Assembly: GCF_964213995.1 (NCBI RefSeq) | Contig: NC_135823.1 | Coordinates: 53,010,001 to 53,074,000 of the forward strand | DNA length: 64,000 nucleotides | Source: Mustelus asterias | Taxonomy: Eukaryota | Reading direction: 5' to 3' | In this document: positions 1 to 64,000 of the stretch, piece after piece | How positions within the stretch are numbered: the first letter of the stretch is position 1 | How the letters are laid out: the number at the start of each line of letters is the position of its first letter | Notes under the pieces: generated by a model | Told to the model about the DNA's origin: nothing | What the model saw: only the letters and a program-made list of their open reading frames with translations | Database searches by the model: none | Made by a program: the position numbers and the translations under genes

Positions 1-10
1 TTGGCCCATC

Positions 11-137
11 GGGCGGGATTTTACGGTCTCGCTCATCCTGAAACCGTAAAATCCCGCCCGAGGTCAATAGAGCTTCCCGTTGTCCGTCCCTCGCCCGCTC
101 CAAATCCCGTGTCAGGCGGGGCGGTGAAATTCCGACC
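11..137. mobile_element. MITE with GGGCGGGATTTT-type TIRs and 3-bp TSD (ATC)
   Basis: ATC at 8-10 and 138-140; perfect 18-bp internal inverted repeat 10-27/43-60. Confidence 0.7.
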
Positions 138-1415
138 ATCGTGCCCATACTGGCTCTCCGAAAGAGCAACTTGACTCAGTGCCATTCTCCTGCACATTGC
201 AACTGAGTTAAAATTCCAAAATGTCCTGGATTTGAACTCCATGTCCTGTTTGTTAATCGATCCGGTGATTTGGCCACCCTGTACCCATCAGAGCAAGCCC
301 CTTTTGGAAGATCCCCTTTTAGGTGTTGGGTTGCCTCCTGCTGGCAGGTCTGAGATCCAGCCCTGTTAGCCAAGCCTGCCCCATGCCCCAGCTCCAGCTT
401 TGTGACAGCAAGAGGTCAAAGGGCAAGAAAGAATAGCTCCTTACTTCAAACAAACATAAAGATTAAAAATGCACTTATCATTAAAGGTCACGCGCCAAGG
501 AAGAGCAAGGGACGGCTTTGGCATTAGCAGTCACTCAGATTCCGTGACCTACTGCCCCTATCTTCCTGACTGGGGCAATGATGAATGTAGCTCAGTGGCC
601 TTGATAGGAGGAAGACACAAAGGGAAAGACTACCGGAGCAAAATAAAAGTAAATAATGGGTAAGAAAAATGTCCTGGCGGAGCAAGGCTTCATTTCCTTT
701 TCTTGTCTGGATTTCATGTGCGGTAACATTTGTTAAGAGCCCACAATAGCCCAGATCCGAGTGTTGAGTGGATTGACACAAACCATGAACAAACAGCAAG
801 TCAAATGATGCCTTGAGTGATGGGAAGCACCTTACTTATCCCAGGCGCTGGCAGCTTGCATTTACAACGAGTGCCTGTGTGTGAGTGTCACTCAGCCAGC
901 ACCCGCGGTTCCCCATTCAGGTAATGTCAACAGCATCATGGACAACAGGAGCCGTCTTTTCATCCGCTGACACGATGTCTCTCCCAATCTGCGTCACTGA
1001 TCTGTAGCCGGCTTTGTGCTGCGGAGCCCACTGATGACAAAGCCTAAATCTGTTTCAATCAGCATCTTTAGTGCGAGGTTCCTCTCTGATCATCTGGATT
1101 CAATGTTGCGTCTTAAAATGGTTGGATCAGACAGAAGCACGCCAGGGCGTTTTTAATGCAACAGGCATGTTTGGGGCTGGTTGTTGGTTTTACACCTCCC
1201 CCCCCCCCCCCCCCCGACTTCAATGTTCAATGTTCCTCGCCATCGGTGGGTTAGATTAAAATGATCTCCAGTTAGCTTTCCTTTCCTTGTTCTGCCATTG
1301 GTATTGTTTTTATTTAGTCCTGAGGTGTGGACATTACCATGTTGCCCATCCCCAGTGACTCTAATTGAAAAGGTGGGGGTGTGCTGCCTTCTTGAACCGC
1401 TGCTGTCCATGTGGT

Positions 1416-1702
1416 CATAAGATCATAAGAAATAGGAGCAGAATCGGGCTATTCGGCCCATCAATCCTGCTCCGCCATTCAACCATGGCTGATTAAGTTT
1501 CTCAACTCTATTTTCCCGCTTTTTCCTTGTAACTTTTGATCCCTTTACCAATCAAGAACCGATCTACCTCTCTCTTAAATACACCCAATGATCTGGCCTC
1601 CACAGCTTTCTGCAGCAATGAATCCCATAGATTCACCACCCTCTGGTTGAAGAAATACCTCCTCATCTCAGTTCTAAAGGGTTGTCCCTTTACTCTGAGG
1701 CT
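1416..1702 (-). mobile_element. CR1 LINE 3' end
   Basis: cataagaaataggagcag tail and RVVNLW-type coding remnant. Confidence 0.8.
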
Positions 1703-1989
1703 GTAGGTACACCCACAATGCTGTTAGGGAGAGAGTTCCAGGATTTCGATGATGAAGGAGCGATGAAGTCATAGGATCATGTGACAAGTCCCACGTGTCT
1801 CTACCTTATCACAAAGTGCCGGCTTAATTGCACACCCAATAACATCATCTCCTGTTACACTAGCTGTTATTTTGCCAGACAATCCTTTTTTAATTCATTG
1901 TGGGACGTGACTGTCGCGGGCTAAGCCAGAATTTATTGCCCATCGCTAACTGCCCACCATTTCAGAGGGCATTTGAGAGGCAGTCCCAT

Positions 1990-2560
1990 TGTTATGAGGC
2001 CACACCTGGAATAGTGCGTGCAGTTTTGGTCTCCTTTTCAGAGGAATTATGTTCTTGCTCTAGAGGGAGTTCAGAGAAGGTTTACCAGACTGATTCCTGG
2101 GATGGCGGGATTGGTGTATGAGGAGAGATTGAGTCGGTTAGGATTGTTTTCACTGGAGTTCAGAAGAATGAGTGGGGGAATCTCATGGAAACCTGTAAAA
2201 TTCTAAGTGGACTAGACAGGGTAGATGCAAGAAGGATGTTCCTGATAGCGGGGGTGTCCAAAGCCAGGGGTCACAGTCTGAGGATACAGGGTAGACTATT
2301 TAGGACTGCGATGAGGAGGAACTTATTCACCCAGAGAATGGTTAGCTGTGGAATTTGCTACCACAAAAAGCAGTTGAAGCATTGTATGATTTAAAGAAGC
2401 AGTTAGATATAGCACTTGAGGCAAAGGGATCAAAGGATATGGGGGGGAAGGCGGGATCAAGCTATTGAGTTGGATGATTAGCCATGATCATAATGAATGG
2501 CGGAGCAGGCTCAAAGCACCAAATGGCCTCCTCCTGCTCCTATCTTCTATGTTTCTATGT
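1990..2560 (+). mobile_element. CR1 LINE 3' fragment
   Basis: QFWSP...LEGVQRRFTRLIPGM remnant plus 3' UTR. Confidence 0.85.
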
Positions 2561-2616
2561 CTGAAATCACATGCAGGCCAGACCAGGTAAGGACAGCAGA
2601 TTTCCTTCCCCAGAAG

Positions 2617-2926
2617 TTAAAGTTTATTTATTCATCACAAGTAAGGCTTACATTAACTCTGCAATGAAGTTACTGTGAAAATCCCCCAGTTGCCACACTC
2701 CAGCGCCTGTTCGGGTACACTGAGGGGGAATTTAGCATGGCCAATGCACCCTAACCAGCACGTCCTTCAGACTGTGCAAGGAACCTGGAGCACCCGGAGG
2801 AAACCCACGCAGACACTGGGAGAACGTGCAGACTCCGCACAGACAGTGACCCAAGCTGGGAATCGAACCCGGGTCCCTGGCATTGTGAAGCAGCAGTGCT
2901 AACCACTGTGCCACCGTACTGCCCCC
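2617..2926 (-). mobile_element. V-SINE with alternative tail (type b)
   Basis: HE1 head and V domain, tail ...cagtaacttcattgcag.gttaatgtaagcc.tacttgtga...aataaataaac. Confidence 0.85.
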
Positions 2927-3136
2927 TAAAGGACATAAGTGAACCAGGTGGATTTTTATAACAATTGACAATAGTTTAAGGTCATCTTAGACTTTTAATT
3001 CCTTTATTGAATTCAAATTTCGAACCCGGGTCCCCAGATCTTGCTCTAGGCCTTTGGATTACTAGCTCAGTGACAATACCACTATGCCATTGCCTCCCGA
3101 ACATTCTAGCCCAACATTTACTGTCCCGTTATCATG

Positions 3137-3510
3137 TGTGTCAGCAATGGCTCAGGTCATTATGGGTTCAAGTCCTACTCTTGAGCACAAGGTTTATATT
3201 CTAGCGCCGCACTGAAGGAGTGCTGCACTGTCAGCAGAGCTATGACATCAAATCAAGGCCCCCTCAGATGGGCGTTGAAAATCCCATGAAGAGTAAGGGA
3301 GTTTATCCCCAGTGATTTGGCCAATGTTTGTTCCTCAACCGACATCAGGAAGCCAGATTATCTGGTCGTTATCATATTGCTGCTTTTTTGGGGCTTGCTG
3401 TGCACACATTAGCTGTCCAATTTCCTGGGTTACCACAGTGTCCATTGGCTGTGAAAGGATGTTGCAATGTCCTGTGGTTATGAAAGGTGCTGTGTAAAGC
3501 GTCTTTCTCA
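3137..3510 (+). mobile_element. ancient Deu-domain SINE (SacSINE1/AmnSINE1-like), L2-type tail
   Basis: ggccaat.ttt.t.cctcaacc / cagattatctggtc.ttatca.attgctg core; related copies near 16.1-16.8, 40.3-40.5, 54.2-54.5 and 62.0-62.3 kb. Confidence 0.65.
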
Positions 3511-4262
3511 TTCCTTTATCACCTCTATAAACCTGAAAAGACCTTTAACCTGCCAATATGACAACTGTAAGCAAAATCTGAAAGTCTTTCTCACGGACGG
3601 AGAAAAGCAGGTACTTTACCCCAGTGTGGAGTACAGCTTACTTCTTTCAAAACCTGGTAAACTCCCAGCAGTAATAGCCATGAAGAATTGCTTGGACACA
3701 GATCGAGATCAATACAATTTCCAAGGGGTTCTTCATGGGTTCACATGAGGGTATTTCTCTTTTGTTCTTCACAGTTCTAGACCCTAAAGCCTTCTCTTGT
3801 CTAACTCTTCTTCACCGGGCTATTTTTGCACCATCTCCCACTTAATTGCAATCTCTATCCTTCCAAGTTTTCTTTGTCTTCCCTCTCCAAATCCTTAACA
3901 GAACTGCATCAAAGGTACTCATCCTATCCTCTATTGAAAGATAAGACTCTTGCTGGTCCCAGGCACAGCAGACACCCTCCAATATTATTCATACGTGTAT
4001 CGTCACTGCAAGTGTATATCGGCTTAGACCGAAGTGAGAAGGCAGCGCGGTTAAGTTTAAAGCGTTCACATGAGAAAGCTTTCCAACAAGGATCCCAAAA
4101 GGCATCACCAAGTGCTTTACAGTTGGTCAAGTTCTTTCAAAGTCTCGCTGCCATTGGAATGCAGGAAACGCGACAGCCAATTTGCTCAGGCTGCAAGCTC
4201 CCAGAAACTGCCGTGCAACAGTGACCAGCTAACCTGCTTTACTGACGTTAACAGGATATTTT

Positions 4263-4588
4263 AGAATCATAGAAGCCCTACAGTTCCGAAGGAGGCCATT
4301 TGGCTCATCGAGTCTGCACCGACAACAATCCCACCCAGACCCTATTTCCATAACCCCACATATTTACCCTGCTAGTCCCCCTGACACTAAGGGTCAATTT
4401 AGCATGGCCAATCAACCTAACCCGCACATCTTTGGACTGTGGGGCGAAACCGGAGCACCCGGAGGAAACCCACACAGACACGGGGAGAATGTGCAGATTT
4501 CGCACAGACAGTGACCCAAGGCCAGAATTGAACCCGGGTCCCTGGCGCTGTGAGGCAGCAGTGTTAACCACTGTGCCATCGTGCCGCC
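4263..4588 (-). mobile_element. HE1-type V-SINE, CR1-like tail
   Basis: tRNA-like head, V domain (GGGTTTCCTCCGGGTGCTCCGGTTTC), gattcta tail. Confidence 0.9.
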
Positions 4589-4810
4589 CGTGACATCACT
4601 TCAGAGATGACAGACCATATCTTCTTTAAAATAGTGCCATAGGGTTATTTACATTCACTGAAGAAAGCAGAGGGAGTCTTTGTTTAATGTCGCCATCTAA
4701 AAGATGGCACTGCCCGTATTGGCAGACAGAGAGCTCAGGGTGACACACCAGCCTTCAAAACCAACTGACTTGTTGACCAGTCAATTGTGAGACAATACCA
4801 CATGATGATA

Positions 4811-5360
4811 GGGCGGCACCATGGCATAGTGGTCAGCACTGCTGTCTCCAGAGGGTGGTGAATCTATGGAATTCATTGCCACAGAAGGCTGTGGAGGCCG
4901 GGTCATTGAGTGTATTTAAGACAGAGATAGATAGGATTTTGATTGGTAAGGGGATCAAAGGTTAAGGGGGAAAGGAGGGAGAATGGGTTTGAGAAACTAA
5001 TCAGCCACGGTTGAATGGTGGAGCAGACTCGATGGGCCTAATTCTGCTCCTCTTCCTTATGGTTTTATGGTCCCACAGGGCCAGGGACCCAAGTTCAATT
5101 CCGGCATTGGGTGACCGTCTGTGTGGAGTTTGCACATTCTCCCCGTGTTGGCGTGGGTTTCCTCCGGGAGCTCCGGTTTCCTCCCACACTCCGAAGATGT
5201 GCGGGTTAGATTGATTGGCCATGCTAAATTGCCCCTTAGTGTCAGGGGGACTAGTGAGTTAATATGTGGGGGGGTTACGGGGATCGGGCCTGGGTGGGAT
5301 TGTTGTCGGTGCAGGCTTGATGGGCCGAATGGCCTCCTTCTTCATTGTAGGGATTCTATG
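4811..5360 (+). mobile_element. HE1 V-SINE interrupted by a CR1 3' end (~4847-5069)
   Basis: Head split between the A-box and B-box by LINE sequence. Confidence 0.8.
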
Positions 5361-5993
5361 CTTCAGAAGCAGTATTAAGCAGTGAGGTTTGATTGCAGCA
5401 AGTGAGGTCTACAAGGCCCACTGTAGTGACCAATTAGCAGTAGAGTTAATTTGGCTGTACAGTGAGAAAAACACACTGTTTAAGGTAGCAGTTTAAGGTG
5501 AGCAGTCTCCCAAATATTTTGCCACTGTTAAACTACGAAAGAGCGTTCTGAGTGGCAACTCTGTCAACAAATAATGCAATGACTCATGTCACCAAGCAAT
5601 GAAAAACAATAAATGTTTCCTACAGATAAAACTGCTGTAAAAAATAACCTGGAAATGACTCATGTGGACAGAAGCTGAGAAATGACTTCAGATATTATCT
5701 TCTTAATGAACCCTCGGGGTGGTTCAGTTACAGAAAGGGCGATCAGGGAACACAGGATGGGGACGGGAACAGCAGGAGTTCATCAAAATTGAAAAGAAAA
5801 AGCTTGCGTTTTTGCAACCCGTTTCACAATCACATCCCAAAGCCAGTGAAGTACTTTCTTAGAAAAAAAGGCACACCAATACAACAGCAAAATACTGCGG
5901 ATGCTGGAAATCTGAAATTAAAAAAAGGGAAGTGCTGGAAAGACGTAGCCGAACTGATCTGTGGAGAGAGAAACTGAGTTAACATTTCAGGTT

Positions 5994-6195
5994 ACAAGCA
6001 AATTACTGCGGATGCTGGAATATGAAACCAAAAGAGAAAGTGCTGGAAAATCTCAGTAGGTCTGGCAGCATCTGTAAGGAGAGAAAAGAATTGACATTTG
6101 ACAAAAGGGGTCGTCTGGACTCGAAACGTCAGCTCTTTTCTCTCCTTACAGATGCTGCCAGACCTGCTGAGATTTTCCAGCATTTTCTCTTTTGG
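5994..6195. mobile_element. Penelope-like fold-back element, family 2 (degenerate hammerhead), 14-bp TSD
   Basis: Inverted arms ~6026-6096 / ~6128-6196; TAACATTTCAGGTT at 5980-5993 and 6196-6209. Confidence 0.7.
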
Positions 6196-6481
6196 TAACA
6201 TTTCAGGTTTTCATTAGAACTTTGAAAGTTTAATAAAAGTTGCAATGTAACAAATCAGAGCAGTCAACTCGTTAGCAATGAGATAGATGGCCAGATAACC
6301 TGCTGCTTATTAAGTGATGTGGGGTGAGGATTGAACAGTAGCCAGAGCAACAAGGTGGACTTGCCTGTTCTTGTTCAATTGATATCACGGGATCTTTCAC
6401 TCCCACCTGAGAGGGCAGGCAATATGCTATAGTTAAGGAAACCCACCAACTCCTCTACTTTCTCAGGAGGCTAAGGAAATT

Positions 6482-6826
6482 CATAGAATCATAGAATCCT
6501 ACAGTGCAGAAGGAGGCCATTCGGCCCATCGAGTCTGCACCAACCACAATCCCACCCAAACCCTATCCCCAGAACCCCACATATTTAACCCGCTAATCCC
6601 TCTAACCTATGCATCCTGGACTCTAAGGGGCAATTTAGCATGGCCAATCAACATAACCTGCACATCTTTGGACTGTGGGGTGGAAGCCGGAGCACCCAGA
6701 GGAAACCCACGCAGACATGGGGAGAATGTGCAAATTCCACACAGACAGTGACCCAAGCCGGGAATTGAACCCAGGTCCCTGGAGCTGTGAGGCAGCAGTG
6801 CTTACCATTGTGCCACCGTGCTGCCC
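6482..6826 (-). mobile_element. HE1 V-SINE, CR1-like tail
   Basis: Full-length family match. Confidence 0.9.
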
Positions 6827-7109
6827 TTTTTCATATCCACTACGATTCTCACCAGCTTTTACAGATGCACCATGTATCACAGCTTGGTATGGCTTCTGCT
6901 CTGACCAAGACCGCAAAGAACTACAAAGGGTTGTGAAAATAGCCCAGTCCATCACGCAAACCAGCCTTCTATCCATTTACTCAGTCTACTCAGTCTCGGA
7001 AAAGCAGTCAGCATAATCAAGAACCCCACACACTCTGACATACTCTCTTCCACCTTCTTCCATCAGGAAAAAGGTACAAAAGTCTGAGAACACATACCAA
7101 CCGACTCAA

Positions 7110-7440
7110 GAGGGTGGCACAGTGGCACTGCAGCCTCACAGCGCCAGGGATCTGGGTTCAATTCCAGCCTTGGGTGATTGTTTGGAGTTTGCACGTTCTC
7201 CCCCTGTCCGTGTGGAATTCCTCTGGGTGCTCCGGTTTCCTCCAACAGTCCAAAGTGTGCAGGTTAGATGGATTGGCCATGGAAAATTGCCCCTTGGTGT
7301 CCAAAGATGAGTAGGTTCAGGGGATTGGCGGGGTAAATATGTGGATTTATGGAAATAGAGCATGGGTAAGTTGCTCTGTCAGAGAGTCGGTCCAGACTCA
7401 ATGGGCCAAATGGCCTCCTTCTGCAATGTGGAGGTTCATT
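7110..7440 (+). mobile_element. HE1 V-SINE (more diverged)
   Basis: Family match. Confidence 0.8.
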
Positions 7441-7871
7441 GAAGAACAGCTTCTTCCCTGCTGCCATCAGAATTTTGAATAGACCTGTCATATATTAAGC
7501 TGATCTTGTTCTACACCCTATCTGTAACTGTAACACTATATTCTGCACCCTCTCCTTTCCTTCTCCTTTAATTACTCTATGAACGGTATGTTTTGTCTAT
7601 ATAGCGCGCAAGAAACAGTACTTTTCACAGTATCCCAATACATGTGACAATAATAAATCAGATCAAAATCAAATTGTCTAAGAGGTAGCACTTTCAACAG
7701 TGTGTCACACCCTCAGCGCTGCACTAAAGTGTCAGTTAACATTAGATGAAGTGGGGCTTAGTTGGACCCACAACCCTCTGACTCAGGAATATATGTTACC
7801 TACTGAGCGCATGGAAAAATGTGAAATAAAACCTGAAATACTCCGATTACATGATGCTAGTGAAATTCCAT

Positions 7872-8060
7872 ACAGATGAAGCAGATACAATAGCAACATT
7901 TAAGAGGCATCTTGACAGATACATGAATAGGCAGGGAATAGAGGGATACGGACCCCGTAGAAGCAAAAGGTCTTTACTTTATAAAGGCGTCATGTGTCAG
8001 CATAGGCATGGTGGGCCAAAGGGCCTGTTCCTGTGCTGTAATGTTCTTTGTTCTTTGTTC
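7872..8060 (+). mobile_element. CR1 3' end
   Basis: TFKRHLDRYM remnant and (TGTTCTT)n tail. Confidence 0.7.
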
Positions 8061-8277
8061 TATCACATTAAAACCCAATGGAGCATTGTTCTAAATATAT
8101 AAGTGAGAGAGAGAGAGAAAGAGAGGGGGGGGGGGGGGAATCTGGGTGAATGGCCAACCATAGAAGCTCAAAAATGAGCAGGATAGAAAGATAATGCCAA
8201 GCTTATGTGGCAAAACCATGGTGTTCTAGGTGGGAGAGATTGTGAAAGGAGGGATGAAATTCTGCCATCTCCACATC

Positions 8278-8580
8278 AGGGGAAGTGGTGACACAGTGGT
8301 ATTGTCACTGGACTACTAATCTGGAGACCCAGGGTCATGCTCTGGGGAACTGGGTTCAAATCCCGAATGGTGAGATTTGAATTCTGCAAACAAAGATCTG
8401 GAATTAAAAGTCTAATGATGACCATGATTCGATTGTCGTAGAAGACCTGCCTGGGTTTCACTAATGTTAGGGAAGAAAGTCAGCCATCTTTACCTGGTCC
8501 ACAGCAATGTGGTTGACTCTTAGTTGCCCTTTGAAGTGGCCTAGCAATGCAATTGGACAAGGGTAATAAATGCTGGCCAT
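8278..8580 (+). mobile_element. tRNA-derived SINE (third family); other copies ~1893-3098 (-, interrupted) and ~45255-45580 (-)
   Basis: A/B-box head (cagtggtattgtcactggact...gggttcaaatccc) and aataaatgctggcc tail. Confidence 0.6.
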
Positions 8581-8785
8581 TGGATTGAAGATTGAAAGGC
8601 AGGAATCTCCATTTCACCACAGGGTGTAGGATAGTAAAGGAGGAGAAGAAAAACAAATAAAAAGAGCAATTTCTGTCATGGTGTTGACACTATTCTCCCT
8701 GGTGCCCTGGGCCAATATTTATCCCTCAATCAATGTCACAAAAACAGAGCTCGCCCCAAGGCCCGAAAATCCCACCTGAGGTTTT

Positions 8786-9031
8786 GTTAAAGTTTATTTA
8801 TTAGTGTCACAAGTAGGCTTAGATTAACACTGCAATGAAGTTACTGTGAAAATCCCCTAGCCGCCACATTCCAGAGTCTGTTTGGGCACACTGAGGGAGA
8901 ATTCAGCATGGCCAATGCACCTAACCGGCGCGTCTTTCGGAGGAAACTGGAGCACCCGGAGGAAACCCACGCAGACACGGGGAGGATGTGCAGACGCCGC
9001 ACAGACAGTGACCCAAGCCGGGAATTGAATC
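8786..9031 (-). mobile_element. V-SINE type b, nested in a MITE within a Deu-type SINE
   Basis: Family match; flanks continue the MITE and Deu-SINE sequence. Confidence 0.8.
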
Positions 9032-9957
9032 CGGCCAATGGACTTTTGCATGGTTCCTGCGGCAGTTCCCGTGGCGGACAGGATGGGAAAATTCCACCCA
9101 GATGGTCTGGTCATTCTCACATCACTGTCTGTGGGAGCTTGCTGTGCACACGTTGGCTGCTGTCTGTCCGACATTGCAGCGGTGACGCCATTTCAAAAGA
9201 GTTTCATTGGCTGAATAGCACCTTGACACAGGCTGAGATCCATATATAAATGCAAGCTATTCTTTATTACTTTAAAAGAGCCAGTGTAGGTGAGATGGGC
9301 CGAATGCCCTCCTCCATTGCATCATTCTATAGTTCTGTCACTCCGCGAATTCCACGTATCAAGATACCCTTCAGATGGACATTCATTGTAATGTCAATAA
9401 AGGCCCATTGGATAAAGCAGTGCAGTGCATCTGTAGGCATTCCAGAAATGCTTTCAGTTGTGCTGGGAGGTGTGGACAGCCATTATATCAAAGAGAATAA
9501 CTCACATATCCACTGGGATCAAAAGAACTAACAGAGAGAAACAGCAACATTGCAATCAGAGGCGAGAAAAATAAGCTCCCTTTGCATCAACCACAGGAAT
9601 TATATTACAGATAAATAATATAGCAAGATATAGAAAGGACTGGAATTCAATTATGTCCTTGCTTCAAGGCTGGGAAGGACTTTATGGAATAGATAAACAT
9701 TACATAATTAACTACAGTTATCATAATGGCAATCTGAGGGCATGGAACTGAAGGAATGATCTAGGTCAAACCATCTCTTAGGCAGAATTTGCAATAGCTT
9801 TGTAAATCTGAGCAGGAATACGTGCTAAGGGAGAAAACAATGTTTATTGTATCTGTAAAACCAACGTCAAGGGTATAAGGGTAAAGACAAAAAAAATTGG
9901 ATTAAAATGGAAATGGAAAATGCTGGAAATTAAGATCTATATCAAAACCCAATTAGA

Positions 9958-10266
9958 CAGCATGGTGGCACAGCGGTTAGCACTGCTGCCTCACAGCGCC
10001 AGGGACCCAGGTTCAATTCCAGCCTTGGGTCAGTGTCTGTACAGAGTCTGCACATTTTCCCTGTGTCTGCGTGGGTTTCCTCCAAGTGCTCCAGTTTCCT
10101 CCCACACTCCAAAGACATGCTGGTTAGGTGCATTGGCCATGCTGAATTCTCCCTCAGTGTACCCGACAGGCGCCAGAGTGTGGCGACTAGGGTGTTTTCA
10201 CAGTAACTTCATTGCAGTGTTAATGTAAGCCTACTTGTGACACTGATAAATAAACTCAAGTTTAAA
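9958..10266 (+). mobile_element. V-SINE type b
   Basis: Family match. Confidence 0.85.
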
Positions 10267-11207
10267 ACACAGACCTGGAATGTTAACCTCTCTTCCTGTT
10301 TCACAGATGCTACCAGATCTGCTGCACTCACAGGCATTTCCTCTTTTTAATTCCAATTTCCAGCATCCACACAATGGGCTGAACGATCTCCCCCTGAGCT
10401 CTAATTCTTAATGATTCATATCATTAGCCAGGAAGTGGGGTGATTAGAATAGCCCTTCCAAAATGCCGGGACATTCACACAAGCCAATTGCCCTCCTGTG
10501 CCGTATCATTCCATGATTCTATGATTCCATGAAGTGCCACATATCAAGATACCCACCAGGTGCTTACCAGTAACCTTTCAAGGCAATTAGAGATGGTCAA
10601 TAAATGCCAGTCTTGCCAGCGATGCCCGAGGACTGAGGAAAATTCATCGTCATGTCAATAGGACCCGTTGGGCGCATCAATGCCTAGGGTGGCTATCCAT
10701 GGTTACAAAGCTCAGATACAGGACTGCATTTACTTTGGCCATTTCTGCCTGAAATTATACAGGCTCACTGTGAAAAATGGGGCAAAGTTAGGTGGCATCG
10801 CTCCCTTCCTTCAAGGTGAAACCACCCTCATTTTGCTCACTGCTAGTGGCAGGTAGTAGGGCCAAGACCAAGTATCAGGCCTATTTTTCTCTCTGATTCC
10901 CTCTCTCTTCCACCATCATTCAGAAGTATTGGTCACACTGGGGTAGCAGCAGTAGGGGCCTAGAACTTTCCAAATGGAGGAAAGATAGAACATCTCTCCT
11001 GCCTCTAATGCAGCTCCCAGCAAGTTCCTCAGCCTCAGTTTTGCCAAGAGAAGCAAAGATGTGTGGTTTCTGCATCTTTTGAGCTCTGGCAATGGATCTC
11101 TTGGCCCGTACCATATTGGACTGTTGGACTATATTATCAGTTCCAACGTCTGGAGTGGGATTCGAACCCACAATCTTCTGACTAAGTCTGAGACTACTAA
11201 GAGGATT

Positions 11208-11395
11208 TTTGATTTGATTTGATTTATTATCGTCACATATATTGGGATACTGTGAAAAGTATTGTTTCTTGTGCACTATGCTGACAAAACATAACGTTCA
11301 TAGAGTACATGGGGGAGAAGAAAAGGAGGGGTTGCAGAATATAATGTTACAGTCATAGCTAGAGTGTAGAGAAAGATCAACTTAATGTATGGTAG
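11208..11395 (-). mobile_element. Rex1/Babar 3' tail
   Basis: Reverse complement of the Rex1 tail (tttgatttgatttattat). Confidence 0.7.
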
Positions 11396-11529
11396 TTGAA
11401 AAGAGATAGAGTTCAGTTTTAAGAGCATAGAACGAGAATAAAAGATGGAATGAGAGGATATGCTGGGGACAGCTCACAAGAAGTCACCTCGCTCTGGCGC
11501 CATCTTGAATCCTGGCTGACAGTTGATGG

Positions 11530-11851
11530 GGGCGGCACGATGGCACAGTGGTTAGCACTGCTTCCTCACAGCGCCAGGGACCCGGGTTCGATTCTGGCCT
11601 TAGTCACTGTCTGTGTGGAATTTGCACATTCTTCCCATGTCTGCATGGGTTTCCTCCGGGTGCTCCGGTTTCCTCCCACACTCCAAAGATGTACAGGTTA
11701 GGTTGATTGGCCATGCTAAATTGCCCCTTCGTGTCAGGATTAGCAGGGTAAATACATGGGGTGAGGGGAATAGGACCTGTGTGGGATTGTGGTCGTGCAG
11801 ACACGATGGGCTGAATGGCCTCCTTCTGCACTGTAGGGATTCTATTCTATG
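11530..11851 (+). mobile_element. HE1 V-SINE, CR1-like tail
   Basis: Full-length family match. Confidence 0.9.
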
Positions 11852-12929
11852 AAAGGGACAGCATTAGGTGCAGCTGGTGCGACTTCCTACCCTGTTCTCT
11901 GGATAATATCAGCATGCAGCTTATGGTACAAAAAGATTCACTGCACTTTCCAACAGGTTTTACTCCACTGGGCTACTGCGTTGAATGAAGAAATGCAATT
12001 TTAATTGCCCAGAAATCTCAAACTGAGACCTTATCATGAGGGATTCATTCACTGTGCTTTAGACCCTGGTGTGGTGAAGTCAGACTTTTCTGTATAAACT
12101 CTGAGGTTGCTCATCAGTCATTTGAAACACGTTCATTGAATTTTTGACCTTTTACCTAATCTTGGATCATGGACAGACTCAGTCAAGAATGGTTAGCATT
12201 CTTGGAAATTTCAAAAAAAAACCTCACTCCAATTTTAGAATATATTTAATTGGGCAGAATCTTGGGGAGGTGACAGGGGTTTTGGCCTTTGGCTAGAGAA
12301 CTGACAAGACCTCCCACCTTCCCTCGTTTCCGGAAAGCCCAATCATGTGCCAAGCAGACACTTGGCATGTCAGCAGTGAGACTTCCCCCCCTGGGATCGA
12401 GACCTGGAGTTGGGGCTGGGGGATGAGACCTGCAGCTCTATTCGATTGCAGTGCCCCCGGGGAGGAAGTGGCTGCTACCGGATACTCAGCAGAGGTTTAG
12501 GATCATTGCCTGACCCAGAAGAGGGTGAGCAATGGGGTTGGGGTGGTGGGAGATAAGGGGAGGGTGGCCAGTAGCAAGGGGCGGGTGGTTGCCATTCTGC
12601 TGTTCCTCTCTTCCTGATGCCAAGTGCCGCATTTAGACACCGAGTCTTTCTTTGATTCTCCCCCCCAGAAGCCGGCCAGTAAACACACCAGAGTTTGCCT
12701 GTTGCCCCTCCCACATGGCAGACTCCCCATCCGCCACTGGGTTAATACTGGGTTAAGTGGGCATCAATGCCCAACTGAGGGCCTCAATTGGAAGATTATA
12801 CATGAACCTTCCCAGCACAGATATAATCGGGGTGGAGGTGGGCAGGTGGCCAATTCCCCTCCTGCCCGTTTAACTATGCCCTCGCCACCACCAAACTCAC
12901 CACAGGGTAGGACATAGCATTTCTTTTAG

Positions 12930-13246
12930 AAGAATTCTACAGTGCAGAAGGAGGCCATTTGGCCCATCGAGTCTGCACCGACCACAATCCCACTCAGGCC
13001 CTATCCCCATAACCCCATGCATTTACTCCAGCTAGTCCCCCTGACACTTATGGACAATTTAGCATGGCCAATCCACCTAACCCGCACATCTTTGGACTGT
13101 GGGAGGAAACCGGAGCACCCGGAGGAAACCCAGACATGGGAAGAATGTGCAAACTCCGCACAGGCAGTGACCCAAGCTAGGAATTGAACCCAGGTCCCTG
13201 GCGCTGTGAGGCAGCAGCGCTAACCACAGCGCCACCATGCCGCCCT
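12930..13246 (-). mobile_element. HE1 V-SINE, CR1-like tail
   Basis: Family match. Confidence 0.9.
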
Positions 13247-13427
13247 ACATTTTTAGATTACACATTTTAGTTTAGTTTATTGCAGTAACTTCCTTTAGAG
13301 GTAGTGCTTGTAGATATAAAAACATAGAATCCCTACAGTGCAGAAGGAGGCCATTCGACCTATCAAGCCTGCACCAACAGCAACTCCCCCCAGGCTCTAT
13401 CTCCGTAACCCCAGGTATTTAGCCTGA

Positions 13428-13508
13428 TGAGATGCTGCCAGACCTGCTGAGATTTTCCAGCATTTTCTCTTTTGGTTTCAGATTCCAGCATCTGCAGTAA
13501 TTTGCTTT
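13428..13508 (+). mobile_element. Penelope-like family 2 3' fragment inserted in an HE1 SINE, 12-bp TSD
   Basis: TATTTAGCCTGA at 13416-13427 and 13509-13520. Confidence 0.7.
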
Positions 13509-13957
13509 TATTTAGCCTGACACGAAGGGACAATGTAGCATTGCTAACAACCTCACCCGAACATCTTTGGACTGACCAATTGAGTACATCTGACTTAAAC
13601 GTGGCTCACAAGCTTTTCAGGGGTTGTTTCTGAAAGGACAGATCACAAAGTGATAATCTCGGGGCAGGGACAGTGTTCTGGAGTGTGCAAAAAACTCACA
13701 AACCCAAACTCCTGAGAAATTCACTCAGATTAATTAGCTACAGGTATGGATTCCTACATATGTGCAGGGATCACCGTTCTCAATTAACTTGTTTAAACTG
13801 CAGGGGCTACACACTACATGTCCAGTTAGAGTCATCCTTTCCCACAGGGCCTGCCCATGCTTCTTTCCCAATGTAATGTTTAAATGTCCCGCAGCTATGC
13901 TCCTGATGCCAATAGTCTGGGGCCATCCTCAAATTCACTCCCAGGCTTGCGTTGAGT

Positions 13958-14190
13958 TAAAACGGAAAATGCTGGAGAATCTCAGCAGGTCTGACAGCAT
14001 CTGTGGAGAGAGAATAGAGCCAACGCTTCGAGTCTGGATGACCATTCATCAGAGCTGAAGACAAGGAAAATAGGACAGGATTTATACTGTGAGGATGAGG
14101 GGTGGTGGTGCTGTAGTTGATTGGAACGGCATAGACAAAAAGGACAAAGGGAATCTAAATGGTGATGATAAAGGCTAGGAATGATGCTCA
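13958..14190 (-). mobile_element. Penelope-like family 2 fragment with mutated hammerhead core
   Basis: Minus strand CTGATGA-A-TGGTC-ATCCA-GACTC-GAAG-CG-TT. Confidence 0.6.
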
Positions 14191-14574
14191 GAGCGTCCAT
14201 TAAGAGATTCTGTGTTGGGTTAGTTGAACTCATTTGACGATCAGCCTTCCAAAGGCCACTAGTGGAGTGGAGCTGGGGAAAGTGTTCAGCAGTGTCCTTG
14301 CTGCTGATGCTGCTGCAAAGTGATTGTCTCAATATTGAATGAGAGCAGGTAAAAGATAACACCTTATAAAACCTTGGGGATGGGAGGGTGTTTCAACACC
14401 TTTCACAGCCAATTAAGTACTTTTGCAGTGTGGTCTCTATTGTAATGTAGGAAACACACTTGCACACAGCAAGCTCACACAAATTGCAATGAAATAAATG
14501 ATGGGATAATCTGTTGGTTGAGGGACAATGTTGTTCAGGACAATGAGGAGAATGACCTTCCCCCCCTTCAAAAT

Positions 14575-14656
14575 AGTAAGAAGTCTCAAAACACCAGGTT
14601 AAAGTCCAACAGGTTTAGTTGGAATCACGAGCTTTTGGAGCACTTCTCCTTCATCA
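14575..14656 (-). mobile_element. Penelope-like family 1 fragment
   Basis: Matches the arm of the 17439-17660 element. Confidence 0.65.
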
Positions 14657-14979
14657 AAATAATGAGACCCTTTATGTCCAACTGAGACAGAGCCTAGCTT
14701 CCATTGGCACCTCAGACAGCACTCTCTCAGCACCACACGGAAAGATTGGGCTTATCTGTGATGGTCTCATGGTTAAATAGCAGACTCAGGCATCATGTGT
14801 GTTCAGGGGTTGGAGAGCAACTGATCTTTGTTGATTGTACCCCAAAATGAATTAGTGCCTTCATTGAGAAAAGGATAGGTAGTTTGAGAAACAGCGAATA
14901 CTGGGGTAAAAATTCTGACACACCTCCTCCTGGGATGTACCAGGAACCCATAATCGTAAAACCATACCTTCCCTTTAAT

Positions 14980-15598
14980 GAACAAAAGAACAAATAACAG
15001 TACAGCACAGGAAAAGGCCATTTGGCCCTCCAAGCCTGTGCCAATCATGACCATACTAACCAAACTAAAAAAAAAACCTTCTGCCCTTACTTGGTCCGTA
15101 TCCCTCTATTCCCTCCCTATTCATGTACCCATCCAGATGCCTCTCTTAAATGTTGCTAATGTGCCTTCTTCCACCACCTCCTCTGGCAGCGTGTTCCAGG
15201 CACCCACCACTCACTGCGTGAAAAACCTCCCCCGCACATCTCCCTTAAACTTTACCCCTCTCACCTTGAACCTGTGTCCCCTTGTAATTGGCACTTCCAC
15301 CCTGGGAAAAAGCCTCTGACTATCCACCCTATCTATGCCTCTCATCATTTTGTAGACCCCTATCAGGTCTCCCCTCAGCCCCCGTCTTTCCAGTGAAAAC
15401 AATCCTAGTTTATTCAACCTCTCCTCATAGCCAACACCCTTGAGACCAGGCAACATCCTGGTGAACTTTCTTTGCACTCTGTCCAAAGCTTCCACGTCCT
15501 TCTGGTAGTGTGGTGACCAGAACTGCATGCAATACTCCAAATGCGGTTGAACCAAGGTTTTATATAGCTGCAACATGATTAGCCAACTCTTGTTCTCA
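14980..15598 (-). mobile_element. CR1 LINE 3' fragment
   Basis: ORF 15211-15576 LYKTLVQPHLEYCMQFWSP. Confidence 0.88.
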
Positions 15599-16118
15599 AT
15601 GGGGTTGGAACTCGTGACAGTTCATATTCCTGGTATGTTCCAAAGGGGTGCAGGGAACTCTCACCCTCTTTTGTCAAGGGCAGATTTTCACAAGGAGACA
15701 CAGGACTGATGGTTTTAATTGACTAAATGCACGACAATAAACTCACGCTCAAAACCCTAATGGCATCCAACTCATGTCCAGTTGAAAAGATGTTGCATGT
15801 AAATAATATATGATCAGCAACTTGCAATACCTACCCATGGCTGCACTGTATTCCTGGGCAGGGAAGGCACTGACATACTGCCTGCTGTACATTGCACAGA
15901 GCACACTCATCTCCACCTCTTGCGAAAGAAAAAGAGAATGAAAACAGTTGCACTGCCAGCCCTGACCTACCCTGTTTTGGCTCATTGCTACAGAATGACT
16001 TGCTGCAAGTTTATTAACTCTGGCACTACCAGGTCTGTTAAAATTCAGAGTGCTTCTCCGCTGTCCTTGTGCCAGACTGAAGACCGTTCCAGAATGGCAG
16101 CATCACAGAATTGAAATT

Positions 16119-16845
16119 GTGTCAGTCATGGCTCAGTTGGCAGCACTTTTCAACCTCTGAGTCTAGCAGGTCGTAGGTTCACGTTCCACTCCAGAGACAT
16201 GAACATAGAATCCAGGCTGGCGTCATCGCTGTCTGTACCGACGGATTGTTGTATACTCGGAGGCGCCACCTTTCAGGTGAGGTATTAATCAGAGCTCTCT
16301 CCCTCCCTCTCTGGTGGACATCAAGCATCTCATGGCACTATTTCCAGTGGAGGTTCACGAGAATGATCCCTGGAATGAAAAACTTAACTTATGAGGAGCG
16401 TTTGAGGACTCTGGGTCTGTATTTGATAGAGTTTAGAGGGATAAGGGAAGGGGATCTCATTGAAACTTACATGATTGGTAAGGGGATCAAAGGGTAAAGG
16501 GAAAAGGTGGGAGAATGTGGTTGAGAAACATATCAGCCATGATTGAAAGGCGGAGCAGACTCAATGGGCCGAATGGCCTAATTCTGCTCCAATATCTTAT
16601 GGTCTTATTTCGAAGAGCAGCAGGGCAGTTCTACCCATGTTTCGGCCAATACTTATCACTCAACCAACATTTTACTGAAAAAGTTTTTTCTTGCAATTAT
16701 CACATTGCTGTTTGGGGATGCTTGTTGTTTGAAAATTGGATGCTGCATTTCTGCCACTACAACAGGAACTACACTTCAAAAATTTACTGCAAAGCCCTTT
16801 GAGACATCCAGAGGTCATTTAAGGTGCTATGTAAAGTCTTTTTCT
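16119..16845 (+). mobile_element. Deu-domain SINE with an inserted, internally deleted CR1 fragment (~16345-16605)
   Basis: Deu core resumes after the CR1 tail. Confidence 0.65.
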
Positions 16846-17438
16846 TCCTTGCCAACACAAGATCGAGACAAGTGACATAATGTGGGAAAAAAAAACGCTG
16901 AGTGAGTTTCTTTTCAAATGAAGTATTTGATTGAGAAGCTTAATCCCAGGCCCACTGTAGATAGATCTGCATTAGAAGTGGGAGGATTATATAATGAACT
17001 GCAAAAGAGCCGTGAGTCTTGTGCAGCACAAACTGTAGCAGCTGTTAGCACTTAAGAGCCACCATCGCTATCGGGATAGGCATGTCCCCGCACATTACAA
17101 CTTGGACTTTGTGCAACCTGTAAACTGACAGAGTGATGGCTCTTCAAACAGAAAAGCAGATTTCAAGCCAAAATGCCTGCACACAATTGAGCCGAGGTTG
17201 CCAAGCAGTGCGTGGACCTATTCCTCGAGGTTGGACGTGACATCCTATCAATGATCATTCCCTCCCCCCACCCTGGACCCCACACTGCCACCATTGGTCA
17301 CCCAATACATCCATCTGCCTGCCCACAGCCAATTGGAATGTTAAACCCTTCGTTACCTGATTGGATGATATCTGACTTGTCAGTCAGCCTCTTATTCCCC
17401 TCCCCATCTCCAATATGTTTCTATCTAATCATAACACA

Positions 17439-17660
17439 GTAAGTAGTCTCACAACACCAGATTAAAGTCCAACAGGCTTATTTGGTAGCACGAGCTTTCG
17501 GAGCGCTGCTCCTTCATCAGGTGAGTGACTCACTCGCTCACCTGGTGATGGGGCAATGCTCCGAAAGCTCATGCTACCAAATAAACCTGTTGGACTTTAA
17601 CCTGGTGTTGTGAGACTACTTAATGTGCCCACCCCAGTCCAATGCTGGCATCTCCACATT
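17439..17660. mobile_element. Penelope-like fold-back element, family 1, with ~35-nt unpaired tail
   Basis: ~88-bp inverted arms; imperfect TSD TAATCATAACACA/TAATAATAACACA. Confidence 0.75.
17489..17523 (-). ncRNA. minimal type I hammerhead ribozyme motif
   Basis: CAC-CUGAUGA-A-GGAGC-AGC-GCUCC-GAAA-GC-UC-GUG. Confidence 0.7.
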
Positions 17661-17802
17661 ATAATAATAACACAATAGAGAAACTCTTTCTGTAATTTCC
17701 CAATTATTTTTCTCCCATGTTGCTTGTAACCATGTCACCTTTAATTCCTGGAATCTTCAAGACAATCCGGGAGACTTGGCAACACCACAACGACCAGACT
17801 AG

Positions 17803-18096
17803 GTCGGCACAATGGCACAGCGCCAGGTCTCACAGCGCCAGGGACCCGGATTTGATCCCCGGCTTAGGTCACTGTCTGTGCAGAGTCTGCTAATTCTCCC
17901 CGTGTCTGTGTGGGTTTCCTCCGGGTGCACCGGTTTCCTCCCACAGTCTGAAAGACATGCTGGTTAGGTGCAATGGTCATGCTAAATTCTCCCTCAGTGT
18001 ACCCGAACAGGTGCCACCGTAGTGTGGCGGCTAGGGGATTTTCACAGTAACTTCATTGCAGTGTAAGCCTATTTGTGACACTAATAAACTTTAAAC
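17803..18096 (+). mobile_element. V-SINE type b
   Basis: Family match. Confidence 0.85.
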
Positions 18097-18750
18097 TGTG
18101 ACCGTCATTTCGGGTTTAGCTTTAAAATTAAAACATACACCCTCTCGCAAATAAAAACTGTCACTTAATATAATGACTGAATGAGGAACATTACAGCAGT
18201 TAATAATTCAAGTACTATATCTTATCTAGGTACAGAAAGAAAGCCCAATAATTACACTGAGTTCAAAGCAGAAGGAAAATTAAGGGGAGTATGTGTTCAA
18301 AGTACATGTAAAAATTATATGGACATATTCTCCTCCATTTTCAAGTAGACATGAATGTAAATTGGGGAACACCCACTATAAAATTAGCAAGACTAGGAAA
18401 ACATGTTCCATATATATCAAGATAAAAATAATTCATACCAACTGGGTACATGATAGATTTGGTTGAAGAAGGACATTCACCCCATTTGATCTTATCCTTC
18501 CAGAATATCAACCACATGATATTCCCATTACAGAATTCAGCTGTTGCTTAAATGAGTTACATCTCCTCCATCCTACTTGGCACTTAGCTACCCATTCCAG
18601 TCGCTGATCACTGTGTAAAGAAACGCTACCCGGTTTTGTGCACTGAACATGCCTTACACAAGCCTGAATCTATGCCTTGTTGGTCTGCTGTATTTGCAAG
18701 AATTGATCCACTTTTTCTTCCCCACCATCTTAAATGCCTCAAGAAGGTTC

Positions 18751-19127
18751 CATAAAACATTGGAGCAGAAGTAGGCCATTCGGCCCATCGAGTCTGCTCC
18801 GCCATTCAACGAGATCATGACTGATCTGATACAATCATTCTCAACCCCATTTTCTCGCCTTATCCCCATAACCCTTGATTCCCTTACGGACTAAAAATCT
18901 ATCTTTCTCAGCTTTGGACATACTTAACGAACCAGCCTCTACAGCCCTCTGCGGTAAAGAATTCCACAGATTCACTACCCTCTGAGAGAAGAAATTCCTC
19001 CTTATCTCTGTCTTAAATGGGCAACCCCTTATTCTGATTTATGCCTTCAGGTCCTAGACTCTCCCACAAGGGGAAACAACCTCTCAGCATCTACCCTGTC
19101 AAGTCCCCTGAGAATCCTGTATGTCTC
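18751..19127 (-). mobile_element. CR1 LINE 3' fragment
   Basis: TYRILRGLDRVDAERLFP remnant plus CR1 3' UTR. Confidence 0.85.
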
Positions 19128-19489
19128 AGTTTTGAAGGCCCCAAGCCTGTTCAATGTTCTATACTGATTGAAATAAACTGAGTTGCTCCAAGGCACAGGT
19201 AACATCCTACCATCAATGACAATACAGAAACAGGCCATTCGGCCCAAATGGACTATGCTGGTGATTCTACTCCACACACATATCACCCCACCAGCATATC
19301 CTTCTATTTTCTTCTCCCTTATTTATCCAACTTGCCCCTTACATGCATCCAGGCTATTTGTTTCAACTACTCCTTATGGTAGTGAGTGAGTTCCACATTC
19401 TCAGCACTCTGGGTAAAGACATTTCTCCTGAATTCCTCCATTGGATTAATTAGTGATTATCTCATATTGACTGACCTAGTTTTGGACTA

Positions 19490-19562
19490 CCCCCCCCCCC
19501 CCCCCGCCCCACCCCCCACGCACACACACACACACACACTCACACACACTCACACACACACC
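19490..19562 (+). repeat. poly-C plus (CA)n microsatellite
   Basis: Direct observation. Confidence 0.9.
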
Positions 19563-19957
19563 CATCCCCCGATTATTGTAACTTTTTGGGCAGTACTTCA
19601 AACATAGTGGGAGAACTGTAACTTCAGTGAAAGTCCAGAGTAACAACAGTTCTCCAAGTCTCTGCTGATTTTCCATCGGAGTTACAATGGATGATGGGGA
19701 GAAACTTGGGAAAGTTCAACTCTCAGTACTTTCAATCTTCCATTCTAAGTAAAAATATCCACACATATAAAAGCTGAATGAATGACAACATGTATTTCGA
19801 TCTAAAGTTTTGGAAAAGTATCCCATCAATATTCTCGGTCAGAAGGATGCGAATACAACTCCCTTCCCAAGGTCTGAGTACAAAATCCAAGCTGATACAT
19901 CCCGTAATGTTAGAAAGCCTTATTGTTGGGATACTGCCCTCTGTAAAGTGCCTTCAG

Positions 19958-20660
19958 TAATGTAAAGATAGTCATTGACTTCAGGAAGCGTAGTGGAGGG
20001 CATGTCCCTGTCTACATTAATGGGGACGAAGTAGAAATGGTCGAAAGCTTCAGGTTTTTAGGTGTCCAGATCACCTACAACCTGTCCTGGTCCCTCCATG
20101 CAGACGCTACAATTAAGAAAGCCCACCAACACCTCTACTTTCGCAGGAGGCTAAGGAAATTTGGCATGTCCGCTACAACTCTCACCAACTTCTACAGATG
20201 CACCATAGAAAGCATTCTTCCCAGTTGTATCACAGCTTGGTATGGTCCCTGCTCTGTCCAAGACCGCAATAAACTACAAAGCATCGTGAATGAAGCCCAG
20301 TCCATCATGCAAAACAGCTTCCAATCCATTGACACTGTCTACACTTTCCTCTGCCTAGGAAAAGCAGCCAGCATAATCAAGGACCCCACGCACCTCGGAC
20401 ATACTTAAAAAGATATAGAAGTCTGAGGTCATGTACCAACTGACTGAAAAAACTTCTTCCTTGCTGCCATCAGACCTTTGAATGGACTGTCCTCACATTA
20501 AGTTGATCTTTCTCTACACCCTAGCTATGACTGTAACATTACATTCTGCACCCTCTCCTTTCCTTCTCTATGAACGGTATGCTTTGTCTGTAAAGTGCAC
20601 AAGAAACAATACTTTCCACTGCATACTAATACATGTGACAATAATAAATCAAATCAAATC
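19958..20660 (+). mobile_element. Rex1/Babar-clade LINE 3' fragment
   Basis: ORF 20037-20408 VESFRFLGVQI...KKAHQHLYF.RRLRKFG...FYRCTIESIL; tail gtgacaataataaatcaaatcaaatc. Confidence 0.8.
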
Positions 20661-22356
20661 TCAATGGATCTCATGGCACTGTTTTGAACAAGAGCAGGGG
20701 AGTTCACCCTGGTGTCCCAGCCAATATTTATCCCTCACCCATCACTAAAATCTTATCATTAGCACATTTCCATTTGTCGGTTCTTGTTGTGCACACATTG
20801 CCACGTTTCTTACATTACAGCAGCGAGCACACTTCAAACGTTCTTGTGACATGGATGAAGGGATAGAGAGTGACATTTTAAAGTTTGCTGTCAATAAAAA
20901 ACAAAATGGGTGAGTATGTTTTCAAGAGGACACAAGGAGGCTGTAAAGGGATAACAGCAGGTTATGTGATTAGGCAGTAAGGCGGCAATTGGAGTGAAAG
21001 CAGGGAAAGGTTAGACCATTCATTTTAGCATGAAGAATAGGAAACCAATTTTTTTTAAATGTTGAGAAATTTCAGGACCTTGGTTTTGTTCCTTGTTCAA
21101 AAAACACAGAAAGCTTAATTTTCATTTCAGAAGCAAGAAACAACAAATCAAGCGTTTCCGGGCCCTGAACCCAACCCTAGGATGGGGGAAAAATGAAAAT
21201 TACCAGTTGGCCTCTCGCCAGTGCCTTAATTGGCTTATAATGAGCTGAATTGGTTGTCCACCTCAGTTGGCGAGCCAGTTTGCCAAACCTGCCTCCCCAA
21301 AATGACCAACACCATGAACAGAGGCAGGAAACTGGCACGTCAGCCAGCACCAGTGTTTCAGGCCCCATCCACCTCCAATGTCATTTGGCAGGGCTGCAAA
21401 TGGCATTTGGCCTTTATTGCAAGGGGGTTGGAAGTCTTTCTATCATTGTACAGGGATTGGTAAGATGACACCTAGAGCATTGTGCACAGTTTTGGTGTCC
21501 TTACTGAAGACACAATGCTGAGAGGCTATTTCCCCAGATGGGCAGTCTAGAACTAAGGGTAGGGCATAGTCTCAGGATAAAGGTTTGATCATGTAAGATG
21601 GGTTGTGAATCTTTGCAACTCTGTATCTCAGCAGGCTGTGGACTCTCAATCATTGGATATATTCAAGACTGAGATGGATAGATTTTTAAGGTGGGATTTC
21701 CCAGCCCCTCCCACTGGGAGGGGTTTGTGCCACTGCCAAAGTCAATGGGGATTTAAATGGATTGCTGCATTTGCCATGGTAAAATCTACTGGGGTGTTTC
21801 CGGAGATCCCAGCATTAGATTCTAGGAGAATCAAGGAATATAGGGATCGGGTAGGAAAGTGGAATTGAGGCTAATGGTCAGCCATGATCTTATTGAACAG
21901 GGTCAAGGGGCACAATGACCCACTCCCACTCCTATGTTTCACATTCTTAATGGCATTTTGCAACGTCCACAGAATGCGAAAGGTGCTATAGAAATGATCA
22001 TTTTTAAATGATTGCATTTCATAGGGACTGAAAATTATAACCCCAATTTCAAAGAAGCTCTCCCAATATCTCAAGGACTTTATTGAGTTAGCCGGATGGT
22101 GCAGGACACAATTGCCTGGTTCAATATCCTGTCCATGCTACAGTAGCCCATTTCAGCTGAAATTCGCTACAGCAATGTGCATTGTACAGAGCTAAATGGT
22201 AAAATATGCAACAAATAGTAAACTACTGCACTTTAAGGCACTTGGATTTGCTAGGTTACAGTGTCCTTGGCATCAAGTGGGTCCAATACCTTAAAGTATA
22301 ATTAAAATAATTCTCAGGATGTTGGCATTGCTGGCAAGGCCAGCATTCATTGTCCA

Positions 22357-22589
22357 TAACAAAAACAGAAAATGCTGGAAAATTCTCAGCAGGTCTGACT
22401 GCATTTGTGGGGAGAGAATAGAGCCAACGTTTCAAGTCTAGATGACCCTTCATCAGAGCTCTGGCGGAGGGTCATGTAGGCTCAAAACGTTGGCTCTATT
22501 GTCTCCCCACAGATGCTGAAAGACCTGTTGAGATTTTCCAGCATTTTCTGTTTTTGTTGCAGATTCCAGCTTCCGCAGTATTTTGCTTT
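22357..22589. mobile_element. Penelope-like fold-back element, family 2
   Basis: ~100-bp inverted arms centred on AGCT (22457-22460), unpaired 3' tail, degenerate TSD CATTCATTGTCCAT/CATTTATCGCCCAT. Confidence 0.75.
22422..22460 (-). ncRNA. minimal type I hammerhead ribozyme motif (family 2)
   Basis: AGCU-CUGAUGA-A-GGGUC-AUCUA-GACUU-GAAA-CG-UU-GGCU. Confidence 0.65.
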
Positions 22590-23139
22590 CATTTATCGCC
22601 CATCCTTGGTTGTTCTGAGGAGGTGGTGGTGGACCACCTTCTTGAGCCATTTCAAAAAAACAGCGAACAAAGTGGTTTGGGACTTCAATCACAACATGTA
22701 ACTGCAGCTTTCACTTCTGAAAAAGACATTCATGAACGAGTTGGGTTTTTGAAACAGTCTTGTGATTACTTTTACTAATTCTTGTAATTGCAAGGTCAAA
22801 TTAAAACAGAATTGAAATTCTCAAACAGCCATGGTGGAATTTGAATTCCCATCCACTCAATCAAGAGTCCAGTAACATAATCAAGGCTACCATATCCACA
22901 TTCCTGATGTGTCAGTCATGGCAGGAAAGACAGATTTTCAACCGAAAGATGGGGAAACAGCAAAGCTAAGTTAATCCCTCGCGTTGTTCCGTGCCGCAGC
23001 GATGCAACTTCCATAATGGGAGCTGAATAGCAGTATGGAGCAGACATTCAGGTCGATTCTCCCCGCAGAAACCCAAAAGAGGCCAACTACCACATCCTCA
23101 CCATTACGAAATTAACAGACTGGGGATGGGCAGGTTTGA

Positions 23140-23440
23140 AGGCGGCATGGTGGCACAGTTTGCTGCCTCACAGCGCCAGGGACCTGGGTTCGATTCCGGC
23201 CTCAGGTCACTGTCTGTATGGAGTTTGTACGTTCTCCGCATGTCTGCTTGGGTTTCCTCCCACAGTCCAAAAATGTACAGGTTAGGTGGATTGGCTATGC
23301 AAAATTCCCCCTTAGTGTCAGGGTGACGAGCAGGATTAATAAGTGGGGTTACGGGGATGAGGCCTGGGTGGGATTGTTGTTGGTGTAGGCTCAATGAGCC
23401 AAATGGCCTTCTTGTAGACTGTAGGGCGTCTATGATTCTA
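23140..23440 (+). mobile_element. HE1 V-SINE, CR1-like tail
   Basis: Family match with internal deletions. Confidence 0.85.
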
Positions 23441-23879
23441 AGTTGAGGCATGCCAGCTTTGTCAATACCAGCTAGTGCGGTTAACTATTAAATTATCAGA
23501 TGACCCGCATGCAGGGTTAAATTGTAGAGAACAACCCAGAGTGACGGACAGCATCATGAGAGCTCCCTTTAATCAATGCCCAACATATTTCTTTTTGTAA
23601 ATCACATCACCACTTAGTAGACAACACTTTCTTGAATATATTCAGGAGTTTAATTATTGTTGTGACCACATATTTTTAAAAATCAGTTTTCTTGTAGAGC
23701 TTGCTGCCCGTATTTTTATAGCGTTCATCGCAATAGATATTCTTGACCATTTCACACAGTCACGCATGTGAAATAAAAGTTAGAAAATACTTTTTCTTTA
23801 AAAGATGGAAATCATAAAATGTGGTATGACAGGCAAAAAACAAAAATAACATTTTCAGACTGTACAGGACCAGAAATAA

Positions 23880-24785
23880 CTTATTTTCCGGCTTTTCGTA
23901 TCATTTATTAATGCAAAATAATTTTACTTGAAATGCTTTAAATTAGAAAGGAGGAAGAGGAGAAGGGAAAGAAAGGAACATATATGAACCAAAAAGACTT
24001 CTTGGGGAATCTGTTTTTGCACCAATGCAATTTTCTGAACAGCTTGGTTAAAGATCATATTCTTCCAGTAAAATAAATCAACAATATGCTGCAAAGTCGT
24101 ACCTGCAGACTCCTAAATGCAATAAAATATACAAGTAGTCCACGGAATAATAAAACATTAAAAAGAGTACAGTAGAAGCAAGCTTAATATACACCCAATG
24201 GTGCGATAATAAACTCTTAACAGCCGTCTTCAAGGTTCCCAACCCCACCCCTGAAGAAGCTGCGTAGTTCATCAAAACAAGAACACTGTGCAAGATTGCT
24301 CCACAGTCTTGTGGATAAGCTCTGGAAAAGGAAGTACCAGTGGGGGCTTCTTGGATGGTCCGTGCCTCTCACTTGTGTAAGTCCCTTTGAGGCTTTTGGG
24401 AGACACGGCCTATTAACAAACAGCACCATTTTAAAAGTTCTTCATTATATGTTCTCCATTCACTTGAAACTATGTCCTTTCAGCAGCATTTCAGGCATTC
24501 TTCCCATTCTTTCGAATGCCTTTTTTTCCTCCATGTGTGTGTATATATAAAAAAAACCAAGATGCCTCCCATCAATTCACCGAGCAGTCCCATTCCACAA
24601 TGTTCCTCTTTATTGCCTTGGAGTTAAGACAGTTTTATTTTCAATTTGCTGGGAAAACAGTTCGATTGAGGGCAAAGGGAAATAACAGTCAAAAAAAAGC
24701 ACCTTTGGCATATAGGCTTTTGGATTGTAACAAAAGAGATGTACGTCCATGCCCCCCCCATTGTAAGTCCTCGTGTAGCTTATTT
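23880..24785 (-). other. PDGFA: PDGFA 3' UTR (AU-rich)
   Basis: TE-free AU-rich sequence after the exon 7 stop; the 3' end is inferred from a poly(A) signal. Confidence 0.7.
23904..23909 (-). terminator. candidate polyadenylation signal AATAAA
   Basis: TTTATT on + strand with a U-rich tract further downstream on the minus strand; another AATAAA lies at 24609-24614. Confidence 0.45.
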
Positions 24786-24796
24786 TCACCTCACAT
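24786..24796 (-). CDS. PDGFA: PDGFA exon 7 coding part (short isoform C-terminus DVR*)
   Basis: Acceptor ttcctcccttgcag followed by AT GTG AGG TGA. Confidence 0.93.
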
Positions 24797-26878
24797 CTGC
24801 AAGGGAGGAAATATTAAAAATTAATGACAAATCCAGCACTTCATTTCCATTAAGTAACAAGCCATCAAACTTTTTATACCACTGTTATGGGACGAGTCTA
24901 GTGTGCATTGCGCTTACGACAAGCAAGGTGGCATCTTAATGTGCTGATATTTTTGGCAAGTCACTCATCCAAGCCCGCATATGTAGACTTTGTAGTCAAG
25001 AAATTATGTGATCGCAGACATAACAATGAGTGAACACAGGTATTGTTGTGAGCTTCAACCACTTGCTTTAGAAAAAAATGTAGTTAGTAAGCTTCTTTCG
25101 TCTGCAATCAAATTGACATAAATGTTGAAGGGATGCACAGAGATATATGTTTCTCAGATATTCAGGATAACGCCGCAAATCTCTGATTTTATCCACAGCT
25201 GGGATTCTCCAGTGCCGCTGCCGTGAATGGAGTTTTGGCTGAGCACCAAATTCTCCATTCTTGCTGGCAGCAGGACGAATGAGATTGGAGAATCTTGGCC
25301 TTAAAATAATGGTTGTGAGTAAGTGACTGTGAGTAAGAGGGATTTCTTACCCTTCAATTTGATTCTCTCCCCATTCCTATTGCAAAGGGGGGGACTGATT
25401 CAGCTGAGTGCCACTGCCACTGACAACTCATCAAAGAAGTCAATCTTCAGCTGAGTCCAATTCTGTCTCCACTCAATGTCTAAACAGGTACTTTGCAGCA
25501 GAAGCCCCTGGGACACAGAACCCACTGAGTTTCCTCTCTCCATTGCTGAAGGGCATGGAGGGAAGTTTTCACCCCTGCTAAATCCGGCCAATTCAGCACA
25601 GGCCTGCAATACCTTCCAACGGAGTTGGAAAGGGTTTGAAGGAATACTGTGAGGTGCAACTTAATACCAGAAATTTTTTTGGGGGGCGTAAAATGTGATT
25701 GGTCATCATAATAGTATGATATTAATGGTTCTGGGATACAAGTTAATTTTCTGGGAAGTAACTGGTTAAAGGGACAATATTGAATGATCCAATTGGAGGA
25801 AGGGAAACTGTAGCACTACACTGCACAGAGACAAGATTTATTTTAAAACAGGAAGATTTGCAGAGCAGCCAATTATCAGGCTCAGCAGTAAATGGTGTTT
25901 GGTAATCAGCACCTCAGCAACTGAACATTCCACTCAATCCAGTCATCATTTCCGCATACGAATCGCTCAGCAGCACTCTCAATTGTGCAGTGGATAAAGT
26001 CACTGCCCAACAGATTGCAGGATGTCACACAGACCTGAACCTCCTTGGACTTTTAAGTTTAATCAGGGTGGCAATGCATTACAATTTGCTCCAATGCTTC
26101 TGGGCTGGAGAGAGAGGAAAAAGACCACAAGTTCCCCACTCCAAACCAGACTGCTATCTGATTTGATTTATTGTTGTCACATGTATTGGTATACAGTGAA
26201 AAATATTCACTCTATGCCAATCTAGAATCTATATCACAAAGTGGAAGGCAATGGGAACCGATTGTATATTGCCTGTGGTGCTTGCCACATAGGTTGGCCT
26301 GGCACCACTTACTTTTGCATTTAGATGTTGGATTAAGATATGTACCTATTAGAGTTGGGGTTGGGGGTGGGGTTGGGACAAAGAAAGCCTATTCACCGAG
26401 GCAAAACCTTTGGTCTGATCTAATCATCAGCACAAAACATGTGTATGAACAGTCAATAATGTAATACTGTAAACATCCATTGCAACAGTTATCTCAGATA
26501 AAATCAATTCACACAGGCCAAGCCATTGAGATTTAAACAAGAAATCAAGCAGTCAACAATCAGCAATAGTGCAGGAAAAGCGAGCCAGGCTAGGACTGTG
26601 TAGTTGCATGCCCTTCAAATCAGTGAAGGATAAAATAAGCAGTAAAGGTGTGAAACATCCAGCAGTGATCAGCTTCAGGAAGACAAACTCCCCAAAGGTA
26701 GAATCAGTCAAGCCCATCAAAAAATAATTTCTACCCAATCTCAGGGTGAGGTGCTAAGATCTGGAATGTGATTGTGTTAAATTATAGCGTCTTGATTATT
26801 CATTTTCTCTTATGATGTATGCTGGCTGATATCAGTTAGCCAGCACAGCGAGTCCTACCTGAATGCATCCCAGAGCTT

Positions 26879-26988
26879 TTATGTTGGAAACAGATCCTTG
26901 TCAGGTGCCAGTATTAACTTTTTATGCTTCCGTTTTTTAATTTTTTCACTATTTCTTCCTTTAAAGCGCTTTGGGCTGATGAAAGGCC
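26879..26988 (-). CDS. PDGFA: PDGFA alternative exon 6, basic retention motif (GPFISPKRFKGRNSEKIKKRKHKKLILAPDKDLFPT*); exon continues to donor at 26859
   Basis: Acceptor ttttcttag, in frame with exon 5, Lys/Arg-rich, TAA at 26881-26879, donor CAG|GTAGGA. Confidence 0.88.
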
Positions 26989-27169
26989 CTAAGAAAATGC
27001 ACTTGTGTTGGAATTTATACAAATATCAACAATTACTGGAGCTGTTTCTAGCCAAAAACGGATTGCAATCTTGCTGAATCAGCAGCTCTATCGTACCTCA
27101 CTGATCACTAATGTGCAGGGTTACCATCTTTTTGTTAAGTCTGACAGAAACAATAAAAGAAACATACTT

Positions 27170-27580
27170 AGAAGATAGAAGCAGGAGTAGGCCTTTCAAG
27201 CCTGCTCTGCCATTGATTATGATCGTGGCTGATCATCAAATTCAATACCCTGATCCCGCCTTCCCCCCACATCCCTTGATCCCTTTAGCCTCAAGAGCTA
27301 TCTCTAATCCCTTCTTGAAATCACACAATATTTTGGCCTCAACTACTTTCTGTGGAAGTGAATTCCACAGATTCACCGTGAATTCCAAATTCTGGATGAA
27401 GAAATTTCTCTTCACCCCTTACCCTCAAGTTATGACTCCGAGTTCTGGATTCCTCCACCATCGGGAACATTCTTTCTGTTCTACCCTGTCTAATCCTGTT
27501 AGAATTTTATACGTTTCTATGGGATCCCCTCTCACTCTTCTAAAGTCCAATGAACATAATCCTAATCGATTTAGTCTCTT
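27170..27580 (-). mobile_element. CR1 LINE 3' fragment (intron 5)
   Basis: Similarity to the other CR1 3' ends in the window. Confidence 0.75.
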
Positions 27581-27689
27581 CATTTTTCAGTCTCAAACTG
27601 ATGAAGGGGTGGGCAAAAGGTTCAAGTCTTTTTGAAATGATCCTTCCCTCCAAAAGAATTTCAGAACATGGGGAATATACAGTAACTTG

Positions 27690-28323
27690 GGGCAGGATTT
27701 TAAGGATGGCAAGCAATCAGCGCTCGCCATCCCGAGATTCAGCGCATAACTTGCAACCGCCAACTCTCAAACTCCCAATGCCATTTAACACTCATTTGAG
27801 CATTGATTGGCAGTGGACGGGACTTCCTTCAGCCCTCGGAAGAAACTCTCATCTGTGAGAGCTGTCAGCCAATGAGTTTTGCTGACAGCTTATCAACCCG
27901 GCCAGGCACAGGACCACAGTGGAGCGGTACTGCAACACTCTGCCTGAAACTAAGTCCCGGGACCATTGCAACGGTATGTCCTGGAATGGAAGGGCAAGGG
28001 ATGCCCTGGGGGGGGGGGGGGGGTTGGGAGGGGGTAGAGTTCCAACATCCTGGAGGAGGAGGGCATCCCTGCTCAAAAGAAAGGCAAACCCCACGCCCCC
28101 ACGATGGAAAAAGGTTTTACTGCCACTTTCTCACCTTACCCACACCCACTTCCGCCAGCCTAAAAATTGAGGCAGGGCCACTTAAGGGCCTTAATAGGTG
28201 AATAATTATTCCTGCCCAAGCGTGAAATTGCATCTGGGTTTGGATTCCATCCAGTCAATTTTACGCTCCTCCCCACCCGCTCTGCCTCAGAACCCACCTT
28301 GAGGGGAGTGGAAAATTCTGCCC
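27690..28323. mobile_element. non-autonomous DNA transposon, GGGCAG(G/A)ATTTT TIRs, 3-bp TSD (TTG)
   Basis: TTG at 27687-27689 and 28324-28326; related elements ~12252-12920, ~44267-44450 and ~60310-61117. Confidence 0.65.
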
Positions 28324-29057
28324 TTGGAGTTCCTTAATTCAAATTTTAAAAGTTCAATTTTTAAACAATTTTATCACTTTCCTATCTTATATACTGTTCA
28401 AATAAATTGATTGGATAATTCAGCTCATGAAGTCAGGAACTCTTTGAATCATCAGTAGTATTTAACCCATAAACTAAGCTAGTTAAAAAGCAGGCATAGA
28501 CCAAAAAAACTTCAGAGTTGGGAGAATGTGGAATACACTGATCCAGAAAGTGGCATCACAAGGGAATATGAGCATTAAAATAAATGGAGGGGAGCCAGGA
28601 AACTGGGATTAAAGAGTTGGAGACGTGGGTAACCAAAGGTCTCGAATGGTTGAAGGGCCCATCACTCCTGTTCCTGCATCAGCTTTTATGGGTAGTAAAC
28701 TTAATGTTTCACACAATGACATGTTCATATAAAAAATATTTCAACAAAGACATTAACTCCATTTACTTTAGCCTTCATTAAAACAGTGGACAGAGGACTT
28801 GCAAACAAACATAGTGATACCCACAAGGCACAATTTCAATGCCAAGACTTTACTCTCAAATTTTTCACTAAGGTTATCAAAAGGGAAAATGTATGTATCA
28901 ACACTTTAAAAATCAAGACATCTGGTTTACAATTTAGAAATTGCAAGGCAGCCCTTCAAAAATAAGTAGTGTGTAGGCATAGATATATATGTACCCTGTG
29001 TCTGCTGAAGAACTGAAAATTATATTTTAATATTATCGGGTGTATTTTAAACACAAA

Positions 29058-29181
29058 GCGTGGGATTTTCCAGCCATGCTCACTCCAAGGCCGGACATTC
29101 CAGCCTGAGGTCAACGGACCTTTGCATGCTCCGGCCTGCCAGCTACGATTCCCGTGACAGGCGGGACAGGAAAATTCCGCT
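29058..29181. mobile_element. MITE, same family as 11-137
   Basis: Shared gggattttc...gaggtcaa...ttcccgtg...aaaattccgc sequence. Confidence 0.6.
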
Positions 29182-29199
29182 GAAAATGTTTAATAATAC

Positions 29200-29489
29200 T
29201 TTAGTATTTTATGCAGACATCTATATATATATATATATAAAACATGAACATATCAAAGGGGTAATTTAATTTTAGTGGTAAAAAAAATAATCAGTGAGCA
29301 GCACATGCTCAGATTTCCGACTTGTGTTGCCGACAACTTGGCAGCGCAGCTTTGTAAAATTCCCAAAATATATAAATAACACCTAAAAATATGTATAGCT
29401 GCAGAATTCAGTTTAAAGCAGTTAAAAGGCATTCTGATGTTTCTTTTGGGATTAGCCCTCTGTGGTCATTGTTCTATCTTTGTGCCCTA
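29200..29489 (+). repeat. local duplication copy 1 (intron 5)
   Basis: Direct diverged repeat of 31716-31994. Confidence 0.9.
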
Positions 29490-29626
29490 TTATAAAATAA
29501 TAGATATAATGATATATTTTAATAACTTCTATTTATAGCACCTTTAATGTAATAAAGCATTTCAAAGCACTTTCACAATAACCCTAAACTCCAATAAACT
29601 GAAACACTTTAGACATAGTCAAGTAC

Positions 29627-29750
29627 CTTCATGTTCTCTGTACTCGGAATTAGACTGTAGTAATGTGCACATGCACTCCAGGTGCTCCTCTAACCTCACT
29701 ATAACCTCCTTTAATCTGGGCTTGCGCCTTATATACTCCACTTTTGCCAC
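29627..29750 (-). CDS. PDGFA: PDGFA exon 5 ([41 protein letters not shown])
   Basis: 124 nt, acceptor ttgcag, donor gtactt; LEEHLECxC motif. Confidence 0.97.
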
Positions 29751-30569
29751 CTGCAAGTCAACAGAAAATAGGTTAGCAGTCTTAATCTGGAACTATTACT
29801 CCACAGAATGACAAAAAAAATGAATTCAGGTCATTGGGAATTAAGACAGGTTTAAATCATTCATTGTTAATGAGTTCAATATTTCCAAAGTAACAATTTA
29901 ATCTAAATTGATACTGTATTTAATGCACCATACACTTAGAAACAAAACTGTGCAGAGTTTCCATGGATATCCAGGGGGGAAACAAATATGTCAGATTAAG
30001 GGTTATTGAGATGAAATGAAGCAAAAGAACCTTGTCACCAGTCAGAAGAGGCCATTTCAATCCAATCTGGAGAGCAACTCCTTTTGGTAGTACACTATAT
30101 TTTTTGCACTGTTTGAATGTAGTGGGGAACCTCTTCTATTTAACAGCTGTGTTGAAATGCTACCTAAAGCAACTTTACGCAACCACACTACCCAGTGTAT
30201 AACAGGAGAAATTTAAACCCCACAGTCGGGTATACAAGCTCACTTTGGGTCATATAAGTTGGAAATGTAAAAAAAACAGCAGCATCCATGAAGCAAAGTA
30301 ACACAAGACATCTGATGTAAATTTTTGAATATTCAATCGGACCTCCTCTTTGAGCCAACGCTCAATTCCAACAGAGTTTAAAACAAACATGTTTCAGTGA
30401 TGCTGTAGGTTGTAAAATATGACCCATTTGAATCCTTATGCTGCTAACAGTCAGTAAATATGACTCATATATATTAGAACTAATGAAAAGGTATATATTT
30501 CAGTAGACCTGCACTGATATTTCTAGCTCTATGAATAACAACTGTTCCCTCTTACAAATTAACTGCAGA

Positions 30570-31067
30570 TAACATAAGAAATAGGAGCAGGAGTAGGCCA
30601 TCTAGCCCCTCGAGCCTGCCCCGCCATTCAATAAGATCATGGCTGATCTGAAGTGGATCAGTTCCACTTACCCGCCTGATCCCCATAACCCCTAATTCCC
30701 TTACCGATCAGGAATCCATCCATCCGTGATTTAAACATATTCAACGAGGTAGCCTCCACCACTTCAGTGGGCAGAGAATTCCAGAGATTCACCACCCTCT
30801 GAGAGAAGAAGTTCCTCCTCAACTCTGTCCTAAACTGACCCCCCTTTATTTTGAGGCTGTGCCCTCTAGTTCTAGCTTCCTTTCTAAGTGGAAAGAATCT
30901 CTCCACCTCTACCCTATCCAGCCCCTTCATTATCTTATAGGTCTCTATAAGATCCCCCCCTCAGCCTTCTAAATTCCAACGAGTACAAACCCAATCTGCT
31001 CAGTCTCTCCTCATAATCGACACCCCTCATCTCTGGTATCAACCTGGTGAACCTTCTCTGCACTCCC
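30570..31067 (-). mobile_element. CR1/HER1 3' fragment, same subfamily as the 51.7-53.1 kb copy
   Basis: Closely matching sequence; ORF MKGLDRVE...RRNFFSQRVVNLWNSLP. Confidence 0.9.
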
Positions 31068-31715
31068 AAATACATAGTTGAGGCACAGAGCAAATTCTAG
31101 TGTACAAATCATTGCTTTGATATTCTGGTTTTAGGACATCCGCACTGCACACGTCGCCCAGTTCCCTTTTCACCAGCACCTTTGGGCATTTAGCTATATT
31201 AAAGGAGTTAAATAAATGCAAGTTGTTGCCATTGTGGTGATTCTGATAATGAATTAACAGGCATAATTTAACCGTGTACTGCTGAGAGATTTGAATTCAA
31301 TTAAATCTAGCAATTCATAAGAAGCAGGAAAGTTACCCTTGAAAGCTGCTGGATTGTCATAAAAACCCAAATGGCCCTTCGCTGCCCTTTGCAGAATGGC
31401 AACAATAACCCCCATTCACTAAATGTTACTCTTACACTATGTAGTGGACTTGTAATGGTCAGTCACTGAGTTATACAAACAATCACTAAGGGATGGGCAA
31501 TATCCAGGATTGCACATCACTAGAGAAAACTTTTAAATTATTTTTCTCCACTCAGTATACAGCGTCCCACAAAACACTTCTAGGAAACTGAAACTCTTCC
31601 CCATGCTTCCCCGTACAACTTAATTTCATCATTACAGGTTTCCTGTTCAATGGTAATATCTTCAACTCTTTAAACAAATCTATTCCAGACATATTTTGGA
31701 AAATTATTGACTGGC

Positions 31716-31994
31716 CTTTAGCTTTAATGCAGCCATCTATATATATAAAAAATGAATATATTAAAGGGATAATTTAATTTAAGTGGTGAGAAAGTCAGTG
31801 AGCAGCACATGCTCAGATTTCCGAATTGTGTTGCCGCCAACTTGGCAGTGCAGCTTTGTAAAATTACTCAAAAAATATATAAATAAAGCCTAAAAATATA
31901 TAGAGTTGCAGAATTCAGTTTAAAGCAGTCAAAAGGCATTCTGATTTTTTGGGGGATTAGCCCTCTGTGGTCATTGTTCTATCTTTGTGCCCTA
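31716..31994 (+). repeat. local duplication copy 2 (intron 4)
   Basis: Direct diverged repeat of 29200-29489. Confidence 0.9.
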
Positions 31995-34654
31995 CAGGAT
32001 TACTGCTGGATCTTTCAGCAAGGAACAGGGACAAGCTCCGTTTATCATCAACAGGAGCACACCCACACGCACTGAAATATTTAAACTACTCCCCCAGGAA
32101 TGTCCTGCTGGAGAGTCGCCTGTCTGGGGCACAAAAAAAGGTGACAACGGTAATGTTCTTAGCATAATAAAATTGTGGTTAAAATCGATTCAGTCAGTGT
32201 GAAAAGAAAAACTTCAAAGACAAATCACTGCCATTGTGAAAGAGGAACAAAGAACAACTACAGTAGTCAGCTGCCAGCAGTACAGCATTCCTCTTTGGCA
32301 TCAAAAGCACCAGAAAGGACAAGAGCATGAATAGAACAAAGAAATAAAAAACTAGCAAGGTGAATTTAGACCTCTCCCTAGATGGGTGCTATGCCACATT
32401 TATATTAATTCTCCTTCCAACATGTGCTGCTCCCTCCCACTCCTGCTTATATTTAATTCAATGCTGCATTTATGAATGTGCAGTTGCTTCCAAGTTCAAA
32501 ATTAAACATCTGATACAACTAAGTCTCAAGTGGAATCTGTGCTGGTTTCAGCCACTGAAGTTGTGAGCTGGTGTCTACTGACGCTTTGAACCAGCAAATC
32601 AACTGGTATGTAGCCCAACTAATCTGAAGTAGCAGAAACAAAGGGAGAAGAAATAAGACTCACCCTCCCTTTGGATGTAATGTTTACAAAATAAAAGTAC
32701 CATATCTGTCCTTCCAACCAAATCCTGGTATTTTTCCAGTGTTATTTACAACTGCCCTGTGATGTTTGAACAAGTTTCCCATGACAAATCTCGACCCATA
32801 ACCATATTAAAAAATATGAGGAATGAATTAATCCTGCCATTTTCCAAAAGCCACATTCCAATTATCTTAGTTGCATTTGCTGTGGATTTGGCACAGTTGC
32901 CAAGTGGCTCAGGACTGGTCATTAACTCAGTGTCAGTAACTGGAGATCAGGTTTACTGAAAGAATGCATGGCGGGAGATTTTTTACAAATGTTGAACGCA
33001 CATCTTGAAATAAAGGACAAACAAAAGTGTTCTTCTGCACTGATGCACTACTTCCTCTGTGATGTCAAGCACAACACGGTCTTCTCATGAACTCATTCAT
33101 CCTCTATGATTTGCTTTTAGAGCCATTTATGACGAGAATTGCTTTAATAACTTGATCAGAGATACCTTCCTGTGTTCTGAAAAAGACATTGAGTGTTGTG
33201 GCTAGAAATACTGCAACAATTGATGCAAATATTTTATTAGCCAGAAAACATTCCAAGAGACACAATTAAGATTGAGTCATCCATTGTTTTCATCGTATTA
33301 AATTCCTCTGTCTGATATACTAACATAGAAGTAACCCATTTCAGGTGAAAATGCTGGCGGAAGAATATCATTTGTACATACAAATGTATTTGTTACTAAT
33401 ATCATTCAGTGTGGTTGCAATGTGTTTATTACACGTAATATTAAGTAGTGCTCTGCTGCTGTCATTGAGCCTCACTAGCTTTACCCATGGGTTGGAGAAT
33501 CAAGAGCTGTAACATTTCAGGCATACTTCCAGCCCAAGTTCACATCTAGTAAAGCTTTGTGCTTACAAGATCCTTAATACATAATGCAGAAGGGTCTTCA
33601 TTTTGGTGCATGCATTTTTACATGGATATTTACTTAAGATAACACATTTCCATCACACTTTGTTGATAACAATGCTAAAAACAAGCATTTCCTGTGGCTC
33701 ACAGTGAGGATGATATGGGAACACACACACACATCTACAGCCACCATCAGACCCCCACTCTTAAGTGGTACACAAACTATTAAACAGATGAATCCTAGAA
33801 GCTTAGAAATTGGACTAGGAGTGTGGTTGTGTAAATCAAAAGATTTGCATCTGTTGCTGTAATCTTCAATTCAAAAAAATAACCAGAAGGTATTCAGCAC
33901 TTTGTATCCTCTATAGCACATCCACCTTTTCTGAAATAGCCTTGAGCAGTAGAGCAGTCTTTAAGCTGTTAATGGTTTAGGCAATTGTTTGTGGTTTAAC
34001 TCCGAGGTCTTTTAGGTTTTAGCTGTTGCATTAGATTTGTTTTTTACTGAATTCCTCCCTTTCTTTTGCCTCTCAGCTCTTAAACCTGCTATTGCTGGAG
34101 TTGGCCAAATGGAAGCACAAACTTGTCCACCAGTATCTCAATACTACTATTGCTATCTGTGTGCGTTTAAGGTTTGGTATGTGCATGTGCACTGATAAAT
34201 GTGTGGGCTTGGCAAATCTCAATTTTAATTATTCTGGAATTTGGCTTCAGGTTTCTTTTCAATCTACAAAGTTTTAGTATCAAACTAAGGCTAAACTGAG
34301 AATTAGTCAAGCTGTTCATAATAATGAAAGGTACAAAAATACTCAAGTTTTCTGGGAGAGGAATTTAGCCAGCAGAACAAGGTACAATTGCATTATTTAT
34401 AAACTATGTTCTTGCTCCTCTAAATGTTCATCACTTGTTGCTTCTAAGTTATAAATACACTACTCTAATATACTCTCACTATTAGATGTATTTTATACAT
34501 TAACTTACATTTCCCCTAAACCTTTGAACTGCCAAAATACTAATTTTCATCAGTCTTTCCTCCCTCCACCAATCTTCAGACATTCAAAAACCAATCTTGG
34601 TGTTACCTAACCACAACATCTCAATTTATCTGGTTGTCCCTTTCAGTACTTGGT

Positions 34655-34965
34655 GGGCGGCATGGTGGCACGATAGTTAGGACTGCTGCTTCACAGCATC
34701 AGGGACCCAGCTTTGATTCCCAGCTTGGGTCACTGTCTGTGCGGAGTCTGTACGTTCTCCCTATGCCTGAATCGGTTTCCTCCGGGTGCCCCAGTTTCCT
34801 TCCACAGTCCGAAAGATGTGCTGGTTAGGTGCATTGGCCATGCTGAATTCTCCCTCAGTGTACCCGAACAGGCACCGGCGTGTGGTGGCCAGGAAATTTT
34901 TCACAGTAACTTCACTGCAGTGTTAATGTAAGCCTACTTGTGACACCAATAAATAAAACTTCAAA
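34655..34965 (+). mobile_element. V-SINE type b (intron 4)
   Basis: Family match. Confidence 0.85.
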
Positions 34966-37807
34966 CCTTAAAAACAAAACATTCTGGTGTTCTGTGCCAT
35001 TCTGTGCTATGGCTCTTAGATTTCAGCCTGTCAAAATGAGCGTCAATTATCTAACTAAATTGACCCTGTGGTTTTCGGGAGTACAAATGGACTTGCAGGA
35101 AATCTTGTCTGGGGGCGAATTTGGCACAGATCCCTCCCATAGGCTCCTGCTTTAACAAGGGATGCTTAACTCTGCATTTACATTCCTACACATAAGAGAC
35201 TGAGATCCAATTGACAATACCATCTGGTAGAGCTCCACAGCATTGGATAACGTTTTACTTCTTGTTATTTCTGTATAGATTGATAATTGATCACAATGGC
35301 AAAAACTCTCACTTCCTCTTTTTTACAAAGTATTATTTTTTAAATGATATGGGATCATGTTGGCACAGGTTTCTCAGGTGAAACCCTGAGTACAAGAATC
35401 CTCTTAAGTCAAGAGATGTCTATGACTTAGGCTGAAACTGAAGACAGAGATGCTTGTACTCCCTTTAGGCAAAGGAGCTTTGGGGAAGAAGATTTATATA
35501 CAACTTCAGACAGTTCATTTTACAAGTCAAAGCATAGCAAAACAATAAAATTCTTGAAATGTGTCCCTTGAAACACCTGCTGCTGCAATGGAGACTGTAA
35601 TTAACAACTGGAGTCAAATCATTGGTCCAATTTTTTACAGTCAATGAATAGGCATAGCTTTGAGGTCTTTATCTAGAAAGGTTCTAATCATGTAGACACT
35701 GTATATGATTAGACCCTTGTAGCAAGAGGCTGAAGAATCTAATCATATACATACATATGTAACTGGCAAAAAAGCAAAATAAAACCCTCATTGTAACATA
35801 ACAAATTCTTAACTGCAAATCTTCCCAAGCATGTCATGGGGAGAATCCCACAAACCTGCCAAGATAGTTACTCTATGTTCTGGATGCAGTTTCTCAAACA
35901 ATGTGCATACTAGTGAGCAATGTTACATTATCACAAATCCACAAAATCAGTTCTCTGTGCCATTCTGTGCTATGGCATCACCACCCCCTCCCCCTACCTT
36001 CCTCTTACTAAAAAAAGGGTAACTAAAAAAAGGCCAAATTTTGCCAGATATTCTGTTTCTTTCCTTTGCCCTTCAAAAAAATAAAAACGCAATAATAGGT
36101 TTTGTCAAGATTGTGCAACTTTGCCTCTCCAATGTCTTGCCTACTCTTCAGAAGATATCAACTAATAATGAGTTCCACTAGTGTCAACTTCTTTTCTGTG
36201 CCTCACCTGAGTGGTCATTCTTCACTTTTTGAGCTGAACCAACAAACACCAACAGCATTGCAGCAGAGTCTCAAAATATCCTAACCTGAAACTACAAATC
36301 AGTACTTTCGCAAGAGGTCTGGTGCAGAGATCTTTGCTCAGTTATTCCCCTCATTAGCCCAAAGCTGCTAATGCCAATATAACATCCCTACTGGAATGCC
36401 ACCTATGAACAATTAACCCACCAGAGACCAGGGGGCCTTCTTAGTTTACAGGGAGCAAAGCAATAACCCACTAAAACATTTGCATACTTCTTCAAAGAAT
36501 CTTAACTTGTACTTAACTAAATATATTTGTGCTTTCTTACTTAGCACACTATAGAAATATATAAATAGTATAGAGCTAAAGCTACTTTGATAGCCAGATA
36601 AAACTAGCCTGAAATAGTCTTGAAATTATTCTTAACATATGATTGACAAGGAATGTCATGTTTCCTTTTCAGAACATAGCTAAGCAACATGTGTTGCCCG
36701 AGATTGTTTAGTTTATACAAATGACCAAATGAAAAATACTTGTTATTTTCTTCAATGTCTGAAAGCTACTGCCCATATCAAATTCACAGCTTGACAAAAA
36801 AAAGTCTGTTAGCATCAAAATGTACTTGTCACTGCTGTTTGAAATTCTCTGGCATCTTATCTGAATTATTCTAATCCGGCCTAAGTCACTAGCTCTAAGT
36901 CGATAAATTGAGTCTTTTATTAATTCCAATACAGAAAAGGACACTTTTATCCTGTTGCAAGTAATCAACTGTTACAATATGGTCACTGAAGGAGAACTAA
37001 GCTTACATTCCAAGAATTGCCCACATATGCATCTGTTCATGAGTCATGTGCCATGGAAACTACCTCCTCTTTGCGCTAACAGAGTAATCAGCCAGTTTTG
37101 ACAAACACCAGCATTCACTGAAAGATACGTTTTCAAAAAACAAAATGCTCCTATTCAAATCAGAACACAATTAATTACATCAAAGGCCATATGGTAATGT
37201 ATCATTCAAAAAAACAAATAAATACACTCCCCATCCTGTCATTTCCATTAGAACAGTGGGGTCTATTTGAAACACCCACAATGGGCTTTGTGTTCTCCGG
37301 CTGATCTTTAGCATTTTTGATACTTCACATTAAGAAGAATAAAGCAGTCCACATTAATATAACAGCTTTGCAATCCATTAATTTTGGCTAAAACATCACA
37401 AAATCTTAAAACTGTTTTCTCTTGTGTTGGTATAATTTTGTCAAGTTAACTCTATATAAAATATACAAAGTTACTGATCAAATTGAAGGTTTTTCCACCC
37501 ACCCTCAAAACAGCTAACTACTGTAGGATATAAATGAGCTATTTTCCATTTATTTCACTTTGTGCCAAAAACAGACAGACCATATCTTTGTTTATTTTTT
37601 TTCAAAAATGTATTCTCCAGACCCTAAAAGGACCAATTAAAATCACTTTAAGGCTTATTAAACGATGCACAAGATGAAGTCAAGTTATTTTTCACACACC
37701 CTGTGCCAACATGGAGTGCCTCCAAATTCCCCCGCACCCCCTCCCCCCACAACAAGAAGAGGATGAGATTATGGATGAGTGGAATTCAATTGCAGCCCAG
37801 TCTGTTA

Positions 37808-38023
<216 letters not shown>

Positions 38024-39741
38024 TCAACAAAGTAACTTTGAGTGCTGGTTCAAAATCATTTTTTATATATAAAGACAATTTCCTTTGAACTTGCAATACA
38101 TTTTTAAAAACAGAGAAAGCATTCAACGTTTATTTTATCATCAGGCACATAAAGGAGGAAGACATTTGGGAGAAAAAAAAACTGCGAACACCTTTTATCC
38201 CTGTTATCAATGCATTTTCTGTTAATTTTTTCTTTTTTCACCCTTCAGCCTGCAGGCTGGCTTGTTGAAAGTGCAGGTTCATGATACCAACAATCATCTC
38301 TTTCTTGTTAGCTAGCCAGTCGCATGTGCGCCTAATGGCAAATGTCAGCTGGCTATTCAACTGTCAGGGCTTCAATGTCACCCCAATCTTGTCGTCACCA
38401 TGACATCCATACTTTCCACCAGGAGTCATCGGAAAGAGATCAACAGAAAGGAACCTAGTTAATTTTTTTCCCTCCCTCTCCCTGAATGCATCAGGCCCAT
38501 TGTATGAGTCCCTGCATTAGATCGGTTAACTCAACATGGATCAGACATGAAGCCTGGGACCTTTATCAATTATATGGTTCAGCCCCACACAAAAAAGTGC
38601 ATTTTCTGTTGAACACCCACTCTGGAATCAATTATATGATCAGTACCATGCAAAAGAGTGCAGTTTCCTGCTAAGCCTTTACACTAGCATTATTAAATAT
38701 GTTTGTTGTTGATATTTTATTTGAAAGGAAAATTGACAAAACAGCAGACAGAAATGTATCTAAGGTGACCTAGCATGGAGCAAATCTGTGCCCACGCAAG
38801 CCCACACATGGCACATGTACATTTCTGAAATTCATCTTTAGTCTCAATTCAATCAAAAAAGTATTTCTCCTTCTTTCAATTCAAGTACATTGGTTTTTAT
38901 TCAACTGAATATCAGGTGAAAAGAGGCATATTGTGACCTCTACACTAAATGGCCAAAGCAACAATACAAAAGAGATCCAATAAAAGATTACAGGGTAAAA
39001 AATGCTACTTGTTGCAAGAACCTGCAGTTCGCAGGCTGATTAATAGTAGGCAACACTCAGGTGTAAAGTCCCCTCGACATATCTGTTATTACACAGAAAA
39101 ACTTTAAAATGCATTAATCATTACCTTTAGATACAGCCAGCAGGGCTGTGTACATTGCACTTGCTAACACACCACTACAATCACACCCAGAAACCATACA
39201 ATGGAAGTGTGCCATTCATAACTTGTACCACATACACGTGGTTGAAGAAGCTCTGCTTTCATTCCAGTGACTTACTTCACGCAGATGTTCACAGATTCCT
39301 GTTCAACCCACATTTTCTCTTCTCCCTAACTTGTCTCTCTGTTCAAATAGTTTTTTTTCTGTATTCTTGTTATCCTCCCTACTCTTGAAGGTTGAAATTA
39401 CTACTGAAATGATTTCATACATGTAGGCAGACCAATTTTGTTTTCACAAATGAGCACTCCTCATTATGCAGGTCATGATACCAATTAGAAGCAGGCACCC
39501 TGCCTGAGTATTTCCTTTGCTAGCCCCAAAATACCTACTGGAGAACCCAACTGTCTCCTTGGCTTGAGGACTGCTAAGAGAGTACAGACCACCATCAATG
39601 TTCAGAGCTTCCTGATCTGTATGGCTCACTACCACACTGGGCAATGCGTTAACCCATCCAACCTTTTGAGTCACGGGAACCATTTCATGCTGAGGGTAAT
39701 TCATTCTGTCTGTCTTCTTTCAACTAACTGGTTTAAAATTA

Positions 39742-39950
39742 ATATGGAGATGCCGGCATTAGACTGGGGTGGGGCACAATAAGAAGTCTCACAACATAAG
39801 GTTAAAGTCCAACAGGTTTATTTGGAATCATGGGTTTTCAGAGCGCTGCTCCTTCATCCACTCACCTGACGAAGGAGCAGCGCTCCGAAAGCTCATGATT
39901 CCAAATAAACCTGTTGGACTTTAACATGGTGTTGTGAGACTTCTTACTGT
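39742..39950. mobile_element. Penelope-like fold-back element, family 1 (PDGFA intron 3); hammerhead core on + at 39866-39894
   Basis: Inverted arms; CTGACGA-A-GGAGC-AGC-GCTCC-GAAA-GC-TC; TSD-like TGGTTTAAAATT/TGGTTTAACATT. Confidence 0.75.
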
Positions 39951-40607
39951 GGTTTAACATTGAACAACCTACCCAGGTTTCTCCACTTAACTACCTTCTC
40001 CCTACAGTTTTGCTCAAGAAAGTATTTACCTTTATAAGCAAAGGAACTTAAAACCCAGAACATGAAAGAGGCAAAATGCACAATATATAGAAAATCTGCA
40101 TGGTAATACAGTGACAAAGTGAACGAAATGAGAATGCACCATACTTTACTTGCCCTTTAGGCGTGTGGGATGAATGGCTTCATGTTACTTGGATTTTAGT
40201 TGCTAAACCACATCTCTCTATTTATACTATCTGGGGATTTAAAAGCATTTGGATTGTGCCCAAAACTGCTGTTTCAGGAGAACCCATACAAATCCATCTC
40301 TTTTGGAAGAGCAGGGAAGTTATACCCAGTGCCCTGGCCAATATTTATCCCTCAATCAACATCACAGTTCCACATGACATGGTCGTGATCATATTGCTGT
40401 TTGTGGGAGCTTGGAGTGCACAACTTGGTTGCTTTGTTCCTTACGTTGCAATAGTGACTACATTTTTTAAGTACTTAATTGACTAAGTGCTTTGGAATGC
40501 CCTGTGGCCATTAAAACGCACTTTATAAATGCAACTCATTCATTTTAGAACATACTCAGATGGTGCACTGCCAGGGGGGAAAACGGAATATCCACTCATC
40601 AACGTTA

Positions 40608-40777
40608 AACTCCAAAGATGTGCAGGTTAGGTGGTTTGGTCATGCTAAATTGCCCCTTAGTGTCAGGGGGACTAACTAGGGCAAATGCATGGGGTTATGG
40701 GCTTAGGGCCTGGGTGGGATTGTGGTCGGTGCAGACTAGATGGGCCAAATGGCCTGCTTCTGCACTTAGGGTTCTAC
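40608..40777 (+). mobile_element. HE1 V-SINE 3' half
   Basis: Family match. Confidence 0.8.
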
Positions 40778-42854
40778 GAAATGCCGCTGGTTTCCACTGT
40801 ACTAATGGTGGACAAACTAAGCTCTCAGCCCACACATACAGGACAGCCATGCAGTTTTACCCCTACAACCTACCCCAACATCGGGCAAGGTATGTGACCA
40901 GAAGCTCAGAGGTGCTGCTGCTACAACTGTTTCCGATTTCTGCTGTCATCCTGCATTCTTCTCTCAGTGTAAGCAGACAAGTTCCAGAGCACCAGGGCCA
41001 GTGGAAGTAGCTCAATATGAAGCTGAATGGAAATCAGTGTACTTAACCAAAAAAAAACATAATTCAACATTTGGAAACTACAGAATAGAATGTGTAAATA
41101 TTTTACTTCCATGCTTCTATTATGGGTGAATTCCAGGTGACTGCAGATCTGTTTGATCAAATTTTAGATAAGAGTTGAGAGAAGCAGAAAATGTCATAGT
41201 CAGGTTCAATCCCTTTTGAGAAAGGGATGTCTGGCTTACAACCAGGTCAAGTTAAGTAAACTGAATTCGCTGACTCCAAAGGTAGGATGGATCCGGGAGA
41301 GAAAAGCATAAAAAAATATACTGGTTGAGGTTTCCACTGCTAATTATTATTCAATGGATCGCGCTGCAAAATGTACTTGGAGAAGGACAGAATTGATCCC
41401 GCTGGACCATACAGCAACAAAATAACCCATAACCATTCATGAGCTCACACGTGTAGAGTAGACATTACATACAAAGGAAATTTACCCCATTATTAACGTT
41501 CAGGACAGAAGGGGTGAAAATATGGTCAGGAACAAAGAGGGAGAAGTAAGCTGAAGTAAAGAAGAACAGTTATAATTTCTCTGTAAGTTATCCAGTCACC
41601 TGAACTTTAGTGAAACAATGGATGTATTAAAATAAAGATCCTTCTGCTGCTATTGGATGTCATTAGCTTCAGGAACACTCCCACAATTTGGAGGCACAAT
41701 AGTGACATCTAGATGCTCAAAATCAGTACAACAATTTCTATCCTATGTTATATCATCATTATTTTTCCCTTTCTCAAATAAACCAGGGTAGGCCACATCC
41801 AGACAGTTAACTTGACTTTGGCTCAGACTACACTAAGCTTGCCCAATTTTCATTTTGACAAGTGTCTTTGCAATCGTTGCTACTACTATACAGAAACGAG
41901 GAGCTTTGTAGAGCAACATTTTTGCTCTCTTTTTGACCAAGTGAAAAGAAAGTTATAAAAAGTCTTTAGTGCCAATACTTCAATACCAAATACTTGTCTT
42001 AAATTTTGTTAGCTTATTCGGGATTTCAAAAAAAGTCACATACTACCTATGTATAATAAATGCCTCTATGGACTGCTCTAGTATACAGGGATGTATTAAA
42101 TGTCATAGCAGTTTAGTCTATATTCCAGTTGATCATCAGCCAGGGTGCAAGTCTATCCCAGTTTTGTCTACTCCTGTAGCTCAGTTACTGTTTGCTCAAA
42201 CGTAACAAATGAAAATCCTTATAGCTGACAGAAAACAGTCTTATGTTATTTGACTGTTCTGGGTAGATTGATGCAGATATAAACAAGTTTTGCAGAAGCG
42301 CTGTGTATCTTTAGCTTCTCTGCAACATGTTGGGACATGAATTTGAATTTAAGGAATTTATTGGGGCAGGTTTGCTTGTAGGAGGATTTTCCACAGTATG
42401 TTCCAAGTGCACTAAACAACTGAGTACTGTAGAAAAAAAAATCAAGGGGGGGGGAATATTAATAAATGGCCATTTAACTTCTTTTTTATATTTTATACTG
42501 CATTCGGGTAAAAGAAATAAAATATTGTTGCTTTGTACGCTAAAAGAGAATTTGCCTGTCTGATTAACGGAGGGTCTACAAAAACACTAATTACATAAGC
42601 TACCAATGCAAACGCATTAGTTTTAAAACATGTTCTTTTGAAAATGCCACAAGTTCAAAGGCAGGGCTCAGAATCTATCATTACAGCACTATAACAGGAT
42701 TAAATTGATCTTAATAACACAATAATCAATAACACGCTGTTTTGACATTTTTCTCATGAGTAAATCAACTAAATTATCACCCTACAAATTTCTAGGATAA
42801 ACCCGTGATATATGCAGCAGGCTGAATGTGTAAACCTTTAATTGTCTGTGCTTT

Positions 42855-43400
42855 GACTGGGTCTGCATTCTCTGGAGTTTAGAAGAATGAGAGGGAATCT
42901 CATTGGAACGCACAAAATTCTAACAGGGCTAGACAGACGGGATGCAGGGATGATGTTTCCACTGGCTGGCGGGGGTGAGGGGGTCTAGAACAAGGGATCA
43001 CAGTCTCAGAATATGGGGTAGGCCATTTAGGGCTGAGGTGAGGAGAACCGTCTTCATTCAGCGGGTGGTGAACCTATGGAATTCTCTACCACAGAAGTCT
43101 GTGGAGGCCAATTCATTTAATGGCAGGAACTCTACCACCACACCCGCCACGGAATCGGCACGGGTGAGGGTCTGACAACGGAAATCTCTGATGACCTCGG
43201 GTGGGAATTTCCAGTCTCACCCAAGCAAGGCTGTAAAATCCTGCCCAATATATTTAAGGAAATAGATAGATTTCTAGATTTTAAAGGCGTCAACAAGTAT
43301 GGGGAGAGAGTGGGAGATTGAAGATCAGCCATGATCATATTGAATGGCAGAGAAGGCTCAAAGGCCGAATGATTCTCTCCTGCTCGTATTTTCTTTTTCT
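42855..43400 (+). mobile_element. CR1 3' fragment interrupted by a MITE (43122-43246)
   Basis: RVVNLWNSLP remnant; LINE sequence resumes after an AAT duplication. Confidence 0.8.
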
Positions 43401-43961
43401 ATATTTAAGCTGGTGCTACATTTTGTTTTTACAGTAAAAAAAAGTGTGAAAAGGACAGTATGGAAAGGGATAATCTACTCAATTACTAAATCCACTGGCT
43501 ATACAGAGCCAGACCGACCAAGAAAGTCCCAGACTCAATCTTTAGCCTGTGAAATATTACCTGAACGTGCTTGGATAATGGTTATAATACAAGAGTTAGC
43601 TGTGGGAGTCGGGATGAAAGAGAATGAACAGGGCTCCAGCACCTGGTCACTATCTAATGACTTTAACTGGAAGGGTTCATGTGCATGTCAGATACAGAGA
43701 GGATGCTCACTGGTGGTCAGATAGCCTGCCAATACATACTATCTGGACTTGCTCATGACGACAGGCTGCCAGCATCCATGAAGCTATACCCCAGGTTGGG
43801 TCGGTGCCTTCAGGAGAGACGGGGAGAACAGGATTTAATTGGCAAAACCACTTTAAGTAGCAATTTGTGAGCGGTAAACGCCTGCAGGGAATTCTATTTC
43901 TAAAAGAACCATGCTAAAGAAAATGCTAGAAATACTCAACAAGTCTGGGAGCATCTGAGGA

Positions 43962-44237
43962 TGGTAGTCATGATGTGGAGATACCGGCGTTGGACTGGGG
44001 TAAACACAGTACGAGTTTTAACAACACCAGGTTAAAGTCCAACAGGTTTATTTGGTAGCAAATAGCTTTCGGAGTGCTGCTCCTTCGTCAGATGGAATGG
44101 ATATCTGCTGTCTGCAGATATCTGATATCTGCAGATATCCACTCCATCTGACGAAGGAGCAGCGCTCCGAAAGCTAATGGCATTTGCTACCAAATAAACC
44201 TGTTGGACTTTAACCTGGTGTTGTTAAAAACTCTTAC
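43962..44237. mobile_element. Penelope-like fold-back element, family 1, inserted in a family 2 relic (intron 3)
   Basis: Inverted arms; TSD AGCATCTGAGGA (43950-43961) / AGCATCTCAGGA (44238-44249). Confidence 0.75.
44144..44180 (+). ncRNA. minimal type I hammerhead ribozyme motif
   Basis: CCAU-CUGACGA-A-GGAGC-AGC-GCUCC-GAAA-GC-UA-AUGG; stems I and II fully paired. Confidence 0.72.
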
Positions 44238-47001
44238 AGCATCTCAGGAGACAGAAACAGACTTGAGGGCAGGATTTTCAGGTCTCCCCTTCCCCCGGAC
44301 TGAAAATTCCTGCTTTCTTTCCATCCCAGCATAAAATCGCTGCGAGGTCGGGATGGACAGAAACCTGGAGGGAATCCCTTCCTTGCAATGTCACAACCCC
44401 CTTCCCTAACCTCACTTCCCCAAAAGCCTGTCAGTGTAAAATTCAGGCTAGAATGGACTTATAGCACTCTGAACCTTGCAGTATTTCTTTGCAGTTTTAA
44501 GTTATTTTATTTTGTCCTTGCATCTTAATTCTCCAGCAAAAATAAAGTCTTCCTTGCTAAGGAGTCAGCTTCTTTGCCTCTGCCAACGGTCCTCATGAGG
44601 TGACAGCTAGGATCCACTGAGATAGCTCACTCTCCAACCAACACGTTCCCCTGCTAGTTTATGATAGAAAAGAGGCGCACTATGTGGTGACTCACGGACC
44701 CTGATATTCGAAAGCATACATGTTTCACCTACAGCGCCCTCTCATTTATATTACTTATCAACAAGTGCCATTTCAACAAGCCTGCACCTCCTTTCCAGGT
44801 TGGAAAACACACCAGCACAGACTGGGAAGTTAGTGACGGGGCTATATCACTACATTCCTTATGCTTTGACACCTCTCTCCTTGCAAGAAGGACTCCACAG
44901 ATTTTAGAATCACCCATATCATCTCAAGATAAGATCACTGCTTCACTGTTTAAAACAATTTAGATAAAGTAACAAAATAGCACGTTTTCACCCAATGTAA
45001 AAATGCAATATGACTTCAGTTTAAATATTATGAACAATTTAAAATCCGGTATGCTTGTGTTATAAAACGTATTCTGTCTAGTCAGCATTGCATTTGCATT
45101 TTAACATATTTTACCAGTGTCACAAAATCATGGATTTGTAAATGGAAGATTTGTAAATGGAGATCTGCGAAAGAATCTTATGGAGTCCCTGAAGCCATTT
45201 TATTCTGCACATGTTGACTTTCTAGCAAATTATTTGTTGTTTATCTTTCTTGTATTCATTCATGAGGTGTGGACATTTGTAGCCCATCCCTAACTGCCCA
45301 TTTTAAGAGTCAACCACATTGCTGTGGATCTGGAGTGACATGTAGGCCAGGTAAGGATTGCAGGTTTCCTCCCCTAAAGGGCATTAGTAAATCAGATTTT
45401 TTTTTTACGACAATTGACAATGGTTTCATGATCACCTTTAGACTTTACATTCCAGATTTTTTAAAAATCGAATTCAAATTTCACCATCTGTCATGGTGGG
45501 GTTAGAACCTGGGTCCAGGGAGCATTACCCTGGGTCTCTGGATTACTAGTCCAGTGACAATACCACTACACCACTGCCTCCTGTAACCTATTTTCTGTAA
45601 TGACAGTTTTCCCTCAAGTAATTGGCACTCGCGGGAAATTCAGTGAGGATGTGATTCTGAGGCAGAGCCTTGTCAGTAGCAACCATGATATTGAGCATCA
45701 GTGCTTTGGAGTTATAATCTTTTTTCTGACGTACATCTGTTGGAGCTGTACCCTAGATGTGTGGCCTTGATGAATTTGTCCTACTGTCTTTTGGGACTTA
45801 GAGGTGGATGGGGTGGGCTGGGGGGGGGGGGGGGGGGGCAGATGTTCCCTCAGGGACATCTCAATATTTTTGTGAACATACACAGAGGAAAATATTCCAA
45901 TAGCACCATCGTGTATGCAAGGTATTGAAAGCTTGCAAATACCACCCGGATGGCTCACTTATAGGTTGGCAGCTTAATGTGGAACTGGACTGGGGAAGGG
46001 AAAAGCAAAATCAGCCAGGTCCCTGTTCGCTAACTAAATAGCCTGCTAAAAAGATAAGTCATACAGACAGCAAGTGTGGCAGGACCAGCCTAAAATGTGA
46101 TGTCCCCATGGTGGAACAGCCAGCCGACAATCACTATCTAGTTGTGCACATGAGGAATGGGCATGTGAAGATTTACTGGGGAGTGGGTGGAAACATACGA
46201 AGAGGAGGGAGAGTTGGAAAAACAAAGAAGAATTCCAAGTAGCATATTTCTTACATCATGGCTTTCTTCTTATGTTGATTCTACTGAAATTACATATGGT
46301 ATATCAAAGGGCAGCAGCATCAGCGAGTTCAGATAACAGTATAAACAGCAAGAGAAGCCTGAACACTTTGTCAATATTAAGTCAACTGCAAGGTGTGCTA
46401 TGTCCTTGAGCCAAACTGCCGCTGGAGGTATTCCAGATAACATTTGCAGGTGCAGAACAGCTTACGCCATTTTCTGCATGGTTTGGGAAGTGGGGGTGGC
46501 TTGGTGAGGTGAGAACAGAGACAGATTGCTAGTTTCAACAGTCATATGACATGAACTACATTGATAAAGCACTTGTATTCCATTGCATCATACAACAGAA
46601 TTGTGCATCCAGCGCACACTGCAAAATCACATCTCAAACCACCAACTAAAGGAACATGAGCTGAGAATTTGTGTAATTTCAAAAGTTAAACAAAGTCCCG
46701 TGTCACAGTGAAATCACCTAACCGGAATGACATCTGATCTAATCTACAACCAATTCTCAAAGCAAAATTAGAATCACATTGCCCCTGTGCAATTCTGCAA
46801 TGCTGAAAAATGTTGCCTGATGCAAAAGAACCATGAAGAACGGTTCAATGATAGTAATCACTTCCATATTCACATTGTTGGTAAATCACTGTAATAAGAA
46901 ATTGGTAGGTGTATCAAAGTAGGTATCACTGAGTAACAAAAATAAAGTTGTACTCAGGAATGTCTGTTGCAAATAAAATGATAAAACTAAACTAAACTTA
47001 C

Positions 47002-47106
47002 CAATACTTCGCCTTCTCCTTATAGGTGCTGAGCGCTTTGTATACTCATGTTTTATTGCATTAATACTGTGAGACCTTAAATTAGATTCTGAGTGATCAT
47101 CATCCC
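47002..47106 (-). CDS. PDGFA: PDGFA exon 3 (GDDDHSESNLRSHSINAIKHEYTKRSAPIRRRRSI; furin site)
   Basis: 105 nt, phase 1-1, acceptor tcacag, donor gtaagt; ends in RRRR|SI processing site. Confidence 0.95.
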
Positions 47107-47262
47107 CTGTGATATAAGGAAAAATAGAACATATCAGAACAGCCATATTATTTGATACATAAGTACAATGTTAATGATAACTGCACATATTTTCGTACGT
47201 CATGTTGACTCTCATTATTGCTACAATGGAAACCACAGAATATGATTCATATTACTCCCAAA

Positions 47263-47563
47263 GGTAGGGGAGTCTAAAACTAGAGGGCATAGGTTTAAGG
47301 TGAGAGGGGGGGATACAAAAGTGTCCAGAGGGGCAATTTTTTCACACAGAGGAGTGGTGAGTGTCTGGAACAAGCTGCCAGAGATAGTAGTAGAGGCGGT
47401 TACAATTTTATCTTTTAAAAAGCATTTAGATAGTTACATGGGTGCGATGGGTATAGAGGGTTATGGGCCAAATGCAGAGATTAGCTTAGGGGTTTAAAAA
47501 AAAAGGCAGCATGGACAAGTTGGGCTGAAGGGCCTGTTTTCATGCTGTAAACCTCTATGACTC
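47263..47563 (+). mobile_element. CR1 3' fragment
   Basis: VVSVWNKLPE...FKKHLD remnant plus tail. Confidence 0.75.
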
Positions 47564-48691
47564 TTGCAATCTACAAGCAGGTACAACAGCCAGCATGCTA
47601 TTTAACTACAAGAAGCATCACAACCAAGCCCATTCCTACCCTTATCTGATGTCTAGACATGCAAGTTTCTGAGCAGCAGCCCAGGACTTCTCAGAACAAT
47701 TATAGTGCTCCTATTCTTTGTGTTATCATATAATATACACAGTTCTAGTTCAGATACGTAAGCACAACAGACACCGAAAGTGGAATCTAAATACGTCCTG
47801 ACCTGGTTTGCTCAGTACTACACCAAATAGTACATTCACACACTATTGTGGGAGTTACCATTAGTTTTTTCAATGGTAAATGCACACACTATACAATACT
47901 GCTAAGTGCATTATCCTCCTTTGAGTACTCAAACTGTGGATTTGAACTCATTCATATTTGTGAATCACTGCAGGATACAAGTTACATGTTACTATTTATA
48001 CCAATCCAGAAATAGTTCATGGACACACATTGTATAGTGTCAGGAAATAAAAGTCAGGGATTTAGTCTCACCTGCATGTTGTCTTTTATTAACCGACGGC
48101 ATACAATTATTTCCTCCACACAGTGATTGTTGTGATGTTTTAAAATTATTTTCTCCCCGCCTTCCTGAACTGAAGGCACTAAGTCCCTAACAGTTTCACA
48201 CCCGGCTACACATGGGTAACTGGCCTAAATTCATGTATATATCTTTACAATGTGCTGGGCAAGGAAGAGAAAGAGGGTTTCATAGGTAAGCCCAAAAACT
48301 ACACATACATTTCCAGAAGGAATCGCTGAATAACAACGGGCCGATTTCTTCCTTCATTAACATAAGGATGCTGCAGCTACTCCTAGTATCTCTAACAACT
48401 ATCTCAGCTGAGATCAGTTGATTCATCGCAAACCAGCGAACAAACCAACCACCTCCTATGTCTCCACCTCTAAAGGTTTGTGGGAGCTTTGTGATTTCTT
48501 CATTAAGCTAGCACTACATTGCACTAATAATGAACTACAGAATTGCATTAAAGGTGAACAGCACTTCTATAAATGTCTCACTGCAATTGACTAAGCAGTA
48601 TAGTCTAATGCTGAATTTAGAATAATATTCAAAATAGTAATTTTCTGGAACCCATGTTCTATTTATTAGATCATATTAAGATAGAAGGACT

Positions 48692-49012
48692 TCATAGAAA
48701 CCCTACAGTACAGAAAGAGGCCATTCGGCCCATCGAGTCTGCACCAACCACAATCCCACCCAGGCCCTACCCCCATATCCTACCCGCTAATCCACACATC
48801 CCAGGACACTAAGGGGCAATTTTAGCATGGCCAATCAACCTAACCCGCACATCTTTGGACTGTGGGAGGAAACCGGAGCACCCGGAGGAAACCCACGCAG
48901 ACACAAGGAGAATGTGCAAACTCCACACAGACAGTGACCCAAGCCGGGAATTGAACCCAGGTCCCTGGAGCTGTGAAGCAGCAGTGCTAACCACTGTGCT
49001 ACCGTGCCGCCC
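48692..49012 (-). mobile_element. HE1 V-SINE, CR1-like tail
   Basis: Full-length family match. Confidence 0.9.
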
Positions 49013-50509
49013 AATTCAATGTTCAATATACCAATGGTTAGATATTTTTCTTTAGGACATGGACATGAAGTAATACAAAGGTACAGAACGCGTGTAATCG
49101 GTGTGTGATCCTCTCCACTCAAATTTTCCTCAATGTGTGGCCTTGAGCAATGTTTTCTGGGCAAACACCACAGAGAAAAATTAAAATCTAGGGAAAGTTT
49201 TGGGGTTTTCATTAAAGACTTTCTCTGCATAAAGTGGCACTGAGCCACAGAAACTAAGAAGTTCCAATTTTGTTTTCTTGGTAGGTACTGAGATGTTGAT
49301 TTCAAGTGAAACACAGTAGGGATGCTAGAATTAGTTTCAGTGACCCTATGCTGGTCCAGGAGAATTCCACTTCTAATCATTAGCCATGTTTGGAAGGGTT
49401 GCATGTACTGTTACCCAGTAAGGGCAGAAACTGTTAGAGATTCAACTGTCTGGGTTCACACACGAAGAATGGTCATTGGGATGAAGTACTAGAAGGTATC
49501 TAGCACCTGTAGAACCAAAGCCCAGTAAGGAGACAGCAAGAAAAGTGAGATGGGTGAAAATTTCTCAATATCATGTCTGTGTTGCCCTTAAATTGTTATG
49601 GAATAGAACTTCAATAAATTGTTCCAATTCCTGTGAAATGTTACTGTATGTACCAGATCTCTTTCTACATTTCACTTCCAGTCTTTGTGCTAAATGTCAA
49701 ATTCATAATCAGCTAAGTTAGGCAGTGAATGTACACATTTACTGATCAAGTCTAACACAAAGAGCAATACTGTGCTGCAGATTTAAAATGACATTTCAAT
49801 GTACCACTGAAATGTAAACCATGAGTAATCTTCAACCAGTGATCATGACTGAGAATGAATGATAACACGAGCTTAGCCAACAAGGCCATTATATCGTTTT
49901 CCAGCAGTCTATCTCAAGTTTCATAGCCTCACAAAGCATACTGCACCTCTGTCGATATCGCATAACTAGCAAATTGATAGCTTGGGGATACTGTGCTACA
50001 TTGTCTATTTATGGTTACTAATAGTCCCCAGTTAAAGACTCCTGTAAAGGTGTGGGAACAATTGCGATAAATGTGACAGGGCTATTAAGCTGGCTGTTCC
50101 ATAGGGACTTTTAAGTTTGCTCCACATTTCTTGTGAAGTTGACAAAGCCAGTGAAAGGGAACTTTTCAGATGCAGAATAGGGCCCAAATTACCAACATTT
50201 CTACACACAGATCTCAATTTTCCTGTCAGAATGCACCCACATTAAACAGTTTCAACATGAAAAGCAGGCAATTACTTTAAAATTAACAACAGTAATAAAG
50301 ATTAACAAAGCTGAGAAGAAAGTGGTGTGGCAAAACAGGGTAAAAGGTAGAAAAAAAACAGGAATACATAAGATTAACTAAATCAGTGAACAAATGAACG
50401 AGTAGGAAATTGATATCTGAATGTAAGGAGAGGAAAACAAATGAGAAAAGCCAAAGAAAAGACTAATATAGGACTAAAGGGGATTAAAAAACAAACCCCC
50501 CTCCCCACG

Positions 50510-51270
50510 AATCAACTGATTATTCCCTTCCCTAGCTGCTGACTCCATCCTTCTCCCTGGCAACAATCTGAGATTAAACAGTTTGTTTGTAACCCTGGTG
50601 TCACATTTGACCCCTGAGACGAGTCTCTGACCTCATATTTGCCACCATTTCCACCTCAGTAACATCAACCAACTTGATCGATGTCATCTGCTGTTAAAAC
50701 CCTCATTCATGCCTTCATTACATCAAGACTTGATCATTCCTTTGCACTCCAGACTGGTGTACCAATTACTCTCCTCAGTAAACTTGAGGTCATCCACAAC
50801 TCAGCTGCACGTGTCCTAACTTGCACCAAGTTCTGTTCATCTTTCACCCCAGGGCTCGCTGAGCTACACTGGTTCCCAGTCAAGCATCACCCTGACTTTC
50901 AATATGTTCACCCTTGCTTTCAATGGCCTCCCCCCTCCCTATCTCTGTAATGTCCTCCTGCCCCACAATCCATTAAGGTATCTGCGCTCCTCCAATTCTG
51001 GCCTCTTCAGCATCCCAAATTTTAATTTCTCCACCATTGGTGGTTGCACCTTCAGTTGCCTAGGCTCTAAGTTTTGGAATTCGCCCCTTACTTCTCCTCG
51101 CCTTGCTTTCCTCTTTTTAAAATACTCCTTAAAACCTACCTCTTTAATCATTCTTTCAGTTGTCTGACCTAATTCAGTGGCTAGGTGTCATACTTTGTTC
51201 CACAATACTCCTGTAAGTACCTTGGGATATTCTATTATGCTGAAGGCACTATATAAATATAAGTTGTTGC
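50510..51270 (+). mobile_element. L2-clade LINE 3' fragment
   Basis: LIHAFITSRLD...NSAARVLT...LHWFPV remnant; tail ggcactatataaat. Confidence 0.8.
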
Positions 51271-51745
51271 TTTGTTGTTATTGCTGAGTTGTGATTCACA
51301 GACATTAGGAACCTGTCGACAGCTTGACATTCCTCACCTGTAAGCTGTTTGGAAGTGTTTGCAGGCTGCTTGACTATAGTAAAGGTGAACGAGGCACAGC
51401 AGAGCCCAATTTGGTCCTGCCAACACACATAGGCACATGCACAAACACACTCTCTCTTTCTAGAGAAAGCACCGACAGGAATTTGGTATAGGATTGATTT
51501 TTCATCTAACTAGGGAACATAGCATTACTGTGATACTAAGGCATTTCTGATTTGTACAGTCAGCGACGCACCAGGGAGCATCGTTACCCACTATCCCAAC
51601 AGGGGAGTCGCACAGCAGCTGTCTTGGTTACTACATTTCTTGCTTACACATTGAGTGAATAAAATTTATAAACTGAAAAATGGACCATTGCAGACATTTA
51701 AATTTCTGGGAACGTCGTGGTGTTGATGATCCGTAGCAGGCAAAT

Positions 51746-53110
51746 AAGAACATAAGAACATAAGAAATAGGAGCAGGAGTAGTCCATCTAGCCCCTCGAG
51801 CCTGCCCCGCCATTCAATAAGATCATGGCTGATCTGACGTGGATCAGTACCACTTACCCGCCTGATCCCCATAACCCTTAATTCCCTTACCGATCAGGAA
51901 TCCATCCATCCGCGCTTTAAACATATTCAGCGAGGTAGCCTCCACCACCTCAGTGGGCAGAGAATTCCAGAGATTCACCACCCTCTGGGAGAAGAAGTTC
52001 CTCCTCAACTCTGTCTTAAACCGACCCCCCTTTATTTTGAGGCTGTGTCCTCTAGTTTTAACTTCCTTACTAAGTGGAAAGAATCTCTCCGCCTCCACCC
52101 TATCCAGCCCCCGCATTATCTAATAAGTCTCCATAAGATCCCCCCTCATCCTTCTAAACTCCAACGAGTACAAACCGAATCTCCTCAGCCTCTCCTCATA
52201 ATCCAAACCCCTCATCTCCGGTATCAACCTGGTGAACCTTCTCTGCACTCCCTCCAATGCCAATATATCCTTCCTCATATAAGGGGACCAATACTGCACA
52301 CAGTATTCCAGCTGCAGCCTCACCAATGCCCTGTACAGGTGCATCAAGACATCCCTGCTTTTATATTCTATCCCCCTCGCAATATAGGCCAACATCCCAT
52401 TTGCCTTCTTGATCACCTGTTGTACCTGCAGACTGGGCTTTTGCGTCTCATGCACAAGGACCCCCAGGTCCCTTTGCACGGTAGCATGTTTTAATTTGTT
52501 TCCATTGAGATAGTAATCCCATTTGTTATTATTTCCTCCAAAGTGTATAACCTCGCATTTATCAACGTTATACTCCATTTGCCATATCCTCGCCCACTCA
52601 CTCAGCCTGTCCAAATCTCTCTGCAGATCTTCTCCGTCCTCCACACGATTCACTTTTCCACTTATCTTTGTGTCGTCTGCAAACTTCGTTACCCTACACT
52701 CCGTCCCCTCCTCCAGATCATCTATATAAATGGTAAACAGTTGCGGCCCGAGTACCGATCCCTGCGGCACGCCACTAGTTACCTTCCTCCAACCGGAAAA
52801 ACACCCATTTATTCCGACTCTTTGTTTCCTGTCGGATAGCCAGTCCCCAATCCACTTTAACACACTACCCCCAACTCCGTGTGCCCTAATCTTCTTCAGC
52901 AGCCTTTTATGGGGCACCTTATCAAACGCCTTTTGGAAATCCAAAAACACCGCATCCACCGGTTCTCCTCCATCAACCGCCCTAGTCACATCTTCATGAA
53001 AATCCAACATGTTCGTCAAGCACGACTTTCCCCTCATGAATCCATGCTGCGTCTGATTGATCGAACCATTTCTATCCAGATGCCCTGCTATCTCCTCTTT
53101 AATAATAGCT
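51746..53110 (-). mobile_element. 5'-truncated CR1-clade (HER1-like) LINE: RT C-terminal half plus 3' UTR
   Basis: ORF 52120-53037 has LDFQKAFDKVPH, GVPQGSVLGP and FADD motifs. One nonsense codon (TAG at 52122-52120) precedes the in-frame continuation 51844-52116. (TTCTTATG)n tail. Confidence 0.95.
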
Positions 53111-55533
53111 TCATTCTCTAATATCTAGTAAACTCAAAAATGCTGTTTTCAAATCCCATTTTGTTATCAGGGAGAAACAAGAGTCAAGTTTAAGCCTGTC
53201 CTCATTCACCCTCCATCTGCACTTCCAACAGTAGTTGCTGGACCAAGATCAAGGCAGGAATCCTGTTTGATGTTTCTCCCTGCAAAACTGGGGTAGTTTG
53301 TTTGGGGGTGGGGGTGGTAGGGGGGGTTCTGGTATAGTTAAATGACTCAAATGCTCTGTCAGCGCACACTTCCTCTGAAAGTGTCATTTTTATGATTCTA
53401 GCAGTTACCTGAATGATGTGTCCCTCTGTTTCCTTACTCCACTCCCGTTCAGTGAGGTCATGATTTATTTAATCGATTTGATCTCGGATTTGTGTGTGCA
53501 TGAATTTTACTAACTTGGAAATACTATTACTGTTTATGTTAACATGACATCTTGTGTATCTAGTTGTTGCCAATTACTACATTGCACAAATCACAAGCAT
53601 CTCGGAGCTTTGTTTATATCCAATCAGATGTGATACATGAGATACAGCTTTATTTTACATATTATCAGACTTGCTTCTGGCCACCATTTCACTTCAAAAC
53701 AGGCAGCACAAGTCTGCAAGCGACCTGTCAAAACTTGCATGCAGGTCATTTGTGGCCTGCCCATGTGCTGCAGTCTGTTTGTATTCAGTCTGAAGCTGCC
53801 CAAATTGCAAAAGGAAAATAAAAACAAGAGAAGCAAGTCCTCCACCTGTGTTCTCTACCAATAACTGCAACAACTAGAACAGAAGATCTTGATGGACCTT
53901 TTTATGAAGATTTTATTGTATAGAAAATGTGCCTGACCTGGATACCACCACCACCACCTCTCTCTTTGAGGGGGGGAAAAAACATTGTGACGTTATACAA
54001 TATCTTATCGCTTGGAATTTTGGTTAAATTGTAATCATGTTCTTTAAAAAGTATCCAATTGTTTGGAATGTGTTTGCAATTTTGATAAACATGCTGAACA
54101 GAGTTAAATCTTTGTGAGTTAATTTACAATGTGACTATTGGTATGGGTTTTAATTTTAATTTACTATTCTGACACTGTGGCATGAGTTCATCTGTCTTTC
54201 AGATGATGCCTTAAATCGAGGTTTCAGCTGCTGCCTCAGTTGGATGTAAAAGGTTTCATGGAACTATGTCAAAAAGAGGAAGGTGCCCGACTACAATTAT
54301 CGCTGAAATGCCATCACTGAAACAAATTATCTGGTTTTGCTCATGTGGGACTGAGCTGTGTACAAAAGTGGTTGCTGTATTTCTGCACAAGTACAAAAGT
54401 ACTTTGTTGGCTGTGGTGCTTTAGGACATCTCAGGGTTGTGAAAGGCACTATATAAATGCAATTTTTCTGCTTTGCGCAAGTATTTCAAAAAGTCGCCCT
54501 CTTGAGTGTCCGGTTGCAGTTAATTCCATTCGATTGACCAAAGGCTTCTGCTGTTTAGAATGGCATGTGGATAGGGGGGAACGTGTTCATGTTCTATGAT
54601 GGGATGAACAAGTAGTTTCTTCTGCAGCAACACCGTGGGCTCAAATAACAGACTCCACTGTTTTCCGCTACATTTCCAAGCTTATCGCTGTTACTGAAAC
54701 GGTTTCAGAATTTTACAGGGTTTTTTTTACTGCATTATTTTATGTCTTTCATTGTAATTTCAGTAAAACTTTCGACCATAAAATGCTTTTGAAGTTAGCT
54801 GTCTGCAAGTGCCTGCGTGTTATGACTATCACCTAACATTTTCTGAACGTACTCCACAAATGGCTGGCCCGGGATGTGGGGGAGCAGGGGGGTGGGGTTG
54901 GGGTGCTGTCTAAATCGAGGACATCTTCAATGCAAATATTTTGCATTAAGGGAGACAATCCTTTCTCCTGTTAAACGGCACGAATATGTTCATTTGAGGG
55001 CGTCTCGAGTGCTCGCTGCCAGCTTTTGAAGTTTTGTGATTCACATGACACACACATCAACCGTCTATGCAAATATAGAATCTGAATCAGTGCTTGTAGC
55101 ATAAACAGCCACAGCCACCAGTCAGTGTGGGACGGCGAACGCGCCTTGCTAGCATGGACTGGCTCCAAGAATGCAGTTTCAAGCCCTTCACCGATTTTCT
55201 TTCTTTTGGGGGGGGGGGGCGTAAAATGGATTACCCCGGCCCTTCAAAGCGATATATATACATATTGTAAGGGTTGCAATGTTACAGGGCGATTTCAGGG
55301 GTCGCTAGCTGCCTCTCTCTCTGCGTTGAAGCCTTTGCTTTTTATGGCTCTCCATTCTGTGGATTCTGACCCCTTGCAGACTTGTTTTTCATCACAACGA
55401 GAAACAATTCATAAACATGACAGCCATTGTGAAATGTGCGACTTAAATGTTACAGGACAATAAACGTGCTTCCACGGGTAAGACAAAGAGGGGTAGGTGA
55501 TATATATATTATATACATATAAACATAATTTAC

Positions 55534-55630
55534 CTACGGATTCAATCTCCAGGAGGCGCTGAAGATCGCGGATGCTGGTAATATCACTGTGTGCCAGCTT
55601 CTCCAGCAATTCTGGGGGAAATTCAGCTTC
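55534..55630 (-). CDS. PDGFA: PDGFA exon 2 (propeptide [33 protein letters not shown])
   Basis: 97 nt, acceptor ttccaag, donor gtaaat; [11 protein letters not shown] is the PDGF-A propeptide motif. Confidence 0.97.
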
Positions 55631-56655
55631 CTTGGAAGTAAATGAGGCAAATAAGCGAAGAGAAATGCAAAATTAAAAACAAGAGAAAATCATCGACAAA
55701 ACGAGTGACGCCTCTTCCTTTTTTAAAACAAAATCAAAAAGAAAAAGTTTTGTAGAAACGTTTACAATCGTGTTTATTAGTGCAGAACCGAGCAGAGGTC
55801 GACCGTACAACCTGGAACACATGGAAGTGTTAAACGGGGTTGAAAAGGGCTAGGTTGAGGTTGTGAGAGCATGTTTCTTTTCGCTGCTGTACTCAAGCGC
55901 AGTAAACAGCCCTGGAAGTGACCCACAGGGAACCGGATCCCTCTTTGCAAAAGGCACCGGCCTGCATTCGTTCTGAGTCACCGAATGAAATGTAGCAGTG
56001 CCCAAACCCAAAGTGCAGCAGGAAAGTTTCTGTGCTCGGAGTGAAAGCACCTGGTGTTGTGTTTCCTTGTAACTTTTGCAGCCTGCTACATTGATCACGG
56101 AGAGACACAAACTGCAACACAGGGACTGAAAATCTCAGCCACGCTGATGGTACTTTGCCCTCACACACAGGGACTTTAAGCCATAACTATACACAGCCAT
56201 AACTATATGTGCTGTGTTGCTCCCCCCCCCCCCCCCACTCTCTCCTTCCTCGATCTTAATGTAGTGTCTTTCAGAGAGAAAAAAATAAGATCACCATTGT
56301 GTCCGCTTACGATATTATTTAACTGACTGAATACCGAGGCACACAAGCCGAGACCTGCTGCCGAAAAAAATGCTGTCACGCACCAACATACAAAATATCC
56401 ATTCCCTGAGGGAATACAAAAAACATTTGCCCAATTTTAGAGAATTGGAAGAGAAAATGTGCCCAGCGCAGAGTTTGCCGAGTAGTTGAGCTGTATGTAG
56501 TCAATGTGCACAGCGGTGGAGAGGGGGGGCAAAAAGTACAACTCGTTCAAAAATTAAACATAACTGCAGAACAACCACTCAACGTAAAATAGAGGCAAGA
56601 GCAGCTTGGGAGCAAGGAACAGGTTAACAGTGCTTTAGCCTAACAGCTTACTTAC

Positions 56656-56716
56656 CTCAGTATTCACACAGGTCAGGTAGCAAAAAGCCAAGCATGAAAT
56701 AGACTGTGGCTCTCAT
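56656..56716 (-). CDS. PDGFA: PDGFA exon 1 coding part (signal peptide MRATVYFMLGF-CYLTCVNTE); apparent 1-nt insertion
   Basis: ATG at 56716 and donor GAG|GTAAGT. 61 nt as assembled; removing one T from the T5 run (56682-56686) gives a 20-aa signal peptide in frame with exon 2. Confidence 0.85.
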
Positions 56717-56804
56717 TTCGTTTCAGCTGAAGTTGGTCCTGGAGCGGGAATCGATCATTTAGGAGCTTCTGCGGCGCCCCTGTCCCAGTAAAATTCAGTA
56801 CCAT
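56673..56804 (-). promoter_or_regulatory. strong-context uORF (GGGATGG) overlapping the PDGFA start out of frame
   Basis: ATG at 56804, 88 nt upstream of the main ATG, with no stop before the main ATG. Confidence 0.6.
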
Positions 56805-56889
56805 CCCTCGGGAAAGTAACCAGTGTGCGAGGATTTATTGTTTCACGTTGGGTTTGTACGTTTCCTCGCCGTGCTCTCCCTCTCTGGCA

Positions 56890-56919
56890 TCAGCAGTAGA
56901 CCAGCCGGTACATCTGCAT
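56890..56919 (-). promoter_or_regulatory. uORF MQMYRLVYC* in PDGFA 5' UTR
   Basis: ATG CAG ATG TAC CGG CTG GTC TAC TGC TGA read directly. Confidence 0.65.
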
Positions 56920-57045
56920 ATTTGCTCAGATCAGAGCAAACAGAAAAAACCCATGAGTCAACACTGCACCGGGGACTGATACGCCCATCACCTGTCTGGG
57001 GAGCACTGGAAAAAAAAGGGATGGGACATAGAGGAGGAGGGGGGG

Positions 57046-57052
57046 ATTTATA
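57046..57052 (-). promoter_or_regulatory. candidate TATA box (TATAAAT)
   Basis: Motif about 330 nt upstream of the ATG; no TSS data. Confidence 0.25.
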
Positions 57053-57447
57053 ATAAAAGCCAAACTTATTCCTTGTTAAAACAAAAAAATAAAATCAACA
57101 GATGGACGACTCCGTTTAAAAATCCAGGTTAAGAGAGAACATAAACTGGGCTGATCAAACTTTTTTTGTTTGTAGTTGTAGTTTTTTTTAAAGAAAATCC
57201 TATTTCTCTGAATTCATCTCGGCTCAACGTGTTTAATTCTTGCAGTTTGTTGGCTGAAGCTCACACGCAGTTTTTTTTTGGTTTAGAAATTTCTCTGATA
57301 TCAGCTGGCAATTTGGGAGAGGGTGCTGAACCGTCTCGCCGAGAGGCTGGCGATCCTTCCCCTGGGCTGACAAAGGAACAGAGGCTGATTGTCGACTTCC
57401 CCCCCTCTTGCCCCCAACTTCAAACCTCGCAAAGAGCTGCAGAGTGA

Positions 57448-57647
57448 NNNNNNNNNNNNNNNNNNNNNNNNNNNNNNNNNNNNNNNNNNNNNNNNNNNNN
57501 NNNNNNNNNNNNNNNNNNNNNNNNNNNNNNNNNNNNNNNNNNNNNNNNNNNNNNNNNNNNNNNNNNNNNNNNNNNNNNNNNNNNNNNNNNNNNNNNNNNN
57601 NNNNNNNNNNNNNNNNNNNNNNNNNNNNNNNNNNNNNNNNNNNNNNN
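57448..57647. other. assembly gap (200 N)
   Basis: Exactly 200 Ns, probably a placeholder of unknown true length. Confidence 0.99.
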
Positions 57648-59155
57648 GACGGGGGTGGGGGGGGAGAGAGAGGATGGGGGTGGGGGGGAGAGAGAGGAGG
57701 GGGGGGTGGGGGGAGAGAGAGGAGGGGGGTGGGGGGAGAGAGAGGCGGGGGGTGGGGGGAGAGAGAGGAGGGGGGTGGGGGGAGAGAGAGGAGGGGGTTG
57801 GGGGAGAGAGAGGGGGGTGGGGGGAGAGAGAGGAGAGGGGTGGGGAAGAGAGAGGACGGAGGTGGGGGGAGAGAAAGGAGGAGGGTGGGGGGAGAGAGAG
57901 GAGGGGGTTGGGGGAGGGAGAGGAGGGGGGTGAGGGAGGAGGGGGGTTGGGGGGAGAGATAGGAGGGGGGTGGGGGGGACAGAGGAGGGGGGTGGGGGGG
58001 AGAGAGAGGAGGGGGGTGGGGGGAGGAGAGGAGGGGGGTGGGGAGGGAGAGAGAGGAGGGGGGTGGGGAGGGAGAGGGAGGGGGTGGGGAGGGAGAGGGA
58101 GGGGGTGGGGAGGGAGAGGGGGGTGGGGGGGAGAGAGAGGAGGGGGGTGGGGGGGAGAGAGAGGAGGGGGGTGGGGGAGAGAGAGAGGAGGGTGGTCGGG
58201 GAGAGAGAGAGGAGGGTGGTCGGGGAGAGAGAGGGAGGGGTGTGGGGGAGAGAGTGGAGGGGTGTGGCGGGAGAGAGGAGGTGGGGTGGGAGGAGAGTGG
58301 GGGTGGCGGGTGAGAGGAGGTGGGGGTGGGGGAGAGAGGAGGTGGGGGTGGGGGGAGAGAGGAGGTGGGGGAGAGAGGGGCTGGGAGAGAGGCGGAGAGA
58401 TGTGAGGGGAGGTGGGGGGAGATGTGAGGGTAGGTGGGGGGAGATGTGAGGGGAGGTGGGGGGAGATGTGAGGGGAGGTGGGGGGAGAGGGAGGGTGGGG
58501 CTGAAGGGGGGGTGAGGTGGGGAGAAGGGGGTTGGGAAGAGAGGAGATGGGGGCAGAGGGGCGGTGGGGGCAGAGACACGGTGATGGGGAGGTGAGAGGA
58601 GGTGTGGGGGAGAGGGATGGTGGAGGGAGATAAGGGGGACAGGGACGGTGGGGGGGAGGTGTGAGGGAGAGGATGGGGAGAGGGTATGGGGTGGGGGTTG
58701 GGGAAGGGAGAGGGGGTTGGGGTATAGAGGGGGAGAGGGGAGGAGGTGGGGGAAAGAGGAGGGAATGGAGTGTGGGCGGGAGGGAGTGTGGGTAGGAGAG
58801 GATGGGGATGGGATGTGGGGAGGAGGGGGTGGAAGGGTGGAGGGAGGGGATGGGGGTGGGGCCTAGAAGTGAGGTTGGGGAGGGAATGGGTGGGATTGGG
58901 GGAGTGAAAGTGGGGGACAGGGGTTGGGGAGAGGGGCTGGGGCAAGGGAGGGTGGGGAGATGGGGAGGGGAGAGAATGGGTTGGGGCAGGGGAAGAAGGG
59001 GGAGGGGAGCGTTAGAGGTGAGAGATGGGAGGGGGAAGGCGGAAGGAGGTGTAAGATTGTGGGAGAAAGAGGGAGGAATAGGTGAGGGGGAAGGGGGTGG
59101 TGGAGAAAAGGAGGGGAGGGAGTGAAGGGTGAGAAATGGGGGAGAATGAGGGACT
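57648..59155 (+). repeat. G/A-rich low-complexity minisatellite (approx. GGGGGTGGGGGGAGAGAGAGGA units; later GGGGGAGATGTGAGGGGAGGT)
   Basis: Degenerate ~20-24 nt purine-rich tandem units visible directly. Confidence 0.95.
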
Positions 59156-59319
59156 AGGCCCAATATCAATCCCACCTTGCTTACCCCTACCCCCTCCCCC
59201 AGCTGAACCACCACGCCCCCCCTTTTCACACCCTCCCTTTTCACATCCCCTCACCCCCCTTTTCACACCCTCCACGCCCCTTACAAACACCCCCTCCCAG
59301 ACTCCCCCCCCCCCCCCCA

Positions 59320-59525
59320 CCCGTGCGCCGGTTGGACCTAAAATGGCGGCTTGAGAGTCCGCGTGCACCACTCCCCGTCACCCTACTGTGCACGCGCATC
59401 GACTGACCAATCAGGGCCCTTCCCTCTCCCCCAGGCGCGGGAATCCCCGGCACGCGGTGTCACGTGCTGTCCCCGGGAGCTGCAGCGCGAGCGGGCTCTG
59501 CGGGAGCTGCCACAGCAAGGCGAAA
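59320..59525. promoter_or_regulatory. CpG-rich promoter-like block (YY1, NRF1-like, CCAAT, E-box)
   Basis: AAAATGGCGGC 59340-59350, TGCACGCGCA 59389-59398, CCAAT 59407-59411, GTCACGTG 59459-59466, high CpG density. Confidence 0.65.
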
Positions 59526-59622
59526 TGTTGCAAAGCTTTGCTGCCAGTCTCCTGTTTGCAAGCAGTGTCATCCCAGCCTGTTCAGCAAACAGCAGCTTCC
59601 TCCTGAGCTACAAATAGCTTCA

Positions 59623-59754
59623 TAATAAAAGCAAAACACTGAGGATGCTGGAATCTGAAACAAAAGCAGAAAATGCCTGAAAATCTCAGCAGCTCTGACA
59701 GCATCTGTGGGGAGAGAACTGAGCTAACCTTTGGAGTCCAGCTGATCCTGCGTC
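59623..59754 (-). mobile_element. Penelope-like family 2 fragment, 10-bp TSD
   Basis: AATAGCTTCA at 59613-59622 and 59755-59764. Confidence 0.65.
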
Positions 59755-60429
59755 AATAGCTTCAAATTGCTGGGGTTAGTACAATTGTTCTGTTTGGGTG
59801 TGAAATCTACAATGCACATGGCTTTGATCTGAACCCCTTTCGGAGCAATTGCATCAGTTACCAGATGAAAGGAGACATGCAAACTGCTTATTGCAAGATG
59901 AGAGATTGAGCAAATTAGCGTGGCAGCACAGAATCAACTTGCTTTTTGATAATTCTGTGGTGTGGCGCCCATCGGCGAGACTTTGATGGGGGTGGGGGGG
60001 GGCGAAATGGGAAAGGTGCAAAGTACACTGTTAATGTGTTTTCATTGTCATGACACACTCCCCACCAACACATGGGGCTGGGGATTAATTTAACTCATCA
60101 ATTTTATTAAAATTGTCAGTTTATGGTCTTAATTGCTGTGCACATATTCTTCACATGAAAATATAAGTAGCATTGAAACAAGATGAACAAGGCTAAGCAA
60201 AACAAACCACTAAAGAATTTGCAAACAGGACAGGAAGGTTTCCTGCCCCTTTGCTTACATCACCACATGGGGGTTTTGTGTAGCTTTTGGGATGCACAGT
60301 GAAAGCCATTAGGCACGATTTTCCCACCCCACCACGCTGGTCGAGTAGCAGGTAATGAAATGTAAACACAGTAAGAAGTTTAACAACACCAGGTTAAAGT
60401 CCAACAGGTTTATTTGGTAGCAAAAGCCA

Positions 60430-60466
60430 CACAAGCTTTCGGAGCCCCAAGCCCCTTCTTCAGGTG
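60430..60466 (-). ncRNA. minimal hammerhead motif in a family 1 variant (element ~60361-60470)
   Basis: CAC-CUGAAGA-A-GGGGC-UUGGG-GCUCC-GAAA-GC-UU-GUG. Confidence 0.65.
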
Positions 60467-61439
60467 AGTCACTTTTATTAACGTAATTATTAACGTAATC
60501 AGCCTCGTGCCAGGGAACAGCGATTTTAATATTGATGAGTTCATTTACATCTGTTCAGCAAGCCCGGGACGGTATCATCCGGGCTCATTTAGGTTTCCAA
60601 CCTGGTTGGTGGAGGACCACACCAGCGGTGATCACAGATGGTCCCCAACAACGGGGACCAGATGTGATGACCTCACTGGTGGGACCAGAGGCCATTGAGC
60701 CCCCCCCCCCGGGAGATTGGAGATGGGGGCAGTGCCCTTGGGCAGTGCCAGCCTGGCACCCTAACAATGCCAACTTGGCACACTGACAGTGCCCACCAGG
60801 CACTGGCAGTTCCAAGGGGCAGGGCCTCAGGGGGTGGGGCCAGATGAGGCAGAGCCAGCCCGAGGGGAGGAAGGTGGAGAGCTCTGCATATACTAGGAGA
60901 TTGGCACATGCCCGATGGCCCCCTGAGCACTCTGCTGCCGGCCTCTTCAGCAGGATTAGGCTACCCCCTGCCCCACTGGTCGTGAATCGACTGGCAGCCT
61001 CTGTATTGCACAGAGTGCCGTAAATTATCAAAACTCAGCTCACCCAACAAACAAGTGGGAAAACCTCCCATTTTTCCAACCATTGGGCACTTAGATTTAC
61101 TTTGGGAAAATCGCCTCCAAATAGCTTTAGTCTCAGTCTCTGCAACCGTACCATCTCCAGCAACAGAATTAGTCGGTGGTAATTTGGTATGAAGCTCAAA
61201 CCAGTCTTCATCATGGTGTGATCACACTTAAAATCCACATAAATCTAGCTCCTATTTTAGTTGCGGATGTGGAGTGATTTCAACATAGGATGTTGTTGAG
61301 AACGATAGGTCAGTTATTAGTGTCAGCTTGGGACCAGTGGATAGAATGCTGGCACTTCTGAGTTAGAAGGTTTTCAGTTCATGTTGCCCTCCAGGACTGG
61401 AACACAAAAACCAAATCCCATATATGGTCGGAGGTTCTA

Positions 61440-62008
61440 CATTCTGCACTCTCTCCTTTCCTTCCCTTCCCTATGTAAGTAATGCTTTGTCTGTACAGCG
61501 CGCAAGAAACAATACATTTCACTGTAAACCAACTCTTACCAACTTTTACAGATGCACCATAGAAAGCATTCTTTCTGGTGTATCACAGCTTGGTATAGCT
61601 CCTGCTCTGCTCAAGACCGCAATAAACTACAAAAAGACGTGAATGTAGCCTAATCCATCACGCAAACCAGCCTCCCATCCATTGCCTCTGTCTACACTTC
61701 CCGCTGCCTCGGCAAAGCAGCCAGCATAATTAAGGATCCCACGCACCCCGGACATTCTCTCTTCCACCTTCTTCTGTTGGGGAAAAGATAAAGAAGTCTG
61801 AGGTCATGTAACAACTGATACAAGAACAGCTTCTTCTCTGCTGCCATCAGACTTCTGAATGGACCTACCTCGCATTAAGTTGATCTTTCTCTTCACCCGA
61901 ACGGTGACTATGTCACTACATTCTGCAATCTCTCGTTTCCTTCTCTATGAACGGTATGCTTTGTCTGTATACTAATACGTGACAATAATAGATCAAATCA
62001 AATCAAAA
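61440..62008 (+). mobile_element. Rex1/Babar LINE 3' fragment(s)
   Basis: TLTNFYRCTIESIL remnant and (ATCAA)n tail. Confidence 0.78.
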
Positions 62009-63339
62009 AGGTTCCGATGGGATGATGACCCAAGGGCTTGTTTGCACTCTCAAGTGGACATAAAAGACCCTACTACAGCCACTATTTTGGAAAAGAGCAG
62101 AGGGACTCCCCCTCCTGAGCTGACCAATATTTATCCCGCGTCATCACAAAACAGCTTACATGGGAGCTTGCTGTGCGCAAATATTGGCTAGCGTGTTTCT
62201 GACATTTAAACAGACTGCACTTCAAAAGTGCTTTATCATCTGTAAAGTGTTTTGGGAGGACCTGTGTTCATGAGAGATGCTGTATAAATGGAAACCTTTA
62301 ATGCCCTTGAAAATCACTATTAATTTATAATGTAACTTTCTATTTGTTGAATTGATAGCAGAAAAATACAAGGTCATTTGCTCACAAGTTCCATCTGTCT
62401 CCTATCATGAGAAATACGTCAGTATGCATCATATTAAGATTGATTCACCATGGGGGCTGCATTTTCCCTCCCTCCAGGCAAGCATCAAGCAGGCGGCAGT
62501 TACCATCTCACATCTGCCCCTGAATCATAGCGATAGGCAGACAAGTGTTCTAGACACTTGCATCAATATAGTATGTAAATCTGCTGGCAAAAGACAGATG
62601 AGCAATAGTAACAGTGTAGAAATCTTGGATGAGATCCATTGATATATACAAACCAGCCTACGGCATCTGATACAGCATGGGTGTAGACCTGGCCTGGTCA
62701 TTTTCAAGCAATAGTGTCTCTCCCAGGTCAAAGCTTCTAGGATCATTCTTCAAGATAAGCGTAGGCCTAAATTCCTTCTACCAGCCCCCCACCCCCATCC
62801 TAAAACAATGCCTCCAGTAATTACTGGGTCAACCCCAGTGTGTGATGGAATACTCACCACTTGGATGAGTGTGACTCCAACAACACTCACCCAGGACAAA
62901 GCACTCCACCTGCTTAGACCCCATTTAGGACATGAAACATTTACTCCCTCCTACACTAATGCACTGTGGCAGCAGTCTGTACTCTACTCAATGCATATCA
63001 GCAACTCATCAAGCCTCCTTCAACAGCATCTTCCAAACCCACGACCTCTAACACGCTGAAGACCAAGGTCAACAAGCACATTGGAACACCATTACCTGGT
63101 TCCCCATCCAAGTCACAATATATCACCTTTCCTTCCTTGTCGCTGAGTCAAAATCCTCCCTCCCTGTGGGAGAACCTCCCACACATGACTCTGACAGCTC
63201 ACCACCACCTTCTCAAGGGCAATTAGGGATGGGTCAGTAAATACTGACCATGAATGAATGGGTACATCCTCACTTCAAGCATACAGAATAGGAAAAGCAT
63301 TTTTATATCTGTGTTTAGAACCAAGGCCAGGATACATTC

Positions 63340-63620
63340 AGCCCATCGAGCCAGCACCAAAAACAATTCCACCCAGGTCTGATCCCCAGAACTCCATATA
63401 TTTACCCTGCTAGTCCCCCTGACACTAAGGAGCAATTTACCATGGCCAATCCACATAACGTGCACATTTTTGGAATGTGAGAGGAAACTGGAGTACCCAG
63501 AGGAACCCACACAGACATGGGGAGAACGTGCAGACTCCATACAGACAGTCCCCCAAGTTTGGAATCGAACCTGGGTCCCTGGCGCTGTGAGTGCTAACCA
63601 CTGTGCCACCGTGCCACCCA
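63340..63620 (-). mobile_element. HE1 V-SINE
   Basis: Family match. Confidence 0.8.
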
Positions 63621-63744
63621 CTTCACATCCTTCCGAAAGTGTGGTGCCCAGAATTGGACACAGCACTCCAGTTGAGGCTGAACCAATGTTTTACTAAGGT
63701 TCACAATAACCTTGCTTTTGTATTCTATGCACTTATTTATGAAA

Positions 63745-64000
63745 CGGCACGATGGCACAGTGGTTAGCACTGCTGCCTCACAGCGCCAGGGACCCGGGTT
63801 CAGTTCTGGCCTCGGGTGACTGTATGGAGTTTGCAAGTTCTCCCCGTATCAGTGTGGGTTTCCTCCCAAGTTCAAAGATGTGCAGGTTAGATTGATTGAC
63901 CATGTTAAATTGCCCTGTTGTGAAGGGGGTTTAGCAGGGTAAATATGTCAGGTTATGGGGATAGGACATGGGTGGGATCACTGTCGGTGCAGGCTTGATG
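63745..64000 (+). mobile_element. HE1 V-SINE (runs off window)
   Basis: Family match. Confidence 0.85.

What the first reader, a model, noticed from the sequence alone, without database searches (positions are those of the whole stretch)
44144..44180. Two families of short retro-inserts carry minimal hammerhead ribozymes with covarying stems
Seen: the core CUGANGA-A-stemII-GAAA-NN-UH recurs at 17489-17523(-), 22422-22460(-), 39863-39897(+), 44144-44180(+) and 60430-60466(-). Changes fall where a hammerhead tolerates them: N7 is U/C/A; stem I is CAC/GUG, CCAU/AUGG or AGCU/GGCU; stem II is GGAGC/GCUCC, GGGGC/GCUCC or GGGUC/GACUY; stem III is reduced to a palindrome (AGCU or ACGU). Established: minimal type I hammerheads with a palindromic stem III that act as dimers occur in the terminal repeats of Penelope-like elements. 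Inference: about 10 copies in 64 kb point to a very large shark population of non-coding, ribozyme-bearing inserts with several structurally constrained subfamilies, which may be poorly described.
Basis: partly seen in the sequence, partly recalled or inferred. Interest (0 to 1): 0.72.

Follow-up and report, generated by a model that had tools for sequence, protein, structure and literature searches.

The report
Shark Penelope stubs marking transcription start
These small hammerhead-shaped motifs are the cut-short ends of two very abundant Penelope-like jumping genes of an already described kind, and many copies stop just upstream of the predicted ribozyme, about 30 bases below a TATA box, which likely records where the element's RNA begins.

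Summary
The five cores are real, as is their covariation. They are not a separate class of non-coding inserts. They are the truncated 3' ends (pLTRs) of two Penelope-like element (PLE) families. Family A has an intact 893-aa RT + GIY-YIG copy 37 kb from the window. Family B links to a second, about 30%-identical ORF. Many copies are head-to-head fold-backs with a one-sided tail (36 of 38 pairs) and a 10-14 nt TSD (25 of 38), the published PLE layout. Minimal hammerheads in PLE pLTRs are published (PMC4209133), and this scan reported the same family on other DNA. Three points appear in none of the papers or notes I saw. (1) 5' ends pile up about 35 nt upstream of the cut, about 30 nt below a TATA box, in both families. 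(2) In A4/A5, 69 of 100 listed junctions carry a G just before that start, against about 0.33 background; B2 shows no excess. (3) One B subfamily has a fixed U3-A8 core pair (97 of 100 listed). Likely reading: RT starts at the 5' pLTR and runs off a capped, uncut RNA. Cleavage and the start site are untested.

The parts
43962..44237 (.). Family A (subfamily A1) fold-back insertion: inverted arm with tail and the first 3-4 codons of the ORF on the left, tail-less forward arm on the right; 12-nt TSD (one mismatch) at 43950-43961 and 44238-44249; inserted in a family B remnant (43918-43957)
44144..44180 (+). Minimal type I hammerhead motif (stem I CCAU/AUGG, stem II GGAGC/GCUCC, palindromic AGCU); predicted cut after 44176
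44059..44095 (-). Second hammerhead core in the inverted arm; a 6-nt deletion right after the predicted cut removes the 3' strand of stem I
17439..17661 (.). Family A (A5) fold-back; arms start 7 and 5 nt before core C3; tail on the right arm; 13-nt TSD (one mismatch); hammerhead at 17489-17523(-)
39741..39949 (.). Family A (A4) fold-back; tail on the left arm; 12-nt TSD (one mismatch); hammerhead at 39863-39897(+) with a broken stem I closing pair
60359..60469 (-). Family A (A2) single arm without tail; starts 6 nt before C3, the position of the inferred transcription start, with a G at 60470; hammerhead at 60430-60466
14577..14656 (-). Family A (A4) single arm with a damaged core, about 10-nt TSD
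22358..22595 (.). Family B (B1) fold-back centred on the AGCT palindrome; hammerhead at 22422-22460(-); tail on the inverted arm
5995..6196 (.). Family B (B2) fold-back with the U3-A8 core variant at 6098-6134(+); 16-nt TSD (one mismatch); inserted in an older B remnant (5883-5987)
13430..13514 (+). Family B arm that starts downstream of the ribozyme, with tail; 13-nt TSD (one mismatch)
13955..14075 (-). Family B arm with a damaged core (GAAA to GAAG), no tail
59624..59752 (-). Family B arm with tail and a decayed core; 12-nt TSD (one mismatch)

Best explanation
The motifs are minimal type I hammerhead sequences in the 3' pseudo-LTR of two RT + GIY-YIG Penelope-like retrotransposon families, and the window copies are truncated insertion stubs, likely made when reverse transcription starts at the pLTR-ORF junction and runs off the 5' end of a mostly uncut RNA. 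Shown: the link to ORFs, fixed outer ends at two points about 35 nt apart (with or without the tail, which ends at the ORF's ATG), TSDs, head-to-head arms, and the pile-up of inner ends. Inferred steps: (1) Pol II starts about 30 nt below a TATA box, 6 nt before core C3 in family A and 4 nt before it in B2, so the RNA opens with stem I of the hammerhead. (2) The protein nicks both target strands about 12-13 nt apart. (3) Each 3'-OH primes cDNA at one of the two internal sites. (4) cDNA primed at the first pLTR of the transcript can run only about 100-135 nt, to the capped 5' end, sometimes copying the cap as an extra G; longer copies would need a tandem or read-through RNA. (5) The two cDNAs are joined head to head. 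The ribozyme likely works in the source element's RNA, as a dimer or with protein help, and only a minority of templates were already cut. Odds: truncated PLE ends about 0.95; two-strand priming about 0.75; capped-start run-off about 0.6.
For: ORF link, family A: an intact copy at G000:C23:52967565-52973023 has an inverted 1332-bp copy and a direct 992-bp copy (both 100% identical), an 893-aa ATG ORF and a pLTR inside a 12-nt TSD. RVT_1 4e-10; GIY-YIG 1.4e-4 on the C-terminal piece P0001. 14 of 15 RT-anchored loci have the hammerhead arm downstream. Family B: 16 of 20 loci anchored on the EN-coding region have the B arm downstream on the same strand, at about 25-35% aa identity to A (read from the output). 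Architecture in 1.264 Mb: 122 A arms and 38 head-to-head pairs; tail on exactly one arm in 36 of 38 (p 5e-9); same subfamily in 33 of 38 against 0.20 by chance; TSD of 10-14 nt in 25 of 38 against 0 of 38 controls. Inner ends: 5.0% per nt at -33..-39 from the cut, against 0.53% at -24..+4 and 0.37% at -50..-100; with one arm per pair p 5e-11. A4/A5 long copies carry TATATA-like boxes at -65..-69 in 10 of 11, and 20 of 36 arms end at -33..-39, against 7 of 79 in the other subfamilies (Fisher 2e-7). TATA-less A1 (0 of 16 with a box) ends are spread over -33..-53. B long copies have TATAAA at -62..-65 in 9 of 20. In B2, 44 of 100 listed arms start at -34..-36, 29 exactly at A(-35), none at -37..-43 (hand count). 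Base before A(-35) in A4/A5 junction copies: G 69, A 17, T 14 of 100 listed, of 372 matches (hand count), against a background of 0.30-0.35. At cut-site junctions, G is 2 of 100 (hand count). PMC11167929 (parts 1-2 of 4 read) shows both-strand nicking, two internal starts that define the tail, a need for the ORF's first 172 nt, products that shorten with the RNA's 5' end, and uncut RNA as the main substrate. PMC4859970 (passages) names untemplated G as the cap signature of LINE-1.
Against: No RNA evidence: no start site, cap or cleavage was observed. B2 shows the sharp edge but no G excess (7 of 29 at -35), and its AGCT palindrome could itself favour junctions there. In 30 A4/A5 loci the DNA before the G could be traced in only 6, and only one G was clearly untemplated. 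The inverted arm is G-rich (0.42), although 69 of 100 still exceeds that. A2/A3 have a TTTATAT-like box but are mostly long (21 of 40) with no -35 peak. A4/A5 look older, so age or a short master copy could be confounded with the TATA box. The cut-site signal is a step, not a clean peak: 926 junctions at 0/-1, 223 at -4/-5, but 1310 at +3/+4 (about a third of the listed 100 are microhomology junctions or 1-nt deletions), against 19,637 uninterrupted copies. In the 122-arm sample the cut-site rate was not raised. One pair of neighbouring fold-backs shares an identical junction. PMC3846280 (passages) prefers self-priming on an antisense template.
Confidence: 0.72

Rival explanations
1. The short copies are an independent SINE-like or retrozyme-like family: short RNAs from solo pLTRs, or from palindromic masters, are mobilised in trans by the PLE protein.
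For: Only 4 of 36 A4/A5 arms are long. Solo arms that keep the TATA box and tail could be transcribed. One identical junction recurs with different TSDs. bioRxiv 10.64898/2026.07.22.740005 (part 1 of 5 and passages) derives retrozymes from pLTRs.
Against: 23 distinct inner sequences among 24 short fold-backs, with 19 lengths. Every subfamily also has copies reaching the 3' UTR, and sizes run continuously to about 3 kb. Stubs that start at -35 lack the TATA box. No tandem 170-400 nt arrays appeared among the arms. This rival still needs an RNA 5' end at -35.
Confidence: 0.12
2. The pile-up at -35 comes from reverse transcriptase stalling at RNA structure, or from microhomology at junctions, on long transcripts; it is not a transcription start.
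For: The edge lies at the 5' strand of stem I. B has an AGCT palindrome there. Fold-back junctions elsewhere do use microhomology (listing).
Against: Folding five long A4/A5 copies gave no shared helix ending at -36. By eye, the edge also occurs in copies joined to host DNA. It depends on subfamily although the ribozyme is alike. The G excess stays after conditioning on ACT, ACTC or ACTCA microhomology.
Confidence: 0.2
3. The inverted arms come from self-priming (snap-back) on an antisense template, as proposed for rotifer Penelope elements, and not from priming at both target nicks.
For: PMC3846280 (passages) reports palindromes at inverted junctions. Several B copies are centred on AGCT.
Against: The outer ends of both arms are fixed at the two initiation sites while the inner ends vary and are often unequal (for example -126 against -34), and the tail is on one arm only in 36 of 38.
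Confidence: 0.15
4. The motif no longer cleaves and is kept only as a structural or protein-binding element.
For: Catalytic mutants did not impair insertion in vitro in PMC11167929, and activity was low in PMC4209133. No clean cut-site peak here.
Against: The core is invariant across two families with about 30% protein identity, and the 3-8 pair changes on both sides (U3-A8 in 97 of 100 listed B2 copies, G8 in none). Junction counts rise about fourfold from -4/-5 to 0/-1.
Confidence: 0.15

Closest known systems
Minimal hammerheads (min-HHR) in pLTRs of metazoan PLEs (PMC4209133; parts 1-2 of 4 read, supplements not seen)
   Same: Type I, no helix III beyond a palindromic 15.2/16.2, a bulged base before helix II, a G10.1-C11.1 pair, many consensus families per genome, mostly in truncated copies, some on opposite strands close together; a U3-A8 variant was described in Schistosoma.
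   Different: Helix II is 5-6 bp, not 7-8. The counts here are far larger (about 1e5 estimated, against 4,000 in coelacanth and 9,000 in Xenopus). Sharks are not named in the parts I read.
Neptune/Nematis-type C-terminal EN+ PLEs (PMC8557442, passages; PMC3846280, passages)
   Same: Single RT + GIY-YIG ORF with a CX2-5CxxC linker, partial tandem, inverted 5'-truncated copy, one-sided 30-40 bp tail, TSD. A TATA box and an Inr-like TCACT were noted in the rotifer pLTR.
   Different: TSDs here are mostly 11-13 nt, against 8-10 in the rotifer examples. The passages do not link truncation points to the promoter. Clade placement by tree was not done.
PAc, Poseidon of Anolis carolinensis (PMC11167929; parts 1-2 of 4 and passages)
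   Same: Two internal RT start sites define the tail, both strands are nicked and extended, and the pLTR carries a hammerhead.
   Different: PAc is a Penelope/Poseidon-clade element whose ORF starts inside stem II. Here the ATG lies at the tail's end, about 100 nt after the cut.
Non-LTR retrozymes (PMC7229834, passages; bioRxiv 10.64898/2026.07.22.740005, part 1 of 5 and passages)
   Same: Non-coding, type I hammerhead, related to pLTRs.
   Different: Retrozymes are tandem 170-400 nt repeats, expressed as circular RNA, with mostly canonical hammerheads. These copies are dispersed single or inverted arms with TSDs and continuous links to an ORF.

Membership tests
EN+ Penelope-like element | Single ORF with RT and C-terminal GIY-YIG | tested here: met
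   893-aa ORF; RVT_1 4e-10; GIY-YIG 1.4e-4 on P0001, not reported on the full-length scan; family B only as broken or partial ORFs
EN+ Penelope-like element | pLTRs from a partial tandem, with an inverted 5'-truncated copy | tested here: met
EN+ Penelope-like element | 30-40 bp tail at one end only | tested here: met
   36 of 38 pairs; the tail ends at the ORF's ATG
EN+ Penelope-like element | Target site duplication | tested here: met
   10-14 nt in 25 of 38 pairs against 0 of 38 controls
Neptune/Nematis clade | CX2-5CxxC zinc-finger-like linker between RT and EN | tested here: met
   CX4CX2C in family A and family B; definition from PMC8557442
Neptune/Nematis clade | RT phylogeny with named Neptune references | not tested
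   No named Repbase references were on hand; the hits carry no clade names
min-HHR of PLEs | Core CUGANGA/GAAA/UH, bulged base before helix II, G10.1-C11.1, palindromic 15.2-16.2 | tested here: met
   the closing pair is G-U in the 22422 copy
min-HHR of PLEs | Helix II of 7-8 bp as in Schistosoma | tested here: not met
   5-6 bp here; the paper gives this as a Schistosoma trait, not as a descriptor limit
min-HHR of PLEs | Self-cleavage as a dimer or with protein | not testable with these tools
   Only indirect junction counts
Non-LTR retrozyme | Tandem 170-400 nt units each with a hammerhead | tested here: not met
   Arms are single or inverted in 1.264 Mb; the only direct repeats seen belong to ORF-bearing copies
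Non-LTR retrozyme | Abundant circular RNA | not testable with these tools
   No usable raw RNA reads

The most novel reading that the evidence does not exclude
A large share of the 10^5 shortest shark Penelope copies are 'strong-stop' products. Reverse transcription starts at the 5' pLTR-ORF junction and runs off the capped 5' end of an RNA that begins at the hammerhead's own stem I, leaving the transcription start, and often the cap as an extra G, fossilised in the genome. Promoter strength would then set the share of stubs. The ratio of starts at -35 to starts at the cut would give an in vivo measure of how rarely the ribozyme had cut the template.
Probability: 0.55. Interest if true: 0.6.

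Novelty: new member of a known kind. Interest (0 to 1): 0.4.

Why it matters
The motif as reported is known biology. What could matter is that this genome holds about 10^5 copies plus an intact, very young source element, and their ends give statistics on the PLE cycle, which is still unresolved. If the -35 edge is a capped start, it argues for a sense, mostly uncut template primed internally. That runs against the antisense self-priming model and against cleavage being an obligatory step. It would also explain why PLE genomes fill with solo and inverted pLTR stubs. It places the ribozyme where a cut would remove the cap, which is a concrete idea for what the hammerhead does. The fixed U3-A8 subfamily is natural evidence that the catalytic core is under selection in a vertebrate PLE.

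Tried and rejected
Rfam scan: only weak miRNA-type hairpin matches, all below gathering score, no hammerhead model. tblastn of the family A protein against the window found no PLE coding remnant. tRNA scan was empty. RNA runs: no RNA holder listed. The one raw-read run laid 0 reads, which is no test, and two contig sets held relatives of the element but cannot show starts. The earlier notes' claim of a sharp peak at the cut site was reproduced only as a step, because my +3/+4 control was higher and contaminated. A downstream baseline was not obtained. A 3' splice site as the cause of the edge was considered: B has a polypyrimidine-AG there, but splicing would start copies at -33, and family A lacks a consistent AG. 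The cap-G test in B2 was negative. The first script pass on the A4/A5 loci failed on a search-range slip and was rerun. Breakpoint positions were shifted by gapped references, so the core-anchored values are used. In one search, 21 of 41 B arms had no callable core and were left out. The B loci L021-L045 were not used for breakpoints because the query biased them. For the claim that start-site or cap-G footprints are not described for PLEs, paper searches were made, and note searches were. None of the listings or passages showed it, but the library lacks most subscription papers, and I opened no supplements (those of PMC4209133 and PMC11167929 may bear on shark motifs and copy ends).

Full report
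Observation. The five motifs are at the stated places with the stated stems. A structural descriptor gives 6 minimal cores in the window, 4 of them with a stem I of 3 bp or more, against 0 in each of 100 shuffles. The predicted cut of the headline copy is after 44176. The 39863 copy has a mismatch at the stem I closing pair. Five loci are fold-back palindromes of 170-270 bp. RNAfold pairs 75-84% of their bases, at -131 to -184 kcal/mol, so a read-through transcript would be predicted to sequester the ribozyme.

What the inserts are. A genome search with the 44-kb arm returned copies whose upstream DNA encodes a GIY-YIG domain and an RT. Neighbouring DNA holds an intact copy 37 kb left of the window, at G000:C23:52967565-52973023. 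It has an inverted 1332-bp copy with tail, a direct 992-bp copy, an 893-aa ORF starting at the ATG where the tail ends, and a final tail-less pLTR; the repeats are 100% identical and the whole sits in a 12-nt TSD. The linker has CX4CX2C, the Neptune/Nematis mark of PMC8557442 (passages). The closest named proteins are from sharks (83-94% identity), then turtles (42-46%). Family B links to a second ORF of about 25-35% identity with the same linker; the B arm lies downstream in 16 of 20 loci. Both families are therefore 3' ends of coding PLEs.

Abundance. Eight fixed 50-kb blocks gave 12 strict cores, 21 A arms and 12 B arms. That extrapolates to about 110,000 cores (57,000-193,000), 190,000 A arms and 110,000 B arms; this is rough, since density varied from 0 to 7 A arms per block. 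Exact-match floors are 19,637 (A1), 14,568 and 6,495 (B2 pattern).

Architecture. In 1.264 Mb (the eight blocks, two C1 regions chosen for density, and the window with 200 kb on each side) there are 122 A arms and 38 head-to-head pairs. The tail is on exactly one arm in 36 of 38 pairs. The two exceptions are a three-arm element and two arms of different subfamilies. The arms share a subfamily in 33 of 38 pairs, and 25 of 38 have an exact 10-14 nt TSD against 0 of 38 controls. Inner junctions differ in 23 of 24 short pairs. This is the inverted-pLTR-plus-tail layout of PMC8557442 and PMC3846280 (passages). It fits the two internal RT start sites and both-strand nicking shown for PAc (PMC11167929, parts 1-2 of 4). 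Priming at both nicks is inferred. Earlier notes of this scan reached the same reading on other DNA; they are not independent support.

Constraint on the ribozyme. Of 13 variants seen at 3 or more loci, 11 keep all stem II pairs and the three inner stem I pairs; the two exceptions fit CpG decay, and one further variant has C3-A8. On ten hand-picked representatives, 117 of 120 cells pair and 8 of 12 pairs change on both sides. Subfamily B2 has U3-A8: 97 of the first 100 listed matches (of 2,786) are U3-A8, 3 are C3-A8, and none has G8. PMC4209133 (parts 1-2 of 4) reports this swap in Schistosoma. The constraint acts on source elements; single genomic copies decay (only 85 of 163 arms keep the core shape).

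Cut-site lead. I took this lead from earlier notes and tested it with matched patterns in subfamily A1: 926 junctions at 0/-1, 223 at -4/-5, 1310 at +3/+4, and 19,637 uninterrupted copies. About a third of the 100 listed +3/+4 matches are one recurrent microhomology junction or 1-nt deletions. The result is a roughly fourfold step at the cut, compatible with some pre-cut templates but also with stalling at stem I. The 122-arm sample shows no excess there.

The main edge. Inner ends concentrate just upstream of the ribozyme: 27 events at -33..-39 (5.0% per nt), against 0.53% and 0.37% per nt on either side. The effect depends on subfamily. In A4/A5, 20 of 36 arms end there, with the mode at the A of CC|ACTC, and 10 of 11 long copies have a TATATA-like box at -65..-69. 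In the other subfamilies 7 of 79 end there. A1 has no box (0 of 16) and its ends are spread. A2/A3 have a weaker box and no peak, which counts against a simple rule. In family B, unrelated at the DNA level, 9 of 20 long copies show TATAAA at -62..-65, and 44 of 100 listed B2 arms start at -34..-36, with none at -37..-43 (hand count). The 30-nt TATA-to-start distance is textbook knowledge, recalled. PMC3846280 noted a TATA box and an Inr-like TCACT in rotifer pLTRs, while PMC2377424 (passages) found a TATA-less internal promoter in Drosophila Penelope.

Cap test. In A4/A5 copies that start at A(-35) with a purine two bases upstream, the adjacent base is G in 69, A in 17 and T in 14 of 100 listed (372 in all, hand count). 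Background is 0.30-0.35, also after conditioning on ACT-type microhomology, and 0.42 within the inverted arm. All 50 long reference copies have C there. At cut-site junctions, where the RNA would be uncapped, G is 2 of 100. An untemplated G is the accepted cap mark for LINE-1 (PMC4859970, passages). Against this: the flank could be traced in only 6 of 30 loci, with one clearly untemplated G, and B2 shows 7 G of 29. The window's 60-kb copy starts at this position with a G.

Mechanism. Shown: PLE origin, fixed outer ends, TSDs, the edge, the G excess in A4/A5. Inferred: Pol II starts at stem I; the protein binds the ORF's 5' part (shown for PAc only) and primes at the 5' pLTR-ORF junction, the only complete start signal in a monomeric transcript; cDNA runs off the cap after 100-135 nt; two such cDNAs are joined head to head. 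The ribozyme likely cuts as a dimer or with protein, in a minority of templates. No RNA data could test this.

Verdict. The finding as posed is a new member of a known kind: minimal hammerheads in PLE pLTRs, here in a shark, and already noted many times by this scan. The start-site and cap-G footprint did not appear in my paper searches or note searches, within their limits. Interest 0.4; the novel reading has probability 0.55 and would deserve 0.6.

Noticed in passing
G000:C23:52967565-52973023 (L307): An intact, apparently very recent family A element: open 893-aa ORF, repeats 100% identical, 12-nt TSD. A close relative with the same ribozyme variant lies about 25 kb further left.
   Followed up: yes
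G000:C1:460.6-460.9 kb and 462.4-462.7 kb (L203): Two fold-backs 1.8 kb apart share 164 identical bases, including the inner junction and a private stem I change, but have different TSDs and the tail on opposite arms. Gene conversion or re-use of one template; unexplained.
   Followed up: partly
window 44059-44062: The inverted arm of the 44-kb copy lacks 6 nt immediately after the predicted cut, as if RT had jumped across a cleaved site. Single case.
   Followed up: no
window 43918-43957 and 5883-5987: Two insertions (44 kb and 6 kb) landed inside older family B remnants.
   Followed up: partly
L127-L156: Copies starting at the cut site often carry short templated filler at the junction, and many listed genome matches are perfect fold-backs overlapping by two bases at the cut.
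   Followed up: partly
L040, L110-L126: Family B has a polypyrimidine tract and AG directly at the 5' strand of stem I, like the intron end reported for Drosophila Penelope in PMC4209133; splicing not tested.
   Followed up: no
window 52120-53124(-): 333-aa open stretch of a LINE reverse transcriptase (RVT_1 8e-27); CR1-like by recall.
   Followed up: partly
window 19947-20408(+): Retroelement-like ORF fragment with an ALKBH8_N Pfam match (7e-10).
   Followed up: no
window, about 16 sites (e.g. 4253-4589, 6426-7673, 63335-64000): A roughly 300-bp SINE-like repeat, with several neighbouring copies in inverted orientation.
   Followed up: no
window 57448-57647 and 57648-59158: A 200-N assembly gap next to a 1.5-kb low-complexity C/T-rich repeat.
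   Followed up: no
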